The notes: generated by a model from the letters alone, not told the origin. A DNA stretch of 64,000 nucleotides from Candidatus Doudnabacteria bacterium (GCA_025450105.1 JANWIA010000022.1:5630-69629), one strand, 5' to 3'. Shown: positions 1 to 64,000, counted from the stretch's first letter. Program-made: numbers and translations.

Positions 1-521
1 TCATTGCGACAAAACTACCAGAAGAACCAAGCACTTTTAAGCAGGAACTGCAAAACTTGAACCGCGACCAAATTATGTTAGCCTTTTCCCTGGACGGTGA
101 CTTTGTTTTGCCAAAGAACGAAAAAATTCCTCTAGTCTTCATTGCCGGGGGTATAGGCATCACACCATTCCGAAGCATGATTAAATATTTAATCGACAAC
201 AACCAGAAACGGGACATTGTCCTCTTTTATTCCAACAAGGATTTTGATGAAGTTGGCTTTACCGAACTTCTGGATGAAGCTGAGGAAAAAATCGGTTTGA
301 AAACCGTTTACGTTCTAACGGGCAAAAAACCAGCGAATTGGACAGGCCGCACCGGATTCCTTAATTCCAAAATTATTTCCGAGGACGTGTCGAATTACGA
401 AAATCGCCTGTTCTATTTATCTGGGCCAGATCCAATGGTCCGGGCATACGAAAAAATGCTCAAAGATATGGGCATAAACCGAAATCAAATCATGACCGAT
501 TACTTCCCAGGCTATGAGTAA
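1..521 (+). CDS. Partial (3-prime end) oxidoreductase FAD/NAD(P)-binding domain protein (ferredoxin-NADP reductase-like); ORF is open to the window edge
   Basis: No stop upstream in frame from base 3; GGIGITPF nucleotide-binding motif; C-terminal NAD-binding fold pattern (VLFYSNKD, YLSGP). Confidence 0.6.
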   Translation, partial: IATKLPEEPSTFKQELQNLNRDQIMLAFSLDGDFVLPKNEKIPLVFIAGGIGITPFRSMIKYLIDNNQKRDIVLFYSNKDFDEVGFTELLDEAEEKIGLKTVYVLTGKKPANWTGRTGFLNSKIISEDVSNYENRLFYLSGPDPMVRAYEKMLKDMGINRNQIMTDYFPGYE

Positions 522-566
522 CAGTAATTAATAAACCATCCCTGCGAAAGCAGGGATTTCAATTCC

Positions 567-620
567 ATCCTGAATTTATTTCAGGATCTAAAATGAAAGA
601 TCCCGAAACAAGTTCGGGAT
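567..620. repeat. Palindromic hairpin repeat units (atcctgaa-tttat-ttcaggat; atcccgaa-acaag-ttcgggat) between convergent genes
   Basis: Perfect 8-bp inverted arms; members of the dispersed family. Confidence 0.7.
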
Positions 621-643
621 GGTATTAAATGTTGGTTATTTTT

Positions 644-2920
644 TTATAATGAGATTGGAAAGTTTCTATTCTTTTCAAGCAGTTCGGTTATTTTGTCAGC
701 CGGAACCGGCGGACTAAACAAAAACCCCTGCACAAAATCACATTTTTGCTGCTTTAAAAACTCCAATTGTTCCGGTTTGTCCACGCCCTCAGCCACTGCG
801 GTCATATTCAAACTATGCGCCAAATTAATGATCGAATTGGCAATCGCCGTATCTTTTTCCTTCATTGGAATGTTTTTGATTCCCCAACGGTCAATCTTTA
901 GGACATCAATCGGCAGGGTTTTGACATGGCGCAGCGGGGCCTGGCCGGCGTTAAAATCATCCATAGCAAACTTTATACCATCACGCTTCAGTTCACTTAA
1001 AATATTTGACACGGCCTGGGAATTTTCAATAACCGCTGATTCTGTTAATTCTAATTCCAATTTATCCGGCGGAAAACCGGTTTCTTCTAAAATCCTGTGG
1101 ATCATCCGTACCAAATGACGCTGCTTAAACTGCCGTGGCGAAACATTTACCGAAACTCGCAGATCAGGAAATCCATTGCGATGCCATTTTTTTACTTCTT
1201 CCATGGAAGTCCGCAAAACCCATTCCCCAATCGGTTCAATTAATCCCGTGGTTTCGGCTAAACCAATAAAATCTTCGGGAAAAGTTAGGCCCAAGTCCGG
1301 ATGGTTCCATCGGATCAAAGCTTCTACTTGAGTAATTCGACCAGTTGAAACTTCAATTAAAGGTTGGTAATAAACCACAAATTCGTCATGGAATAAGGCT
1401 TTGCGTAAAGTATTTTCCAAACTTAAGCGTTCAAAAGATTTGGCGTTCATGGCCGGCAAATAATACTGAAAATTATTGCGACCCTGTTCTTTGGCCCGGT
1501 ACAATGCCGCATCGGCATTGCGCATCAACATTGAAGCGTCATTGGCATCTTCGGGATACAAACTGATCCCGATACTTGGCGTCACATAAAGCTCATGAAA
1601 ATCCAACAGGAACGGATGTTTCAAGGAGTCCAAAATTCTTTGGGAAATTTTTCCTGGGACATCCTCTCGCTCTACTTCGGACAAAATAATCCCGAACTCG
1701 TCACCACCCAAGCGCGCCAAAATTTCCCCATCTTCCAAGACGGACCTCAACCGCAAACTTACTTCCTGGATTAATCGGTCGCCTAATGCGTGCCCAAGCG
1801 ACTCGTTGATAAATTTGAATCGATCTAAATCAATCAAAATAACCGAAAGCATTGATTGATTTTTTTTGGCAGTAGCAATCCCCTGGATCAATTTTTCATT
1901 AAAATATGCGCGGTTTGGCAAATCCGTTAATGGATCATGCAAGTATGTGTATTCCATTTTCGATTGCGCCAATCGGCGCTGTTCTTCGGCTATAGTCCGG
2001 TCGTGGACATCACGAAAATTCGTAACAATAGCCATGATCATATCGTCGTTCAGCAAATTTTTTACCACGCACTCCACCCAGCGATAACCGAGGTTTTTAT
2101 TTTTTACCCGAACGTCAAACATCTTAATTTTTTCCGGTCCATTGATGATTGATTCTATTGCAGCCTGGGCAATTCCAATGTCTTCCGGATGGATAAGTTT
2201 AAAACCGTTGGTGTTTAACAACTCATTCGGCTTGTAACCCAAAACCCTTTCCGTGGTCGAGGATAGATATTTAATCGTTCCATCAATATCCACCAAACCA
2301 ATAGCATCAGAACTGTTCTCAATTAACGTTTTAAACCAACGCTCGCCTTTTTCAACCTCCAATTCTTTTTCAAGGATAATCCTTTCGACATTTTTTATTG
2401 CTGTTAAATCCCGAACCAAAACCGATGCTCCGATAATAATCTCCGATTCATCCCGGATCGGCGAAATAGTCACGGAGACATTTAAAAGTCTTCCGTCCTT
2501 GCTAAATCGAAAGGTTTCAAATTTTTCAATTCGTCTTCCCTGAGAAACCTCATAGATCAATTCCTTCAATTGTTCCCGGTGTTCCTGTGGCACCAAAATA
2601 AAAACATGCTGGCCTATAATTTCTTGCTTACTGTAACCATAAAACTTTTCTGCAGCACGATTCCAGCTAGTGATATAGCCATCCAAGGTTTTGGTGTAAA
2701 TTGCATCTTCGGTCGCGTCTAAAATAGCCTCAAAGTGTTCGTTGAAGAATGAAGATCCAAGTGAAGAATTTTTTTCACCTTCTTTTAATAGGTCAAATTG
2801 CTTTCCCTCGTCCATAAGAAATTGTCTCCCGTCAAAAATGAATGCCGTGTGACTGATTGCTATGTCATAAATAATTCGCACCTCAACCATTATTGAATAC
2901 TTCCGGTCCACATTCCACAA
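644..2920 (-). CDS. PAS/PAC-GGDEF-EAL cyclic-di-GMP signalling protein
   Basis: Two PAS-like blocks, GGDEF motif (RLGGDEFGIIL), EAL motif (VEALIRWNHP), downstream ELTES and DDFNAGQAP EAL-domain blocks; 758 aa. Confidence 0.85.
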   Translation of the reverse strand: MWNVDRKYSIMVEVRIIYDIAISHTAFIFDGRQFLMDEGKQFDLLKEGEKNSSLGSSFFNEHFEAILDATEDAIYTKTLDGYITSWNRAAEKFYGYSKQEIIGQHVFILVPQEHREQLKELIYEVSQGRRIEKFETFRFSKDGRLLNVSVTISPIRDESEIIIGASVLVRDLTAIKNVERIILEKELEVEKGERWFKTLIENSSDAIGLVDIDGTIKYLSSTTERVLGYKPNELLNTNGFKLIHPEDIGIAQAAIESIINGPEKIKMFDVRVKNKNLGYRWVECVVKNLLNDDMIMAIVTNFRDVHDRTIAEEQRRLAQSKMEYTYLHDPLTDLPNRAYFNEKLIQGIATAKKNQSMLSVILIDLDRFKFINESLGHALGDRLIQEVSLRLRSVLEDGEILARLGGDEFGIILSEVEREDVPGKISQRILDSLKHPFLLDFHELYVTPSIGISLYPEDANDASMLMRNADAALYRAKEQGRNNFQYYLPAMNAKSFERLSLENTLRKALFHDEFVVYYQPLIEVSTGRITQVEALIRWNHPDLGLTFPEDFIGLAETTGLIEPIGEWVLRTSMEEVKKWHRNGFPDLRVSVNVSPRQFKQRHLVRMIHRILEETGFPPDKLELELTESAVIENSQAVSNILSELKRDGIKFAMDDFNAGQAPLRHVKTLPIDVLKIDRWGIKNIPMKEKDTAIANSIINLAHSLNMTAVAEGVDKPEQLEFLKQQKCDFVQGFLFSPPVPADKITELLEKNRNFPISL

Positions 2921-2975
2921 TTGTTTTATCTAAAAAGGCCTTGGTTGTTCCAAGGTTTATTGTGCGAACGTACAA

Positions 2976-4115
2976 TCAGGTTTTGCTTACTGCGCGGGCG
3001 ATGGTTTTTGCGACTCTCTTATCGAATATGCTTGGGATTATATTGTTTGGATCCGATTTTTTTATTAGCCCGGATAAAGCTTTGGCCGCCGCCATGTACA
3101 TTTTGTCGCTAATCTGGTACTTATTGGCGTCAAGTAATCCCCGGAAAAATCCCGGAAAAACCAAAACGTTGTTTATTTGATTAGCAAAATCGCTGCGGCC
3201 CGTAGCCACAATTTTGGCTCCGGCACGGCGTGCGACATCCGGTAAAATTTCCGGAATCGGGTTGGATAAAGCAAAAATAATCGGATCGACTGCCATTCTC
3301 TTAACCATTTTTTCATTAACAATATTTGGTTTGCTGACACCAATAAAAACGTCGGCGCCGGTCATTGCTGTAACCAAATCTCCTTGCAAATTTTTCCTAT
3401 TGCTTATTGCTGCCAAATTTTTCTTGGCTGGGGATAAATTCTTCCTATTTTTAGAAATTATTCCTTCTGTATCTAAAATTAACAAATTACGAGCACCAGC
3501 TGCCTTTAAAAGTTTGGCCACAGCTGTGCCAGCTGCACCAGCCCCATTAATAACAATCCGGGCCTTAGAAATATTTTTCTTAACAACCTTCAAAGAATTA
3601 TTAAGCGCCGCCAAAACTACAATAGCCGTTCCGTGCTGGTCATCGTGGAAAACAGGAATCTTTAATTTTTTTCTTAGTTCCGACTCAATGTAAAAACAAC
3701 GCGGCGCGGAAATATCTTCTAAATTAATTCCGCCAAAGGTTGGCGCAATTGCTTCCACGGCTTTGATTATTTCTTCCGGATCCTGCGTGTTCAAAACAAT
3801 CGGCACGGCATCAATATTGGCAAACTCTTTAAACAAAACTGCTTTACCTTCCATGACAGGCATAGCGGCGAGTGGGCCAATGTTGCCCAAGCCAAGAACG
3901 GCCGAACCATCCGAAACCACGGCAATCATATTCTGTTTTGCTGTTAAACTTTGAGCCAATTTAGGATTCTTGGCTATAGCTAAAGAAACAGCCCCAACAC
4001 CTGGCGTGTAAGCCAGACTGAGCTGTTTCTTGTTTTTAACCGGCATTTTGGTGACAACGGCAAATTTACCGCGGTTTTTTTTATGCAGGCTGATTGATTG
4101 GGAGGCAATAGACAT
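2976..4115 (-). CDS. NAD(P)-dependent malic enzyme, short form (YtsJ/MaeB-like); start chosen at [17 protein letters not shown]
   Basis: LHKKNRGK...LSLAYTPGV N-terminus and two Rossmann GxGxxG blocks typical of small malic enzymes; ATG overlaps mscL stop (TAATG). Confidence 0.85.
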   Translation of the reverse strand: MSIASQSISLHKKNRGKFAVVTKMPVKNKKQLSLAYTPGVGAVSLAIAKNPKLAQSLTAKQNMIAVVSDGSAVLGLGNIGPLAAMPVMEGKAVLFKEFANIDAVPIVLNTQDPEEIIKAVEAIAPTFGGINLEDISAPRCFYIESELRKKLKIPVFHDDQHGTAIVVLAALNNSLKVVKKNISKARIVINGAGAAGTAVAKLLKAAGARNLLILDTEGIISKNRKNLSPAKKNLAAISNRKNLQGDLVTAMTGADVFIGVSKPNIVNEKMVKRMAVDPIIFALSNPIPEILPDVARRAGAKIVATGRSDFANQINNVLVFPGFFRGLLDANKYQISDKMYMAAAKALSGLIKKSDPNNIIPSIFDKRVAKTIARAVSKT

Positions 4116-4540
4116 TAGGAGAGTTGCGAGGTGCAGGCTGGGCAACGAACTGCAGCCAACGCAATTTCAGTTTTACAAAATGGACAGACTTGCTTATCAG
4201 GCGGAGGTGGTTGATGCTTGAGTTTGTTAATTTGGCGGACCATCAAGAAAACAACAAATGCGACAATTAAAAAGTTTAAAATTTCGTTTATAAATAATCC
4301 GTAATTCAGAGTTGGGGCACCGGCGGCTCGGGCTTCAGCTAAAGTATTAAAGTGTCCCCCGGCCAAACTGACAAATAAATTTGAAAAATCGACACTACCG
4401 GCCAGTAAGCCAATTGGCGGCAAAATAATGTCATTAACCAAGGACGTGACAATTTTCCCGAATGCAGCGCCAATAATCACGCCAACTGCAAGGTCAAAAG
4501 CATTTCCTTTTATTGCGAATTCTTTAAAATCTTTTAGCAT
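4115..4540 (-). CDS. mscL: Large-conductance mechanosensitive channel MscL with C-terminal Pro-rich linker and CxxC..CxxC zinc-ribbon tail
   Basis: [44 protein letters not shown] is near-canonical MscL; tail [33 protein letters not shown]. Confidence 0.85.
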
Positions 4541-4633
4541 AATAACATCATAACCTACCCAAATTGCTTTGGCAATTTGCTTTATTATTTTACAAGCATA
4601 CAATTACTACAACACCTTCCACGGAGGAAAGCG

Positions 4634-5125
4634 ATGGAAGAATACGATTCTCTTCTTGCCGTGACACAACGAAGCGCAGTCCAGTTCTTTTACGACCACC
4701 TACTGGACCTAGCTCCTGACGCATCGAAAAATGAAAAACTTTACAACGCATCGGTTCTGGCACACAGTGCAAGCACTTCTGTGTGTTCCACTGAGCACTT
4801 CCCAAGCACCATCCCCAACCTCAAAGTTTTTTTTGATCGATTTGTCTTGGACAGAAGCGAGCACCACGATCCCGAACTTTTCGAAGCTGCTGGGGCGCAG
4901 TGCTTAGTCCTGACTGGGTTCTTTGCCCGACAGATGCGGCACAACCACAACCTTGAGTGGTACGCGTCATTAGGCAAAGGATTCTTCAAGAGGTCAGCTG
5001 ATTACGGCACTGACCCGGCAAGAGTCCGGATGATGACGGTGATGGCAAGCGAGTTCGGTTACTGGCAACAAAAGTACCGCATACTCAGTCGTAAGATTCG
5101 CGAGTCGCCCTATCTGTTGCACTAA
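4634..5125 (+). CDS. Hypothetical protein (high-GC island gene; start at MEEYDSLL with GGAGGA SD at 4623-4628)
   Basis: Long ORF, strong SD, local GC clearly above flanks; no recognisable motif. Confidence 0.4.
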   Translation: MEEYDSLLAVTQRSAVQFFYDHLLDLAPDASKNEKLYNASVLAHSASTSVCSTEHFPSTIPNLKVFFDRFVLDRSEHHDPELFEAAGAQCLVLTGFFARQMRHNHNLEWYASLGKGFFKRSADYGTDPARVRMMTVMASEFGYWQQKYRILSRKIRESPYLLH

Positions 5126-5175
5126 AAGAAAAAGGACTTGGAAACCACAGTGGTTTTCCAAGTCCTTTTGCGTTT

Positions 5176-5481
5176 TCACGCCGACTTACGTCTCGATTGG
5201 ATTTTCTCCTGAACCTTCGCAACTTCCTCAAACGTGATTGTCCTGCTGAAGCTGTAAAAATTAGAGCCTTGCTTCTTCGTCAGCACCAAGAAGGTGTAGC
5301 TAGCGCGGGCAACCACCCGTTCACACTTTCCTTGATCACTGACCTCAATAATCCTGTACTCGATGCCGTCAGTGACCAATTCTGTAAACTCCAGAAACAA
5401 AGTCGAGACTTCGGCGCCGTCGTCCTTCGACAACATTTCCAGAATCGCTTCCGTCTCCGAGACGGTAATCTTTAATTTCAC
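5176..5481 (-). CDS. Hypothetical protein (high-GC island gene, GTG start preceded by AAGGAGG)
   Basis: ORF plus SD; no recognisable motif. Confidence 0.4.
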   Translation of the reverse strand: MKLKITVSETEAILEMLSKDDGAEVSTLFLEFTELVTDGIEYRIIEVSDQGKCERVVARASYTFLVLTKKQGSNFYSFSRTITFEEVAKVQEKIQSRRKSA

Positions 5482-5578
5482 GCATCCTCCTTAACAGGAT
5501 CTAAGTATACCTATTTAGTCATAAAAACAGAAGACCCCGATCGCATTGTGCGTTCGGGGTCCTTCAGTTGTTGAACTA

Positions 5579-5719
5579 TCAGACCTTGCGGTTTGCCGCC
5601 TGTCTGGATTTGTCCTCCTGTTTCTGTTTAGGCCGTCGTACGATACCCGAGCGGTGGTCCTTCCGCTTCGGATGTTCCGAAACCTTCAAGCGCAGGTCGG
5701 TTTCGTGATTGCTGCACAT
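5579..5719 (-). CDS. Small basic peptide, about 46 aa (MCSNHETDLRLKVSEHPKRKDHRSGIVRRPKQKQEDKSRQAANRKV); absent from the ORF track
   Basis: ATG with GGAGA SD 6 nt upstream; stop followed by hairpin (gaccccga...tcggggtc) plus T-run on the minus strand at 5521-5561. Confidence 0.3.
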   Translation of the reverse strand: MCSNHETDLRLKVSEHPKRKDHRSGIVRRPKQKQEDKSRQAANRKV

Positions 5720-5729
5720 CGGATGTCTC

Positions 5730-6026
5730 CTAACTGGCCGCGGCTATGTGTTCGGGTACGTGCGCCAATTCTTCCGGGACTTCATAAATTTTCACGTACG
5801 CGATTTTCAGGGTCTGGTTTTTCCCAATACTGATTTCCATCGAGACCCAAGGGTACTGAGGCCCGTAAGCATTCTTCAGTTCCTCAATGTCCTCGGTGAC
5901 CATACAGCCTTTGAGGACTGTTGAAAGTTCGTGAGCCTTGAGATCGCAGCTAGTGAGGTTGAAAAAAGGAACCACACCCAACTGCAGCAGGAACCTACCA
6001 GCTTCAACTGCGGGTGTGACGTCCAC
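5730..6026 (-). CDS. Hypothetical protein (high-GC island gene, GTG start with AGGAGG SD)
   Basis: ORF plus SD. Confidence 0.4.
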   Translation of the reverse strand: MDVTPAVEAGRFLLQLGVVPFFNLTSCDLKAHELSTVLKGCMVTEDIEELKNAYGPQYPWVSMEISIGKNQTLKIAYVKIYEVPEELAHVPEHIAAAS

Positions 6027-6200
6027 TCATCCTCCTGACTTGGTACAAATTTCGAGAGACAAAGCTTGTCTATCGAAGTTTAGATCAAGTATCCACAACC
6101 GAGGAATTTTAGCAGCTAATTAATTGGTCGTCAACGCTTCTGCCTGTGTATGAAGTAGGGTCCGCGTTTCGCCAATTTGGCTAAACGCGGACTTGTCTGG

Positions 6201-6551
6201 CTACACACCAGACTTGCGCACCAGTGAACCGGCGTATCCTTCGTTGGTAGATCTGGGCGGAATCTCGGTGTTCAGGGATTCCAGCCAAACCTTCCTTCTT
6301 CGGAACCAACCTTCATGTCCGGCGATCACGGTCATGTGCCGCTGGATGGCAGCTTTGACCGCATCGGTTTGTGGGTGGAGCCTTGCCTTTTTGATCTTCT
6401 TGGCAAGACGTTGGCCTTCGGCCGTACGCGGTTCATCCAACGCTGACAGCCTCGGATGTACTGTGTCCTGTGAATCGGAATCGCTTGTTTCGGCTGATGA
6501 ATCGTTAGCCTCCACATCAGCGGGAAGATCAAACGGGTCGACACTATTCAT
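6201..6551 (-). CDS. Hypothetical protein with acidic N-terminus and basic C-terminus (high-GC island gene)
   Basis: ATG at 6551 preceded by AAGGAGG; ORF of 116 aa. Confidence 0.45.
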   Translation of the reverse strand: MNSVDPFDLPADVEANDSSAETSDSDSQDTVHPRLSALDEPRTAEGQRLAKKIKKARLHPQTDAVKAAIQRHMTVIAGHEGWFRRRKVWLESLNTEIPPRSTNEGYAGSLVRKSGV

Positions 6552-6584
6552 CCTATCCTCCTTGTGAACTGCTTGGTCCGGGAC

Positions 6585-6610
6585 AAAAAAAGACCGACTT
6601 AGTGTCGGCT
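6585..6610 (-). terminator. Rho-independent terminator downstream of parB
   Basis: Stem gaccgac/gtcggct with a 7-nt T-run on the minus strand. Confidence 0.5.
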
Positions 6611-6737
6611 TTCAGTTGCAAAAATCTACAATGAAAATCAGCCGACTGGAGTCGTGTGAATAAAAAACCACTTGCAAATGAGATGTCGTACTGAATTCAT
6701 AAATAATAGCTTATGCTAAGAAAAAACCTCTGTCAAA

Positions 6738-7691
6738 TTAATCGATCTGCGAAACCTTGTCCATAAAACTGTTCAGCTCTTCGTCGGAATAAAATTCAAT
6801 CATAATCTTGCCGCTGTGCCCGGATTTTTGGATGCGAACCTTAGTCCCCAATTTTCCGCGCAATTGGTTTTCCAATGCCTGAATTTGTGGATCAGAACTT
6901 GGCGCATTGCGCGGGGCCTTGGTCACGCGCGGTCGATCCATAATTTCGCGGACGCGGTCTTCCACTTGCCGCACAGTCATGTTCTGATTAATCACTTCCT
7001 CCAACATTGCCAATTGTTTTTCCATTCCCGGCAAAGAAACTAAGGGCCTTGCATGGCCTTCGGAAATTGTCCCTTCGGCCACGGCGCGCTGAATTTTAAG
7101 AGGTAGTGTCAGCAAGCGCAACATGTTCGTAACCGTAGTGCGGGCCTTGCCGACTTTTCGGGATACTTCTTCTTGCGTCAACTTATACTGGTCAATCAAT
7201 TGCTGATAGGCTTGGGCTTCTTCGATTGGATCCAAGTTGTGGCGCTGAATATTTTCAATCAACGCCAATTCCAATTTCTGCTGCTCTTCCATCGCGTCAC
7301 GGATAATAACCGGGACCATGGTCAGGCCCGCTAATTGCGAGGCGCGCATGCGGCGTTCCCCGACAATCAACTGGTAAGTCCCATCCGGTTGCGGCACGAC
7401 CACCAGCGGCTGCAAAATACCGTGCTCCTTAATCGAACTCGCCAATTCCTTTAAATATTCTTCCTTAAAAATCTTTCTTGGCTGCCAAGGATTTGGTTTA
7501 ATCTTTTCAATAGGAATTTGGGTGAACGTGCTGCCCTGTGGCGGTTGGTGGGAGTGGTGTGGAGTGGGCATAGAAACTTTTGGCGCTGGTGGAATTTTTG
7601 GTTGCGAAAAATCACTGCCAATCTCTTCGCCATTCATTGTTAAGCCCATTCCGGAAAAATTGTTTAAATTGTGGTTTGTTTCATCTGCCAT
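6738..7691 (-). CDS. parB: ParB/Spo0J family partition protein with low-complexity N-terminal extension
   Basis: LIVGERRMRAS box, HTH region (LTQEEVSRKVGKARTTVTNMLRLL); no parA adjacent. Confidence 0.8.
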   Translation of the reverse strand: MADETNHNLNNFSGMGLTMNGEEIGSDFSQPKIPPAPKVSMPTPHHSHQPPQGSTFTQIPIEKIKPNPWQPRKIFKEEYLKELASSIKEHGILQPLVVVPQPDGTYQLIVGERRMRASQLAGLTMVPVIIRDAMEEQQKLELALIENIQRHNLDPIEEAQAYQQLIDQYKLTQEEVSRKVGKARTTVTNMLRLLTLPLKIQRAVAEGTISEGHARPLVSLPGMEKQLAMLEEVINQNMTVRQVEDRVREIMDRPRVTKAPRNAPSSDPQIQALENQLRGKLGTKVRIQKSGHSGKIMIEFYSDEELNSFMDKVSQID

Positions 7692-7765
7692 AAAAATCTA
7701 AAGAAATACTACCAGAAATTTAGTCTTTGGACAAACAAAAAAGACCTTGACGGTCAGTTTTTTAT

Positions 7766-7851
7766 TGGTGCCGAAGGAGGGAGTCGAACCCTCATGAGGA
7801 AACCCCGCACGATTTTGAGTCGTGTGCGTCTGCCAGTTCCGCCACTTCGGC
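7766..7851 (-). tRNA. tRNA-Leu (anticodon CAA), class II with long variable arm, CCA encoded
   Basis: Cloverleaf folded by hand: 7-bp acceptor stem GCCGAAG/CTTCGGC, anticodon loop CTCAAAA, T-loop TTCGACT, 14-nt variable arm. Confidence 0.9.
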
Positions 7852-7899
7852 ATATGTTTGCAACTCATTTTACCTCAAAACCGTGATTTTGAAAAGCCC

Positions 7900-8670
7900 C
7901 TAAACAATCAAGAACCAGAAAGCTATCGCAACAATAATTCTATACCATCCAAATGCTGTGAATTTATGGGTATTGATGAACCGTAATAAAAACTTGATCC
8001 CCAAAATTGCCGTAATAAATGAAACAAATAATCCTGTCAGCAAAATCGAGACTGAACCGCTCAAAATGTCCTGATAACTTTTGATTAGGTCGAGTCCGGT
8101 TGCCGCGGCCATTGTTGGCACGGCCAGCAAAAAAGAAAACTCAACGATGGTTCGGCGATTAATTCCTAACATTAATCCGCCGATAATTGTTGCGGCCGCG
8201 CGGGAAACTCCGGGAATAATTGCGATAGCCTGAAACAATCCAATAATAAACGCCTGCTTGCCTGTAATCTGATCCATTGAATTGCCACCGGACAATGGTT
8301 CCTTGTAGGATCGTTCAAAGAGAATCAAAAAAATACCTCCGATCAGGAGAGACACGACCACGGTCATTTCCGAGCCCAATAATACTTCCTTGATAGTCGA
8401 ATAAAAAATTAAACCAATTGCCGCAGTTGGCAAAAATGCGACTAAAAGTTTTTTTATTAGCTGCCAGTTAAGGATCAAACTTCGGCCATACAAAAACAGT
8501 ACTGCCAAAATTGCACCGAACTGAATTGCAATCTCAAAAGTTTTTACGAAATTATTTTGGTTCAAGCCCAAAGCGTTCGTGGCCAAAATTAAGTGCCCGG
8601 TTGATGATACGGGCAAAAATTCGGTTATACCTTCTATAATTCCTAAAATAATCGCTTGAAGAAAGCTCAT
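7900..8670 (-). CDS. uppP: Undecaprenyl-diphosphatase (BacA/UppP)
   Basis: N-terminus ILGIIEGITEFLPVSSTGHLIL is the UppP signature; 8 TM helices. Confidence 0.9.
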   Translation of the reverse strand: MSFLQAIILGIIEGITEFLPVSSTGHLILATNALGLNQNNFVKTFEIAIQFGAILAVLFLYGRSLILNWQLIKKLLVAFLPTAAIGLIFYSTIKEVLLGSEMTVVVSLLIGGIFLILFERSYKEPLSGGNSMDQITGKQAFIIGLFQAIAIIPGVSRAAATIIGGLMLGINRRTIVEFSFLLAVPTMAAATGLDLIKSYQDILSGSVSILLTGLFVSFITAILGIKFLLRFINTHKFTAFGWYRIIVAIAFWFLIV

Positions 8671-8673
8671 GGT

Positions 8674-9909
8674 TTATAGTCCTGGTGCTGGAAAATTCTT
8701 TGTGAACCGCTTAACTTCTTCTTTGACCTGTTCCGCAACTGAATGATCGGTAATAACTGCAGCAATCCAAGAAGCAATTTTGCTCATTTCTTTTTCCTTC
8801 ATGCCCCGGCTCGTCACAGCTGCTGTACCCAACCGCAAACCGGATGGGTCCATTGGGCTTCGCTTATCAAACGGAATCATGTTGCGATTCAAAATTATCC
8901 CGGCTTTTTCCAAAAGGTTTTGGGCGTCCTTGCCACCAATATTTTTTCCGGTTAAATCCATAAGAATCAAATGATTGTCGGATCCGCCGGAAACTAAGCG
9001 GAAACCAAAATCCTGCAGCGCTTTGGACAAGGCTTTTGAATTTTTGACAACTTGTTCTGAATATTTTCGGAAGGCCGCGGTCTTGGCTTCCTTCATTGCT
9101 ACGGCAATTCCAGCAATAGCGTTTTCGTGCGGACCACCCTGCGATCCCGGAAAAACCGATTTATCAATCGCGGTTGCGTATTTGTCCTTGCACATGATAA
9201 TGCCGGCGCGAGGGCCGCGCAAAGTTTTATGGGTCGTGGTTGTGACGACATCGAAAAATGGAATCGGTGACATATGCACGCCAGCCGAAACCAATCCAGC
9301 AATGTGGGAAATATCAGCCATGGCAATGGCCCCGACCTTATCGGCAATGTCGCGAAATTTTTCAAAATCAATTTCCCGAGGATATGCAGTGAAGCCGGAT
9401 AAAATTAATTTTGGTCGGTGCTGATCAGCCAACTTTAAAATTTCCATGTAATCCAACCGTTCAGACTTGGCAGTCACGCCGTAATGGACGAAGTTATAGA
9501 GTTTGCCGGAAACATTTACTTTAGAGCCGTGGGTTAAGTGGCCGCCGTGGGCCAAATCGAGGGCCATAATCGTGTCACCCGGCTCGAGCAAAGCATTATA
9601 GACTTCCAGATTCATCGGACTGCCGGAATAGGGCTGGACGTTAACGTGCCAGTCGATCGGCAAATCAAAAGCCTCGCGGGTGCGGGCAATGGCCAGTTCC
9701 TCAACCTGATCAACAATTTCGTTGCCGGCATAGTAACGTTTACGGGGATAGCCTTCGGCATATTTATTATTCAAAACCGAACCCAGCGCCTCCAAAACTT
9801 CTTTCGAGGTATAATTTTCTGATGCAATCAATTCCAAAACCTCCGCTTGGCGCTTGCGTTCTTTTTGGATGAGATCGTAAACTTGTTTGTCGTTATTCTT
9901 TAAACTCAT
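8674..9909 (-). CDS. glyA: Serine hydroxymethyltransferase
   Basis: Full-length SHMT similarity (ELIASENYTS, PLP-lysine region THKTLRGPR). Confidence 0.95.
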   Translation of the reverse strand: MSLKNNDKQVYDLIQKERKRQAEVLELIASENYTSKEVLEALGSVLNNKYAEGYPRKRYYAGNEIVDQVEELAIARTREAFDLPIDWHVNVQPYSGSPMNLEVYNALLEPGDTIMALDLAHGGHLTHGSKVNVSGKLYNFVHYGVTAKSERLDYMEILKLADQHRPKLILSGFTAYPREIDFEKFRDIADKVGAIAMADISHIAGLVSAGVHMSPIPFFDVVTTTTHKTLRGPRAGIIMCKDKYATAIDKSVFPGSQGGPHENAIAGIAVAMKEAKTAAFRKYSEQVVKNSKALSKALQDFGFRLVSGGSDNHLILMDLTGKNIGGKDAQNLLEKAGIILNRNMIPFDKRSPMDPSGLRLGTAAVTSRGMKEKEMSKIASWIAAVITDHSVAEQVKEEVKRFTKNFPAPGL

Positions 9910-11085
9910 TTAAATAAATTTGGTTTGCTTTTTGCGCAGTAACCCAAAGAGCATTGTCATGATTCCTGCAAAAGCAAAGACTAAATAAATATTATCTGTA
10001 AAACTTAGCAACGTAATACCCACTAAACAGGTGATGCTGTTGCCGACCGCAATACTGAATTCATAAAAAACGCTATAAGCAATGGCGTGGTTGGCGTTTC
10101 CCGATCCGGCAATTTCGTAAGTTAGGGAAACAACCGGCACGCTGACCGAAGCACGTCCCGTTTTGGTTAAAATGTCAAACCCGAGGATGCCGGCAAGTCC
10201 CTGTGCCAAAAATCGGAAAATCCAGGTCAGGCCGTAGAGTCTCGAAACCACTTTTATGATTTTTAGTTTGTCAGTTTTGTCCGTCAGCCTTCCTATGTAC
10301 AACATTAACACGGAGGAAACAACACTGGCAAATGTTGAGACTGTCCCGACCCAAATGACGTTGGTCACGGTCAAAAAAATGACAATCGGCCAGATGCTCA
10401 TGATCATCAAATCTTCGGCATATCCCCAATACCCCAAGAAATTTTGCTTGTAGCGGTTAAAAATGTCCACGAAATTTTTGAATTCAAACTCATGCTTGGG
10501 ATAAATGTCCGGAGTGGAAAATAAAGGATAGGTCGACGAGACCAACAATGTTCCGGCAAGGATAAATAAGGCTTTGAACCCAAAGGCAGCGGAAATGAAA
10601 CCGCCGAGGAACGGGCCGACAATGGAAAAAATTTCTACCAATGAGAACAGCACGCCAATTTCCCGGCCGCGTTGAACTTTTGCTGAGGCTAATGCGATAT
10701 CTGAATCATAAGGTGGCCAAAAAAATGATTTTTGCAGAGAATACAAAAACGGCGCGACAAAAAATAATTCGGGAAAACGGGCGATGTTAAAAAGAATGGT
10801 CCAGTACGCGACATAGAAAAATGTCGAAATTAAAATCGAATGCTTGTAACCGATACGGGAAGAGATTGGCGCCGCTAAAAAAATAAAAGTTGAGTAGCCG
10901 AAGTAAACCAACAAATAAAATAACAGGATATGAATGACATCAAATCCTGCTTTGTACAAATAAATCGGTTCAAAAATAAAAATCAGCGCCACCGCCAGCG
11001 CATAAATTGAAGAAAACCAGTAAACCTCCTTAACCTCGCGGTTTACGGTTCGGGAAAAATAATGGAGCGTATGATGCAAAATCAT
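9910..11085 (-). CDS. Polytopic membrane protein, probable MFS-type transporter
   Basis: About 12 predicted TM helices; 391 aa; no specific family motif. Confidence 0.5.
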   Translation of the reverse strand: MILHHTLHYFSRTVNREVKEVYWFSSIYALAVALIFIFEPIYLYKAGFDVIHILLFYLLVYFGYSTFIFLAAPISSRIGYKHSILISTFFYVAYWTILFNIARFPELFFVAPFLYSLQKSFFWPPYDSDIALASAKVQRGREIGVLFSLVEIFSIVGPFLGGFISAAFGFKALFILAGTLLVSSTYPLFSTPDIYPKHEFEFKNFVDIFNRYKQNFLGYWGYAEDLMIMSIWPIVIFLTVTNVIWVGTVSTFASVVSSVLMLYIGRLTDKTDKLKIIKVVSRLYGLTWIFRFLAQGLAGILGFDILTKTGRASVSVPVVSLTYEIAGSGNANHAIAYSVFYEFSIAVGNSITCLVGITLLSFTDNIYLVFAFAGIMTMLFGLLRKKQTKFI

Positions 11086-11091
11086 TTATTT

Positions 11092-11703
11092 TTATTTTAG
11101 TGCGGTGCGGATAGTTTCAATACTTATTGGACCTTCGCGCAAGACCGCAACCTTATGGTCATTGATTGCAACAATGGTCGATGGTTTGACCTGTTTGAGC
11201 TTACCGCCGTTTAAATAGTAATCGGGCTTGAGTTTACTTTTCTTAAATTGAGCGCGGATGGCCTTTACAGTATAACAGGTTACGCGACCAGAACGGTTCG
11301 CAGATGTCGCGGTGATTGGCCGGCCCAGGGTTTTGACAATATGCTTAACCACTTTGTGGTCAGGCATTCGGAATCCCAGCGTCCCGCTGCCCGACGACAA
11401 CTGTTTCCATGTCCCAGAATTTTTCTTTAGCGGCAATACAATTGTAATCGGCCCAGGGAAAAGTTTTTGGATAATTTTCTTAGCCGGCGCATTCAATTTC
11501 ACCACGCGATTCAGTTCCACAAATGATGGAAAAATTACATGCACTGGTTTGTTAAAATTCCTCCCCTTAACTTCATACAATCTTTTAACGGCAATGGGAT
11601 TGGTCGCATCAACCGCCAATCCATAAGCGGTATCGGTTGGATAAACCACAACCCCGCCATTCCTAATTGTTTCAACAGCTTTTGATATTTGTTCGGATGT
11701 CAT
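11092..11703 (-). CDS. tsaC: L-threonylcarbamoyladenylate synthase (TsaC/YrdC/Sua5 family)
   Basis: GGVVVYPTDTAYGLAVDATN and VKGRNFNKP motifs. Confidence 0.8.
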   Translation of the reverse strand: MTSEQISKAVETIRNGGVVVYPTDTAYGLAVDATNPIAVKRLYEVKGRNFNKPVHVIFPSFVELNRVVKLNAPAKKIIQKLFPGPITIVLPLKKNSGTWKQLSSGSGTLGFRMPDHKVVKHIVKTLGRPITATSANRSGRVTCYTVKAIRAQFKKSKLKPDYYLNGGKLKQVKPSTIVAINDHKVAVLREGPISIETIRTALK

Positions 11704-14054
11704 TATTCTTTCACAACAAAATTGATTAATCGGTTAGGCACAAAAATTTCTTTCACAATCTGCTTACCTTCCAAATATTTCTTCGTTGATTCATTACTCA
11801 TGACAGCAGCACGAACCTCATCCTGCGATGCATCAAATTTAACCATAATGGTTCCTCTGGTCTTGCCCAAAATCTGAACCACGAATTCAATTTCTGAATC
11901 TTTGACCATAGCCGCGTCAAAAACCGGCCAGGCTTGCTGATGAATCGAATCATTATGACCAAGGTTGTGCCAAAGTTCTTCAGTAATGTGGGGCGCGAAT
12001 GGCGCAAGCAATTTGAGCAAAGTTTCCAAGTCAGATTGATTAATCTTGCTGTTCTCATTCAAAAATTCCATGAATGCCGCAATAGATGTATTAAATTTGA
12101 ACGACTCAATATCGCTGCTAATTTTTTTAACGAGCTTATGAATATTTTTTCCACTTTGGACTTGAGGGTCGATTTGCAAAGCACTTAATCGATCCAAGAA
12201 TCTTCGAACCCCAACAACCCCTTGATCATTCCAAGACACAGTTGCATCATGTGGGCCTAAAAACATTTCGAACATTCTCAAAGTGTCGGCGCCGTGACTG
12301 GCAACAATATCGTCCGGATTGACCACGTTGCCGAGGCTCTTGCTCATTTTTTCGCCGTCTGGACCTAATATAATTCCATGAGGCACGCGCTTTAAATATG
12401 GTTCCGAAACCGTAACGTGGCCTTGGTCGAACAAAAATTGGTTCCAAAATCTAGAATAAAGTAAATGCAAAGTGGTATGTTCCATGCCGCCAAAATAAAC
12501 GTCAACTGGCTGCCAACGCTGCAATTTTTGTTTGGCCGCGAATTCTTTTACATTCTGAGGATCGGCATATCGCAAAAAATACCAGGAACTTCCTGCCCAT
12601 TGCGGCATGGTATTGGTTTCGCGTTTGGCCGGGCCTTGGCACTTTGGGCAAGTTGTATTGACCCACGATTCAATTGCCGCCAGGGGCGATTCGCCGGTGC
12701 CGGTTGGCTCGTATTTTTCGACTTCCGGTAAAACTACAGGCAATTGGTCTTCTGGAATTGGGACAATACCGCAATTTGGGCAGTGCACTAAAGGAATTGG
12801 TTCGCCCCAATAACGTTGACGGGAAAAAACCCAGTCGCGCAATTTGTATTGAACCTTGGGTAATCCAAAATCCGCGGTAATGTGCTGGCGCGCTTCATCT
12901 GTTGGCATGTAACTGTATTCACCGGAATTGACCAGTTTGCCTTCACCGGTAAACGGTTCTTCATCCGATTCTTTTTCCGGAGCTACGACTTTTTTGATAG
13001 GCAATTTATATTTTTTGGCAAAAGCAAAATCCCGATCATCGTGCGCCGGAACGGCCATGACCGCACCGGTGCCGTAGTTGGCCAAAACGTAATCAGCAAT
13101 CCAAACTGGGATTTTTTCTTCAGTTGCCGGATTGATTGCGAACGCACCAGTAAAGACTCCAGTTTTTTCTTTATCAACCGAAGTTCGTTCTTTTTCGGAT
13201 TTTGAACCAGCCCATGTCACATATTTTTCAACTTCTGCTTTTTGGTCCGCAGTAGTAATTTCTTTAACTAAAGGATGTTCCGGCGCCAAAACCATGTAAG
13301 TTGCGCCAAATAAAGTGTCCGGGCGGGTGGTAAAAACCTCAATTGATTTTCCACCAACAGGAAATTTGAGCAACGCCCCGTCGGATCGGCCAATCCAATT
13401 CTTTTGCTGCAACTTAACTGCTTCCGGCCAATCTAAACTTTCCAAACCGTCAATTAATTTTTGCGCATAAGCGGTAATGCGCAAATACCATTGGCGCATC
13501 TCGCGTTTTTCAACTTCAGTGCCGCAGCGTTCACACTTACCATCAACGACCTCTTCGTTGGCCAGCCCAGTTTTGTCTTTTGGGCACCAGTTAATCAAGC
13601 CTGTGGCTTCAAACGCCAAACCGACTTTATAGAATTGTAAAAAAATCCACTGCGTCCATTTATAATATTCCGGATCAGTTGTGTTTATTTCGCGCGACCA
13701 ATCAAAACTCATACCCCAACTTTGCAATTGGCGTTTAGAATTGGCAACGTTTTCCATTGTTGAAACTTTTGGCTGGACTCCGGTCTTGATGGCAAAATTT
13801 TCCGCCGGCAAACCAAAGGCATCCCACCCAATAGGATACAAAACTTCATGGCCGCGCATGCGCCAATACCTACTATATGTATCGCCCGCCGTATACGGTC
13901 GCAAGTGGCCCATATGCAAACCTGTTCCTGATGGATAAGGGAATTCAATCAAGACATATTTTTTTGGCTTATCAGAGCCATCGTCGGCCTTATAAATTGA
14001 CTTCTGCTGCCAAAATTCCTGCCATTTTTTTTCAATTTGCTTGTGGTCAAACAT
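11703..14054 (-). CDS. leuS: Leucyl-tRNA synthetase
   Basis: HMGH and KMSKS class I motifs; 783 aa; full-length LeuS similarity. Confidence 0.95.
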   Translation of the reverse strand: MFDHKQIEKKWQEFWQQKSIYKADDGSDKPKKYVLIEFPYPSGTGLHMGHLRPYTAGDTYSRYWRMRGHEVLYPIGWDAFGLPAENFAIKTGVQPKVSTMENVANSKRQLQSWGMSFDWSREINTTDPEYYKWTQWIFLQFYKVGLAFEATGLINWCPKDKTGLANEEVVDGKCERCGTEVEKREMRQWYLRITAYAQKLIDGLESLDWPEAVKLQQKNWIGRSDGALLKFPVGGKSIEVFTTRPDTLFGATYMVLAPEHPLVKEITTADQKAEVEKYVTWAGSKSEKERTSVDKEKTGVFTGAFAINPATEEKIPVWIADYVLANYGTGAVMAVPAHDDRDFAFAKKYKLPIKKVVAPEKESDEEPFTGEGKLVNSGEYSYMPTDEARQHITADFGLPKVQYKLRDWVFSRQRYWGEPIPLVHCPNCGIVPIPEDQLPVVLPEVEKYEPTGTGESPLAAIESWVNTTCPKCQGPAKRETNTMPQWAGSSWYFLRYADPQNVKEFAAKQKLQRWQPVDVYFGGMEHTTLHLLYSRFWNQFLFDQGHVTVSEPYLKRVPHGIILGPDGEKMSKSLGNVVNPDDIVASHGADTLRMFEMFLGPHDATVSWNDQGVVGVRRFLDRLSALQIDPQVQSGKNIHKLVKKISSDIESFKFNTSIAAFMEFLNENSKINQSDLETLLKLLAPFAPHITEELWHNLGHNDSIHQQAWPVFDAAMVKDSEIEFVVQILGKTRGTIMVKFDASQDEVRAAVMSNESTKKYLEGKQIVKEIFVPNRLINFVVKE

Positions 14055-14110
14055 TGTAATTTTTGGGGTTAAATGCTATATTGAGGCCCTACGAATCGCG
14101 AGGAGGAAAC

Positions 14111-14554
14111 ATGAACGATCCGATCAGCGGAAATCTCATTCTGGTCGCTGAAAACCTGCTCACTGAATACCGCAGGAAGTTGAATTATTTCTTGCATCAC
14201 CATCCAGAGGTCAGTGGGAAATGCTACGAAGCTGCTCCAAACCGTCGTTTAGCTGTAAGGGTCGAGACGTCTGATCTGCCACTCATCCGGGCTGAGCAAA
14301 AAACATCTAACGAGTTCGAGGCGGTCTACATTGCGCTCCTCGAGGTTGCAAAGACTGACAGGGAGTGCAATGCCGCCATGCACGCTTGGCACAAAATCCC
14401 GCCTGGAGAGTATCGCAAAGCGAACCTGATCATCACCATCGTCGATCCCAATCGACCAGTCACGTCCCAGGGGCTTTCTCCTACGGACATGCGCTTCCTG
14501 AAGTCTCTACGCATCAGCGGTGACGGACTCACTGAACCGACAAATCCCACCTAG
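14111..14554 (+). CDS. Hypothetical protein (isolated high-GC insert; ATG at 14111 with AGGAGG SD at 14101-14106)
   Basis: ORF plus strong SD; GC above flanks; no motif. Confidence 0.4.
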   Translation: MNDPISGNLILVAENLLTEYRRKLNYFLHHHPEVSGKCYEAAPNRRLAVRVETSDLPLIRAEQKTSNEFEAVYIALLEVAKTDRECNAAMHAWHKIPPGEYRKANLIITIVDPNRPVTSQGLSPTDMRFLKSLRISGDGLTEPTNPT

Positions 14555-14573
14555 GGGTTTGTCGGTTTCCCAC

Positions 14574-15392
14574 TCAAACTTTAATATTGAATAAAGAACA
14601 AGCGTTTCTAAAAGTTAATTCGGCTATTTCTTCGGAACTAGCTTTTTTTATTTCCGCAATCTTGTCCACCACGTACCTTACATACATTGGTTCGTTGCGC
14701 TTGCCGCGAAACGGTGGTGGCGTTAAATACGGCGCATCAGTTTCCACTAACATTCTATCAGATGGCATCTTTTCTATCACTTCTGCCAACTTCCCTGTTT
14801 TATCAAAGGTCAAAATGCCGTTGAACGCCACATAAAAACCAATATCTAAAAACTTTTTCGCCGTCTCCCAATTATCTGTAAAGGAATGAATGACGCCTGG
14901 CCCATCAGAATATTCGGACTTCAAAATTTTGAGCACGTCTTCGTAAGCATCACGGCAATGAATAATTATCGGGCGTTTGTATTTTTTGGCAAAACGCAAT
15001 TGCGCAAAAAACGCTTGCTGTTGTTTTTCGATTGCCGAATCCTTGTTGCTTTCCGGTAGACGAAAATAATCCAAACCACTCTCGCCAATCGCCACAACTT
15101 TGTCATTCAATAGTTCGGCATATTTTATTTCATCAAAGCTTTCTTCGCGGGATTTAAAATGGCTTTCCTCTTCGTCCACCATTTGCTGGTAAGTGTGGAT
15201 GGGGTGCAAACCAATTGCCGCAAAAACTCCTTGCGGATATTTTAAAGCGATACTTGCCGATTCCTTACTAGTGTCGTACTGTGTCCCAACATTAACCATC
15301 CAGGTTTGGTTTTCCAAAGCCCGTTTGGTTACCGGATCGGCATCATCTTTAAATGCCGTAAAATTGACGTGGGTATGGGTATCAAAAAACAT
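14574..15392 (-). CDS. tatD: TatD family metal-dependent deoxyribonuclease/hydrolase
   Basis: MFFDTHTHVNF N-terminus with conserved His/Asp/Glu ligand pattern. Confidence 0.85.
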   Translation of the reverse strand: MFFDTHTHVNFTAFKDDADPVTKRALENQTWMVNVGTQYDTSKESASIALKYPQGVFAAIGLHPIHTYQQMVDEEESHFKSREESFDEIKYAELLNDKVVAIGESGLDYFRLPESNKDSAIEKQQQAFFAQLRFAKKYKRPIIIHCRDAYEDVLKILKSEYSDGPGVIHSFTDNWETAKKFLDIGFYVAFNGILTFDKTGKLAEVIEKMPSDRMLVETDAPYLTPPPFRGKRNEPMYVRYVVDKIAEIKKASSEEIAELTFRNACSLFNIKV

Positions 15393-15393
15393 G

Positions 15394-16827
15394 CTAATCG
15401 ATTTTTGGGAACAGTGGTTCAGCTTTTATAATATTTTCGTTTTCAAAAGTTTTTCGGATCTTGTCTGCAGTATCGGGCAGGACCGGTGACAATTTTTGCG
15501 CGATATCATAAAGCAAAGCCGCTAAATTGTTCAGCAACTCCTTAACCTTATCTGGATCGGTTTTGACCAAATCCCAAGGTTTGGCCTTATCAATCAATTG
15601 GTTGGCCCAGGCAATTGCTTCCCAAATTTCGGTTAGGCCCGTGGAAAAATCCAAGTTTCGGAACGCTTCCAGCGCGTCGGACAAATCTTTTGGTGAACTA
15701 ATGTATTCCGCATCTCCATCCAAAAATTTCTCAATCATGTTAGTTGTCCGGGAAAATAAATTTCCCAATCCATTTGCGAGATCACCGTTGTAGCGAGCTT
15801 TAAGTTTTTCTTCACTGACGTCGCCATCCTGACCAAACGGCACTTCACGCAGCAAAAAGTACCGGACAGCATCCGGAGTGTATTTACTGGCCCATTCTAA
15901 TGGATCAATGGCATTACCCAAAGACTTACTGATTTTCTGTCCACCAGATGTAAAAAATCCATGGGCAAAAACGGTTTGCGGCAATTTTTCGCCAATCGCC
16001 AACAGCACCGCTGGCCAAATGACACAGTGAAATTTAATAATGTCCTTGCCGATCACATGAATATCCGCCGGCCAAAAACGTTCATACTTTTCCTGATCTG
16101 CACCGTAACCAACAGCAGAGCAATAATTAAACAATTCATCCAACCAAACGTAAATGGTTTGTGATTCGTCCCAAGGCAAAGGTAGGGCAAACTTTGCCGT
16201 GCGGCGGGAAACAGCAATATCTTCCAAACCTTGTTTAATGAACGATAAAATTTCGTTGCGGCGGGACTGCGGCAAAATGTGTAATTCCCCGCTCTCAATT
16301 TTTTCTGTTAAAATTTTTCCGTATTCCGACAATTTGAAAAACCAATTTTTTTCTTTAATCCATTCCGGTTTGCGGTTATGCAACGGACACAAACCGTTAA
16401 CTAAGTCTTCTTCCTTCTTAAAAGATTCGCAACCAATACAATACCAGCCTTCATAATCGGCTTCGTATAATTTTCCGGAAGCTTTTAGTTTTTCAAAAAA
16501 TAATTTTACGGCATCGGTGTGACGTTTTTCTGTGGTCCGGATAAAATCATCCGGCGCGATATTTAAAGTATCCCAGGCCAAAGAAAACTTGGCGGAATTT
16601 TCATCCACAAAATCTTCAACTTTTTTGCCGGCCTTTTCCGCACTCTCGGCAATCTTGCTGCCGTGCTCGGCCGTGCCGGTCAAAAACAAAACGTCTTTGC
16701 CCAACTGCCTGTGCAAACGCGCCAAAACATCCGCGGCAATAGTTGTGTAGGCCGAACCAATGTGCGGCTTGTCATTGACGTAGTAAATCGGTGTCGTGAT
16801 ATAAAATTTTGTTCGTTCTTCGGTCAT
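15394..16827 (-). CDS. metG: Methionyl-tRNA synthetase (short form)
   Basis: PYYVNDKPHIGSAYT (HIGH-like), KISKS, Zn-knuckle CxxC..CxxH. Confidence 0.95.
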   Translation of the reverse strand: MTEERTKFYITTPIYYVNDKPHIGSAYTTIAADVLARLHRQLGKDVLFLTGTAEHGSKIAESAEKAGKKVEDFVDENSAKFSLAWDTLNIAPDDFIRTTEKRHTDAVKLFFEKLKASGKLYEADYEGWYCIGCESFKKEEDLVNGLCPLHNRKPEWIKEKNWFFKLSEYGKILTEKIESGELHILPQSRRNEILSFIKQGLEDIAVSRRTAKFALPLPWDESQTIYVWLDELFNYCSAVGYGADQEKYERFWPADIHVIGKDIIKFHCVIWPAVLLAIGEKLPQTVFAHGFFTSGGQKISKSLGNAIDPLEWASKYTPDAVRYFLLREVPFGQDGDVSEEKLKARYNGDLANGLGNLFSRTTNMIEKFLDGDAEYISSPKDLSDALEAFRNLDFSTGLTEIWEAIAWANQLIDKAKPWDLVKTDPDKVKELLNNLAALLYDIAQKLSPVLPDTADKIRKTFENENIIKAEPLFPKID

Positions 16828-16962
16828 TTTTGTGTGGAAAAATAAAGAAAACGGCTCAATGGCCGACTCAATTATACCATATTCCTTAAGGTTTTTGTAA
16901 TTTTGCTTGCAATAGTTTTTTTATATATACTCTAGGTAGCAATAACATCAAGGAGGCACTTG

Positions 16963-17334
16963 ATGCCACGCGTTCGAGATACCAGGAAACCTGCTGAACC
17001 CGAGCCGTATATCGATCCGTACACTACTCCGTCCAGACAACGAAGGGGTGAGGTACACATCGGTCAGACGGTCATCGAGATTGGCCACTTTGATCCATCG
17101 CAAGTTATCCCGCTCCTTGATGAAGAAGAGTGTCCGCACCTGAAGGATCTGCGCGCCGACAAAGAACTCGAGGTTGAGTACAGGCCCTCCCGGATCCGCC
17201 TCATCTTCAGCAGAAGCTGCAAGGCCCACAAGCCTGAAGAGGTCTACCACTACCTTCGCGATAACCTGTTCCCCAACTGGAAGGAACAGGACGACGCTGA
17301 ATTTCTCCTCATGCTCGAAGACGTCGCGGCCTAA
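16963..17334 (+). CDS. Hypothetical protein (isolated high-GC insert; ATG at 16963 with AGGAGG SD at 16951-16956)
   Basis: ORF plus strong SD; GC above flanks. Confidence 0.4.
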   Translation: MPRVRDTRKPAEPEPYIDPYTTPSRQRRGEVHIGQTVIEIGHFDPSQVIPLLDEEECPHLKDLRADKELEVEYRPSRIRLIFSRSCKAHKPEEVYHYLRDNLFPNWKEQDDAEFLLMLEDVAA

Positions 17335-17352
17335 AGCCGCTGCAACAAAAAG

Positions 17353-17392
17353 CCCCGCTCTTTCTTACGAGAGAGCGGGGTCTTCATTTTTT
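17353..17392. terminator. Bidirectional intrinsic terminator between convergent genes
   Basis: 8-bp GC stem ccccgctc/gagcgggg flanked by A-run upstream and T-run downstream. Confidence 0.6.
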
Positions 17393-17396
17393 ATTT

Positions 17397-18458
17397 CTAT
17401 TCGTCGTTGCCCCACATGTCATGGACAAAGACTGACGCCGCGCCAATGAGAGGAATTGCCAAGATAGCACCAACTATGCCGCCCAAGGTGCCGCCAACTA
17501 AAATCCCTAGAATAATTAGCACCGGACTTAGGCCGACACTCTTACTCATGACTACGGGCACAATAATATGATTTTCTAATTGCTGAATGACAACATACAA
17601 AATAATTACGGCCAAGGCCAACGGCGGGTTTTGTAAGAAGGCGAAGAATGCCGCTGGTAAAACCGAAATGAACGGGCCGACATAAGGAATGATTTCCAAT
17701 AATCCCGCGGTCAATGCCAAGGCTAGCGCGAAATCAATTTTCAAAAAGGTCAAACCTAAAAACGTTAAACCAAAAATAATAACCGATAAAATTAACTGCC
17801 CCAAAACCCATGCGCCAATTTTGCGCTGGATTTTTGTCACCAGGCCCATAGCGTAAGCCTGACTCTTGAATGGCACCAACTGTTTAACAAAATTCTTCAT
17901 GCCATTTTCTTCGGCCGTGAGATAAAATGAAATAACCAAAACAGTCAGCGTGGAGATAATGCCGTTGAAAATTCCCTTTGTGGTTTCGAATAATGATCCG
18001 GAAATGCTTCCCGCCCAATTCTTAATATTGGTTTCGATAGATTGGCTAATCCCCAATTGGTTAAGGTTCTCTTTAAAAATACCAAGTTTTGAATTTAACT
18101 TATCCAGAAAGTCGCCTTGCGAAATTTCGTGGAATTGCTGGCCAATTGCCGGCGCCATCAAATAAACGAACAAAACAGCAATACCAATAAATAATAGATA
18201 AACAAGGATAACGCTCAAGCCTCGAGGAACATGTTTCTTGCGCAAGTAATCGGCGACCGGATCCATGGCCGAGGAAATAATAACGGAAATAAGCAACAAC
18301 AAAAGGATTGCGCGGATCTCGAATAAGAACCAAAGTAAAAGCAAAACCGCCACCACTTTGAGAATAGAGATGGTTGAAATAGTTACTGTGTTGTGTCGCT
18401 CTTCTGCCATGGATTTAGTATAGCTTATTCTGTTCGTGTTATAAAGCCTAAATTTCAC
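17397..18458 (-). CDS. AI-2E family (PerM/YhhT-like) transporter
   Basis: Length and 8-TM topology with conserved C-terminal GxxG-rich segment. Confidence 0.55.
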   Translation of the reverse strand: MKFRLYNTNRISYTKSMAEERHNTVTISTISILKVVAVLLLLWFLFEIRAILLLLLISVIISSAMDPVADYLRKKHVPRGLSVILVYLLFIGIAVLFVYLMAPAIGQQFHEISQGDFLDKLNSKLGIFKENLNQLGISQSIETNIKNWAGSISGSLFETTKGIFNGIISTLTVLVISFYLTAEENGMKNFVKQLVPFKSQAYAMGLVTKIQRKIGAWVLGQLILSVIIFGLTFLGLTFLKIDFALALALTAGLLEIIPYVGPFISVLPAAFFAFLQNPPLALAVIILYVVIQQLENHIIVPVVMSKSVGLSPVLIILGILVGGTLGGIVGAILAIPLIGAASVFVHDMWGNDE

Positions 18459-18460
18459 CC

Positions 18461-18510
18461 ATCCTGACGGATGTCAGGATATAAAACAGATCCTGAAACA
18501 AGTTCAGGAT
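18461..18510. repeat. Palindromic hairpin repeat units (atcctgac-ggat-gtcaggat; atcctgaa-acaag-ttcaggat)
   Basis: Same family. Confidence 0.7.
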
Positions 18511-18518
18511 TGGTTAAT

Positions 18519-19361
18519 TTATGACTTTCTGAGTTTATTCAACAACTTTATATTCATCGGGTCCCAAGTTGGGTCATCCTTTGGAGTTTCCAAAATCCAA
18601 TCCATTTTTCCCAAGACCTTATGTTTGAGCATGGCTTTAAATCCTTCAATCCCGATATTTCCTTTGCCAATATGTTCGTGACGGTCCAAATGTTTTCCGA
18701 ATTCCCCTTTGGAATCATTGGCGTGCAAAACAATAAGCCGGTCCGAGCCAATAACTTTTTCAAATTGTTTCATGGTTGCGTCCACTGTTTTTTTGTCGCG
18801 GACATCGTAGCCCGATGCAAATAAATGGCAGGAGTCTAAACAAATACCAACATTGAAATTTTTTAGGCGTTTGTCATCGATAATTGCCGATAGTTCTTCA
18901 AAAGTGTCCCCGACCACACGGCCAGCGCCAGCGGAAATTTCCAAAAGTAATTGAGTCGTTCCCTTGTAGCCTTCCATGACCTTGGCGATGGCTTTGACTT
19001 CCCGTTCGATTCCTTCTTCATCTGTTAACTCACCAAAACTTCCCAAGTGCGTCATTAAAGCTTTGCAGCCAATTTTTGTGCCGCGTTCCAATTCTTCGCG
19101 GATTACCGAAATGGATCCGTAATAAATATTTCCTTTTACGGAGGCAAAATTAATAAAATATGGCGCGTGAATATAAAATGTATCCAATTCGTGCTTGTCC
19201 ATTTCCGCTTTGAATTGCTTTACCACATCCGGTGTAATTGGTTTGACCGGTCCGCCGTGCGGTGAGCGCGAAAAAATCTGGAAGCATTCTGCCCCAACTT
19301 TCGCCGCATTTCCCGGCGCATTCCATAACCCACCCGCAATTGACACATGTGTACCTATTCT
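18519..19361 (-). CDS. nfo: Endonuclease IV (AP endonuclease, xylose-isomerase TIM barrel fold); start at MRIGTHVS
   Basis: MRIGTHVSIAGG and conserved His/Asp/Glu metal-ligand pattern of Nfo. Confidence 0.85.
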   Translation of the reverse strand, partial: RIGTHVSIAGGLWNAPGNAAKVGAECFQIFSRSPHGGPVKPITPDVVKQFKAEMDKHELDTFYIHAPYFINFASVKGNIYYGSISVIREELERGTKIGCKALMTHLGSFGELTDEEGIEREVKAIAKVMEGYKGTTQLLLEISAGAGRVVGDTFEELSAIIDDKRLKNFNVGICLDSCHLFASGYDVRDKKTVDATMKQFEKVIGSDRLIVLHANDSKGEFGKHLDRHEHIGKGNIGIEGFKAMLKHKVLGKMDWILETPKDDPTWDPMNIKLLNKLRKS

Positions 19362-19368
19362 CATATAG

Positions 19369-20643
19369 TTAATTAATCTTCTTTTCAAAAATACTTTTAT
19401 CTTCGAACGGACCAATTATAGCGACGTTCATACATTCAAATTTAATCACTTCCTTGGCTACTTGCTTTACTTGTTCCAGCGACACAGCATCCAGTTCCTC
19501 AAAAGTTTGTTTAATGGTTCGGATTCTTCCCAAAAAAGCTTCCTGACCCAAATACCATTCCAGTTTATCATGTGGATCTTCCAAACCAAGCGCAATCTTA
19601 CCCTTAATATACTCCTTGGCCTTTTGCAATTCCTGCGGCTTAATTCCATTGTCGCGGATTTTTTTAAGTTCGTCCAATATTGCTTCCAAAGCATTTGGAG
19701 CACTCCCCACTTTCAATCCAGCCTGAATCGAAAAACTCCCACTATCCAAGTAATTATTTACAGAAGAAGAAATGTAATAGGCCAAACCTAATCGTTCGCG
19801 GACGCGGATAAACAAGCGCGAACTCATGCCGCCGCCCAAAATTGAGGCCAAGATTCGCAACGCACTATTATTCTTGTGCTTGTATGCAAAAGCCTTAAAC
19901 CCAACAACCATATGCGCCTGCTCGGTCTGCTTTTTTTGTAAACTGACCCCGAACTTCAATCCTTTGGTGCTCGACGGTTTATATTCCGGTGTGGTGGTCG
20001 ATTTCAAATCCGCCCATTTTTCTTCAATCATTTTTTCCACCATTGGCTGGTTAAAATTCCCGGCCACGGCAATAATCATATTACTTGGCTGATAAAACTT
20101 TCTGCGGTAAGCCAAAACTTCTTCGTGGGAAACTTTTTTGATAACTTCGGCTGTACCGGCAATGTCGCGGCCAAGCGGCTGGTCCGGCCACATTGTGCTT
20201 TCAAAAATTGAATCCACATGAATCTGCGGATTGTCGCGGTACATATTTATTTCTTCAATGATCACGCCTTTTTCCCGTTCTAATTCTTTTTTCTCGATTA
20301 TTGGCCGCTGCAACATTTCTGTTAGGACATCAAAAATCAACGGGAAATGTTCGTAGGCTGCGCGGATATAATATTGTGTGTGCTCCTTGCCGGTGTTGGC
20401 ATTGAATTCGGCGCCTATAGCATCTACAGTTTCAGATAATTTTTTTGCAGTCGGATATTTTTTCGTCCCCTTAAAGTGCAAGTGTTCCAAAAAATGTGAA
20501 ATGCCGTTTTGCTCAACCGCTTCGTAGCGCGACCCGACTTTAACAAAAATCGTCATCGTTACCGATGCCGCTGATTGAATCGGGACCAATAAAATTGTTA
20601 GTCCATTTTTGAGAACTTTTTTAGTATAAAGAGGTTGATTCAT
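19369..20643 (-). CDS. M16 family zinc peptidase (pitrilysin/insulinase-like)
   Basis: Inverted zinc motif HFLEH...E; 424 aa. Confidence 0.8.
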   Translation of the reverse strand: MNQPLYTKKVLKNGLTILLVPIQSAASVTMTIFVKVGSRYEAVEQNGISHFLEHLHFKGTKKYPTAKKLSETVDAIGAEFNANTGKEHTQYYIRAAYEHFPLIFDVLTEMLQRPIIEKKELEREKGVIIEEINMYRDNPQIHVDSIFESTMWPDQPLGRDIAGTAEVIKKVSHEEVLAYRRKFYQPSNMIIAVAGNFNQPMVEKMIEEKWADLKSTTTPEYKPSSTKGLKFGVSLQKKQTEQAHMVVGFKAFAYKHKNNSALRILASILGGGMSSRLFIRVRERLGLAYYISSSVNNYLDSGSFSIQAGLKVGSAPNALEAILDELKKIRDNGIKPQELQKAKEYIKGKIALGLEDPHDKLEWYLGQEAFLGRIRTIKQTFEELDAVSLEQVKQVAKEVIKFECMNVAIIGPFEDKSIFEKKIN

Positions 20644-20672
20644 GTAGTTTACAAAATCTGATTATTGTCAAC

Positions 20673-20708
20673 TTACTCCAATTTGAACATATGCTCAAAT
20701 TGGAGTAA
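20673..20708. promoter_or_regulatory. Perfect 14-bp inverted repeat (ttactccaatttga-N8-tcaaattggagtaa) between glyQS and the M16 peptidase gene
   Basis: Exact palindrome; TTGACA hexamer immediately after it on the minus strand. Confidence 0.4.
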
Positions 20709-20726
20709 CAAAGTATCTAACAATTA

Positions 20727-22079
20727 CTAAATAATTAATTTTTTCACAAAATATTTTACCAATTCGTCAATCTTGATTCGTTCCTGTTGCATAGTGTCGC
20801 GGTCGCGGACAGTCACAGACTTATCATTGGCCGTTTCAAAGTCGACGGTCAAGCAATATGGTGTGCCGATTTCATCCTGGCGGCGGTAGCGCTTGCCAAT
20901 CGAACCAGACGTGTGATGTTCGACCATCCAGTGCTTCGCTAATTTTTTGGCAATATCCATTGATACTATTGTCAGCTCGTCTTTTTTAGATAGGGGTAGA
21001 ATTGCGACCTTAATTGGCGCTAATTCTTTTGGCAACTTTAAAGTAACTTCGGTCTCATGCACGGCATCGTCCTTGCCTGATCGGGCTTCAGTTTCGGTGT
21101 ACGATGAAAGAAGCACCGCCAAAATTGTTCTATCAACTCCCCAGGTCGGTTCAATTACATGAGGTGTGTATTCTTCACCACTGACCGGATCTTTATATTT
21201 TAAATTCTTTCCAGAAGCTTGCTCATGTCGGGACAAATCATAATCGGTGCGATATGCAATTCCATAAAGCTCTTTTTGACCGAATGGATAAACAAATTCG
21301 GTATCAACAGAGCGTTTACTATAGAATGCCCTGTCTTCATCTGAAATTTCCACGTACTTAACCTTCGATTCATCTAAACCGATAGCAGTAACCCACCGCT
21401 TTTGTTCTCCCAGCCAGTGTTCAAAATATTTTTCTGCATCTTTTGGGTGGACAAAATATTCAATTTCCATTTGCTCAAATTCACGAGTGCGGAAAATAAA
21501 ATTGCCAGGAGTAATTTCATTTCTGAACGCCTTACCAATCTGCGCAACACCAAATGGAATCTTAACCTGATAGTTATCGATAATTTGTTTAAAATCAACG
21601 AACATTGCTTGAGCTGTTTCTGGACGAAGATAAACTACAGACCCTTCGCTCTCCACCGGACCCAAATAGGTCTTAAGCATCATATTAAATTGTCGAGCTT
21701 CGGTAAATTCGTGTTTGCCCCCTTTTTGGCATTTCCAAAAAGAATCCTCTTGATCGGTGGGCAAACTATCTGCTCGAAATCTCTCATGACATTTTTTACA
21801 CTCGACCAAGGGATCGGAGAAATTTTTTAAGTGCCCAGACGCTTCCCAAACTTTGGGATTCATGATTATTGCAGCATCTAGACCGGCCATATCAAATCGT
21901 TGCTGGACAAACATTTTCCACCACAGTTTCTTGATGTTGTTTTTAAGTTCCACACCCAGCGGTCCGTAGTCCCAGGAGTTTGCCAAGCCGCCGTAAATTT
22001 CGCTTCCGGGAAAAATAAAACCTCGCCTCTTAGCGAGCGAGATTACTTTGTCCATCAAATCTGGTTGTTGTTTCTTCAT
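20727..22079 (-). CDS. glyQS: Glycyl-tRNA synthetase, class II dimeric type
   Basis: N-terminus RRGFIFPGSEIYGGLANSWDYGPLG and class II motifs; 450 aa. Confidence 0.9.
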   Translation of the reverse strand: MKKQQPDLMDKVISLAKRRGFIFPGSEIYGGLANSWDYGPLGVELKNNIKKLWWKMFVQQRFDMAGLDAAIIMNPKVWEASGHLKNFSDPLVECKKCHERFRADSLPTDQEDSFWKCQKGGKHEFTEARQFNMMLKTYLGPVESEGSVVYLRPETAQAMFVDFKQIIDNYQVKIPFGVAQIGKAFRNEITPGNFIFRTREFEQMEIEYFVHPKDAEKYFEHWLGEQKRWVTAIGLDESKVKYVEISDEDRAFYSKRSVDTEFVYPFGQKELYGIAYRTDYDLSRHEQASGKNLKYKDPVSGEEYTPHVIEPTWGVDRTILAVLLSSYTETEARSGKDDAVHETEVTLKLPKELAPIKVAILPLSKKDELTIVSMDIAKKLAKHWMVEHHTSGSIGKRYRRQDEIGTPYCLTVDFETANDKSVTVRDRDTMQQERIKIDELVKYFVKKLII

Positions 22080-22175
22080 ATATATGTGGTGACGCTGGAT
22101 TCCAGCCCGTAAAGACTGAATGGCTGCGGCACATTAATTGTATTTTGATTTTAACACGATTCTAAATTTGTGTCT

Positions 22176-22934
22176 TTAGGTCATTCTGTTTCGTCTATTC
22201 TTGATTTTGCTCGGCAAATTCACAAAAAACCAAGCAATGTAAATGAAGGTTAAGATCAAAAGAATGCCCAAAACTTTCGGGGCAATCGTATAAGTTTCTT
22301 CGCTGACCAATGCAGCTAAAATTGTAATAGGCATTAACCCGGCAAGGTTGGCAAAAGTAAATTTCCAAAATCCCAGCGGGGATGCACCGGCGATGTAATT
22401 CCACAAATCGAAGGATGTAATTGGATTTACTTTCAGGAAAAATACTGACCACGCTCCACGCTGAACCATAAAGTCGTTAAACTTTGTCACATATTTTTCT
22501 TCGACAAATCGGTCGAGCAATCGTGAGCCGAATTTGTGGCCAATCCAAAACCCAATACTCGATCCGATGAAGTTGCCGAGCATAACCAATAGAATCATAT
22601 TCCAGACCCCAAAGATTGCCACACCGATTGGGTAAATAAACCAGGACGGGATAAATGCAATCAAAACTTCCAAAATAATCAGCCCACAAAAAATCACCGC
22701 CGCCCAGCCACCATTGAAGCCGACCAAATATTGCTGGAACTCAACGGTGTTGTTGGAAAACAAATCGAATACCGCCTGCCCTTTGAAGAACGACCAAAAA
22801 CCCCACAATAACAACACAGTTAGGGTGATAGTGGCCACGAAATCGATAATTTTTCGAGAGCGTTCGCTCATATAATTTTCTAGTATCATTGTAGCATTGT
22901 TTACGCTTACTGCGCGATTGTTACAACCACACAA
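22176..22934 (-). CDS. DedA/TVP38 (SNARE-associated) family membrane protein; true start probably internal (MSERSRK)
   Basis: TM topology and conserved G..G..R..F..(N/K)P motif region. Confidence 0.55.
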   Translation of the reverse strand: MCGCNNRAVSVNNATMILENYMSERSRKIIDFVATITLTVLLLWGFWSFFKGQAVFDLFSNNTVEFQQYLVGFNGGWAAVIFCGLIILEVLIAFIPSWFIYPIGVAIFGVWNMILLVMLGNFIGSSIGFWIGHKFGSRLLDRFVEEKYVTKFNDFMVQRGAWSVFFLKVNPITSFDLWNYIAGASPLGFWKFTFANLAGLMPITILAALVSEETYTIAPKVLGILLILTFIYIAWFFVNLPSKIKNRRNRMT

Positions 22935-22967
22935 CGAAAAAGCCGCCCTTGTTGTAACAAGAACGGC

Positions 22968-23339
22968 TCATGTGGTTTTGGAAACTTTGCTTATGGCTTC
23001 TGCCAGAGAGTAGGCACTTGGGATGCCTTCTACCGACTCGTTTGGTTTTGAGGGAATTGCCCCAAATTGAGTCAGAGCAGTTCTCGCCCGGCTCCCGGCT
23101 GGAACGAACCAGCACGATTTGATGTTGTGAGACAGCAACAGCTGATGGCTGCCCACAACATGAGCCATTCCGCCACTATCGAAGCGCGTAACACCGCTGA
23201 GGTCGATAATAGCCATTTTGATGCCAGCTGCAAGAGCGGATTCGATTTCATTCTTGAGGGCATCTTCGGGGTCCAACGACATCATCTCTGAAACAGTGAC
23301 CACCAAGAGGTCATTATGAACGACGGTGCTAATAAGCAA
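22968..23339 (-). CDS. STAS-domain protein (anti-sigma-factor antagonist SpoIIAA-like), high GC, TTG start with AAGGAGG SD
   Basis: IIDLSGVTRFDSGGMAHVV block resembles a STAS phospho-site region. Confidence 0.55.
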   Translation of the reverse strand: MLISTVVHNDLLVVTVSEMMSLDPEDALKNEIESALAAGIKMAIIDLSGVTRFDSGGMAHVVGSHQLLLSHNIKSCWFVPAGSRARTALTQFGAIPSKPNESVEGIPSAYSLAEAISKVSKTT

Positions 23340-23393
23340 GCTTGCCTCCTTTGCTTACATTTTACATAAAGCAAGCGCCCAGGACAACATCGT

Positions 23394-24545
23394 CTATTCT
23401 TTGGTTCGGTCCTGATAATTTTCTAGTAAGTGGTCAAATTTTTCGGTTTCGATTGTTTCGCGGATCCGCGTCATGAGATTTAAATAGAATCGGAGGTTGT
23501 GCATGGTCGCTAAACGAATTCCGAGTGGTTCTTGTGAGGCCAACAAATGGCGGATATAAGCGCGAGTAAAGTTCATGCAGCCGTAGCAATTACAGGCATT
23601 ATCAACTGGCGTAAAATCTTCCTTAAATTTTTCGTTCATGATATTCATGGTCACGTAGCCTTCACCTTCGCCTGGTTTGAGGTTAACATAAAACTTTCCA
23701 TGTCGCGCTTCGCGGGTTGGAATAACACAATCAAAACTGTCGCAGCCAAGTCCCACTGCGCGGACAATTTGTTCCGGCGTTCCCACGCCAAGTAAGTGCT
23801 TGGGTTTTTCTTCTTCCAAATGCGGCATGGAATAACTTACGGCGTCATACATTCGCTGTGGGTCTTCACCGCCGTTGGCCACGCCACCAATGCAATAGCC
23901 GGGAAAATCGAGACTGCGAATTTCTTCTGCGGATTGTTTTCGTAAATCCGGAAAAATTGCGCCCTGAACAATTCCCCATTGCATTTGACCGGGATTGATA
24001 GAATTCGCCACTAATTTTTTATGTTCTTCCTTGGCACGCGCCGCCCACATACTGGTGCGCTCCACCATTGCGCGAACGACTTCCTTGTCGGCCAATGCGC
24101 CGGGAAACTCATCCAAAACAAGTGCTATGTCTGAACCCAAATTCAATTGGATCTGCACGGATTTTTCTGGCGTCAAAATAAAAGTGCTGCCATCAACTTC
24201 GGACTGGGATTGCACGCCGTTATCGGAAGTCTTAACCATTTTGGCCAAAGAAAAAACTTGGAACCCGCCGGAGTCGGTAAAAATTGCGGATTTCCAGTTC
24301 ATGAACTTGTGCAGGCCGCCGGCTTTGGCAATCAAAGCGTCACCCGGCCGCTGCCACAAATGGTAAGTGTTGGCTAAAATCATTTCCGCGCCCCAAAATT
24401 TTAATTCTTCCGCGGCAATGGATTTAATGGCACCCTTAGTGCCAATGGGGTTAAACACCGGTGTCTTCACATCACCATGCGCCGTGTGAATGACCCCCAG
24501 CCTGGCCTTGCTCTTTGAATCTTTTTTGAGAATTGTAAATGACAT
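23394..24545 (-). CDS. tgt: Queuine tRNA-ribosyltransferase (tRNA-guanine transglycosylase)
   Basis: Full-length Tgt similarity; Zn site CxCxxC...H near C-terminus (CNCYGCMNFTRAYIRHL). Confidence 0.9.
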   Translation of the reverse strand: MSFTILKKDSKSKARLGVIHTAHGDVKTPVFNPIGTKGAIKSIAAEELKFWGAEMILANTYHLWQRPGDALIAKAGGLHKFMNWKSAIFTDSGGFQVFSLAKMVKTSDNGVQSQSEVDGSTFILTPEKSVQIQLNLGSDIALVLDEFPGALADKEVVRAMVERTSMWAARAKEEHKKLVANSINPGQMQWGIVQGAIFPDLRKQSAEEIRSLDFPGYCIGGVANGGEDPQRMYDAVSYSMPHLEEEKPKHLLGVGTPEQIVRAVGLGCDSFDCVIPTREARHGKFYVNLKPGEGEGYVTMNIMNEKFKEDFTPVDNACNCYGCMNFTRAYIRHLLASQEPLGIRLATMHNLRFYLNLMTRIRETIETEKFDHLLENYQDRTKE

Positions 24546-24565
24546 ATGTATCGAAATTGGTTACC

Positions 24566-24635
24566 ATCCCGAATTTGACCCGTCTGACGGGTCTTGTTTC
24601 GGGATCCAAAATAAGATCCTGACATTCGTCAGGAT
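24566..24635. repeat. Composite palindromic repeat: atcccgaa...ttcgggat enclosing gacccgtc-t-gacgggtc, followed by atcctgac-attc-gtcaggat
   Basis: Same family; nested structure. Confidence 0.7.
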
Positions 24636-24689
24636 GGATTAAATCAACAGAATTAGTTTAACATTTTTTGGATAAAAAAACACCCGGGA

Positions 24690-25124
24690 TCACCATGAAT
24701 GGGATCCCGGGGTCGTGTAGTCGACGCTCGGAAGAAGCTTGGTTCTGGCACGGGCAGATGTCTGCTTGACCTTTAACCGCTTAAATCTTGAACGCTTCAT
24801 CTCCAGCTCGTCAGTCGTGGAGAGATGGTCTCGAAAACAATTCGGACAATTCCCCTCAAAGTAGTAAAATCCATCCTTGGCAGGAGCGGCCCGGAACTCG
24901 TCACTTACGCCCGGGATTAGCTTTGAAAGGTTGAGGGAACTCTTGCATCTCGTGCACTGGAACATCATGTACGGAAAATTGTCGCCGGACTTGCAGTGCG
25001 GACACAAACCGTCCGGATTTTCCATCCGCTCCTTGTTTAAGAACACCAAGCCGCAGTTCTCGCAAAGGTATTCTTGTTCCGGGTCCTTGCAAGCCATCGG
25101 CACTTTTGGCTTCGCCACGATCAC
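24690..25124 (-). CDS. Cys-rich hypothetical protein with four CxxC pairs (tandem zinc-ribbon-like)
   Basis: CENCG, CPHCK, CTRCK, CPNC; high GC; AAGGAGG SD. Confidence 0.45.
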   Translation of the reverse strand: MIVAKPKVPMACKDPEQEYLCENCGLVFLNKERMENPDGLCPHCKSGDNFPYMMFQCTRCKSSLNLSKLIPGVSDEFRAAPAKDGFYYFEGNCPNCFRDHLSTTDELEMKRSRFKRLKVKQTSARARTKLLPSVDYTTPGSHSW

Positions 25125-25220
25125 CTCCTTGATCTTAAACGGGATTATACAGTATGGCCGAAATAAAACAAAACGCCGGGAGGTGAGTACCTACCCGGCG
25201 TTGCGAAAGTTGAAAACGGT

Positions 25221-25673
25221 TTAGAGGAAGCTCGTCCATGCGTAGACGATGGCACCGGCCAAAACTGCTGCCTTGGCGAAATTCTGTAGACGACCCTTGA
25301 GGTTGTCCGCGAAAGTCCTTCTGCGAAGTTCCTCAAGATTGTCAGCCCAGTACCGAACGCAGGCTTGACGACGATCATCCGTCGCCTCGTCCCACGAACT
25401 GTACGCTTCTTCGACCTCGAATTCCGTGATTCCCATGATCCTCGCCACGAACTTGGTCATGTTCTTTCGATTCATTCGCGCCTTGATCTTTTCGATATCG
25501 ATCGGACGATCGAGGATGGTGAATACCATGATCGCCATGGGACAAACGACGTTGCCTCCATTCGGATCGTACCAGTCGCCGTGAGCGAGTTTTTCGGCGG
25601 AAGTCAGCGCGACCAGACAAGCTTCCTGGTGCTCGGCCGCGACGAGTACTGTTGGCACATCTCGCATGTACAT
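25221..25673 (-). CDS. Hypothetical protein (high-GC island)
   Basis: ORF with GGAGGA SD. Confidence 0.4.
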   Translation of the reverse strand: MYMRDVPTVLVAAEHQEACLVALTSAEKLAHGDWYDPNGGNVVCPMAIMVFTILDRPIDIEKIKARMNRKNMTKFVARIMGITEFEVEEAYSSWDEATDDRRQACVRYWADNLEELRRRTFADNLKGRLQNFAKAAVLAGAIVYAWTSFL

Positions 25674-25794
25674 CAGATCCTCCGTTTCTGTTTCAGCCTA
25701 TGCAAGTTAAAGAAATGATACCAACCAGTTTCCTTTCTGGCAAACAAAACCTCTGCCATAAGTCTAACAATGGCAGAGGCCTTCCTCATGACTT

Positions 25795-26310
25795 CTAGAG
25801 CTTCTTGATAGAGGACAGCTTCTCGATCGCAGCGCGCAGCTGTTCCGAGAAGATACCCAATTGTTCCGAAGGAATCTCGTCGTCACCGGGTATGCTGTAG
25901 GGTCGTTTGAACTGGAATTCTCCTTCAAGTGGGAAGGGCAGCACAAACTTAGGTCCAAAATTCGCCACAGGACCCGCGGCTCCGAAGGGATTAGGGCAGA
26001 CTTCCGGATCTCCCATTGCCGTCATCCACAGGACATGAAGCTTGATCCGGAGCATGTAGGTCTTAACTTCGAACTTTTCGATGACCCACGTGCCGGTCTG
26101 TGACCAGATGCGACCTTGGGCAACCACTGGTGAAGGCACTTCGACTTCCATTAATGCACTCTCCAGCATGCCCGTCACGTACTCAATGACCTGCCCGTGA
26201 TGCAGCTTCACCAGGTACTCTTTCACCTTGGGATCATCGTTTCGAATGACCGGATTCACTTCTACCCGGCTTAGTTCTGAAGGCTTGGATTTCTTTTTCC
26301 CCTTTGCCAT
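25795..26310 (-). CDS. Hypothetical protein with Lys-rich N-terminus (high-GC island)
   Basis: ORF with AGGAGG SD. Confidence 0.4.
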   Translation of the reverse strand: MAKGKKKSKPSELSRVEVNPVIRNDDPKVKEYLVKLHHGQVIEYVTGMLESALMEVEVPSPVVAQGRIWSQTGTWVIEKFEVKTYMLRIKLHVLWMTAMGDPEVCPNPFGAAGPVANFGPKFVLPFPLEGEFQFKRPYSIPGDDEIPSEQLGIFSEQLRAAIEKLSSIKKL

Positions 26311-26358
26311 CCGTTCCTCCTTGTTCGCAAATGATAGCAGATCCCTGATTATTTTCCC

Positions 26359-26444
26359 ATCCCGAACTTATTTCGGGATCTTTTTTTAAGAGATCCTGAA
26401 ATGAATTCAGAATGGTATTAATAATCCCCGCTCGTGCGGAGATT
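26359..26444. repeat. Palindromic repeat units (atcccgaa-cttat-ttcgggat; degenerate atcctgaa..ttcagaat; atccccgc..gcggagat)
   Basis: Same family. Confidence 0.6.
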
Positions 26445-26447
26445 AAA

Positions 26448-26675
26448 TTACTTAGGAGTGCCTTTTGATTTCCTGTTATTCCATTTTTCTTTCCATTTGT
26501 CCCAGAAGGTTAAGCGGATGCCCCAGATTCCAAATCCAAAAAAGATTAACCATGAACCGGGAGTTAATGGAGTGACTAATGCAACCAGACCGATCAAAAT
26601 TAAAACGATGCCAAGAATTCTTTTGGCTAATGATGCTTGTGACGGGGTAAATTCAAAAATATCTTTCCAATTCAT
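26448..26675 (-). CDS. Small two-TM membrane protein, PGPGW-like motif (LTPGSW)
   Basis: Hydrophobic segments flanking a Pro-Gly turn; 75 aa. Confidence 0.3.
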   Translation of the reverse strand: MNWKDIFEFTPSQASLAKRILGIVLILIGLVALVTPLTPGSWLIFFGFGIWGIRLTFWDKWKEKWNNRKSKGTPK

Positions 26676-26825
26676 GCAATAAGGATACCACCCTGCATAC
26701 TATTGTTCAATGAGACAAAATAAAAAAGGGTGCCGATCCTGGGAACATCCCAAGCTTCCGGCACCCTGCCCAGCTATCCCGTTCCTGCGTTTAAAACGGG
26801 AGTCACCAAACCTCAATCTTGTAGT

Positions 26826-27026
26826 TCAAGGTCCAACGATCAGCTTTGGATCCTTTTCGCCCAACGCCAACGCATCAACCTTCTTGCACTCAAAAGGCTC
26901 TGCGATCAGACGACCCGCCTTGTCCGTTGTAATCCGAATGGACGCTTTTCCACGATGCACAACAACGGTGTCGCCCTCATCCGTATCAACAACCAACGGT
27001 GTCTTCTTCACCATTGTGATAACCAT
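26826..27026 (-). CDS. Small hypothetical protein, about 66 aa (start at MVITM, GGAGG SD)
   Basis: ORF plus SD; high GC. Confidence 0.3.
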   Translation of the reverse strand: MVITMVKKTPLVVDTDEGDTVVVHRGKASIRITTDKAGRLIAEPFECKKVDALALGEKDPKLIVGP

Positions 27027-27074
27027 GATTCCTCCGTACTTGAGGAACATCATACCACAGATCCGAATGACGGA

Positions 27075-28790
27075 CTATGGTTCAATTGGAGCCAAGGGTG
27101 GTTTCGGTGTAAGCGGGGCTTTTAGATTCTCAATAAAGTAGTCTCCGTCTTCATCAATATTAATAACTCGGGCAGCACCGTCTAAGTCCTGTTCAATGCG
27201 AGGAGCACCGACATAGAAGATACGGCTAGCACCATCAGCCTTCACTTTAAGTAAATCAGAACTGTTAATCCGAGCTCGGGTTGCACCATCGGCATCAATA
27301 TCCGCAGACTTGCCCACCAATTCGATTCCGTTAAAACTGGATGCGCCGTCAATCTTCAAAACCACAGTTGGAGCTGTACCAAACAAAGTTGCTCGCGACG
27401 CACCGTCCATGCCTGCGGTCAAAGTACCAGTTAGTTTAAGTCCCATGTTCAAGCGCGACGCGCCATCTAAATTGACTTCAAAATCTTTGGTAGCAAATTC
27501 CGCAGACTCAATCCGCACCGCACCGTCGGCTATGACCGACGTCAGTTGCGGCATGGTGATATCAACCGTTACCGGCTCGTCCCAACAAATAAAACAAAAA
27601 TGGTTACGGGAATCTTGTCGCATCTTCAGGGCGTCTTCGAATTTCTCAACTTGGAATGATTCCATATCAATCTGCCGGCCATGGGCCACAACAGAATAAT
27701 CTTTCCCCTGTTTAATATTCACGCGCACTGCACTCGACACGGCCAATTTGGTAAAGTCACTAATCTCGTATATTTCGGAAACCTGCTGGACTTGCGGCAA
27801 ACTTTCGTAGCGGGCTTTTAATTCCGGACCGAATCGGCTGGCCACAACGCCACCAGTCATCAAAAATACAAACCAAGCCACAGCCAAACCAATTATCATG
27901 GCAACCTTAATAGTACTTTTACCGCGGACCAAAGAAATACCAAGCATCAACATCAAATACAGCGGGATGATGACAATGGCAAAGGCCAAGAGCAACAATC
28001 CAACATATTGCCACCCAGTGACAATCTGCGACAACGGCAAATCCATGTATTCGGAATTGCGGTTGAACAATGCCACGGCAAACGCAAACGTTGTGGCGAC
28101 AATGCTAACCGTTGTGGCAAAGGTCACAACAACCCCTATAAACTTTACTATAATTGTAAACAGCAAACGGATTAATCGACCCAGTCCTACAAAGAATCTT
28201 TTAAAAAAATTGCTGTTTTTGGCGTCATTGATTCTATCCTTTACAGTTTTCTGAATTCCGGATAAATCTACACCTTGCCCGCGCATCTGCGATTTTTGTT
28301 CCGCAGTTTGGGCTGACGGCGTTAAGACCCACATGATAATATAGATAACTACCCCTGCGCCACCCGACAAAGTAATCAGCACAAACAACAATCGGAACAG
28401 AATTGGATCAACACCAAAGTAAGCGCCCAAACCAGAAGACACACCGCCAACCATTCCGTTTTGTTCGTCCCTGAACAATCTTTTGCCAGACTTTGTCTCT
28501 TCAGTTTTTTCGGGTTGTTCCGCGCCGGAATCAAAATCTTCAACCCGGCCCATACTTTTAATCAGCTTCTGGACCTCATCCAAGGTTACAATCTTATCCT
28601 TTAATTTATCCTTGCCAGACAAAAATTGTTCCGCCATGCGCGATTCCATATCCGAAATAATCTCATCCTTATTTGGATCCGCAGCAAAATGATTTTTAAT
28701 AGATTTTAAATATTCATCGAGTACCACAAAAGCATCGTCCTCGATGTAGAAGATGGAACCTCCTATATTGATGCTAATTGTTTTTTTCAT
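27075..28790 (-). CDS. PspC-domain membrane protein with C-terminal DUF4097/DUF2807-like beta-repeat region (DGASR repeats)
   Basis: GGVSSGLGAYFGVDPILFRLLFVLITLSGG is the PspC signature; seven DGA(S/T)R-containing repeats at the C-terminus. Confidence 0.7.
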   Translation of the reverse strand: MKKTISINIGGSIFYIEDDAFVVLDEYLKSIKNHFAADPNKDEIISDMESRMAEQFLSGKDKLKDKIVTLDEVQKLIKSMGRVEDFDSGAEQPEKTEETKSGKRLFRDEQNGMVGGVSSGLGAYFGVDPILFRLLFVLITLSGGAGVVIYIIMWVLTPSAQTAEQKSQMRGQGVDLSGIQKTVKDRINDAKNSNFFKRFFVGLGRLIRLLFTIIVKFIGVVVTFATTVSIVATTFAFAVALFNRNSEYMDLPLSQIVTGWQYVGLLLLAFAIVIIPLYLMLMLGISLVRGKSTIKVAMIIGLAVAWFVFLMTGGVVASRFGPELKARYESLPQVQQVSEIYEISDFTKLAVSSAVRVNIKQGKDYSVVAHGRQIDMESFQVEKFEDALKMRQDSRNHFCFICWDEPVTVDITMPQLTSVIADGAVRIESAEFATKDFEVNLDGASRLNMGLKLTGTLTAGMDGASRATLFGTAPTVVLKIDGASSFNGIELVGKSADIDADGATRARINSSDLLKVKADGASRIFYVGAPRIEQDLDGAARVINIDEDGDYFIENLKAPLTPKPPLAPIEP

Positions 28791-29130
28791 ACGATTTGAT
28801 TAATTGGTTAATAGATTTATTTAAATTTTCCCAGTTGTCCGTAAGATTCTTTAACGTTTCCTTGCCCTTATCTGTTAGCGAATAATATTTGCGCGGCGGC
28901 CCAGAATCTGATTCGTTCCATTTATAACTTAACAGCCCAGTAGTTTTAAGTCTGCTAAGCAGCGGGTATAAAGTTCCTTCGACCACAATTAAATCAGCTT
29001 CTTTAAGCTGATTTAAAATATCGGTGGCATAAACCTCACCGCGGCCAATAATGAGCAAAATGCAGAACTCCAAAGTTCCTTTGCGCATCTGGGCCTTATT
29101 GTTTTCTAGGTCTGTTTCTGGGGTTTTCAT
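28774..29130 (-). CDS. PadR family transcriptional regulator
   Basis: Winged-helix block ILNQLKE...EGTLYPLLSRLKTTGLL; overlaps start of the downstream PspC gene. Confidence 0.8.
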   Translation of the reverse strand: MKTPETDLENNKAQMRKGTLEFCILLIIGRGEVYATDILNQLKEADLIVVEGTLYPLLSRLKTTGLLSYKWNESDSGPPRKYYSLTDKGKETLKNLTDNWENLNKSINQLIKSYEKNN

Positions 29131-29188
29131 ATATAAACCCAGTATAAACTATAAGTACCTTGCAATGCAAGGTACTATGTGTGGATAA

Positions 29189-29755
29189 TTACTGTTCCAT
29201 CATTTTAATAAACAAACCACGATTGTCTCGAAGTTGTTGCAGTAATGCTCCGTTAATCAAAACAATATCTTTTTTCTTGGACGCCCAGTCCACTGCCCTA
29301 CTACTAAACCTACTTGTTGTAAAAATAAAAACCTTATCATATCCACCGTACGACTTTACTCCATACATATCCCGGACAACAGTTTCATCTACGTTTCGCC
29401 ACTTGCCGTATTTTTTACACTGAACACAAAATCTTTTTCCTTTATATTTAACTTCTACATCAATACCATGATCAAACCCAGTTTTAGCCTCACGTTTAGA
29501 TAAAACTGCTTCAGCGCCAGCATTTATAAAAAGACCTTGCACCCAAACTTCGAATGCTTCCGGAGTTAAGCCTTTAATTAAATTATGGACTCTTCCGTGC
29601 TTTAACATTAAAGTTCTTGCGCGCTTCTTTCTGTATTCATATCGAAGCAATAATAAAAGGATGATAAACAAAATTATCATTCCTAGTGCTATAGCAAGAT
29701 TAAGTGAACTGATTCCTGAACTATTTTGTAATGACGGATTTAAATATGTAGTCAT
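29189..29755 (-). CDS. Membrane-anchored Mrr-like restriction endonuclease catalytic-domain (PD-(D/E)xK) protein
   Basis: One N-terminal TM, then FEVWVQGLF...GFDHGIDVEVKYKGKRFCVQCKKY resembling the Mrr_cat core. Confidence 0.55.
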   Translation of the reverse strand: MTTYLNPSLQNSSGISSLNLAIALGMIILFIILLLLLRYEYRKKRARTLMLKHGRVHNLIKGLTPEAFEVWVQGLFINAGAEAVLSKREAKTGFDHGIDVEVKYKGKRFCVQCKKYGKWRNVDETVVRDMYGVKSYGGYDKVFIFTTSRFSSRAVDWASKKKDIVLINGALLQQLRDNRGLFIKMMEQ

Positions 29756-29800
29756 AAAAAAGGTGAAGGCACTCCTGCAGCGCAGAAGTGCCTTATGGGA

Positions 29801-30025
29801 TTAGGCAAGGCCTAGGTCGAAAGAAGCGAGAACTCGCCTCAACCAGTCAATGGTCTTATCATCAACTTGAGGGATTCTTTTCAGATCCCTGACCAACACA
29901 CCTGCCACATCCCGAACATAGACGTAGCCTCGCTGCCTCAGCACACCCAATCGAGGGCGGCCCTCCGGAAATTTCATCCGAAGCATTACGAGTGATAGAT
30001 CGCGTGGATCTCTCAGCTTCTTCAT
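29801..30025 (-). CDS. Hypothetical Arg-rich 74-aa protein (high-GC patch, AAGGAG SD)
   Basis: ORF plus SD. Confidence 0.3.
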   Translation of the reverse strand: MKKLRDPRDLSLVMLRMKFPEGRPRLGVLRQRGYVYVRDVAGVLVRDLKRIPQVDDKTIDWLRRVLASFDLGLA

Positions 30026-30112
30026 TTTGACTCCTTTGTTGAAAGGTAGTGAAATCCACGAGGGATTTCACAAGGTATCAAAATGAGAATTCAGCCAAAA
30101 CGGCCAACGTCT

Positions 30113-32440
30113 CTATGTGTCCCCCTGCGGATTTCTGTCTATAAGATAGTAATAAGCTTCCGCTTTGTCAAACAAAAAGAGCGCTATAGCGCTCTTTTTT
30201 AAATATTCGTGTCTTCCTGCGAAACGGGGGCCGCCGCGACGTGGGCCACGGTCGTTGCTACCTCGATCATCTCGTCGTGGTCCGCGGTCGTGTGGTCGGT
30301 CGTCGATTGTGCCGCCTTCTGGGCGAGGCAACATGACTTTGTGACTAAGATTGATTCGGCCCATGTGGTCGATCTCAACAACTTTAACTTCCAATTCATC
30401 GCCGATTTTTACAACATCTTCTACTTTGCCAACGCGCTGCCAGGCCAATTCAGAAATATGACACAAGCCGTCATGGCCCGGGGTCAACTCAACGAAAGCA
30501 CCAAAGTCCATGATGCGGTTAACTTTTCCCTTAAAGACTTCACCAATTTTAATTTCGCGAGTAAGATTATGAATCCAATCAATCGCCTTCTTTGAACCTT
30601 CGGCATCGTTGGACGTAACCATAACCAAACCGGAATCTTCAATGTCAATCTGCACGCCGGTTTCGGCAATAATTTTATTAATGACCTTACCGCCGGTTCC
30701 AATAACGTCGCGGATTTTTTCTGGGTTAATCTGCAAAGTGGTAATGCGCGGAGCATACTTGGACATTTCGGCGCGAGGTTGGGCAATAGCTTTTTGCATG
30801 ACAGAAAGAATGTGCAAGCGGCCGGCTCGGGCTTGAGTCAGCGCGTCAGCCAAAATTTCTACGGTCAGGCCTTTGGTCTTGTTATCCATTTGCATGGCAG
30901 TAATGCCTTTTTCGGATCCGGTAACTTTAAAGTCCATGTCGCCGTTACCATCTTCAATACCTTGAATGTCAGTGAGAACTTTATACTTGCCGCTGGCCGG
31001 ATCAAAAACCAATCCCATGGCCACACCACCAATCATGTCGGTGATTGGAACCCCGGCATCCATTAATGCCAAAGATGAGCCGCAAGTCGAAGCCATAGAT
31101 GTGGAACCGTTTGAACCCAAAGCTTCGGAAACCAATCGCAAAGTGTAAGGGAATTTTTCCTTTTCTGGAATAACCGGTTCGATTGCTCGTTCTGCCAAAG
31201 CGCCGTGTCCGATTTCGCGTCGGCCCGGGCCGCGGATAGGAGCAACTTCACCAACTGAATATCCTGGGAAATTGTAGTGATGAATGTAACGCTTGGTTGT
31301 GCCGTCGACACCAAAGTCTTCCATGCCATCCAAAATTTGAGCGTCGCCAGAAGAACCTAGGGTAACAACAGTAAGAATTTGGGTTTCGCCGCGATTGAAC
31401 AAAGCAGAACCATGCACGCGAGGGAGCACGCCAACTTTACATGAAACTTCGCGAGTCACGTTAAGTGGTCGTTCGTCTATGCGTCGTTCTTTTTCTAAGA
31501 TGTTCTTGCGAATAACTTTCTTTAAAACTTTTTCAAAGGCAAGTTTAGTGTGAGACTTAATGTTGAGCTCTGTATTGTCTTTAAACTTTTCTGCCACAGC
31601 AACTGCAACATCTTCGGCAATTTTAGCAATGCGTCGTTCGCGTTCAGCTTTATCGAATGTTCCGTACATTTCGGCGTCGAGTCGTGGTTCGGCAATTGCC
31701 TTAACTTCCGCCAAAACTTTTTCATCTGGCAAAACGAGTTTTACTTCCAATTTTGGAACACCAAGTTGTTTAACCAACTTGTTTTGAAGTTCAATTAATT
31801 CGCCCAATGGTTTTTGAGCAAACTTAATGGCTGCGGCCATGTCGGCTTCGGTAATTTGTTTAGCGCCAGCTTCCACCATCATAATATGTTCGCCGGTTCC
31901 AGAAACAACTAAATCTAAGTCGCCATTCTTACGATCTTCGTAAGATGGATTGATTTGAAATTCACCATTTAAGCGGCCAACACGAACAGCGGCAACTGGA
32001 CCTTCAAATGGAATGTTAGACATGCCAAGTGCGGCAGATGCGGCATTGATTGCCATAACATCTGGATCATTTACTTCATCAAGAGAAAGTGTAGTGGCAA
32101 CAATTTGAACATCATTGCGCATGCCGTCTTGGAATAGTGGGCGCAAAGATCGGTCTAAAAGACGGCCAGACAAAACTGCTTCGTCTGTAGCACGGCCTTC
32201 ACGCTTAATAAAGCGAGAGCCTTTGATTTTTCCCGCGGCATAAAGTCTTTCCTCATAATCAACAAGTAATGGAAAGTATTCCATTCCGTCGCGAATATTT
32301 TTGCCCATTGTTGCGGTAACCAAAACCACCGTGTCGCCAAGTTGCGCGACAACGGAACCGTTGGCCTGTTGGGCCAACTCACCGGCTTCGAGCGAGAATT
32401 TCTTCCCGGCTAGATCCAGCTCTACCTTTGTATTCTTCAT
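30113..32440 (-). CDS. pnp: Polynucleotide phosphorylase (PNPase); start at MKNTKVELD; Arg/Gly-rich C-terminal tail; stop as predicted lies beyond the terminator hairpin
   Basis: Two RNase PH domains, KH and S1 domains recognisable. Confidence 0.9.
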   Translation of the reverse strand: MKNTKVELDLAGKKFSLEAGELAQQANGSVVAQLGDTVVLVTATMGKNIRDGMEYFPLLVDYEERLYAAGKIKGSRFIKREGRATDEAVLSGRLLDRSLRPLFQDGMRNDVQIVATTLSLDEVNDPDVMAINAASAALGMSNIPFEGPVAAVRVGRLNGEFQINPSYEDRKNGDLDLVVSGTGEHIMMVEAGAKQITEADMAAAIKFAQKPLGELIELQNKLVKQLGVPKLEVKLVLPDEKVLAEVKAIAEPRLDAEMYGTFDKAERERRIAKIAEDVAVAVAEKFKDNTELNIKSHTKLAFEKVLKKVIRKNILEKERRIDERPLNVTREVSCKVGVLPRVHGSALFNRGETQILTVVTLGSSGDAQILDGMEDFGVDGTTKRYIHHYNFPGYSVGEVAPIRGPGRREIGHGALAERAIEPVIPEKEKFPYTLRLVSEALGSNGSTSMASTCGSSLALMDAGVPITDMIGGVAMGLVFDPASGKYKVLTDIQGIEDGNGDMDFKVTGSEKGITAMQMDNKTKGLTVEILADALTQARAGRLHILSVMQKAIAQPRAEMSKYAPRITTLQINPEKIRDVIGTGGKVINKIIAETGVQIDIEDSGLVMVTSNDAEGSKKAIDWIHNLTREIKIGEVFKGKVNRIMDFGAFVELTPGHDGLCHISELAWQRVGKVEDVVKIGDELEVKVVEIDHMGRINLSHKVMLPRPEGGTIDDRPHDRGPRRDDRGSNDRGPRRGGPRFAGRHEYLKKSAIALFLFDKAEAYYYLIDRNPQGDT
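30174..30207 (-). terminator. Intrinsic terminator hairpin at the 3-prime end of pnp
   Basis: Perfect palindrome agagcgctatagcgctct flanked by A/T runs. Confidence 0.6.
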
Positions 32441-32485
32441 TGAGAACCTTTTGTTTCCGCTGTTGTATCTAGTAACACAAGTCAT

Positions 32486-32677
32486 ACAAGATCGCCTTCT
32501 TTGTCATTGCGAGGAGCCGAAGGCGACGTGGCAATCTTTTTCATAGAAATGATTGCTTCGCTTCGCTCGCAATGACAGGAGATGAGCTTGTATCACCTGT
32601 GCGTTCTATCTACTTGGCGGAATTAATTATTTTTATACTTAAGGCCATAAAGCAAACGCGTTATGGCCTTAGATAAT
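32486..32677 (-). promoter_or_regulatory. Structured rpsO-pnp intergenic leader with a long imperfect hairpin (candidate RNase III / PNPase autoregulation site)
   Basis: 12-bp inverted repeat tgtcattgcgag (32502-32513) / ctcgcaatgaca (32566-32577) plus inner complementary segments. Confidence 0.4.
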
Positions 32678-32944
32678 TTATACGTTCAATTTAAGCTTGG
32701 CAACCAATTTATCCCAGCGCTTTTCGTCTTCGGCTTTAAGATAACGGAGCAAGCGTCGGCGATTACCAACCATTTTGAGCAATCCTCGGCGGGAATGGTT
32801 GTCTTTCTTATGTTCTTGCAAATGCTCAGAAACCTTTTCGATTTCTGTGGTCAAAATTGCAATCTGGACTTCTGGCGAACCAGTGTCGTCCTTGTGCACT
32901 TGAAACTTCTTAATAATCGCTTCTTTTTCCTTTGGAGTTAACAT
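32678..32944 (-). CDS. rpsO: 30S ribosomal protein S15
   Basis: Full-length S15 similarity ([28 protein letters not shown]). Confidence 0.95.
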
Positions 32945-33122
32945 GTGTTTCCTTTGTCACGCAGCGGCCAGGACAAGCCACTCGTCGAATTAATTAAAGT
33001 TACTTTACCACATTTTTCCCTTTTTCGCAAATGTCGCACAACCAATACTTTTTTGCATTGTACGACAATGCTATAATTAATATATGAACTGGATCCTGAC
33101 CTCCGTCAGGATGACAATACTT

Positions 33123-34082
33123 ATGCCTGAAACTAAAATCACCAAATTAGACCGCTATTACATTCAATTCCTGGAATATATGGAAATTGAACGTAACCGA
33201 TCCAAGCTTACCTTGCGAAATTACGACCACTATCTTAAACGATTTGTGGAGTTTTGTAAGTCTCAGGGCGTCACTGACCCCGAAGACGTTGATTTGGAAT
33301 TAGTCCGTTCATTCCGCTTATACTTAAACCGCTTAACCGAAAAGAATAAATCGCTCAAGATAATTACCCAGAATTATCACTTAATCGCCATTCGAAGCTT
33401 TTTAAAGTATTTAGCCCGCCGCGACATTAAATCTTTAGCTGCGGAAAAGATAGAATTGCCAAAAACACCCTCGCGATCTGTGAGTTTTTTGGAAGTCGAC
33501 GAAGTCGAACGGTTACTCGACGCCACGAACCAGGAAAAGGATAAATTGACCAGATTGCGCGACCGCGCAATTCTTGAACTGTTATTTTCCACTGGCCTGC
33601 GTATTTCAGAACTCGTTAGTCTCAAGAAGGACCAAGTAAACATTAAGCGCGGCGAATTTTCTGTCCGCGGTAAAGGCGACAAAATGCGCTTGGTATTTTT
33701 ATCTGACCGCGCCAAGAATGCACTTGAAGCTTATGCCAAAGCTCGCACTGACAATTCCAAAGCAATTTTCATCCGTCACGATTCTAAGGAATCCGTAGAA
33801 CAACAAATGAAATCTTTGGACAAACCAATGCCTGGATTAACCCCACGCACGGTTCAGCGATTGATAATAAAATATCAACTGCTTGCCGGAATTACAAAAA
33901 GTATCAGTCCACATACTTTACGCCATTCATTTGCTACGGACATGCTGGCCAATGGTGCAGACTTGCGATCAGTCCAAGAATTGCTAGGTCATGCCTCAAT
34001 TTCGACTACACAAATTTATACTCACTTAACCAACAAACGTTTACGGGATATTTACGACAAATTCCACAATCAAAAGCATTAG
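33123..34082 (+). CDS. Tyrosine site-specific recombinase XerC/XerD family
   Basis: C-terminal catalytic box HTLRHSFATDMLANGADLRSVQELLGHASISTTQIYTHL (R..HxxR..Y). Confidence 0.8.
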   Translation: MPETKITKLDRYYIQFLEYMEIERNRSKLTLRNYDHYLKRFVEFCKSQGVTDPEDVDLELVRSFRLYLNRLTEKNKSLKIITQNYHLIAIRSFLKYLARRDIKSLAAEKIELPKTPSRSVSFLEVDEVERLLDATNQEKDKLTRLRDRAILELLFSTGLRISELVSLKKDQVNIKRGEFSVRGKGDKMRLVFLSDRAKNALEAYAKARTDNSKAIFIRHDSKESVEQQMKSLDKPMPGLTPRTVQRLIIKYQLLAGITKSISPHTLRHSFATDMLANGADLRSVQELLGHASISTTQIYTHLTNKRLRDIYDKFHNQKH

Positions 34083-34087
34083 TTCAG

Positions 34088-34234
34088 ATCCTGACATTCG
34101 TCAGGATGGGTAAAAACATAACCCCATCCTGAATTTATTTCAGGATCTCAATCAGATCCCAAAACAAGACCCGTCTGACGGGTCAAGTTCGAGACGAAAA
34201 AAAACAACATGCAATCGCGGACTTGATCCGCGAT
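34088..34234. repeat. Cluster of four palindromic repeat units downstream of the xer gene
   Basis: atcctgac-attc-gtcaggat, atcctgaa-tttat-ttcaggat, degenerate unit with inserted gacccgtctgacgggtc, atcgcgga-cttga-tccgcgat. Confidence 0.7.
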
Positions 34235-34244
34235 CTAAATAAAA

Positions 34245-34292
34245 ATCCCCGTTCTTGACCCGTGTGACGGGTTTCGCGGGGATTGCTTTTTT
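34245..34292. terminator. Bidirectional terminator built from nested palindromic repeat units between convergent genes
   Basis: atccccg...cggggat stem enclosing gacccgtgtgacgggt, with T-runs on both strands. Confidence 0.5.
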
Positions 34293-34300
34293 ATTCCTGT

Positions 34301-36064
34301 TTATACTCTCACGACTTCGCGTTCTTTGCTAGCGATTTGCTGGCGCCACAGCGCGTAGTACAAGCCTTGTTCTTTGAGTAACTGGTCGTGGTTACCCGAC
34401 TCAACGACTTTCCCCTTTTCCAAAACAAAAATTTTGTCTGCATGAGAAATGGTCGATAACCGATGCGCCACCAAAATCGTAATCAATTCCGGATGCGCTT
34501 TTTCAATGTCTTTAATTGTCGTGGTGATTGATTCTTCTGTAATTGAATCTAAACTAGAGGTAGCTTCGTCGAAAATAATAATTTCCGGATTACGCAACAA
34601 TGCACGGGCAATAGCTAAGCGCTGTTTTTCGCCGCCAGAAATCTTAAGTCCACCTTCGCCGATTTTAGTATCCAAGCCCTTGTCGCCGCGTTGCAGTAAA
34701 CTATTAGCTGCCGAAGCATTCAAAGCTTGGACACATTCTTCATCAGTGGCCTTTGGGCTAGCGAACAATAAATTCTCTCGGATTGTTCCAGCAAACAATT
34801 GGGTGTCCTGGGCTACTAACCCTAATTTCTTGCGGATCTGTTCAAAGTCTAACCGGGACGTGTCTGTGTCATTGAATTTAATTTGGCCTTTGGTTGGCTT
34901 ATATAAACCAACGATCAACTTTACCATTGTGGTTTTGCCACTACCAGATGGGCCAACAAATGCCACGGTGTCACCGGATTTAATTTCGGTTGTGACATTT
35001 TCCACGGCTGGTGATTGAGTTGGATCATAACCAAACGAAACATCCTCAAATTTAATGGAATTGATTTTGGTTAAGGCAACCGGCTGTTCTGGTTTTGGTT
35101 CTGGCTTAACTTTAAGAATTTCATCCAAGCGTTCCAAACTGGCCGATGCTTCCTGGTATTGTTGAATGACATCGCCAAACTGCCCCAATGGCATGAAGAT
35201 TGTGAAGGAATAGAAAAGTAATGTGAAAAATTCCCCCAAAGACACAGCGCCGGTATAAACCAACCACATCAGTAATAAAGACAATAATGATCGCAGAGCG
35301 TTAACAGTCGTGCCCTGGATAAAACTAAATGTTCGGATAATTTTAATTTTTTCCAATTCCAATTTGAGGATTTGGTCGTTGGTGTCGTTTAGGCGTTTGA
35401 TTTCCTGATTTTCCAAACCTAAACTTTTTACCAATTCCACGTTGCGGATAGTTTCGGTTGTGGCTCCAGCCAAACTCGCCGTCTCGCGGATAATGCGCAT
35501 TTGCGCAGCCTTGATCCGGCTGCTAATTAAATATGTTGCAGTGCCCAAAATCGGGATAATAAGGAAGTAGCCCAAGCCAATCATCCAATGAACGTAAAAG
35601 GCATATCCCAAAACCACCAAAATTCCAACCATAGAGAAGAACAGAATGTTGACACTGCTGGTGATTAACATTTGGGCATCGGTCCGAGCCTTTTGAAGCT
35701 TCTGCAGATATTCACCGGAACGCTGGTCTTCAAAAACGGCGTATGGCAAAGAAAACGAATGCTGCACGCTGTGGGCATACATTTTGGTGCCGACGTTCTG
35801 CACAACAACATTCAAATAGTAATCCTGGAAATTTTTGGCAACGCGGGATACAAAAGCTACGCCGACACCGCCCAACAGCAATAATCCCACGCCGGAAACA
35901 AACTCTGTTTGAGAAATTTCGTTGATCCGCGACAAATATTTATCAACGGTTAATCGGAACAGCTGTGGATCCAACAATGAAAAAACCTGGTTGATAATAG
36001 CCAGGAACAGTGCGCCGAATAGAGTCTTTTTATAATTTTTTAGAAAATTCCAAAGTAATCTCAT
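34301..36064 (-). CDS. ABC transporter, fused permease/ATP-binding exporter (MsbA-like)
   Basis: 6-TM domain, Walker A GPSGSGKTT, signature LSGGEKQRLAIARAL, Walker B IIIFDEATS. Confidence 0.85.
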   Translation of the reverse strand: MRLLWNFLKNYKKTLFGALFLAIINQVFSLLDPQLFRLTVDKYLSRINEISQTEFVSGVGLLLLGGVGVAFVSRVAKNFQDYYLNVVVQNVGTKMYAHSVQHSFSLPYAVFEDQRSGEYLQKLQKARTDAQMLITSSVNILFFSMVGILVVLGYAFYVHWMIGLGYFLIIPILGTATYLISSRIKAAQMRIIRETASLAGATTETIRNVELVKSLGLENQEIKRLNDTNDQILKLELEKIKIIRTFSFIQGTTVNALRSLLSLLLMWLVYTGAVSLGEFFTLLFYSFTIFMPLGQFGDVIQQYQEASASLERLDEILKVKPEPKPEQPVALTKINSIKFEDVSFGYDPTQSPAVENVTTEIKSGDTVAFVGPSGSGKTTMVKLIVGLYKPTKGQIKFNDTDTSRLDFEQIRKKLGLVAQDTQLFAGTIRENLLFASPKATDEECVQALNASAANSLLQRGDKGLDTKIGEGGLKISGGEKQRLAIARALLRNPEIIIFDEATSSLDSITEESITTTIKDIEKAHPELITILVAHRLSTISHADKIFVLEKGKVVESGNHDQLLKEQGLYYALWRQQIASKEREVVRV

Positions 36065-36116
36065 GGCGTTTATTATTCCATATTATCTTGAATATGGCAA
36101 TGTTCTGATGATTAAA

Positions 36117-36166
36117 GATCCCGAAACTAGTTCGGGATGGGTAACCATCCTGATCGATAAGTCAGA
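36117..36166. repeat. Palindromic repeat units (atcccgaa-actag-ttcgggat; degenerate atcctgat..gtcagaat)
   Basis: Same family. Confidence 0.6.
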
Positions 36167-36187
36167 ATGACGTTAGAGGTTGATACG

Positions 36188-36703
36188 CTATTTCTTCTTC
36201 CTTATCAAGCGGGCGACAATAAGTCCGGTGATGAGACCGATGACCAAATAAACAACTGACGGCAAAGATCCGCCACTTGGAGCATTATCGCCAATCACTG
36301 GCGCGGTAACATTCAAGGTCAAATCAGTTTGGACAATTGTTTTTTGATCCTTCTGGTAATTGACTGTCAACAAATATTCGCCGGCTCTTGGAAAAGTATA
36401 GGTCATAATTGCGGCATTCAAACCTTGTCTCGGTAAAGTTGCAATAAACACTGGTTCCGAATCATGCTCAAACTTAACCCAGACGACATCGAAATCAATT
36501 AGCTTTTTGTCGGTCGCGCCAAAAACAGAAAAATCAAAACGATTTGAATCCCCTAAACTCAAAATCGGATTAGTGTAACCAATGTCGACTAAGTAGTTGT
36601 CGACAATCTTTTCGACATAACCGCCGCTGCCATGTGCACCAACAAAAAGAGGCATGGCTAGCAAACCCAAGATTAAGATGATTTTTGATTTCCAATGCTT
36701 CAT
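36188..36703 (-). CDS. Exported hypothetical protein with signal peptide and C-terminal TM anchor
   Basis: N-terminal signal-like hydrophobic segment, C-terminal TM plus RKKK. Confidence 0.4.
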   Translation of the reverse strand: MKHWKSKIILILGLLAMPLFVGAHGSGGYVEKIVDNYLVDIGYTNPILSLGDSNRFDFSVFGATDKKLIDFDVVWVKFEHDSEPVFIATLPRQGLNAAIMTYTFPRAGEYLLTVNYQKDQKTIVQTDLTLNVTAPVIGDNAPSGGSLPSVVYLVIGLITGLIVARLIRKKK

Positions 36704-36807
36704 AAAGATAATTAATTGTACCGCATTTTATGCCGAACCACCAACTTTGCAAAAACTTGCAGTTTGTGGTGTAAATTTAACTAGCGTGTTAAAATAGAGC
36801 CAAGCAA

Positions 36808-37749
36808 ATGACTAATAAAGAAACTAAAACAAAAGTTATTACAGTTGCCATCTTCGCGGCAATTTTGGTCGCTTTTTTTGCCCTGCTAATCGGTGACAAC
36901 AACGTCGCGTTGCTCAACCCAAAAGGAATTATCGCCGCCCAACAAAAATCTCTGATAATTACTTTAATTGGCCTAATGCTGATCATTGTTATTCCCGTTC
37001 TGACGGCAACATTTTTTATTTCTTGGAAATACCGCGAAGGTAATCCTGCCTCTGAATACACTCCCAACAAAGTTAACACGCTCACCCAACAACTGACATT
37101 ATGGAGCTTCCCTGTCGTCATCATTTTTTTTATGAGCATAATCATGTGGCAAAGCACTCATAAATTGGATCCGTTCAAACCAATTGCTTCTGCCAACAAA
37201 CCAATAACAATCCAAGTCGTGGCTTTACAATGGAAATGGTTATTTATTTATCCGGAACAGCAAATTGCCACAATAAACTTTGTCCAATTCCCCGAGCAGA
37301 CCCCAATTAACTTTGAACTGACCGCCGACGCGCCAATGAATTCGTTTTGGATTCCGCAATTGGGCGGGCAAATGTATTCCATGCCTGGCATGAAAACGCA
37401 TTTGAATTTGATGGCAACTGAACAAGGGGAATTTGCAGGATCTGCCGCGGAAATTAGCGGCAGCGGATTTGCCGGCATGAAATTTGTTGCCAAATCCAGT
37501 TCGCAACAAGATTTTGATCAATGGATAAAATTTGTAAAAAATTTCAATTCTGCGTTGGACATGGAAGCTTATGAACAAATATCCGAACCTTCGGAATACG
37601 ACCCCGTTGCCTACTATTCCGTGGCCGAAGAAAAGTTATTCGATAATGTTATGATGCAATTCATGCCGCAAGAATCTCACATGCAAACACACAGTATGCT
37701 CGACACGATTCCCGTTCCCCTCCCTCCAAAACCAATTAACACACTATAA
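36808..37749 (+). CDS. cyoA: Cytochrome bo3 ubiquinol oxidase subunit II
   Basis: FWIPQLGGQMYSMPGMKTHLNL block typical of quinol-oxidase subunit II lacking CuA ligands. Confidence 0.85.
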   Translation: MTNKETKTKVITVAIFAAILVAFFALLIGDNNVALLNPKGIIAAQQKSLIITLIGLMLIIVIPVLTATFFISWKYREGNPASEYTPNKVNTLTQQLTLWSFPVVIIFFMSIIMWQSTHKLDPFKPIASANKPITIQVVALQWKWLFIYPEQQIATINFVQFPEQTPINFELTADAPMNSFWIPQLGGQMYSMPGMKTHLNLMATEQGEFAGSAAEISGSGFAGMKFVAKSSSQQDFDQWIKFVKNFNSALDMEAYEQISEPSEYDPVAYYSVAEEKLFDNVMMQFMPQESHMQTHSMLDTIPVPLPPKPINTL

Positions 37750-39711
37750 ATGTTTGGCAAACTCACATTAGCAGCGCTCCCACACGAATGGTTCACGATT
37801 GGCGGCACATTGTTTATGGCCGCATCGGGAATCGTGCTTTTTGCCGCGTTGACCTACTACAAAAAATGGGGCTGGTTGTGGAATGACTGGCTGACTTCCA
37901 CTGACCCAAAAAAAATCGGGATCATGTACGTCATTGTTGCGGCCGCGATGTTTGCGCGCGGCGCCTTGGATGCGGCCATCATCTGGTTTCATCAAGCAAT
38001 TTCGGTTGGACCAAATTCAGGATTGATGGACGCCGATCATTTTCAGCAAATCTTTACCGCCCATGGCGACATCATGATCTTTTTCGTGACCATGGGATTT
38101 TTGTTTGGTTTGCTTAACTACATTGTTCCGCTGCAAATTGGCGCGCGCGACGTGGCCTTCCCGTTCCTGAACACTTTAGGATTCTGGTTGTTTGTTGCCG
38201 GAGCGATTCTCATTAATTTATTCTTTGTCCTTGGCGGGGATTTTGCGGCCACGGGTTGGCTGGCGCAGGCGCCACTGTCGGAACTGGAATTCAGCCCCGG
38301 GGTCGGCGTGGATTATTGGATCTGGAGTTTGCAGGTTTCCGGACTCGGTACGCTGTTGGGCGGCATTAATTTATTAGTGACGATTTTAAAAATGCGCGCG
38401 CCAGGCATGACGCTCATGAAAATGCCGTTGTTTGTTTGGACCACGCTCTGCAGTATGGTCTTAGTCACGACAATTTTCCCAATCCTGACCATGACTATCT
38501 TCCTATTGTTCGTGGACCGGTATTTTGGCATGCACTTTTTTACTACCACCGGCGGCGGCAATCCAATGATGTACACCAACTTAATTTGGATGTGGGGCCA
38601 TCCGGAAGTTTATGTTTTAATTTTACCGGCGTTTGGGATTTATTCGGAAGTTGTCCAAACCTTTAGCCAAAAACGGTTAGCTGGTTACGTGTCGCTGGTT
38701 TGCGGCGCAATCGGCATTTCCATATTGGCGCTTGTCGTTTGGTTGCATCACTTCTTTACCATGGGCGCCGATTCCAATGTCAACGCCTTCTTTGGATTGA
38801 TGACTATGCTCATTGCTATTCCGACTGGTGTGCAAATTTTGAGCTGGCTAGCCACAATGTATAAAGGCAGGATCAAATTCACAACGCCAATGAAATGGTT
38901 TTTGGGATTCGTCAGCACTTTTACTTTTGGCGGCATGGCCGGACTGTTGTTAGCCGCGCCTCCTGCCGATTTCCAACTACATAACAGTTTATTTTTGGTC
39001 GCACACGTCCACACCATGATTGTCGGCGGCGCCCTGTTTGGAATTTTTGCCGGAATTATTTATTGGTTTCCAAAAGTTACCGGCTTCAAGCTTAACGAAA
39101 AAATCGGCAACTACGCATTTTGGTTTTGGCTGGTCGGGTTTTTCCTGTCCTTTACCCCACTTTATATTTTGGGGTTGATGGGCGCCACACGCCGCTTGGA
39201 CCACTATGAAGCATCAACCGGTTGGCAACCGCTGTTTATTGTTTCGGCCATCGGTTTGGTTGTCATTGCCATTGGTTTTGGTTTGCAGCTGTTGCAAATT
39301 TTCGTCAGCTACCTGCAGCGCAAACAAAATGCCGACACCACGGGCGATCCATGGAACGGCCGAACACTGGAATGGATGACCCAGTCCCCGCCGCCGGTTT
39401 ATAATTTTGCGATTGTGCCTCATGTAGAATCCCGCGAACCGCTGTGGGACTTGAAGCAGGCAGGAGGCAGAAGGCAAGAGACAGGACAATACGAAGATAT
39501 TCATATGCCAAAAAATACACCGCTGGGAATTTATACTGCCGGTTTTGCTTTCTTAATTGGTTTTGCTTTTATTTGGCACATTACTTGGTTGGTCATCGTC
39601 GGGTTAATCGGCGCCGTTGCCTGCATGATTTGGCGAACATTTGATGATGAGACGGAATATAAAATTAAAGCCTCAGAACTGGCAAAAATGGAATCAAAAC
39701 GAAACCTATGA
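37750..39711 (+). CDS. cyoB: Cytochrome bo3 ubiquinol oxidase subunit I (heme-copper oxidase)
   Basis: WMWGHPEVYVLILPAFG and His ligand pattern; 653 aa; start overlaps cyoA stop. Confidence 0.95.
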   Translation: MFGKLTLAALPHEWFTIGGTLFMAASGIVLFAALTYYKKWGWLWNDWLTSTDPKKIGIMYVIVAAAMFARGALDAAIIWFHQAISVGPNSGLMDADHFQQIFTAHGDIMIFFVTMGFLFGLLNYIVPLQIGARDVAFPFLNTLGFWLFVAGAILINLFFVLGGDFAATGWLAQAPLSELEFSPGVGVDYWIWSLQVSGLGTLLGGINLLVTILKMRAPGMTLMKMPLFVWTTLCSMVLVTTIFPILTMTIFLLFVDRYFGMHFFTTTGGGNPMMYTNLIWMWGHPEVYVLILPAFGIYSEVVQTFSQKRLAGYVSLVCGAIGISILALVVWLHHFFTMGADSNVNAFFGLMTMLIAIPTGVQILSWLATMYKGRIKFTTPMKWFLGFVSTFTFGGMAGLLLAAPPADFQLHNSLFLVAHVHTMIVGGALFGIFAGIIYWFPKVTGFKLNEKIGNYAFWFWLVGFFLSFTPLYILGLMGATRRLDHYEASTGWQPLFIVSAIGLVVIAIGFGLQLLQIFVSYLQRKQNADTTGDPWNGRTLEWMTQSPPPVYNFAIVPHVESREPLWDLKQAGGRRQETGQYEDIHMPKNTPLGIYTAGFAFLIGFAFIWHITWLVIVGLIGAVACMIWRTFDDETEYKIKASELAKMESKRNL

Positions 39712-40289
39712 TGCACACCGATGCCGGCCATAAAAATGTTTTAGGATTTTGGATCTATTTAATGACCGATCTTTTGATGTTCGCGGTTTTGTTTGCAACC
39801 TACGCCGTGTTGCGCACTAGCACGTTTGGCGGCCCGACCGAAAATGAATTGTTCAGCCTGCCCTTTGTTTTGATCGAAACCATGATCCTTCTAACCAGTA
39901 GTTTTACTGTCGGCGTGGCAATCCTAAACGTTGATCGCGAAAAAAATGCCATAAGGCACGTTGCAACTTGGCTCATCATTACTTTCGTGCTTGGTGTTTC
40001 GTTCTTGGCCATGGAACTCGACGAATTCGGAAAACTTATTGCCGACGGCCACAACTGGCAATCGAGCGCTTTCTTGTCGTCATTCTTTTCCTTGGTTGGC
40101 ACCCATGGCTTGCACATTGCCAGCGGTTTGCTCTGGATCCTGATCATGCTGGTTAAAATGTGGCAGCGCGGAGAAATCAACCACAACACCGCCCGGCAAA
40201 TTACTTTACTAAGCTTATTCTGGCACTTCCTGGATGTCGTTTGGATCTTCATTTTTAGTTTTGTTTATCTAATGGGAGTAGGCTTATGA
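39708..40289 (+). CDS. cyoC: Cytochrome bo3 ubiquinol oxidase subunit III
   Basis: 5-TM subunit III similarity; ATGA overlap with cyoB. Confidence 0.85.
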   Translation: MMHTDAGHKNVLGFWIYLMTDLLMFAVLFATYAVLRTSTFGGPTENELFSLPFVLIETMILLTSSFTVGVAILNVDREKNAIRHVATWLIITFVLGVSFLAMELDEFGKLIADGHNWQSSAFLSSFFSLVGTHGLHIASGLLWILIMLVKMWQRGEINHNTARQITLLSLFWHFLDVVWIFIFSFVYLMGVGL

Positions 40290-40630
40290 ACCACGCCAAA
40301 TTAAAATCCTATATTTTTGGATTCCTATCTTCAGTCATCCTTACCTTGCTAGCCTATTCTTTGGTCAATTTAAACTTGGCCAGTGGGCCGCAATTGACGA
40401 TTGGCATTATGAGCCTGGCCTTTATTCAAGCGTTAGTCCAGTTAGTTTTCTTTTTGCATCTGGGCCGCGAGCAGAGTCCAAAATGGAATCTGGCCGTATT
40501 CCTTTCCACCGCGTCCATGATTTTTTTGGTCATTTTTGCCTCGATTTGGATTATGAACAGTTTAAATTACCGCCACGCCCATCCGGATGACGTCACAAAT
40601 TATATTCTGGAACAAGAAGGAATCCATTAA
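40286..40630 (+). CDS. cyoD: Cytochrome bo3 ubiquinol oxidase subunit IV
   Basis: 3-TM, 114 aa, position in operon; ATGA overlap. Confidence 0.7.
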   Translation: MNHAKLKSYIFGFLSSVILTLLAYSLVNLNLASGPQLTIGIMSLAFIQALVQLVFFLHLGREQSPKWNLAVFLSTASMIFLVIFASIWIMNSLNYRHAHPDDVTNYILEQEGIH

Positions 40631-41484
40631 TGGTCCGCGTCTACTATAATTTGGCCAAGCCTGGTCTTGTTTACGGCAACTGCCTCACCGGCATGGCCGG
40701 TTTTTTATTAGCCTCTCAGGCTCATGTCAATTTTCTGCTCTTGCTCGAAACCATTGCAGGACTTGGATTGGTCATGGCTTCGGCCTGTGTCCTCAATAAT
40801 GTTTATGACGCGGATATTGATTCCAAAATGGAGCGAACCAAAACCCGGGCCACGGTCACCGGTGAAATTTCCAAATTCAACGCATCGATTTACGGAATTT
40901 TGCTCGGCCTTGCCGGCTACTCATTACTTTATTTCTATACCAATCTTTTGACGGTTGGCGTTGCCGCAGTCGGGACCATTGTTTACCTGCTATTTTACTC
41001 TCCGTTCAAACGCCGTTCGACAATGGCCACGATTGTCGGTGGCCTTTCCGGCGCCACCCCGCCGGTAATCGGGTACTGTGCCGTTACTAATAATTTTGAT
41101 TTAGGTGCGCTGCTACTTTTCCTCATTTTATTTTTCTGGCAACTGCCGCACTTTTATGCTATCTCCATTTACCGGCTTGGTGATTATACCGCTGCGGCCG
41201 TGCCCGTCATGTCTGTAAAAAAAGGAATTCGAGTTACCAAATTTAATATTCTTGTTTGTGTGATTGGATTTATTGCCTCTACTATATCGCTCAAACTCTA
41301 CGGTTACATTGGTCTGGTTTCAATAATCATTGTAGGGATTGTCAGTTTGAATTGGCTCCGTCTTGCCTTAAAGGGTTTCAGCGCAGAAAATGATGTAAAG
41401 TGGGCAAGGAAAATGTTTTTCTTTTCCTTGATTGTCCTGCTAACTCTTTCGGCCATGCTTTCTCTAGACGCGCTACTGATTTAA
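40630..41484 (+). CDS. cyoE: Protoheme IX farnesyltransferase (heme O synthase), UbiA family
   Basis: UbiA-type Asp-rich motifs (NNVYDADID); 284 aa; overlaps cyoD stop. Confidence 0.85.
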   Translation: MVRVYYNLAKPGLVYGNCLTGMAGFLLASQAHVNFLLLLETIAGLGLVMASACVLNNVYDADIDSKMERTKTRATVTGEISKFNASIYGILLGLAGYSLLYFYTNLLTVGVAAVGTIVYLLFYSPFKRRSTMATIVGGLSGATPPVIGYCAVTNNFDLGALLLFLILFFWQLPHFYAISIYRLGDYTAAAVPVMSVKKGIRVTKFNILVCVIGFIASTISLKLYGYIGLVSIIIVGIVSLNWLRLALKGFSAENDVKWARKMFFFSLIVLLTLSAMLSLDALLI

Positions 41485-41502
41485 TGATGGTATAATATTT
41501 AT

Positions 41503-41751
41503 ATGTTACTAACTATCCACATCATCACTGCCACAATCAATTTGATCCTTGCTGGGGTTTTGTACTTTAGGCCATCGGAATCAAAGCTATACACGACCTA
41601 TTTCATGACTGCGGCCATGTTAGCCACAGGCACTGCCCTGGTTTTTGCCAAACCTGTCCACATCACCCAAACCTGCCTTACCGGCCTGGCTTACTTAAGC
41701 CTGATCACTTATAATGTTGTTTCCGCCAGAAAACGAATGGCTCAACAATAA
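41503..41751 (+). CDS. Small two- to three-TM membrane protein immediately downstream of cyoE
   Basis: ORF, hydrophobic profile. Confidence 0.35.
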   Translation: MLLTIHIITATINLILAGVLYFRPSESKLYTTYFMTAAMLATGTALVFAKPVHITQTCLTGLAYLSLITYNVVSARKRMAQQ

Positions 41752-41947
41752 TAATCAAGAAACAAATCCCAAAGGACAAATAAGCTCCAACCTTCAATAC
41801 CCAATCTCTAATTGGGTATTTTATATTGATAATTGAGTATTATTTGAGATTTGATTATTGTTTTTTGGTGATTATTTATCCACAGCACTTTTTCTTGACG
41901 ATTAAATAAGAATTTAATATCTTAATTTCTTATTTAAAAATAAACCA

Positions 41948-42691
41948 ATGTGGTACGCCAACGATAATTACTCAAAAGAAGAACAACTAATTTTAATGGA
42001 ATTGGAATACGATTTGTTTCGCTGCAACCCTGGTCTTCGGGCCATGTGGCAGGATAATTTTCAGGAATATTTCCGTGGCACACTCAACGAGGAATATTGG
42101 AAGTACCGCGAGCGGGCGTGGTTGAGCAAACAAAAACTAAAAGGAAAACGTTTTGGTTTTAAAGATTATGAATGCGCCCATGCTATCGAAGAAATTATCC
42201 AATTGTCTACGCCCGATTCCGAAAACTTGGATTCTGTAACAGATGATCCTGATTTTGAGAAAAAAATAAAAGCCGTTTTCAAGAAAACGGACAGTAAACT
42301 TTTACGTTGGGCCAGGGGTTGGGCCGATTCCCTCATTCCTAAATTAGAAGTCCTCTACCAGGAATCAAACAACATCAATTGCTTTCGAATTTTAGTGAAC
42401 GCACCCTATATCCCGTCGAAAATTGTTTTTGCTTCCGTAGAAAATTACCGTGACTCAAAATTCGAATGCGATTTGCAATGGCGGACGGATAAAATTGGCT
42501 ACAGCCTGGCACTCGCCTCCTTGCGTCGTTGCTTGGAATCTTTGCAGGTATTACATTCGCATCCTAAGACCGAATGCAAATTAAATTACAAAGAATTACT
42601 GGTTAAGGGCTCGCATCTCGAAAATCTTATCCATGATGAGCTATCAAAAATAATTTTGGCTGTGCTGACACATAATCAATTAAAAGATTAG
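41948..42691 (+). CDS. Hypothetical protein (247 aa)
   Basis: ORF only; AT-rich upstream region with inverted repeat. Confidence 0.4.
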   Translation: MWYANDNYSKEEQLILMELEYDLFRCNPGLRAMWQDNFQEYFRGTLNEEYWKYRERAWLSKQKLKGKRFGFKDYECAHAIEEIIQLSTPDSENLDSVTDDPDFEKKIKAVFKKTDSKLLRWARGWADSLIPKLEVLYQESNNINCFRILVNAPYIPSKIVFASVENYRDSKFECDLQWRTDKIGYSLALASLRRCLESLQVLHSHPKTECKLNYKELLVKGSHLENLIHDELSKIILAVLTHNQLKD

Positions 42692-42760
42692 ATCCCGACA
42701 TTCGTCAAGAATGGAGTAAGTAAACATCCCGAACTTGTCCCATCAGACGGGTCAAGTTCT
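42691..42760. repeat. Degenerate palindromic repeat units (atcccgac-attc-gtcaagaat; atcccgaa..cccatcagacgggtc..)
   Basis: Same family, decayed copies. Confidence 0.5.
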
Positions 42761-42765
42761 TGTAT

Positions 42766-43401
42766 CTATTTCATCGGCACTGCAACTGGTTGTTCGGCCG
42801 GAGTTTTAAAAACAATATATTTATAGCCAAGAAAATCAATAAGCACGCCGACGATTGTGGCAATTAATTTGCCAATGTTTAACCACGCGCCCGGATTGAT
42901 TCCAAACATCGGACTCAAGTAACTGGTGAAAGCAACAATTATAACGCTGTTAGCAATTAAGCCAATAATGGTGACTAGCGCAAACTTTGGCACATCCTTA
43001 AATAAATGTCCCTGGTCTTCGGCTTTCTTAAACACCCAAAGCTTATTCCAAAAATAACTATTACTCGCTGCCAAGAATGTGCCTGGAACATTGTATCCGC
43101 CAACCAATAGTCCGGCGGTAACGCCTGTGATCAAACTGGCCATGTTCAGGACGCCAAAATTTATGGCAGTGTTAAGCACACCAATTTCAGCGAACTTGGC
43201 GATCTGTAAAATAACCGGCACCATCTTGGCGATTTCCTTGGCAACCTTCAAGCCAACAATCCAACAAAACGCCAACACAACCGGCAGTCCTGCCAGAATG
43301 GCAACGTGGTCATAACCGATGTTAATGATGGTCGGGATCAAGAAAATACCAGAAAGCAACCCGGCAATTGCAGCTAATCCATAATCCTTAGAAGTAATCA
43401 T
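42766..43401 (-). CDS. GtrA-family membrane protein
   Basis: C-terminal block IATIVGVLIDFLGYKYIVFK resembles GtrA. Confidence 0.55.
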   Translation of the reverse strand: MITSKDYGLAAIAGLLSGIFLIPTIINIGYDHVAILAGLPVVLAFCWIVGLKVAKEIAKMVPVILQIAKFAEIGVLNTAINFGVLNMASLITGVTAGLLVGGYNVPGTFLAASNSYFWNKLWVFKKAEDQGHLFKDVPKFALVTIIGLIANSVIIVAFTSYLSPMFGINPGAWLNIGKLIATIVGVLIDFLGYKYIVFKTPAEQPVAVPMK

Positions 43402-43447
43402 TTTGTTTCGTTAATTTGAGGCTTTTTTATATTATACCCAAAAATAA

Positions 43448-46400
43448 CTAAACCTTTAAGTCCTGGCTGACCCAGCCGTTGCCTGTGGTAAGTTCTTTTT
43501 GAAGGTGGCGAGGTTGTGGCACATCCCCGGATGTAGATGCATGCAGGTAGTACTTCCCTTTTGGAACCATCATAAAATATCGGCCGCGGAAATCCGACAC
43601 CGCAAAGGTCACGCGGTTGTTGGCGAGATCAGTCAAATAGATTGGGGCCAGGGCCATTGGCAAACCGGTGGCGCTGTTTCTGATGATGCCAAACGGTTTT
43701 GGCCGGATCTTAAGCAGGCGAGCAATGGCAATGAACACAAACAGGACGATCAATCCAAAACTGATGACATCCGGCTGGGCAATATAGCCGGCGACCGTAA
43801 GCGGAAACGCGGCCCAAAATGAGAAATTCGAAAAAGTGATCAAGGCTTTCCTAAACAAAGCCCGGGGCGAAGTTCTGGTTTTGGCAATTGGATCCATCGG
43901 TAAATCTAAATTGGAGCTTTGCTGTGGATTGACCGTAATCATGCCGCCCAAATATATGTCCCCGAATGGCATGTTGGCCATATCGGCAAAAGTTTTTTGG
44001 GTTGGGAATTTATATTTTGGGTGCTCGGCAAAAAATTGAATTTTCTGCTCCGATCCGGCCAGGCCTCGCGGCGAAATCAAAAATGCATACCGCCCATCCG
44101 GGCCGGCAATGGTTGATTCCAAAATTTTTAATCTTTCATTTAAGACATTAACATGGGCATGTGGAATCGGCTGCAAAGTTTTGGAATCAAAAACCACGCC
44201 CCAAGGGTTTCGTTTACGGCGCAACCCCAGCGCTTCCATCAAAGCCAAAATCCAATACTTAAAATAATTAACGCTGTTCAAACCGCTAAGCAAATCAATC
44301 AAAGCAGAACCGGTGGTAATCAACGGCGTGATCAAAAGCAAAAACGTTATAAACCTCAAACTCATCGTCCCACCCGGTACCATCTCCAAAATTTCCTGGG
44401 TCGATTCCTGGACTTGGTCCGGGACAAAACCTTGGGTGAAATCAAACGCCCCGCCAGAACCTTCATCATCTGTATCAACACTGCCCCCGCCATTTGGTCG
44501 GTCGATAGGCGGAGGTGGCGGAGTAATACTTGGCGTTTCCGGATCAGATGGTCCTGGAGGAGTCACCGGTGGCGGTGGCGGCGGATCTGGTAATGGTTCG
44601 TTGGTTTCGGTATCGAATCGTGATGGGCCGCCGGAAGAAGAGTTGTCCAACAAGACAGCCTGTTCCTCGTCAGTGTCATTTGCATAAACAAAAACGGTAT
44701 AAGTCCCTTCAACTGCTCCCGGCGGAATCACAACGGAAAATCCATGATCATCCGGATATCCAGTTACGTCATTAACATCCGGTCTTGGGTCATCGGCGAC
44801 AATAACAATCGGATCAGAGTCAGGAGAAGTCGGGTCTTCAAAATAAATTTCAATCGTTACCGGTGCATCCGGATCGTTTGGATCCACGGCCCAACCAGTG
44901 ATGACCGTGCCGCCATTTGTGCCATTCTCGTCAACGTGACCAATCGGATCGTCATTGCCTGGAGGGATAATTACTGGATCGTGGTCACAAATTACTGGCG
45001 GGGAAACATATAGGCTGTTGATGAACGCCCGGGTTGGCGTGACCAAATTACCGCTTTTGCCATTATTACCGATTAGATCAGCGTAGGCAGTTTGGAAACG
45101 GCGGACTGCATCACGGGTGTTGTCGCCGTAATACTCAACCTCGTGGCCCGGTGAACCAGCGCCACTTAGCGCGACCATGAATCCGTTATCGTTCAAAAAC
45201 CTCTGCAAATATACAACCTGCGGATGTGTTTGCCGATGCGAAATGTTTTCGGAAAATGAAATTTCCGGCGGACGCAACTGTATCGGCGGATACGACACAC
45301 AATCCGGTTCTGCAGGTGGAGGCGGCGGGATCACAACCGGCGGCGGCGGAGGTGGTGGTGGAGTTTCCGCTGCGGTCAGGACAATTGTATCCGACACAAC
45401 TTGCGACGAAGAATTTATATTTTTATAAAAACGAACATAGACAGTATAAGTTCCCGGCTCACAGGTAGATGTGAACTCACAAATGTCCCAGGATATAGTT
45501 TCCTCATAATCCATTTGCTCGTATGGTGACAACAATGAATGATCTGAGATCCTGATGTAGTTGGCATCCGGTCCGCCGGACAAAGTTAAAGTTACATTCC
45601 TGGAATTGGTTGTTGTGTCGCCAGAATTTATCGTCACCCTAAAGCCACCGTTAGGCTCCTGCATACCATTATTATTGTTTCCTCCCCCGCCCCCGTCTGC
45701 TGCGGCAGAAGTTGTGGCGGAATCAGTAACCGCTGAAGTTTCTGTTCCGTCGCCATTGCGGGCTTTCACGGAAAAATTATAAAGCGTGGATGGTGACAAC
45801 GAAGTAGACATCCACGATACACCGTCCGCGACCCAACCCGAATCTGTTGATGCTGTTGTGTTAGCGGCAAAAAATGCCGTACCGGCCGGGTTACTGTTGA
45901 CGTTCCAAGTTGCCGTAATTTGAGAGGATGAATCAACAGTTAATATTAAGGCGCTTGGCGGATTGGCCAAAGTATATGCGCTGCTATTGGCAGAGTTGGC
46001 AGTATTGCCTGCTAAATCTGTGACTGTTACAAAGAAAGTGTACTGGACATTAACGCTTAATCCATTGCTGGCCCACGACGTACCGGCTTGCGCTCCAGAA
46101 CTGGTCGCCGCGGTGGAGTTTTGAATATTATATGGTGCTGCTGCCAAACCAGATAAAGCATCCGAAGCACCGGCAACCGTTGCGGTTATCGATGATGTTG
46201 TAATTGTCCCTGTAGAAACTGTTCCTGCAGTTGGTGCGGCAGTATCAACCTTAAAGGCAATCGCGCCGCTATTGGCGGTCGAATAAGAAGATTCGGCAGC
46301 CGAATTATCAATGGCTTTTACTTGCCAATAGTAGCCGGAGCTGTCGGCCAAGGTTTGCCCGCCTGATCCTGTAGTATACGATCCACCGCCAGCCGCTTGG

Positions 46401-48985
46401 CCAACAGTAAACGAAAAACTTCCCTGCGCCGCCACGGCAGAAGTATAATCAACCACGACTGACGAAAAATCACTCGTGTCGTCGATTTGAATCCTAAAGC
46501 CGACAGTATCCGAACCATCTGGATCACTTAAACTGAAAGTCAGAGTTGGAGTGTTGTCATTCCCCCATGATCCATTGACGTATGAAGCAGGACCCAAAGA
46601 TCCCGGCGCGTCCGGATTAGTGTTACAACCGATAAAGGTCCAAGCGTTATTGGAAGTGTTAGTCGAACTTTTGGCAGTGATGGTGCCAGCCTGGTCTGTG
46701 GCTGCCACGTCTGTGATGGTTGTGGTCCCGGATCCGGACCAGGTGCGCTGCGTTGGGCTGGAAGAAGATGAAATTGCAATCGCATCGGCGCCGCCGCAAC
46801 CAACGCCGGAACCGTCCAAAGTAATTGTGCCGGAATTGCCGACGTCGCCAGCCAAAGAAATATCCCCCGTCCCGGTATTGCTCCAGGTGCCGCTCGATCC
46901 AATTGTGGTCGCACCTCCAGTGGTCAAATTAAAAGTTGCGCCCTGGTCAAAAGTTCCGGATGCGACTTCAAATGTCCCGCCCAAAACCAAAGCTGTGGCC
47001 TGCGTTAAACTGCTGCCCACGGTTTTATTGACCTTGAGCTTGGCCGAAAATGTTCCGGCCGTTTGGGTGATGGTCTTGTTGCTGCCGCCGGTAAATTCAA
47101 ATGTTAAATTGGACCCGCCCATGGTATTGGTTGAAGCCATGGAAAAATTTCCACCGATAAACCATGTCTTGGCTGAACCAGGGTTAGTGACCGTTCCCAA
47201 AGTTCTGGTGAAATCTCCGGTCACAGTGCAGTCAGCGGCCAAGCCAAGCTCTCCGGCCAAGTTGGTTTTGTTCAATACGACCGAACCCAGTGTGGCTGTA
47301 CCGCAAGTCAATGATGTATCTTCTGTGACTCCATCAAACGTAAAGGCAATTCCATTTGGCAGCAGGTTGCCAGTGTTATCCAGGTTGTTGCGAACACTCA
47401 TAGTAGTAATCCCGGCCGGGAACGACCCGCCGGACAATGTCATGCTTCCATTCATGTCTATTGTCGTGCCGGACATTGTCACAACCGATCCGGTGTTCAT
47501 TGTATAATTCGCATTTATGGTCCAGGTTCCAGTACCGACAGTTATGGTGCCATTGTTGGTAATGCTGGTCGAGCTAGACGTTGGACTGTTCCCAAGCGGC
47601 AAAGTACAGGTCGAACCGATGGTTAATCCCGTAGATGATAAAGACTGGCTAATTGCAGCAGATGCAAAAGTAACCGTACCGCAAGACAACGTACTCGATG
47701 TGCCAGCGCCAGCATCCAGGGTTAATGCAATTCCGTTCGGTAAAAGATTTGCGGTGTTTGTTAGACTCCCGGTTAAACTTAATGTTGCCAGTCCGGCCGG
47801 AAACACCCCGTCAGTTAAAGTCAGGCTACCATTTACATCCATGACTGTTCCACCCATGGTTAAGGTCGATCCGGTATTTTGGGTATAGCTCGCGTTTACT
47901 GTCCAAGTGCCAGTGCCGACGTTGATTGTGCCGTTATTTACAATTGAAAGCGAACTCGATGTCGGGCTGTTTCCAAGTGGCAAAGTACAGTTCGAACCAA
48001 CTGTTAATCCAGTCGCAGACAAACTTTGGCTGATGACCACTGATGCAAAGGTTGCGGTGCCGCAAGAAAGCGTGCTGGTTGCACCTGCGCCACTGTCGAT
48101 GGTCAGAGCAATGTCGTTTGGCAAAAGATTGGCCGTGTTAGTCAAGCTTCCAGTCAGGGTCATTGTCGTGATTCCGGCTGGGAATGATCCGCCGGATAAG
48201 GTCAAACTACCGTTCATATCCAAAGTTGTGCCGCCCATGGTCAAGGTCGATCCACCATTTTGCGTGTAACCCCCGGTAATTGTAAAAGTTCCAGTGCCGA
48301 CGTTGATAGTTCCATTGTTGGTAATAAACCCTTGAGCCGTGGCGCTGTTTCCGAGTGGCAGAGTACAAGCCGAACCGATAGTCGTGGTCGCAACTGTTAG
48401 TGATCCGGTGATGGTCACGGCATTAAACGTCGCGCTATTACAGGCTATGGATTGGTTAACGCCATTGCCGGTATCAAAAAGGACAGTTCCACCATTTGCA
48501 TTGAAGGTTGGACTGCCGCTGATTGTAAAATTATTGTTGATGGAAAAAGTTCCTGAGGTTGAAGTAAAAATTCCACCCGTAAGACTGAAGGTTCCATTAA
48601 GGTCGATGGTTTGTGTAGCGCCGGTAAACGTTCCTGTTGATTGTGAGTAACCAGAAGAACCAATCGTCAAGCTCCGCGCCTGTGTAATTGTCCCGCTATA
48701 ACCAGTACTTATTGTTAATCCGCCGACCGAACCAGCAAACGACCCATCGATGCTGGCATTTGTTGTGGATGTGCTATCAAAAAATGCAATGTCTGAACCA
48801 GTGGGACAAGTATCCGCGCTCCAATTAGCACAAGTACTCCACAGGCCGTCAGTACTGTCGTTGTCCCATGTTCTTGTTGCTGCCCGCGCAGGCCGATCTA
48901 TAATCAAAACGATCACGACCAAAAGAAAAAGCGCTACAGCTAGCGTAATTTTTTTAAAAATTGCTTTTGAGTGGGCTGCTTTCAC
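43448..48985 (-). CDS. Giant (about 1845 aa) cell-surface protein: N-terminal TM/signal, Gly/Thr-rich roughly 130-aa tandem beta-repeats, poly-Pro linkers, peptidoglycan-binding-like domain, C-terminal polytopic membrane anchor with Ig-like modules
   Basis: Repeats TGTFTITGGYTQNGGSTLTMGGT...; PG_binding-like YLQRFLNDNGF...DAVRRFQ; C-terminal hydrophobic helices. Confidence 0.75.
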   Translation of the reverse strand: MKAAHSKAIFKKITLAVALFLLVVIVLIIDRPARAATRTWDNDSTDGLWSTCANWSADTCPTGSDIAFFDSTSTTNASIDGSFAGSVGGLTISTGYSGTITQARSLTIGSSGYSQSTGTFTGATQTIDLNGTFSLTGGIFTSTSGTFSINNNFTISGSPTFNANGGTVLFDTGNGVNQSIACNSATFNAVTITGSLTVATTTIGSACTLPLGNSATAQGFITNNGTINVGTGTFTITGGYTQNGGSTLTMGGTTLDMNGSLTLSGGSFPAGITTMTLTGSLTNTANLLPNDIALTIDSGAGATSTLSCGTATFASVVISQSLSATGLTVGSNCTLPLGNSPTSSSLSIVNNGTINVGTGTWTVNASYTQNTGSTLTMGGTVMDVNGSLTLTDGVFPAGLATLSLTGSLTNTANLLPNGIALTLDAGAGTSSTLSCGTVTFASAAISQSLSSTGLTIGSTCTLPLGNSPTSSSTSITNNGTITVGTGTWTINANYTMNTGSVVTMSGTTIDMNGSMTLSGGSFPAGITTMSVRNNLDNTGNLLPNGIAFTFDGVTEDTSLTCGTATLGSVVLNKTNLAGELGLAADCTVTGDFTRTLGTVTNPGSAKTWFIGGNFSMASTNTMGGSNLTFEFTGGSNKTITQTAGTFSAKLKVNKTVGSSLTQATALVLGGTFEVASGTFDQGATFNLTTGGATTIGSSGTWSNTGTGDISLAGDVGNSGTITLDGSGVGCGGADAIAISSSSSPTQRTWSGSGTTTITDVAATDQAGTITAKSSTNTSNNAWTFIGCNTNPDAPGSLGPASYVNGSWGNDNTPTLTFSLSDPDGSDTVGFRIQIDDTSDFSSVVVDYTSAVAAQGSFSFTVGQAAGGGSYTTGSGGQTLADSSGYYWQVKAIDNSAAESSYSTANSGAIAFKVDTAAPTAGTVSTGTITTSSITATVAGASDALSGLAAAPYNIQNSTAATSSGAQAGTSWASNGLSVNVQYTFFVTVTDLAGNTANSANSSAYTLANPPSALILTVDSSSQITATWNVNSNPAGTAFFAANTTASTDSGWVADGVSWMSTSLSPSTLYNFSVKARNGDGTETSAVTDSATTSAAADGGGGGNNNNGMQEPNGGFRVTINSGDTTTNSRNVTLTLSGGPDANYIRISDHSLLSPYEQMDYEETISWDICEFTSTCEPGTYTVYVRFYKNINSSSQVVSDTIVLTAAETPPPPPPPPVVIPPPPPAEPDCVSYPPIQLRPPEISFSENISHRQTHPQVVYLQRFLNDNGFMVALSGAGSPGHEVEYYGDNTRDAVRRFQTAYADLIGNNGKSGNLVTPTRAFINSLYVSPPVICDHDPVIIPPGNDDPIGHVDENGTNGGTVITGWAVDPNDPDAPVTIEIYFEDPTSPDSDPIVIVADDPRPDVNDVTGYPDDHGFSVVIPPGAVEGTYTVFVYANDTDEEQAVLLDNSSSGGPSRFDTETNEPLPDPPPPPPVTPPGPSDPETPSITPPPPPIDRPNGGGSVDTDDEGSGGAFDFTQGFVPDQVQESTQEILEMVPGGTMSLRFITFLLLITPLITTGSALIDLLSGLNSVNYFKYWILALMEALGLRRKRNPWGVVFDSKTLQPIPHAHVNVLNERLKILESTIAGPDGRYAFLISPRGLAGSEQKIQFFAEHPKYKFPTQKTFADMANMPFGDIYLGGMITVNPQQSSNLDLPMDPIAKTRTSPRALFRKALITFSNFSFWAAFPLTVAGYIAQPDVISFGLIVLFVFIAIARLLKIRPKPFGIIRNSATGLPMALAPIYLTDLANNRVTFAVSDFRGRYFMMVPKGKYYLHASTSGDVPQPRHLQKELTTGNGWVSQDLKV
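47130..48650. repeat. Diverged tandem coding repeats (about 390-nt period, 3.5 or more copies, roughly 75% identity) inside the giant surface-protein gene
   Basis: Antisense ORF translations at 47517 and 47907 are near-identical; direct nucleotide comparison of consecutive 390-nt blocks. Confidence 0.7.
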
Positions 48986-49105
48986 AAAAAACTTATCCTA
49001 GCTTTGTAATTTTATCCCTCAATAATTTTATTTCAATAATTTTTAATAATTTTATAGTAAAACTATACCATATTTCGAGAGTTTTTTCAATTTCTCTCAA
49101 AAATA

Positions 49106-49134
49106 AAAAACACTCCCGCTTGGGAGTATTTTTT
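49106..49134 (-). terminator. Intrinsic terminator after the DEAD-box helicase gene
   Basis: actccc/gggagt stem plus T-run on the minus strand. Confidence 0.5.
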
Positions 49135-50464
49135 ATTTCGGTCGGGTCATAAAGTAACCGCCGCCGTCTGTACCGCCGGAAGGACGGGATCGACGTGGAA
49201 AGCGTCTGGAATCTTCAAACCTTGGCTTACGGCCACCGGGTTTAAATTTGCTGCGGGGAAATCCTCCGCGTGACGGAAATTCTCGTCGCGGACGATGTCC
49301 TCTTGGTTCAGAACTTGAACTGGAAGTTGAAACGTCATTGGCTAATGGATGTTTTGGTTTGGCCAATGTCTGCTTAATCATTCTTTCGATTGAAAAAACA
49401 TCGCGGCGTTGATCCGGTGTGGCCAAAGTGATTGCGCGGCCAACCATTCCGGCACGGCCAGTGCGGCCAATGCGATGGACATAGTCATCAGCAGTTGCTG
49501 GCAAATCGTAGTTGATAACTAACTCGATTCCCTTAACGTCGATGCCACGGGCGGCAATGTCGGTTGCAACTAAAACTCGGTAGCGCCCGATTTTAAACCC
49601 ATCCAAAGCTTCACGTCGCTGACCTTGTGATCGGTTGGAATGAATTTCGGAAGAAGTGATTTTTAAATTTCGCAAATAACGGGCAACGTCACGGGCCTTA
49701 TATTTGGTTCTGGTAAAAACTAAAACACTGCCCTTGAATTCTTCCAGCAATGATTTAAGCAAATCGTCTTTTTTATTCTTATCAATGAAAAATAATTCTT
49801 GTGTCACGGTTTCAACAGTTGATCGTGGTGGTGCGACTTCTACCCGCAACGGCAAAGACATGTAGGAATTGGCCAGTGCAATAATTTCCTGTGGCATGGT
49901 TGCGGAAAACAATAAAGTTTGGCGTTTCGACGGAACCTTGGCAATAATTTTTCTAATCTGCGGCTCAAAACCCATATCGAGCATGTGGTCGGCTTCGTCC
50001 AAAACCAAAATGCCGACATTGGACAAGCTCAAATGGCTGTTTTCCAAATGATCATTGAGGCGGCCAGGGGTAGCCACGACGATATGCGGATTTTGGCGCA
50101 ACATCCGCAGTTGGTTGCGCATGGACTCGCCGCCAATCAAAACCGCAGTTTTTAATCCAAGACTGCCGCCGATTTTTTTGAGATTCTCATCTACTTGCAA
50201 CGCCAATTCGCGGGTCGGCAACAAGATCAAACCCTTTTTGCCTTTGTTGCGAACGAGATATTGAATCATTGGTACGCCAAAAGCCAGGGTCTTCCCGGTG
50301 CCGGTTTGGGCAATGCCCATTAAGTCTTTACCTTCAATGGCAATTGGAATGGATTTCAACTGAATCGGTGTTGGAACCTTAAAATTATTTTTGGCTAAAA
50401 TTTCCAAAAGCGTGGGAGCGATTCCCAAATTTCCAAAATTATTTTCTAATATTGTACTAGTCAT
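49133..50464 (-). CDS. DEAD-box ATP-dependent RNA helicase with RG-rich C-terminal tail
   Basis: Q motif, AQTGTGKT, DEAD, SAT, HRIGRTGRAG. Confidence 0.9.
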   Translation of the reverse strand: MTSTILENNFGNLGIAPTLLEILAKNNFKVPTPIQLKSIPIAIEGKDLMGIAQTGTGKTLAFGVPMIQYLVRNKGKKGLILLPTRELALQVDENLKKIGGSLGLKTAVLIGGESMRNQLRMLRQNPHIVVATPGRLNDHLENSHLSLSNVGILVLDEADHMLDMGFEPQIRKIIAKVPSKRQTLLFSATMPQEIIALANSYMSLPLRVEVAPPRSTVETVTQELFFIDKNKKDDLLKSLLEEFKGSVLVFTRTKYKARDVARYLRNLKITSSEIHSNRSQGQRREALDGFKIGRYRVLVATDIAARGIDVKGIELVINYDLPATADDYVHRIGRTGRAGMVGRAITLATPDQRRDVFSIERMIKQTLAKPKHPLANDVSTSSSSSEPRGHRPRREFPSRGGFPRSKFKPGGRKPRFEDSRRFPRRSRPSGGTDGGGYFMTRPK

Positions 50465-50596
50465 TAGTGAGTCTAAGAATGAGGCATTTAGTATACCGGA
50501 ATTTGCCGCTTAAGTCCAGCATGTGAGTACTTGAACTGGAAGCCCAGATGATTTAGAATATGGCAACGAGTTCTGTGACAAGCCCAAGGAGGGCGG

Positions 50597-50983
50597 ATGA
50601 AACTTCTCGCGTTTTTCCTGCTCTTCGTTCTGAGCTTCACTTACCTCCTGTTGATCCTCATGGGTCGGCACACAAAGAAAGACGGAACAAATCTGGACCT
50701 GCACAAGGGACTGGCCACGTTCACGTGGATAATTGCCAGTATCTATATCCTGGCACTAGAAGCCCACTTCGCGATCGCCGGTGTTGCACGCACACGTGAT
50801 GGATTGTTCTTCGTCCACCTCTACATCTTTGCATTCCCCTGGGTTGCAAGCTATCTGGCAATCCTCGCCTGGCTGACAGGTTCCGGAGGTCGCAAAAGAT
50901 TCCATAGGTTCGCGGCTTACGGCAACGCTGTACTTTACCTCGGCATGGCCGTCACTGGCGGCCTACTCATCTATAGGTGGTAA
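50597..50983 (+). CDS. Hypothetical 4-TM membrane protein (high-GC patch, AGGAGG SD)
   Basis: ORF plus SD plus hydrophobic profile. Confidence 0.4.
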   Translation: MKLLAFFLLFVLSFTYLLLILMGRHTKKDGTNLDLHKGLATFTWIIASIYILALEAHFAIAGVARTRDGLFFVHLYIFAFPWVASYLAILAWLTGSGGRKRFHRFAAYGNAVLYLGMAVTGGLLIYRW

Positions 50984-50986
50984 ACA

Positions 50987-51481
50987 ATGCCAACGTTTCT
51001 AGTAGAAATCTGCAATGGCGTCAGGATTGAAACCACTTCAGATCCGATCCAGTGTTGCCGATCCGATGCAATCATTACCACTATCGACCGGAATCAGAAC
51101 TGGAGCACGCAAACCGACCACGCGATTCAAATGGTCGCAGGATACGGATTCCACTGTAAGATTCGAAACAAACGGCAAAGCATGGTCGACCTCCAAGCCT
51201 ACCTTGCCGAAGCACCGGGTAACAACCGAACCTTCACCAATGTAATCTTCGTAGTCGACCTAATGACGTCACCACTTCAGAAGGTCATTTACGCCGGCTT
51301 GGGGAAGGCAGACCAGGCAAGACTCAAAGTAGTCACAATACCGCGGTTAAGGGCAGACAGCAAAAAGATGCCCTTGCAAACTAAGTCCGCGGTTGAATCT
51401 CAACTTTCGTCGGGCGCGCTGGAGTATCTCTCCAAGAACAAAAAAACGAACCTGACTTCTATCAAATTCGTTTTCGACTGA
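50987..51481 (+). CDS. Hypothetical protein (high-GC patch, coupled to upstream membrane protein)
   Basis: ORF; 4-nt spacing from previous stop. Confidence 0.4.
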   Translation: MPTFLVEICNGVRIETTSDPIQCCRSDAIITTIDRNQNWSTQTDHAIQMVAGYGFHCKIRNKRQSMVDLQAYLAEAPGNNRTFTNVIFVVDLMTSPLQKVIYAGLGKADQARLKVVTIPRLRADSKKMPLQTKSAVESQLSSGALEYLSKNKKTNLTSIKFVFD

Positions 51482-51521
51482 CTCTTATGGACCCTAGAGT
51501 ATAAACAAGGGTCCTTTTTAT

Positions 51522-51959
51522 TTAGAAAAGTTTTTTGCCAGATGCAGACCAGCGGTTGTACAGATAATATGCGACGTAAAGATAAAGTAGTCCGACAATA
51601 ATGAATAAGGTTCGGTTGGAAGAAATGGACATGCCGATGTTGCGGCCGAACAATCCGGTGATCCCCAGATTGATACCCGAGATAACCATGATTGCAAACG
51701 CCGCGACGTCAAACGGTTTTTTGCTGGCAAACAATTTACGATGCTGTGACCATTCATATAATAAGTAACCGGATGCCAAACCGGAAATGATCCAGGATAA
51801 AACCAAAAGGGTTCTGGTTAATCCGGACGGAAACGGACCATAAGCGACCAGCGGTGGGATTCCTCCTATGAACAATGCCAATGCGGCAATGACCAAACGG
51901 GCTTCCGACCACAAAAAACTGAACTTTTCGATTTTGTTTCGTTGCATATGATTGAACAT
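51522..51959 (-). CDS. Hypothetical 4-TM membrane protein
   Basis: ORF plus hydrophobic profile. Confidence 0.4.
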   Translation of the reverse strand: MFNHMQRNKIEKFSFLWSEARLVIAALALFIGGIPPLVAYGPFPSGLTRTLLVLSWIISGLASGYLLYEWSQHRKLFASKKPFDVAAFAIMVISGINLGITGLFGRNIGMSISSNRTLFIIVGLLYLYVAYYLYNRWSASGKKLF

Positions 51960-52040
51960 TAATGCTTGCGTTTATTATAGCAAGAATTATTGATTTCAGT
52001 ATTTTAAATGCTATAATCAAATCGAATTGATAACAATTAT

Positions 52041-52904
52041 ATGAACCAAAACGATCAAATTTACGAGGAAGCGTTTGCGAGAAACAAAGGACTGATTAGT
52101 GATGAGGACCAGCAAAAATTAAAAAATGCCCGCGTGGCAATTGCCGGACTGGGTGCGGTTGGAGGCAGTTATGTCACAACCATGGCCCGTTTGGGCGTTG
52201 GTAAAATAAATATTGCGGATCTGGATATTTTTGAACGGGTTAATCGCAACCGCCAGGCCGGCGCTTTTGAATCGACTATTGGCCAGCCAAAAACATCAGT
52301 TATGGAAAAAATGGCCAAGGACATTTATCCGGGAATGGATGTAAGGATTTTTGATAAAGGAATTACACCGGAGAATATTGATGAATTTTTGGACGGTGTG
52401 GATGTCGTTTTAGACGGAATAGATTTTTTTCAATTTGATGCCCGACAAATGCTTTATCGAAAAGCCCGCGAAAGAAACCTTGCCGTGGTTGGTTCCGCCC
52501 CGCTGGGATTTGGGTCGAGCACAATAACCTTTGGCCCATCAGGCATTAGCTTCGATGAGTATTTTGATATCACTGATAAGCTGACGCCGGAAGAAAAACT
52601 TTTAAAATTCGGAATGGGCATGGGTCCTTCCCTATTGCAGCGTAGTTATTACCCTGTTAAAGTCGTAAATTTCAAGGACCACGCCGCACCATCGTCAATT
52701 CTTTCAATTGTTCTTGCCGCCAACCTCACCGGCACGCAAGCATTTAAAATTTTAACCGGCAAAGAATACACAACCGCACCAACTACAATCCATTTTGACC
52801 CTTATGTCCAACAATTACGAACTGTTGTACTAAAAAAAGGAAACGGAAGCTTTATTCAACGCCTAAAATTCTGGTACGTTAAGAAATATTTACTTTCCAA
52901 ATAA
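52041..52904 (+). CDS. ThiF/MoeB/HesA family E1-like adenylyltransferase
   Basis: Rossmann motif AGLGAVGGSYVTTMARLGVGKINIADLD. Confidence 0.75.
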   Translation: MNQNDQIYEEAFARNKGLISDEDQQKLKNARVAIAGLGAVGGSYVTTMARLGVGKINIADLDIFERVNRNRQAGAFESTIGQPKTSVMEKMAKDIYPGMDVRIFDKGITPENIDEFLDGVDVVLDGIDFFQFDARQMLYRKARERNLAVVGSAPLGFGSSTITFGPSGISFDEYFDITDKLTPEEKLLKFGMGMGPSLLQRSYYPVKVVNFKDHAAPSSILSIVLAANLTGTQAFKILTGKEYTTAPTTIHFDPYVQQLRTVVLKKGNGSFIQRLKFWYVKKYLLSK

Positions 52905-52948
52905 GAAAGATTGACGCTAACTGCCACAAATGATATATTCAACGGCAG

Positions 52949-53668
52949 TTGGAAGGAGGGTATAGAAACATCATGCAAAAAACAGCAACCTGGACATACG
53001 CAATCACCTGCTACCTCTATCGTGGACTTTCAGTCCTTATAGGAAGGGCTCCAAGCATTCGCGGCAGAGAGAACATCCCTGCGGGCGGTTGCATTGTCGT
53101 TGCCAACCACCGCAGTATCATGGATCCATGGTGCATCTCCTGGTGTTTCACCATGAGCAACGGCATCAAGTGGATGGCAAAAATGGAATCGGTTGACCCC
53201 CGCGACTTTCAAAGACCGGGAGCCGGCTGGATCCGAAACTTCTTTCTGCTGATTGCAGGATGGTTTTCCGCCCAGATCGTCCGCGGATGTGACGTACTGC
53301 TCGTTGATCGCGAAGGTAAAGACCAGGCCCTTAATCTCAAATCGCTTGCTAGAGCCTCCAGGCTCTTGGAAAAGGGTGGGATTGTGGGGATCTTTCCCGA
53401 AGGCGGGATAGACAAAAAGAAGGCCGAAGGGTTCTTCGAAGGGTTTATCTCGTTAGCCAAACGAACTGAAATGCCGATCGTCCCGATCTACATCGACGGG
53501 AAACGAATCGTTATTGGCAAGCCAATCACTTTCGACCTCAAGTGCCACGAACTCAACAACCGGGCACGACTGGCTGCCGATGTCATGAGCCTCATCGATT
53601 CACTCCGAACCGAAGACAACGAGCGCATCAAGCAACTCGTCGCCTCTTTTGCTGGCGCCGGGTATTAA
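52949..53668 (+). CDS. PlsC-family lysophospholipid/lyso-lipid acyltransferase
   Basis: HxxxxD motif (NHRSIMD) and FPEGG block. Confidence 0.75.
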   Translation: MEGGYRNIMQKTATWTYAITCYLYRGLSVLIGRAPSIRGRENIPAGGCIVVANHRSIMDPWCISWCFTMSNGIKWMAKMESVDPRDFQRPGAGWIRNFFLLIAGWFSAQIVRGCDVLLVDREGKDQALNLKSLARASRLLEKGGIVGIFPEGGIDKKKAEGFFEGFISLAKRTEMPIVPIYIDGKRIVIGKPITFDLKCHELNNRARLAADVMSLIDSLRTEDNERIKQLVASFAGAGY

Positions 53669-53718
53669 CAAATCAGCGCAGTCCACTGTAACAAGGACTG
53701 CGCTGTATTCTTTCTACT

Positions 53719-54294
53719 ATGTATATTTTAAAATCTTCGACAATCAATAACCTTGATAAGCCTCAACAACATACGGCAGGACAAGGACTCGCTAAGTTAG
53801 CATGTGCCACACTTGCCCAAACGAAACCATCGGAAGTGCAACTTTTTTATACAACGACTGGCCAACCTCATGCCAAAGTTAAAGACCGGACTTATTCGAT
53901 TTCTATAGCTCATACCAAAAACTTAGTTGCTGCGTTAGCCGCAACATACTCGAAACGAATTGGACTGGATGTAGAATATCCCCGCTCGTTCTCAAATAAA
54001 ATCCTTGCAGCCTTTTTAAACCAACCAGAAATAAAAATATTACGAGAATTATTTCCAAAAAACAAAAAATTGCGCGAAACCCTTGCCTGGTCCTGTAAAG
54101 AAGCATATCTTAAAGCAGCAGGCTTAGGTTTAAGGCAGCATCCTCTAAGTCTCAACATACAAATAAAAAACAAGACAAAATCTAAAATTACCGGAAAAAT
54201 TTTGGATACAAAAAAAGGTCGGGAAGCATTTATCCAGGCCAAATTCACTTCTAAACAAATTATTGCAATTTCATATTATGACACTACCAAATAA
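53719..54294 (+). CDS. 4-prime-phosphopantetheinyl transferase superfamily protein
   Basis: GLDVEY (GxDxE) and WSCKEAYLKAAG (W..KEA..K) motifs. Confidence 0.65.
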   Translation: MYILKSSTINNLDKPQQHTAGQGLAKLACATLAQTKPSEVQLFYTTTGQPHAKVKDRTYSISIAHTKNLVAALAATYSKRIGLDVEYPRSFSNKILAAFLNQPEIKILRELFPKNKKLRETLAWSCKEAYLKAAGLGLRQHPLSLNIQIKNKTKSKITGKILDTKKGREAFIQAKFTSKQIIAISYYDTTK

Positions 54295-54535
54295 CCCCAA
54301 GGATTTTGTTTACAATTCAATTCACAAGGTTACCGGCAAACCAGTCGATTCGATCCAGCCTAACGACCTTCTGACCAGTTTAGTCACCGATTCCATTCAA
54401 CTGTTCGAATTAATTCTGGAACTGGAAAACGCTTTTGCAATTGAACCGGATTACGATGAACTGGTAAAAATTCAAACCGTTCAGCAGGCTGTAGAATTCG
54501 TGGAAAAAATCTACGTAACTCAACCTACTCAATAA
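54278..54535 (+). CDS. Acyl carrier protein-like (start at MTLPNN)
   Basis: Phosphopantetheine attachment-like LVTDSIQLFELILELENAF (DSI/DSL serine). Confidence 0.6.
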   Translation: MTLPNNPKDFVYNSIHKVTGKPVDSIQPNDLLTSLVTDSIQLFELILELENAFAIEPDYDELVKIQTVQQAVEFVEKIYVTQPTQ

Positions 54536-55574
54536 ATTTTGGCGACTTGCGAACAGATGGCGGGCGGATTTCCGTTTTAGCATATCCAAGACGGACAAAA
54601 AATGTTATGACTTCGTCCTTTACCCCGAGTAGTTTGTAAACATTGCCGGTCACACGGTTGATTATAGACGCCTCCCAATTTGTAATACTTTCCGGAGAAT
54701 TTCCTCGTAATCGAGAATACAAAAATAGCATGCTCGACATTGGTTGCAGAGAAATATCATAGTCGGTTGCAGCTAACCAGACCGACTGCAAGGCCCGTCC
54801 GGTTTCGACATAACTTTCCGCCCAATTATTATGGATGACAAAATAGCCCAACGCCGGGCTTTTTTCGTATATGTGTCGGCGCATCAGGTAACTTGTATAT
54901 TCCAATCCGAACAAACGGAAAAATTTTGTGATCTTCCAACTCTTTAATATCCGCAATAAAAACTTCATCATCGGATTTCTGGTGATCGACCTAATGTGCA
55001 TTCCGTCTTGGGTCCGTTTGAATTCGTCATCGGTCCACCGAATATTGTCGTAAAAATACTTGTGGAGTTCCTGGTTGTCCAAAATCATTTTATCCCCGAC
55101 CGCCAGAAGATCGACAAGTTTTTTAACAAGGCTTCGGCTCTGGATCATTTCGAACCGGACAAAAGGAGGGCGCTGTCCCGCTTCTTGTATTGCCTGGTTC
55201 GCCCGTGCATCAATCCGGTGCTTCAAAAACGGCATGCGGTCAGTAAAACGTTTTTTGATTGATCGGATTGATTCCGGATCAGTCTTCGGCGCATCAGTAA
55301 ATTCAATTCGCGAAATGTGCTTGTAGTCTTTGATATCGGGAAAAACCTTAACCTTCGATGCATAACCTTCCACTGCCGCCAGACGGACTATGTTTTCGAT
55401 CAGTGCCCCGTGGCTGATATAGGTCGCATGCTGCTTAAAATCATACAAGGATGGAGTGGAAGAATCGTAGATGTCCACATAATTTTCCCCTAAACGAAAA
55501 GTCCACGGTTGTTGGTTATCTCCCGAAGGCGCGAAGACGGCATCTGCTAAAATTTTTCTGAAAATTTCCTGCAT
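54525..55574 (-). CDS. Nitroreductase-superfamily flavoprotein (two-lobed, SagB-like length)
   Basis: AVFAPSGDNQQPW N-terminal nitroreductase signature. Confidence 0.5.
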   Translation of the reverse strand: MQEIFRKILADAVFAPSGDNQQPWTFRLGENYVDIYDSSTPSLYDFKQHATYISHGALIENIVRLAAVEGYASKVKVFPDIKDYKHISRIEFTDAPKTDPESIRSIKKRFTDRMPFLKHRIDARANQAIQEAGQRPPFVRFEMIQSRSLVKKLVDLLAVGDKMILDNQELHKYFYDNIRWTDDEFKRTQDGMHIRSITRNPMMKFLLRILKSWKITKFFRLFGLEYTSYLMRRHIYEKSPALGYFVIHNNWAESYVETGRALQSVWLAATDYDISLQPMSSMLFLYSRLRGNSPESITNWEASIINRVTGNVYKLLGVKDEVITFFVRLGYAKTEIRPPSVRKSPKFIE

Positions 55575-55626
55575 TGAGTAGGTGGGATTAGTGGTATAAT
55601 TATAACATTATTTTTAAATTGCTCTT

Positions 55627-56244
55627 ATGTACCGATATAGCGTGGCTAAATCACCAACAGACAAACAAGGAGTTTTTGCCCTGATCCGAAAAATTTATGG
55701 AATTGAAGGATATTTAACCGGCAACGGGAGTGCTTTTGATAAATATTTGTTGTTGGAAACTTCCATGGTCTTTCGCGGACTGGTAAACAACAAATTATTC
55801 GGGACAATTTCCGTGGTGACAGATTTAGGACACGGTTTGCCCATGGATATTCTTTATAAAAAGGAACTTGAGGCCTTGCGTCAGCAAGGTAAACTCTTAG
55901 CAGAGGTCACGCAGTTTGCTGTTGACCATGACATCATAAAGCAGGAAGACCTTTTTTTTAATTCCCTAAAGCAACTGACTACCGACCTTCCATTGTTTAA
56001 ACTGGTTTTGGATTTTGCAGCGTTTAAAAATCTTGATTTTTTGTGCATAACAGTTAACCCCCGGCACGCCAAATTTTACCAATCCTTGGGGTTTGTTCAA
56101 TTTGGCGAACTTAAATATTATGAGTCCGTTAACAATGCACCGGCACTATTGTATGTTCTGGATTTGCATGAATTCAAAAATAAAAAATTGCCCGGAATTT
56201 TCAAAACATTGTCCGCGCAGCCTGACTTTAGTTTATTTACTTAA
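55627..56244 (+). CDS. Putative acyl-ACP-dependent N-acyltransferase (OlsB/FeeM-like, GNAT-related fold), paralog 1
   Basis: Roughly 60% identical to the 57734-58354 product; length and context; assignment is inferred. Confidence 0.4.
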   Translation: MYRYSVAKSPTDKQGVFALIRKIYGIEGYLTGNGSAFDKYLLLETSMVFRGLVNNKLFGTISVVTDLGHGLPMDILYKKELEALRQQGKLLAEVTQFAVDHDIIKQEDLFFNSLKQLTTDLPLFKLVLDFAAFKNLDFLCITVNPRHAKFYQSLGFVQFGELKYYESVNNAPALLYVLDLHEFKNKKLPGIFKTLSAQPDFSLFT

Positions 56245-56932
56245 GCTCGCTAAAAACGTGCTTGATGTGCTCGTAACAAACCTCGTAACCAGCATCATTT
56301 GGATGCGAGAGGTCGGTGAAAAAATACTTTTTCCTGTCGACAAGCAAAATGTTCGGGTCCTGATCGATCAACAAACAACCGTTACTGGCCGCGACCTTTT
56401 CAAAAACTTCATGGACGCGGGCGGCGCGATAGTTTAAAAAATCCCGTTCCAAAAAGGAGTATAAGGGCATATCACCGGTTTTGCTTGGAACCCAAAAAAC
56501 AATTTGTTTCGATACTGGCTTGAGGTACTCAACTAATTCCTCAAGATTTTTTTTGATCTTTTTCAAACTGGAAAAAGTTACGATATCAATTCCCCCAACC
56601 ATCAAGACCGCCAAATCATAGTGACCTAAATGCTGTTGTTTAAGGTGTTTAATTAACCCCCCAATGTTCAACCGGCTCACAGAATGATTTGTAATATCCG
56701 CAGTTGGCATGTCTCGGCCTAAAATTCCGACCAGGTTCCTTGTCGGGTCGGTAGCGCCAGTGCCGACTAAAAAACTATCGCCGGCAAATAAAATATGGCA
56801 ACTCGGATTTTCTGGATGCTGGGAATAAGGTACAAGCGTTTTGCCCATTAATTTTTTTGGCGAGGCGTAAAAGACAATTCGACTGACTTCGAATAGTACC
56901 AGGCCTGCCAAAATTAGCAAAAAATAAATCAT
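56237..56932 (-). CDS. SGNH/GDSL hydrolase with N-terminal TM, paralog 1
   Basis: GDS block (HILFAGDSFLVGTGA) and DxxH (HPNDAGYE). Confidence 0.65.
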   Translation of the reverse strand: MIYFLLILAGLVLFEVSRIVFYASPKKLMGKTLVPYSQHPENPSCHILFAGDSFLVGTGATDPTRNLVGILGRDMPTADITNHSVSRLNIGGLIKHLKQQHLGHYDLAVLMVGGIDIVTFSSLKKIKKNLEELVEYLKPVSKQIVFWVPSKTGDMPLYSFLERDFLNYRAARVHEVFEKVAASNGCLLIDQDPNILLVDRKKYFFTDLSHPNDAGYEVCYEHIKHVFSELK

Positions 56933-56935
56933 AAT

Positions 56936-57661
56936 TTAATAGACCGGTTCTTTAACCTTGACCATGGCTTCACGCAAATGGACATACATTAACCTATAGC
57001 CTTCGTCGTTTGGGTGGTGTTTGTCCTTTGCATAATAACGGTTGCGGTCGCGTAAAAGCAAGTCACTATGCTCTTCCAAAAAATCGATGCCAAATTCCTT
57101 TGCAACGTGTTTAAAGACCCTGCGGACTTTTCGGGAACGGATATTCAAAATCCCAGAAAACGGCCAGTGATAAAGCGGAACCAGTCCAGTGTGACCAGGT
57201 ATAACTAAAATTACTTTTTTACAGTGCCGCATGAGAATGGTTAAGAGCGAACTCAAATTTAATTCCAGGCGCGACAACGGCGTGTGGTTTATAATATCCA
57301 TGCCCCCGACCATGACGATTGCAAGATTGTATCGTCCGAATTCTTCTTTATTTAGCAAATGTTTGACCAACTTGCCGGTGGTTATGCCGTTCTTAGAAAA
57401 ATTCGAAATGTCTAATAACGGAAAATCCTTTGCCAACAAACCGGTAAAAGTTGTTTCTGGCACCGAAGCCCCAACTCCCACAGCATAACTATCCCCAACC
57501 ACCAATATACTGTCTGTGGCATAGGCAGGATGATGCGAAAACGGCACTGGGAAGTGAGAAATGGCCCGGGTAATAATCATTAAATAGGCCAATCGAAACA
57601 TTTCGACCAGCACTATCGGGGCAATTATCCAGAGTAAAACAATTTGTGTTTCAAGTGACAT
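56936..57661 (-). CDS. SGNH/GDSL hydrolase with N-terminal TM, paralog 2
   Basis: ILVVGDSYAVGVGAS and HPNDEGYR. Confidence 0.65.
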   Translation of the reverse strand: MSLETQIVLLWIIAPIVLVEMFRLAYLMIITRAISHFPVPFSHHPAYATDSILVVGDSYAVGVGASVPETTFTGLLAKDFPLLDISNFSKNGITTGKLVKHLLNKEEFGRYNLAIVMVGGMDIINHTPLSRLELNLSSLLTILMRHCKKVILVIPGHTGLVPLYHWPFSGILNIRSRKVRRVFKHVAKEFGIDFLEEHSDLLLRDRNRYYAKDKHHPNDEGYRLMYVHLREAMVKVKEPVY

Positions 57662-57680
57662 TTTTTGATTAAAATATTTC

Positions 57681-57723
57681 TTGCATCTATTCTTAATTCA
57701 CATTAGTATTATTATAACATTTA
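57681..57723 (+). promoter_or_regulatory. Candidate sigma70-like promoter (TTGCAT-17-TAGTAT) followed by TATTATAACATT motif; the same motif lies upstream of the paralog at 55595-55610
   Basis: Hexamers with 17-bp spacing, 25 nt upstream of ATG; motif shared between both paralog upstream regions. Confidence 0.35.
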
Positions 57724-57733
57724 TTGATTAAAC

Positions 57734-58354
57734 ATGACGTATAGATACGGAATTGCACGCACAGAATCGGAAAAACGGGAAGCGGTTTCTTTAATCCGAA
57801 AAATTTTCAATCATGTTGGATATTTAAACGGTGACCAAAATGATTTCGAAAAATACTTACTTTTGGATACATCAAGAATTTTTAGCGCCTTTGTAAACGA
57901 AAAGTTATTTGGCACCATTTCTGTTGTTCCTGATTTAAATCAAGATCTGCCGATGGACATCCTTTACGGCCAAGAACTACAACCGTTTCGGCAGCAAGGG
58001 AAGCGTTTGGCCGAAGCCACCCAATTTGCTGTTGATCATGGAAAAGTTAAAGAGGAAGATCCAACTTTTAACTCGTTAAAACAACTCTCCGTTAATCTTC
58101 CACTTTTTAAGCTGATTTTAGATTTTGCCGCGTTCGCCAAGATTGATTGCATTTGTATTACCGTTAATCCTAAACATTCAAAGTTTTATGAGACAATAGG
58201 TTTTGTCCAAATCGGCGGATTAAAATATTATGCTCTCGTAAACAATGCGCCGGCCCTGGCATACATCCTCGACCTTGCTCAATTTAGAAATAGCAAATTG
58301 CCTGGAATGTTAAAATTGCTATCCGAACAGCCTGACCTTAGCTTGTTTACTTAA
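57734..58354 (+). CDS. Putative N-acyltransferase (OlsB/FeeM-like), paralog 2
   Basis: Paralog of 55627-56244. Confidence 0.4.
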   Translation: MTYRYGIARTESEKREAVSLIRKIFNHVGYLNGDQNDFEKYLLLDTSRIFSAFVNEKLFGTISVVPDLNQDLPMDILYGQELQPFRQQGKRLAEATQFAVDHGKVKEEDPTFNSLKQLSVNLPLFKLILDFAAFAKIDCICITVNPKHSKFYETIGFVQIGGLKYYALVNNAPALAYILDLAQFRNSKLPGMLKLLSEQPDLSLFT

Positions 58355-58366
58355 CGATAATTAATT

Positions 58367-58990
58367 ATGACTACTAAAACAAATTACATACTTCGCCCGG
58401 CAATCGCAAAACCACTAATTCATTGGTTTTACGACACTTATTGCAGCGCGGGAAATTTAGGAAAAAAATTTAAACAAAAAATTATTAAACTTGCTGGCAT
58501 AAAAAATGGCGATACTGTTGTGGATATTGGTTGTGGCACCGGAGTTTTATTAATTGAAGCTCAAAAGCAATTTCCGCAGGCAAAATTTATCGGATTTGAC
58601 CCGGAACAAGAAGCCAGCACAATCGCTAGGAAAAGAATGAGAAGATTAAGCATCCCAATTGTAGTTTTGGAAGATTGGGCCGAAGAACTTTGGATTGCAG
58701 ATAATTCAGTAGATGTAGCACTTTCTACTTTAGTGCTTCACCACTTGCCAACTGATGCAAAAATCGAATCCCTTAAAGAAATGCACAGAATTCTTAAACC
58801 GGGCGGAAAAGTTATTATTTCCGATTTCGGGCCTGGCGGTTGGGGCCTGTTTCTGTTTGAGCACAGGGGTTACCTAAAAGATCACAGGCTAGGATTAATT
58901 CCCGAATTTCTCAAAAAATCAGGTTTTAAAAACGTTTCTGTCATCCATAAACATTCTAAAAAAATCGATATTATTCAAGGAGAAAAATAA
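58367..58990 (+). CDS. Class I SAM-dependent methyltransferase
   Basis: VVDIGCGTG motif I, LKPGGKVII post-II region. Confidence 0.8.
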   Translation: MTTKTNYILRPAIAKPLIHWFYDTYCSAGNLGKKFKQKIIKLAGIKNGDTVVDIGCGTGVLLIEAQKQFPQAKFIGFDPEQEASTIARKRMRRLSIPIVVLEDWAEELWIADNSVDVALSTLVLHHLPTDAKIESLKEMHRILKPGGKVIISDFGPGGWGLFLFEHRGYLKDHRLGLIPEFLKKSGFKNVSVIHKHSKKIDIIQGEK

Positions 58991-59008
58991 ATCGCCCGGT
59001 TGGGCGAT

Positions 59009-60337
59009 TTATAATTTTCGCAAGCTTATAAAAAATGTGCTCCCTTTATTTTCTTCCGATGTAAACCAGGTTCTACCGCCATGGGATTCTATCACTTGCT
59101 TAATGTAATACAGACCGAGGCCGGTTCCCTTAACCGAACTTAACCTGGCATTACTGGCGCGGTAAAACCCACCAAATATTTTTTCCTGATCCGCCTTCGG
59201 GATACCAATACCTTGGTCAGCCACAGAAATTTGAACACTGCCGTTGATTTTTTTGACGATAATTTTCACCTGGCCTTTTGGTTTGGAATATTTGAGGGCA
59301 TTGGAAATTATATTATTAATGACACGCTTAATTTTAACCTTGTCCCCTTTTACAGAAGCAGCTGTAACGGAGCTGACCAGTTCCACACCTCGATTACGCG
59401 CTTCCAGTTCAAAATTTTTGGCCGCATCGTCGACAACGCCGCCGAGATCGAAAACTTCCCAAGGATTAACTTTTTTGGCATTGACGGAATAAAGGTCCAG
59501 TAAGTCGTTAACAATCCCAATCATATTTTCGCTACTGTTCCGGATCAGCGCCAGCACGTCGTTTTGTTTCTTATCCAACTTGCCCGAAGTTCCCTTGATT
59601 AAAGTTTGCGCGGCCCAGGAAATGCCATTCAATGGCGAGCGGATTTCGTGCGACGCCAAGGATACCATTTCGGCATTCATGGTCATACGGACGATTTCTT
59701 TTTTTCGTGAGAACCAGTAGATTATCAAGATCACTAAAAGGAAAAGTGTGATCAGCGCTGACAACGCGGTGGCCAACCAAACAGCGCGCTGATGGCTTTC
59801 TGTTGAAATATCCATGCCTACAACGGCAACGACCTCATCAGTTGATGGGTCAGTGATAACACTCAATGCGGAAATCCAAGTTCCCCAACGGTCTGTGTAA
59901 TCACTTTCCAGTAACGATTGTTTATTTTGGAACATCGCGCGCAATTGCGGACTGGCCTCAAAATAAACATCGCCCGGTGCTGAATAATCTTCAGAGTCTG
60001 GATCCTCCGAATCTAAATAGAAAAAGATTTGACCGTTATGTTGCCCAAGCGCGTAAATAAATCTCGTGTCATAGTTTTGCTGTTTGGCTTTTGTGAACTG
60101 CTCCTTGAGCATCTGATAAGTCGGGTTCTCTAAATCGTCCTCCGATCCTGTCAGCGCCTTAATATCAGCAGGCTTAACAAACTGAGCAATGGTGTTGGCG
60201 CGGGTCAACAACGAATTCTTATCCGACGCATCAACGGTATAGTAAACAAAAACAGTGGCTGCTGTTCCAATAATGAACACCAGTCCAATCAATAAACCCA
60301 AATATTCTGAATTGTATTTGCCAAAGTTTTGTTTCAT
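59009..60337 (-). CDS. Sensor histidine kinase (TM, extracytoplasmic sensor, TM, HisKA, HATPase_c); no response regulator in window
   Basis: H-box SHEIRSPLNGI, N/G1/G2 boxes. Confidence 0.85.
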   Translation of the reverse strand: MKQNFGKYNSEYLGLLIGLVFIIGTAATVFVYYTVDASDKNSLLTRANTIAQFVKPADIKALTGSEDDLENPTYQMLKEQFTKAKQQNYDTRFIYALGQHNGQIFFYLDSEDPDSEDYSAPGDVYFEASPQLRAMFQNKQSLLESDYTDRWGTWISALSVITDPSTDEVVAVVGMDISTESHQRAVWLATALSALITLFLLVILIIYWFSRKKEIVRMTMNAEMVSLASHEIRSPLNGISWAAQTLIKGTSGKLDKKQNDVLALIRNSSENMIGIVNDLLDLYSVNAKKVNPWEVFDLGGVVDDAAKNFELEARNRGVELVSSVTAASVKGDKVKIKRVINNIISNALKYSKPKGQVKIIVKKINGSVQISVADQGIGIPKADQEKIFGGFYRASNARLSSVKGTGLGLYYIKQVIESHGGRTWFTSEENKGSTFFISLRKL

Positions 60338-60508
60338 TCCTACCTTTTCTATACCATAATCATATCAGAAAAAAACTCTCACTGAAATCTGAGAAATTTC
60401 ACATTTTAGGATGATTCCGTTACTATGGAGTTGCAGGGTTCCTTGGTCTGTGTTTTGTTGTCAGTTGGAAAAGGACTTTGGGACCCTGCCTATCCAATCG
60501 GAGGATTG

Positions 60509-60895
60509 ATGAAACGATACAGCGACGTTGACTTGTTAATGCAAGGATCGTACCAAAAACTGGAGTTGCTGGTTGCACTTGAAACCGAGCTCAACCAAAT
60601 ATCTTGGCCGAGCCTCCTCAAATTCTTCAACATTAGTTTTAAGCTTCGATCGAGTGGCATTTGCGTGATCAACTGCATATTCCACCAGGATCGAAGACCC
60701 TCACTGTTTCTGAAACCGAATTCTGGCTGGTACAAATGCTACGGCTGCCAGGAGGAAGGAAGCAAACTCGAGTTTCTTCAACACATGTTGTTCGACGAGG
60801 CAGAGGTCTCAAATAACATGCTCGAAGAATCACTGGAAATTGTCGATCGCATCCCTCGGATGCCCATCGAAGGTCAGCTCTCCCTGCCAATATAA
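60509..60895 (+). CDS. Standalone CHC2-type (DnaG-primase-like) zinc-finger protein, 129 aa, high GC, GGAGGA SD
   Basis: CIFHQDRRPSLFLKPNSGWYKCYGCQEEGSKLEFLQHM matches the C-x-H-x17-C-x2-C primase zinc-finger pattern. Confidence 0.5.
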   Translation: MKRYSDVDLLMQGSYQKLELLVALETELNQISWPSLLKFFNISFKLRSSGICVINCIFHQDRRPSLFLKPNSGWYKCYGCQEEGSKLEFLQHMLFDEAEVSNNMLEESLEIVDRIPRMPIEGQLSLPI

Positions 60896-61122
60896 AAAGA
60901 CTGCACTCGCAACGATTGCAGTCTTTTTACGTTTTTACATTCCCAAAAATTGTAGAAGTTTATGGACCAGAAAGGCTGGCCAGACGATTGCTTTTAAGAC
61001 CCCCACTACACCATCCCCGAATCCGGTTGCGGTTTGGATGTAATATACTACCGCACCAAGGAAACCTAAACCATAAACCCCGCCCCCGACCCCGCCATGC
61101 TTTGACATAGATATAAAATTAA

Positions 61123-61536
61123 TTAATTAGGTTTTTTATTTTCATCAGCAAAATCAATTTCATGCATTCGGTTGTAATTTTCTAAAGTTGCCCGTTCAAT
61201 TTCTACAACCTCGTCGTTGGACGGAAATTCGACATCAACTGCGGCACAAAACTGTTTTATCTCATCTACACTTTTTAATTCTCGTAAACTCGTCTTAAAA
61301 TTGATATACATTCTATCCTTTTCGGAGAATGGCACGTTTTCGTCTTTAAGCTCAAGTGTGAATCTTTCCTGTTCGCGCTCAAGATAATCCGGATACTTTT
61401 TAACAGCAACCCGATCTGTAAGCAAGTCAAGAAAAATCTCTTGGAATTGGGGATCAGTTTTAAGCCGTTCGAAATCCATATATTCCAATGGCTCTTTTCG
61501 ATTTTCGTTCATATGTCTAATGATAACAAAAAGCAC
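61123..61536 (-). CDS. Hypothetical acidic protein
   Basis: ORF only. Confidence 0.35.
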   Translation of the reverse strand: MLFVIIRHMNENRKEPLEYMDFERLKTDPQFQEIFLDLLTDRVAVKKYPDYLEREQERFTLELKDENVPFSEKDRMYINFKTSLRELKSVDEIKQFCAAVDVEFPSNDEVVEIERATLENYNRMHEIDFADENKKPN

Positions 61537-61564
61537 TAGCTTTCACTAGTGCTTTTATTTGCGG

Positions 61565-62104
61565 TTAGTTACCCGTTGGAATCTTGATTGACGACATGTC
61601 CATGAAAGTGATGTTGGCAGGTAATGCAAACTTGGTTGCATCAACAGTCCAGCCACTACAGTTATAATCAACTTCCTTGTTTACATCAACATTTTGGTTT
61701 GACCCGGCCGAACCGGATGCCGATTTCGCAGTTGAGAACTTGAAGCCATTGGTCTGGCCATCAACCCAACCATAATAGGTATTGTCCTGGATAATCGCGT
61801 GCGAACTGGCACTGACTCCGTTGGTGACCGAAGTAATATCCATTCGGGCCTTACCATTGGCAGTGTAAACAGTTCCCTGTGACTGACCTTCGCTATAAGT
61901 GCATTGCTGCGCGTTCATGCCCAACAAACCCTTAAGTGAGTTCTTCTGCGTGCCGGTTTGGGTGTCCGTATCGTTCGAACTGTCGTTTTGGGATGTTGGC
62001 TGCGTGTTTGATTCCTCGTTCTTCGGACCTTTATTTGCCATGGCAAAATAAACCACAAGAGCAATGACCACAATCGCACCGATGATGCCTAAAGTTTTGT
62101 TCAT
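61565..62104 (-). CDS. Hypothetical membrane-anchored/exported Ser/Thr/Gln-rich protein
   Basis: N-terminal TM, low-complexity linker. Confidence 0.4.
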   Translation of the reverse strand: MNKTLGIIGAIVVIALVVYFAMANKGPKNEESNTQPTSQNDSSNDTDTQTGTQKNSLKGLLGMNAQQCTYSEGQSQGTVYTANGKARMDITSVTNGVSASSHAIIQDNTYYGWVDGQTNGFKFSTAKSASGSAGSNQNVDVNKEVDYNCSGWTVDATKFALPANITFMDMSSIKIPTGN

Positions 62105-62185
62105 ATGCTTTAGTTAATGACTTAATTATATTGTCAGCAAGTTACCAAATAACAATTGCTGCCGCTACTGTTATAATCTACAAAC

Positions 62186-62212
62186 AAAAAACCGCTCCGT
62201 AAAGGGCGGCTC
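62186..62212 (-). terminator. Intrinsic terminator after the M23 peptidase gene
   Basis: ccgctcc/gggcgg stem with GNRA-like loop and T-run on the minus strand. Confidence 0.45.
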
Positions 62213-62222
62213 GTTGCAAGTA

Positions 62223-63713
62223 TTACCTTGACCTGGTCGATGTGGTCCTAAAATCCAGTAGTCTTACAGATGCACGGCGTTTGGAATTAGCATTTGAGGA
62301 CATATAGATTTTTGATTGGTAAATTGTGATATCCCAGGAGGCATTCCACCATTGTTCGAATCCCCAATCAGTTCCCTGAAGCGTCCCGGACAAACTAAAC
62401 CGCTTTGCCTGCGGCCCGCCGGACAATGGCACAGTCACAATTTGTGGCCGCGATCGACGGCTGCTGGCTCGGGAAATACTCACACGCACCCCGCCCATGT
62501 GTGCAGAATCATACGAATCGAATTCTTCTGTCATATCCCCGTCCTCATCAAAAACTTTAACTGTTGGCGGCATTCCAGGTCCGGGAGCGGTGACAATATA
62601 AACGTCATCCCCATTGGCATAGGCTGCAATATCAACCCCGCCGGCAAAAGCCCCGTCGTAAGCAAAAAATGTCAGCACTTCCGTGCCATCTGGTTTGAAC
62701 GCACGAATGTGCGGCCCGCCGCCCTTACCAGGGGCAGTAATAATTTCGGCTTTGTCGTCATCATCAATATCGGCGGTGGTAACATTTACCCCGCCCAGGA
62801 ACTTCGGGTCATAGGCCATAAACTCGCCGGTTTTTTCACCCGCGGAATTGAAAATCTTTACTAGCGGCTGGCTCTTGCTGGCCGGTGCGGTAATGATTTC
62901 ATTCTTACCATCATCATCCAAATCGCCCACTGCCACATCGACTCCGCCGGTCATTTTCATATCGTAAGCAAAAAAATCTCGGACAATTGTTCCGTTTTCA
63001 TTCATAACTTTTACGTGCGGTCCGCCGCCAGGTCCGGCGCCAATAACAATTTCGGTTCCAGAATCTGAATCTAAATTTCCCGCGGCAATGAACGCCCCGC
63101 CTTCGAATCCGCCGAACGGCAAGATTTCATCGTCCTGGATTGGCCTCTCAATTGGCGTGGTAATTTTCGTTGCGGCCTTCAAACTATTATATGGACTGAT
63201 TGGACTGCGGTCTGGCCTGCGGATTTCAAAATGCAGATGCGCGGTGGTGGTTTCTGCATTACCCGAATCACCCATCCAGCCAATCAATTGACCAGCCACG
63301 ACCTCCATGCCGTCATTAACGTCTGGAGCATAAGCGAACATACCGTCGCCAGTCCCATCATCGGTACCCGGATGGTCATTGTTAATGTGCAAATAATGGT
63401 AGGTGTAGTCGTCTTCGTCGCGAATGGTCACGGAATAGCCCCAGGTCTCTTGCGGATAACTAACATTCACGCGTCCGTCCACAGCCGCAACCAATGGCAA
63501 CATTTTCTTGCCCATCAGGTCATTGCCTTCGTGGGAACGTGCCCCACCATCTCGCGGTGCGCCAAAATCATCATAATAAGTCACGGTACCGATTACCGGA
63601 AAAATAATCTTTCTGGTTTCCCATGTTGCCGCTTTTATTTCTAACGGAACCACGAACATGGACAAGAGTACAAATAAAACTGTAACTTTGCTGAGCAATT
63701 TAAATATTTTCAT
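62223..63713 (-). CDS. Secreted M23 (LytM) metallopeptidase fused to FG-GAP/VCBS-like repeats
   Basis: Signal peptide; HEGNDLMG and HLHFEIR M23 zinc motifs; five or more FGG...DxDxDG repeats. Confidence 0.75.
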   Translation of the reverse strand: MKIFKLLSKVTVLFVLLSMFVVPLEIKAATWETRKIIFPVIGTVTYYDDFGAPRDGGARSHEGNDLMGKKMLPLVAAVDGRVNVSYPQETWGYSVTIRDEDDYTYHYLHINNDHPGTDDGTGDGMFAYAPDVNDGMEVVAGQLIGWMGDSGNAETTTAHLHFEIRRPDRSPISPYNSLKAATKITTPIERPIQDDEILPFGGFEGGAFIAAGNLDSDSGTEIVIGAGPGGGPHVKVMNENGTIVRDFFAYDMKMTGGVDVAVGDLDDDGKNEIITAPASKSQPLVKIFNSAGEKTGEFMAYDPKFLGGVNVTTADIDDDDKAEIITAPGKGGGPHIRAFKPDGTEVLTFFAYDGAFAGGVDIAAYANGDDVYIVTAPGPGMPPTVKVFDEDGDMTEEFDSYDSAHMGGVRVSISRASSRRSRPQIVTVPLSGGPQAKRFSLSGTLQGTDWGFEQWWNASWDITIYQSKIYMSSNANSKRRASVRLLDFRTTSTRSR

Positions 63714-63805
63714 ATGTTGTTCATGGTAGCACACCAAAAAATAATATTGAATAAATAAACTGACTAAAAAATTTCTGCTATAATCTCAATACCATAAGGA
63801 GGATT

Positions 63806-64000
63806 ATGGAATTTACAGAGGCGGATCTGGGCCAAGCCACAGACGTGCAATTGGCATCCATGCTTTTGCACCAACTGTATATCTTGTATGACGCGGGTGG
63901 AATATCCAACGACCGGTCCATAAAATCTGGACTCCTGGAAAGGGCCCGGTCCTTATTTCAAGAGTCGTGCTATTTTCACGATTCTTCCGCAGCGCTGCTT
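63806..64000 (+). CDS. Partial hypothetical protein (5-prime end; runs off the window), high GC with AAGGAGG SD
   Basis: ATG at 63806 preceded by AAGGAGG at 63796-63802; frame open to end of window. Confidence 0.25.
   Translation, partial: MEFTEADLGQATDVQLASMLLHQLYILYDAGGISNDRSIKSGLLERARSLFQESCYFHDSSAALL

Follow-up and report, generated by a model that had tools for sequence, protein, structure and literature searches.

A Predicted Acyl-Oxazolone-Type Lipid Gene Cluster with a Private Acyl Carrier Protein in a Probable Patescibacterium

Ten genes at positions 52041-58990 of the window, the 64-kb stretch of DNA analyzed here, form a cluster that we read, with moderate confidence, as making an N-acyl-amino-acid-derived lipid via an acyl-oxazolone route. 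The host is probably an ultra-small bacterium of the Patescibacteria. The initial annotation had counted nine genes in this interval; all are present as long open reading frames (ORFs), but the count is ten. Its guesses at the domains of the cluster genes were each matched in Pfam, and every domain call reported here lies above the Pfam gathering score.

51990..52017, + strand: promoter-like site (TTGATT and a TG-extended TATAAT, 16 nt apart), lying 24 nt upstream of where ThiF starts
52041-52904, + strand: ThiF-family adenylating enzyme, 287 aa
52949 (TTG; probably 52973)-53668, + strand: PlsC-family acyltransferase
53719-54294, + strand: phosphopantetheinyl transferase (PPTase), Sfp/HetI-type, 191 aa
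54263-54535, + strand: acyl carrier protein (ACP), 90 aa from a TTG start
54525-55574, - strand: nitroreductase-superfamily flavoprotein, 349 aa
55627-56244, + strand: NAS1, FeeM-like, 205 aa
56237-56932, - strand: SGNH a hydrolase, 231 aa
56936-57661, - strand: SGNH b hydrolase, 241 aa
57734-58354, + strand: NAS2, FeeM-like, 206 aa
58367-58990, + strand: SAM methyltransferase, 207 aa
58987..59012, no strand: GC-rich hairpin, 11-bp stem
59009-60337, - strand: histidine kinase, flanking, after the methyltransferase

The promoter-like site, which agrees with the consensus at 10 of 12 positions plus the TG in a consensus scan (a sequence match alone), likely marks the left boundary of the cluster. 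At the right, the hairpin found by a terminator scan where the methyltransferase and kinase genes converge is likely a bidirectional terminator and cluster boundary. The sensor kinase had earlier been listed as following the cluster; it is not co-conserved with the cluster genes in relatives and lies outside. Within the cluster, a promoter-like motif upstream of NAS2 is common to the NAS1 upstream region, and the PlsC reading frame, open from the TTG at 52949, likely begins at the ATG at 52973, behind a GGAGG. A look-up in a public protein collection returned exact sequences for 9 of the 9 ORFs submitted (the eight cluster genes other than PlsC and ACP, and a flanking DEAD-box helicase).

By sequence, NAS1 and NAS2 are FeeM-family N-acyl amino acid synthases. 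Both match Pfam PF21926 (7.2e-35 and 7.9e-30, respectively), the nearest solved relative of both is FeeM (PDB 2G0B; 3.7e-31 over residues 8-190 for NAS1), and their 63% identity (BLASTP 3e-98) agrees with their earlier description as paralogs. The pair of ∼205-aa proteins had also been called "OlsB/FeeM-like", of which the FeeM half stands and the OlsB half does not, as a Pfam search of the two gave no PF13444 (OlsB) match at E <= 0.1. The concern that they might lack a GNAT/OlsB-like fold is answered by the FeeM-family matches in Pfam and to PDB 2G0B. In the NAS1 motif NPRHAKFY, the His and Phe with which FeeM touches the carrier protein and the Ppant arm are retained, and the conservation of these residues (His145 and Phe148 in FeeM) in the NAS paralogs is consistent with a private carrier protein for NAS, as the initial annotation had proposed. 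The ACP of the cluster matches Pfam PP-binding (1.2e-7) and scores under the cut-offs of the NCBIfam ACP models, and is thus divergent; its attachment serine is Ser44 in TDSIQLFEL, which holds the DSI motif. The PPTase matches Pfam ACPS (5e-12) and NCBIfam HetI (1.6e-16) and carries the motifs GLDVE and WSCKEAYLK. In related loci, PPTase and ACP invariably co-occur.

The ThiF protein is predicted to be an N-acyl-amino-acid cyclodehydratase of the OxzB-ThiF-domain/TyzB type. It matches Pfam ThiF (1.8e-39) and scores 331 bits against NCBIfam NF006077 (cut-off 266) and 298 bits against the ThiF portion of NF011424, the model for ThiF-NTR fusions. The NF006077 cut-off is also passed by the ThiFs of Massilia (kyonggic-acid-type) and planctomycete (stieleriacine-type) NAS-ThiF-NTR operons and by the ThiF domains of Colwelliaceae ThiF-NTR fusions, to which the window protein is 42-46% identical (42% for the fusion from a Colwellia MAG). 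It has a GxGxxG at residue 36 and the invariant D125/D128, and its sequence contains zero cysteines and no Zn-binding CxxC motif. The AF2 model (pLDDT 90) has an E1/ThiF fold. The best PDB match by sequence is the cyclodehydratase TcdA (1.9e-14), and a structure search with the model ranks E. coli ThiF first, so that the fold cannot tell these ThiF families apart.

The protein at 54525-55574 is a flavin-dependent oxidase of the monomeric double-NTR fold, Acg/FDO type. It matches the NCBIfam Rv1355c (TrzS) family (1.6e-44, model positions 374-704), the NF011424 fusion model (3.8e-43), and the Acg family (2.6e-40), with scores under family cut-offs that are set for full-length fusion proteins. 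Foldseek with the AF2 model (pLDDT 93) places 2YMV, an Acg homolog, at the top (TM 0.71, E 1e-14), and the remaining matches are all half-size NTRs. Along its whole length the protein is collinear with the C-terminal part (one half) of the Colwellia ThiF-NTR fusion; its identity to relatives beyond the closest one is only about 23-30%.

The other genes encode lipid-handling and tailoring candidates. The PlsC-family protein matches Pfam PF01553 (1.7e-18) and PDB 5KYM PlsC (2.8e-4) and has the HX4D (H54-D59) and FPEG (149) motifs. The SGNH hydrolases match Pfam (SGNH a, Lipase_GDSL_2, 5.8e-14, with GDS at 51 and DxxH at 207; SGNH b, 5.4e-17); as had been suggested, they are paralogs (35% identity, BLASTP 2e-53) and look membrane-anchored, each beginning with a hydrophobic helix. 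SGNH a belongs to a small family (770 representatives among 1.84 billion proteins), and its 3′ end overlaps that of NAS1 by 8 nt; a convergent overlap with a NAS gene is kept in loci L001 and L003; tandem SGNH pairs also occur in L014 and L170. The protein at 58367-58990 is, on its Pfam matches (Methyltransf_25, 3e-21; Ubie_methyltran, 2.7e-12) and its VVDIGCGTG motif, a class I SAM-dependent methyltransferase, UbiE/COQ5-like.

Among 170 related loci, the oxidase lies near ThiF in 104 and a NAS lies near ThiF in 68, and there are 27 ThiF-NTR and two NAS-ThiF gene fusions; NCBIfam NF011425 holds NAS, ThiF, and NTR in one 989-position profile. The triad is also present in the Massilia and planctomycete loci, with FeeM-family NAS genes. 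The genes are co-conserved in relatives: at least eight further low-GC loci, independent of one another and with unrelated flanking genes, carry this set, and the grouping is not due to chance. In 11 loci, we find a low-GC Patescibacteria-type extension of a private ACP and an Sfp-type PPTase, which usually adds a PlsC-type acyltransferase, an SGNH or alpha/beta hydrolase, a DedA protein, and a methyltransferase (the last in six of the 11); now and then a MacB exporter joins them.

Protein family membership, catalytic motifs, co-conservation, and gene fusions suggested to us the following route. The Sfp-type PPTase would turn the private ACP into its holo form, an acyl chain would be delivered to the ACP before the NAS step, and the FeeM-type NAS1 and NAS2 would move the acyl group onto the alpha-amino group of an amino acid, which by analogy is probably aromatic; each paralog may have its own preference for amino acid or chain length. 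The flavin oxidase would desaturate the C-alpha/C-beta bond with O2, which belongs to the biology of this organism given the quinol oxidase encoded in the 64-kb window. The cysteine-free ThiF would adenylate the carboxylate with ATP, and the amide oxygen would then close a 5(4H)-oxazolone ring. Product tailoring, ring opening, or acyl supply may fall to the PlsC-type O-acyltransferase, the methyltransferase, and the pair of SGNH hydrolases; the earlier proposal that lipases provide scavenged acyl chains for the carrier is speculative. The end product would be an acyl-oxazolone or a ring-opened N-acyl-dehydro-amino acid, probably membrane-associated. Two observations weigh against this route: genes for an acyl-ACP synthetase or a fatty acid synthase were not seen in the 64-kb window, and at least one related cluster that is otherwise complete, L170, lacks the oxidase, so that the core kept in Patescibacteria may serve for something other than unsaturated oxazolones. 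We infer the substrates, the order of steps, the product, and what PlsC, SGNH, and methyltransferase do; the link to OxzA/B and TyzA/B/C runs via family models, PDB entries, and the loci of related genera.

Of the alternatives, a two-step membrane aminolipid fares best, though we consider it unlikely. Following OlsB/OlsA or GlsB/GlsA logic, NAS would form a lyso-aminolipid from (3-hydroxy)acyl-ACP and PlsC would add a second chain in ester linkage, giving a bulk membrane lipid to a host unable to make phospholipids, with ThiF, oxidase, and methyltransferase decorating the head group. The general two-step scheme for aminolipids pairs an N-acyltransferase with an O-acyltransferase of the PlsC type (PMC11631085), which the earlier reading of this pair in OlsA/OlsB terms fits. 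A PF01553 protein with HX4D stands beside NAS, ACP, and PPTase in nine of the 11 Patescibacteria-type loci, and DedA/VTT proteins (8/11) and MacB/HlyD exporters (4/11) suggest a lipid moved across or out of the membrane. However, the NAS proteins are of the FeeM family and not OlsB, the PlsC-family protein reaches none of the OlsA- or OlsF-specific NCBIfam cut-offs (24.7 bits against OlsF, cut-off 620), and PlsC is absent from the nearest relative (L001/L002). Supplying a 3-hydroxyacyl donor would require fatty acid synthesis, for which the 64-kb window showed no synthase gene; no gene of the set is more constant than ThiF, which would be odd for a step that merely decorates.

Less probable still is a carboxylate-activation relay, in which ThiF would make an N-acyl-amino-acid adenylate or saturated azlactone, the holo-ACP thiol would capture it, and PlsC would hand the N-acyl-aminoacyl group on to a hydroxyl acceptor, for example a lysolipid that has been scavenged. 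The SGNH enzymes would supply this acceptor or the fatty acids. The constant core of the Patescibacteria-type loci (ThiF, NAS, ACP, PPTase, PlsC, and hydrolase) agrees with such a relay, as does L170, which is complete but for the oxidase. In L107/L108, a single 900-aa protein with AMP-binding, carrier, and PlsC domains sits beside ThiF and two NAS genes and shows a carrier-to-PlsC hand-off in such a neighborhood. The relay is drawn purely from gene content, though, and the ACP is already explained by FeeM itself using acyl-ACP. To our knowledge, no ThiF-family enzyme loads a phosphopantetheine thiol.

ThiF-like proteins and nitroreductase-family dehydrogenases co-occur in azole-forming RiPP systems, as the initial annotation remarked, and here a ThiF that docks or adenylates and a dehydrogenase that oxidizes azolines could act on a ribosomal peptide. 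We regard such TOMM-like modification as very improbable: no YcaO was found within the cluster or elsewhere among the window's annotated ORFs, the intergenic gaps (50-81 bp) are too short for a precursor peptide gene, the ThiF protein is missing the N-terminal peptide clamp of ∼100 aa (it aligns to MccB from MccB residue 108-111 on), and the oxidase is not McbC-type. The least credible reading is an E1-like defense module, or sulfur-carrier or cofactor chemistry in which a ThiS/MoaD-like protein is activated in the manner of ThiF/MoeB. It is suggested by a likeness of generic E1 Rossmann kind to ThiF, MoeB, and CBASS Cap2. Against it stand the absence of cysteines and CxxC, the lack of a nearby ThiS/MoaD-like gene, PADLOC matches that cover only the Rossmann core (residues ∼20-130) and no E2 domain, and scores far under cut-off for all NCBIfam ThiF and MoeB equivalog models.

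Several known systems resemble the cluster. The Fee cluster (FeeM N-acyl tyrosine synthase, carrier FeeL) likewise has an ACP gene within it; we know of no ThiF or nitroreductase-type partner there, and its downstream chemistry, enol esters and enamides, is unlike that of the window. OlsB/OlsA, GlsB/GlsA, and OlsF also pair a GNAT/AHL-synthase-like N-acyltransferase with a PF01553 HX4D O-acyltransferase, but the window NAS has no PF13444 match, the cluster gives no sign of a 3-hydroxyacyl substrate, and those pathways have nothing that corresponds to ThiF or the oxidase. By ATP-dependent cyclodehydration, TcdA (tRNA t6A cyclodehydratase) turns the carboxylate of an N-acylated amino acid into an oxazolone-type ring (PMC12596934), and, like the window ThiF, it lacks Zn-binding cysteines; it differs in its substrate, a tRNA nucleoside, and in its separate NCBIfam family (window ThiF, 66 bits against a TcdA cut-off of 304).

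The claim that no described pathway includes ThiF-like and nitroreductase-like partners has to be dropped: the triad is that of the published acyl-oxazolone systems OxzAB, TyzABC, and TrzAS and of the stieleriacine and kyonggic acid clusters. The TOMM/YcaO comparison is not needed. OxzAB, described in 2021 by de Rond, Asay, and Moore from Pseudoalteromonas rubra and other Proteobacteria, joins an N-acyltransferase with a ThiF-type ATP-dependent cyclase and a nitroreductase-superfamily oxidase (10.1101/2020.06.11.147165). The window ThiF falls in NF006077, the same family as the ThiF domain of ThiF-NTR fusions. In contrast to OxzAB, the window has ThiF and oxidase as separate genes on opposite strands, NAS proteins close to the ACP-dependent FeeM with private ACP and PPTase, additional PlsC, SGNH, and methyltransferase genes, and a probable Patescibacterium rather than a proteobacterium as host.

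As in TyzA/TyzB/TyzC of Mycobacterium tuberculosis (Rv2336, Rv2338c, Rv2337c; 2023), the layout is split, with the ThiF cyclase and a flavin-dependent oxidase of ∼350 aa each standing alone next to the acyltransferase; TyzA has a FeeM-like fold (PMC10404671). In TrzA/TrzS of the same species (Rv1356c/Rv1355c; 2025), the nearest solved structure to the TrzS oxidase domain is Acg, 2YMV (PMC12856293), as it is for the window oxidase model; the sequence likeness to TrzS is seen via the Rv1355c family model. The Tyz and Trz clusters lack ACP, PPTase, PlsC, and SGNH genes and adjoin mmpL9, whereas related Patescibacteria loci have MacB/HlyD or DedA genes. Assays of OxzA, TyzA, and TrzA used acyl-CoA, not acyl-ACP (10.1101/2020.06.11.147165; PMC10404671; PMC12856293).

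The stieleriacine, kyonggic acid, and thalassotalic acid clusters of Planctomycetota and Proteobacteria combine NasY, ThiF, and nitroreductase with or without a methyltransferase; what has been isolated from them is N-acyl dehydrotyrosines with the ring opened, and the part played by ThiF is still called enigmatic (PMC12479983). They share with the window one to four NAS paralogs and ThiF- and nitroreductase-family genes, and the Stieleria neptunia NAS-ThiF-NTR cluster shares a UbiE-like methyltransferase as well (PMC12479983), but none has a private ACP or PPTase, PlsC, or SGNH. The NAS, ThiF, and oxidase triad is the known part of the cluster, and the part that differs is the low-GC Patescibacteria-type extension with its private ACP and lipid-handling enzymes.

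Between 52041 and 58990 the ORF calls give ten closely packed genes, one more than the nine counted in the initial annotation, followed by a convergent histidine kinase gene. The domain guesses made for these genes from the sequence alone were accurate, each lying above the Pfam gathering score. The genes and flanking sites are as follows.

Genes and sites of the cluster, with Pfam matches and intact motifs
51990-52017, promoter-like site upstream of the ThiF gene
52041-52904, + strand, ThiF enzyme (1.8e-39); GxGxxG intact
52949-53668, + strand, PlsC-type acyltransferase (PF01553, 1.7e-18); HX4D (HRSIMD) and FPEG intact
53719-54294, + strand, PPTase of the ACPS type (5e-12); GLDVE and WSCKEAYLK intact
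54263-54535, + strand, ACP (PP-binding, 1.2e-7); Ser44 of DSI intact
54525-55574, - strand, oxidase (nitroreductase, 1.8e-8)
55627-56244, + strand, N-acyl amino acid synthase NAS1 (FeeM, PF21926, 7e-35)
56237-56932, - strand, SGNH hydrolase a (one Lipase_GDSL_2 match); GDS and DxxH intact
56936-57661, - strand, SGNH hydrolase b (one Lipase_GDSL_2 match); GDS and DxxH intact
57734-58354, + strand, N-acyl amino acid synthase NAS2 (FeeM, PF21926, 8e-30)
58367-58990, + strand, class I methyltransferase; VVDIGCGTG intact
58987-59012, strong hairpin between the methyltransferase and kinase genes
59009-60337, - strand, histidine kinase

The paralogy proposed for the NAS and SGNH pairs is confirmed, at 63% and 35% identity, respectively. 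The eight cluster ORFs that were looked up (all but PlsC and ACP) occur in the public protein collection as exact sequences and are singletons at 90% identity. Rfam and tRNA scans of the cluster region gave no matches. Composition does not mark the cluster out as a foreign island, as its GC content of 0.41-0.46 compares with a window range of 0.40-0.50. The PlsC-type and PPTase genes are separated by a perfect hairpin with an 11-bp stem (CAGCGCAGTCC...GGACTGCGCTG) at 53674-53705 and a T-rich tract behind it, inside what otherwise appears to be a single operon, and a second promoter-like site (52911-52939) is found ahead of the PlsC gene.

The two proteins of about 205 aa had been described as OlsB/FeeM-like, and only the FeeM part of that description stands. 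NAS1 and NAS2 score 120.5 and 104.2 bits on the FeeM family model PF21926 (cut-off 27), and the paralogs align with the sequence of the FeeM crystal structure 2G0B at 3.7e-31 over residues 8-190. Neither matches PF13444 (Acetyltransf_5, the OlsB family) at E <= 0.1, and their sole NCBIfam match is a NAS-ThiF-NTR fusion model, where NTR denotes the nitroreductase-superfamily flavin oxidase. His145 and Phe148 of FeeM have been implicated in contact with the carrier protein and phosphopantetheine (PMC11685415). Both are kept here, the FeeM motif NPKHDTFY aligning with NPRHAKFY in NAS1 and NPKHSKFY in NAS2; the numbering of the PDB chain is two off from that of the paper, and the residues were identified by the single H-x-x-F of the motif. 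The ACP and PPTase genes are 1-2 kb from the NAS genes. A FeeM-like fold has also been described for TyzA of the M. tuberculosis system (PMC10404671). The cluster places a FeeM/AHL-synthase-like N-acyltransferase, in two copies, beside the ThiF enzyme and the oxidase. Two motifs, GTAT(A/T)ATTATAACAT and AAATTTC(C/T)TGCAT, precede both NAS genes (55575-55626 and 57662-57733). The second is the start of the opposite-strand oxidase gene upstream of NAS1 and is noncoding upstream of NAS2, and the arrangement looks like the relic of a duplication that took in the 5' end of the oxidase gene, the promoter, and the NAS gene.

The oxidase has the features of a monomeric, nitroreductase-superfamily flavin-dependent oxidase of about 340 aa with an Acg-like fold: it is 349 aa long and matches the Acg family at 2.6e-40. 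It also aligns with NF005901 ("Rv1355c family") at 1.6e-44 over model positions 374-704 and is collinear over its full length with the C-terminal half of a Colwellia ThiF-NTR fusion. The protein diverges quickly, with the nearest relative 47% identical and the remainder under 30%. The top Foldseek match of its AF2 model (pLDDT 93) is 2YMV, the Acg homolog of M. smegmatis (TM 0.71, E 1e-14). This is the only full-length structural match, the others being half-size dimeric nitroreductases, and the same nearest solved structure was reported for the oxidase domain of TrzS by its authors (PMC12856293).

The ThiF enzyme scores 331 bits on NCBIfam NF006077 (cut-off 266). That cut-off is also passed by the Colwellia and Pseudocolwellia ThiF-NTR fusions, and by two stand-alone ThiF proteins, one from a Massilia NAS-ThiF-NTR operon and one from a planctomycete locus in which three NAS genes occur. 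Identity to homologs in Proteobacteria and Planctomycetota is 42-46%; for the 674-aa fusion from a Colwellia MAG, a 281-residue alignment with its ThiF domain gives 42%. Further homologs bear the names Yanofskybacteria, Moraniibacteriota, Paceibacterota, and Saccharibacteria, and these names suggest a Patescibacterium as the probable source of the window. The absence of cysteine among the 287 residues of the ThiF enzyme excludes Zn-site, thioester, and persulfide chemistry and is in keeping with an enzyme that adenylates directly and then lets the ring close intramolecularly. The AF2 model (pLDDT 90) has an ordinary E1/ThiF fold, and Foldseek against the PDB returned ThiF, AclA, MoeB, and PaaA all at TM ∼0.7, a comparison that does not discriminate between these families. 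By sequence, the best PDB match is TcdA; this cyclodehydratase, itself a ThiF-family member, has been reported to build an oxazolone-type ring on t6A (PMC12596934).

Curated fusion models tie the three enzymes together. The window ThiF and NTR match the two halves of the 679-position ThiF-NTR model NF011424 with 298 and 147 bits, and both align with NF005901. Different parts of the 989-position NAS-ThiF-NTR model NF011425 are matched by the two NAS proteins, the ThiF enzyme, and the oxidase. These matches indicate that the NAS, ThiF, and NTR functions are known as fused proteins.

We scored 170 related loci with profile HMMs made from the cluster proteins, taking proximity as within 12 kb of a ThiF homolog. 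The oxidase is near ThiF in at least 104 of the 170 loci and a FeeM-like NAS in at least 68, both lower bounds because many loci are short contigs. Fusions join ThiF to NTR in 27 loci and NAS to ThiF in 2, so that the three functions are linked genomically, fusions included. A genome scan with a 7-sequence alignment contributed at least 80 loci and is biased towards Betaproteobacteria; the frequencies are those of the sample. Eleven low-GC sources (0.35-0.48) have a common extended gene set, which we call the Patescibacteria type: the window, L001/L002, L003 with L089/L090, L005, L012, L014, L106, and L170. Named members are from Yanofskybacteria, Moraniibacteriota, and Saccharibacteria.

Occurrence of cluster genes in the 11 Patescibacteria-type sources
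ThiF, NAS, ACP, and PPTase: 11/11
PF01553 acyltransferase: 9/11
Hydrolase, SGNH (7) or alpha/beta (2): 9/11
DedA/VTT protein: 8/11
Oxidase: 6/11
Methyltransferase: 6/11
MacB/FtsX permease (3 with an HlyD-type adaptor): 4/11
DHODH-like flavoenzyme: 3/11

The flanks are different in each lineage (ribosomal protein operons, PriA/def/fmt, glycoside hydrolases), and the gene set thus travels as a unit. The neighborhood conservation in relatives proposed as a check in the initial annotation is thus observed. L001 and L003 share with the window the convergent NAS/SGNH pair and its 8-9-nt overlap. For SGNH a, a word-indexed search gave no homolog besides the query itself, and an exhaustive search found the family to be small, with 770 representatives among 1.84 billion proteins. 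One distant homolog from the exhaustive search (31% identity) sits in the Patescibacteria-type cluster of L170; another, in L169, lies outside such a cluster, among PAP2 and diacylglycerol-kinase genes. A complete cluster can lack the oxidase, as in at least L170, whose ThiF, with 166 bits on NF006077, is divergent; the other oxidase-free loci stop at contig edges and count neither way.

Two neighboring features were considered and set aside. The histidine kinase is near ThiF homologs in few loci and in none of the Patescibacteria type, which argues against a role as cluster regulator, and the small membrane proteins encoded upstream of ThiF (50597-51959), considered as further cluster members, lack homologs beside every related cluster. 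In the window, the cluster is without a DedA gene; a DedA/VTT-domain gene 30 kb away (22176-22934, - strand) gives no match to an HMM built from the cluster-linked DedA genes. The DHODH-like flavoenzyme (L005, 12638-13726; L012, 18219-19343; L106, 1516-2679) occurs in clusters that also have the MacB/FtsX permease, adjoins the NAS gene in L005 and L012, and may act as a second redox step in tailoring. The PEP-CTERM/exosortase loci of Thalassotalea castellviae (L007), with an Acetyltransf_5/FeeM-like acyltransferase and an EpsH exosortase, and of an Omnitrophica MAG (L008), with five PEP-CTERM proteins and an MMPL transporter, also contain ThiF homologs, which share 44-46% identity with the window ThiF; neither locus showed an oxidase.

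The best-supported reading, which we regard as probable, is that the cluster makes an N-acyl-amino-acid-derived lipid of the acyl-oxazolone type. The ACP would be activated by the PPTase, and the FeeM-type synthases would N-acylate an amino acid from acyl-ACP. The oxidase would then put in the 2,3-double bond, and the ThiF enzyme would adenylate the carboxylate to close the oxazolone ring. The methyltransferase, PlsC-type enzyme, and SGNH hydrolases may act in product tailoring or in feeding the pathway. By analogy, an aromatic amino acid is the probable substrate, since all characterized systems use Tyr, Phe, or Trp. An O2-dependent step is plausible in this organism, given that the window contains an O2-consuming, cyo-like heme-copper quinol oxidase operon (36808-41484, + strand) in the order subunit II (COX_ARM motif), 653-aa subunit I, subunit III, and a UbiA/CyoE-type prenyltransferase.

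A gene for acyl loading of the ACP was found neither in the cluster nor among the annotated ORFs of the 64-kb window. Patescibacteria have been reported to lack lipid biosynthesis, and no mechanism of lipid uptake or breakdown has been identified for them (PMC11665869). In L107 (5581-8280) and L108 (12297-14996, - strand), a 900-aa protein fuses AMP-binding, weak PP-binding (carrier), and PlsC-type domains, and its immediate neighbors are a ThiF homolog and two NAS genes of the FeeM-like kind. This fusion shows how the loading gap can be filled elsewhere, and it ties the carrier to the PlsC-type enzyme. Together, the loading gap, the fusion, and the oxidase-free L170 leave room for other schemes. 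The strongest of these is a two-step aminolipid pathway, which we consider unlikely. As in OlsB/OlsA, a PF01553 O-acyltransferase with an HX4D motif adjoins the N-acyltransferase in the window cluster. Both PF01553 and HX4D are generic to all LPLAT enzymes and are not specific to OlsA. The OlsA/OlsB logic initially proposed is a fair analogy for the pairing of N- and O-acyltransferases and fails as a claim of OlsB membership, given the lack of a PF13444 match.

A broader proposal, which we also consider unlikely, is that the Patescibacteria core (ThiF, FeeM-type synthase, ACP, PPTase, PlsC-type enzyme, membrane-anchored SGNH hydrolase, and DedA, sometimes without the oxidase) turns scavenged host acyl chains or lysolipids into a lineage-specific, amino-acid-containing membrane lipid and is not a pathway to a signaling metabolite. 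Either a ThiF-activated N-acyl amino acid (azlactone or adenylate) or acyl chains would pass to the carrier and on to the PlsC-type enzyme. If true, this would bear on membrane acquisition and remodeling in ultra-small bacteria that are lipid auxotrophs. A relay from ThiF to carrier to PlsC, for which the same three observations leave room, is very unlikely. The loading gap and the oxidase-free L170 leave the identification of the core enzymes untouched.

The remaining candidates were rejected. Sulfur-carrier activation of the ThiF/MoeB kind is contradicted by the absence of cysteines, by the lack of a small beta-grasp ThiS/MoaD partner gene nearby, and by scores of 56-89 bits on the ThiF/MoeB equivalogs against cut-offs of 150-650. 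A RiPP/TOMM system is argued against by the absence of a YcaO, correctly noted at the outset and confirmed among the window ORFs annotated with Pfam, by a ThiF with no peptide-clamp domain, by an oxidase of the wrong type, and by intergenic gaps of 50-81 bp that leave no space for a small precursor ORF. For CBASS Cap2 E1-E2 defense, the PADLOC matches span only residues ∼20-130 of the ThiF enzyme, set against models 430-710 positions long, and include no E2 domain; among the remaining cluster proteins there were no defense-specific PADLOC matches, the methyltransferase giving only generic methyltransferase-domain matches.

Several other features of the window were recorded. A predicted surface protein of 1845 aa (43448-48985, - strand) has an N-terminal signal-like helix, C-terminal membrane helices, long Thr/Ser/Gly-rich repeats, poly-proline linkers, and one peptidoglycan-binding domain match. 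A 758-aa PAS-PAS-GGDEF-EAL protein (644-2920, - strand) points to cyclic-di-GMP signaling in a small-genome organism. An Mrr-type restriction endonuclease (29189-29755, - strand), a tyrosine recombinase (33084-34082, + strand), and a 156-aa ORF with only the CHC2 zinc finger of DnaG primase (60425-60895, + strand) may be remnants of mobile DNA in the vicinity of the cluster.

The core chemistry, from N-acyl amino acid through desaturation to ATP-dependent oxazolone closure, is already described, and no new enzyme class is therefore proposed. The value of the cluster lies in where it occurs and in the genes that accompany it. A conserved cluster with its own carrier, PPTase, LPLAT-type acyltransferase, lipase-like hydrolases, DedA, and sometimes exporters offers a testable handle on how Patescibacteria deal with acyl chains. 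It extends the range of oxazolone-type clusters past the Proteobacteria, Actinomycetota, and Planctomycetota of the literature, and retention of the pathway in a minimal-genome organism argues for a basic function, at the membrane or the host interface.

The initial annotation had stated that no described pathway includes ThiF-like and nitroreductase-like partners. This proved incorrect, as the triad of NAS, ThiF, and NTR is that of OxzAB, TyzABC, TrzAS, and the stieleriacine-type clusters, and with the triad described in the literature no YcaO is needed. In Pseudoalteromonas rubra, OxzA is an N-acyltransferase and OxzB an "oxazolone synthetase" made of a ThiF and a nitroreductase domain (bioRxiv 10.1101/2020.06.11.147165). 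TyzA/TyzB/TyzC of M. tuberculosis form a split system that has been reconstituted, in which desaturation of N-acyl-Tyr uses O2 and falls to the nitroreductase-superfamily flavin-dependent oxidase, and ATP-dependent cyclization falls to the ThiF homolog (PMC10404671). TrzA/TrzS (Rv1356c/Rv1355c) lead to tryptazolones (PMC12856293). The clusters for stieleriacine, kyonggic acid, and thalassotalic acid contain one to four NasY genes together with a ThiF-family and a nitroreductase-family gene, and the cluster of one Stieleria species includes a UbiE-like methyltransferase (PMC12479983). An acyl-oxazolone pathway is expected to end in a 4-alkylidene-5(4H)-oxazolone or in an N-acyl-2,3-dehydro-amino acid, with both ATP and O2 required. 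We tie the cluster to the characterized proteins by way of curated family models, PDB entries, and the loci of related genera, from which we infer that the window ThiF probably belongs to the same clade as TyzB and the ThiF domain of OxzB. The Colwellia fusion locus L066 was rejected as a clean oxzAB analogue, the gene upstream being a sugar epimerase and not OxzA-like. The biosynthetic cluster in the window is thus real and co-conserved, and its core pathway was already in the literature of 2021-2025; what is new is the host lineage and the Patescibacteria-specific extension, with its private ACP and PPTase, LPLAT-type acyltransferase, SGNH hydrolases, and DedA or exporter.
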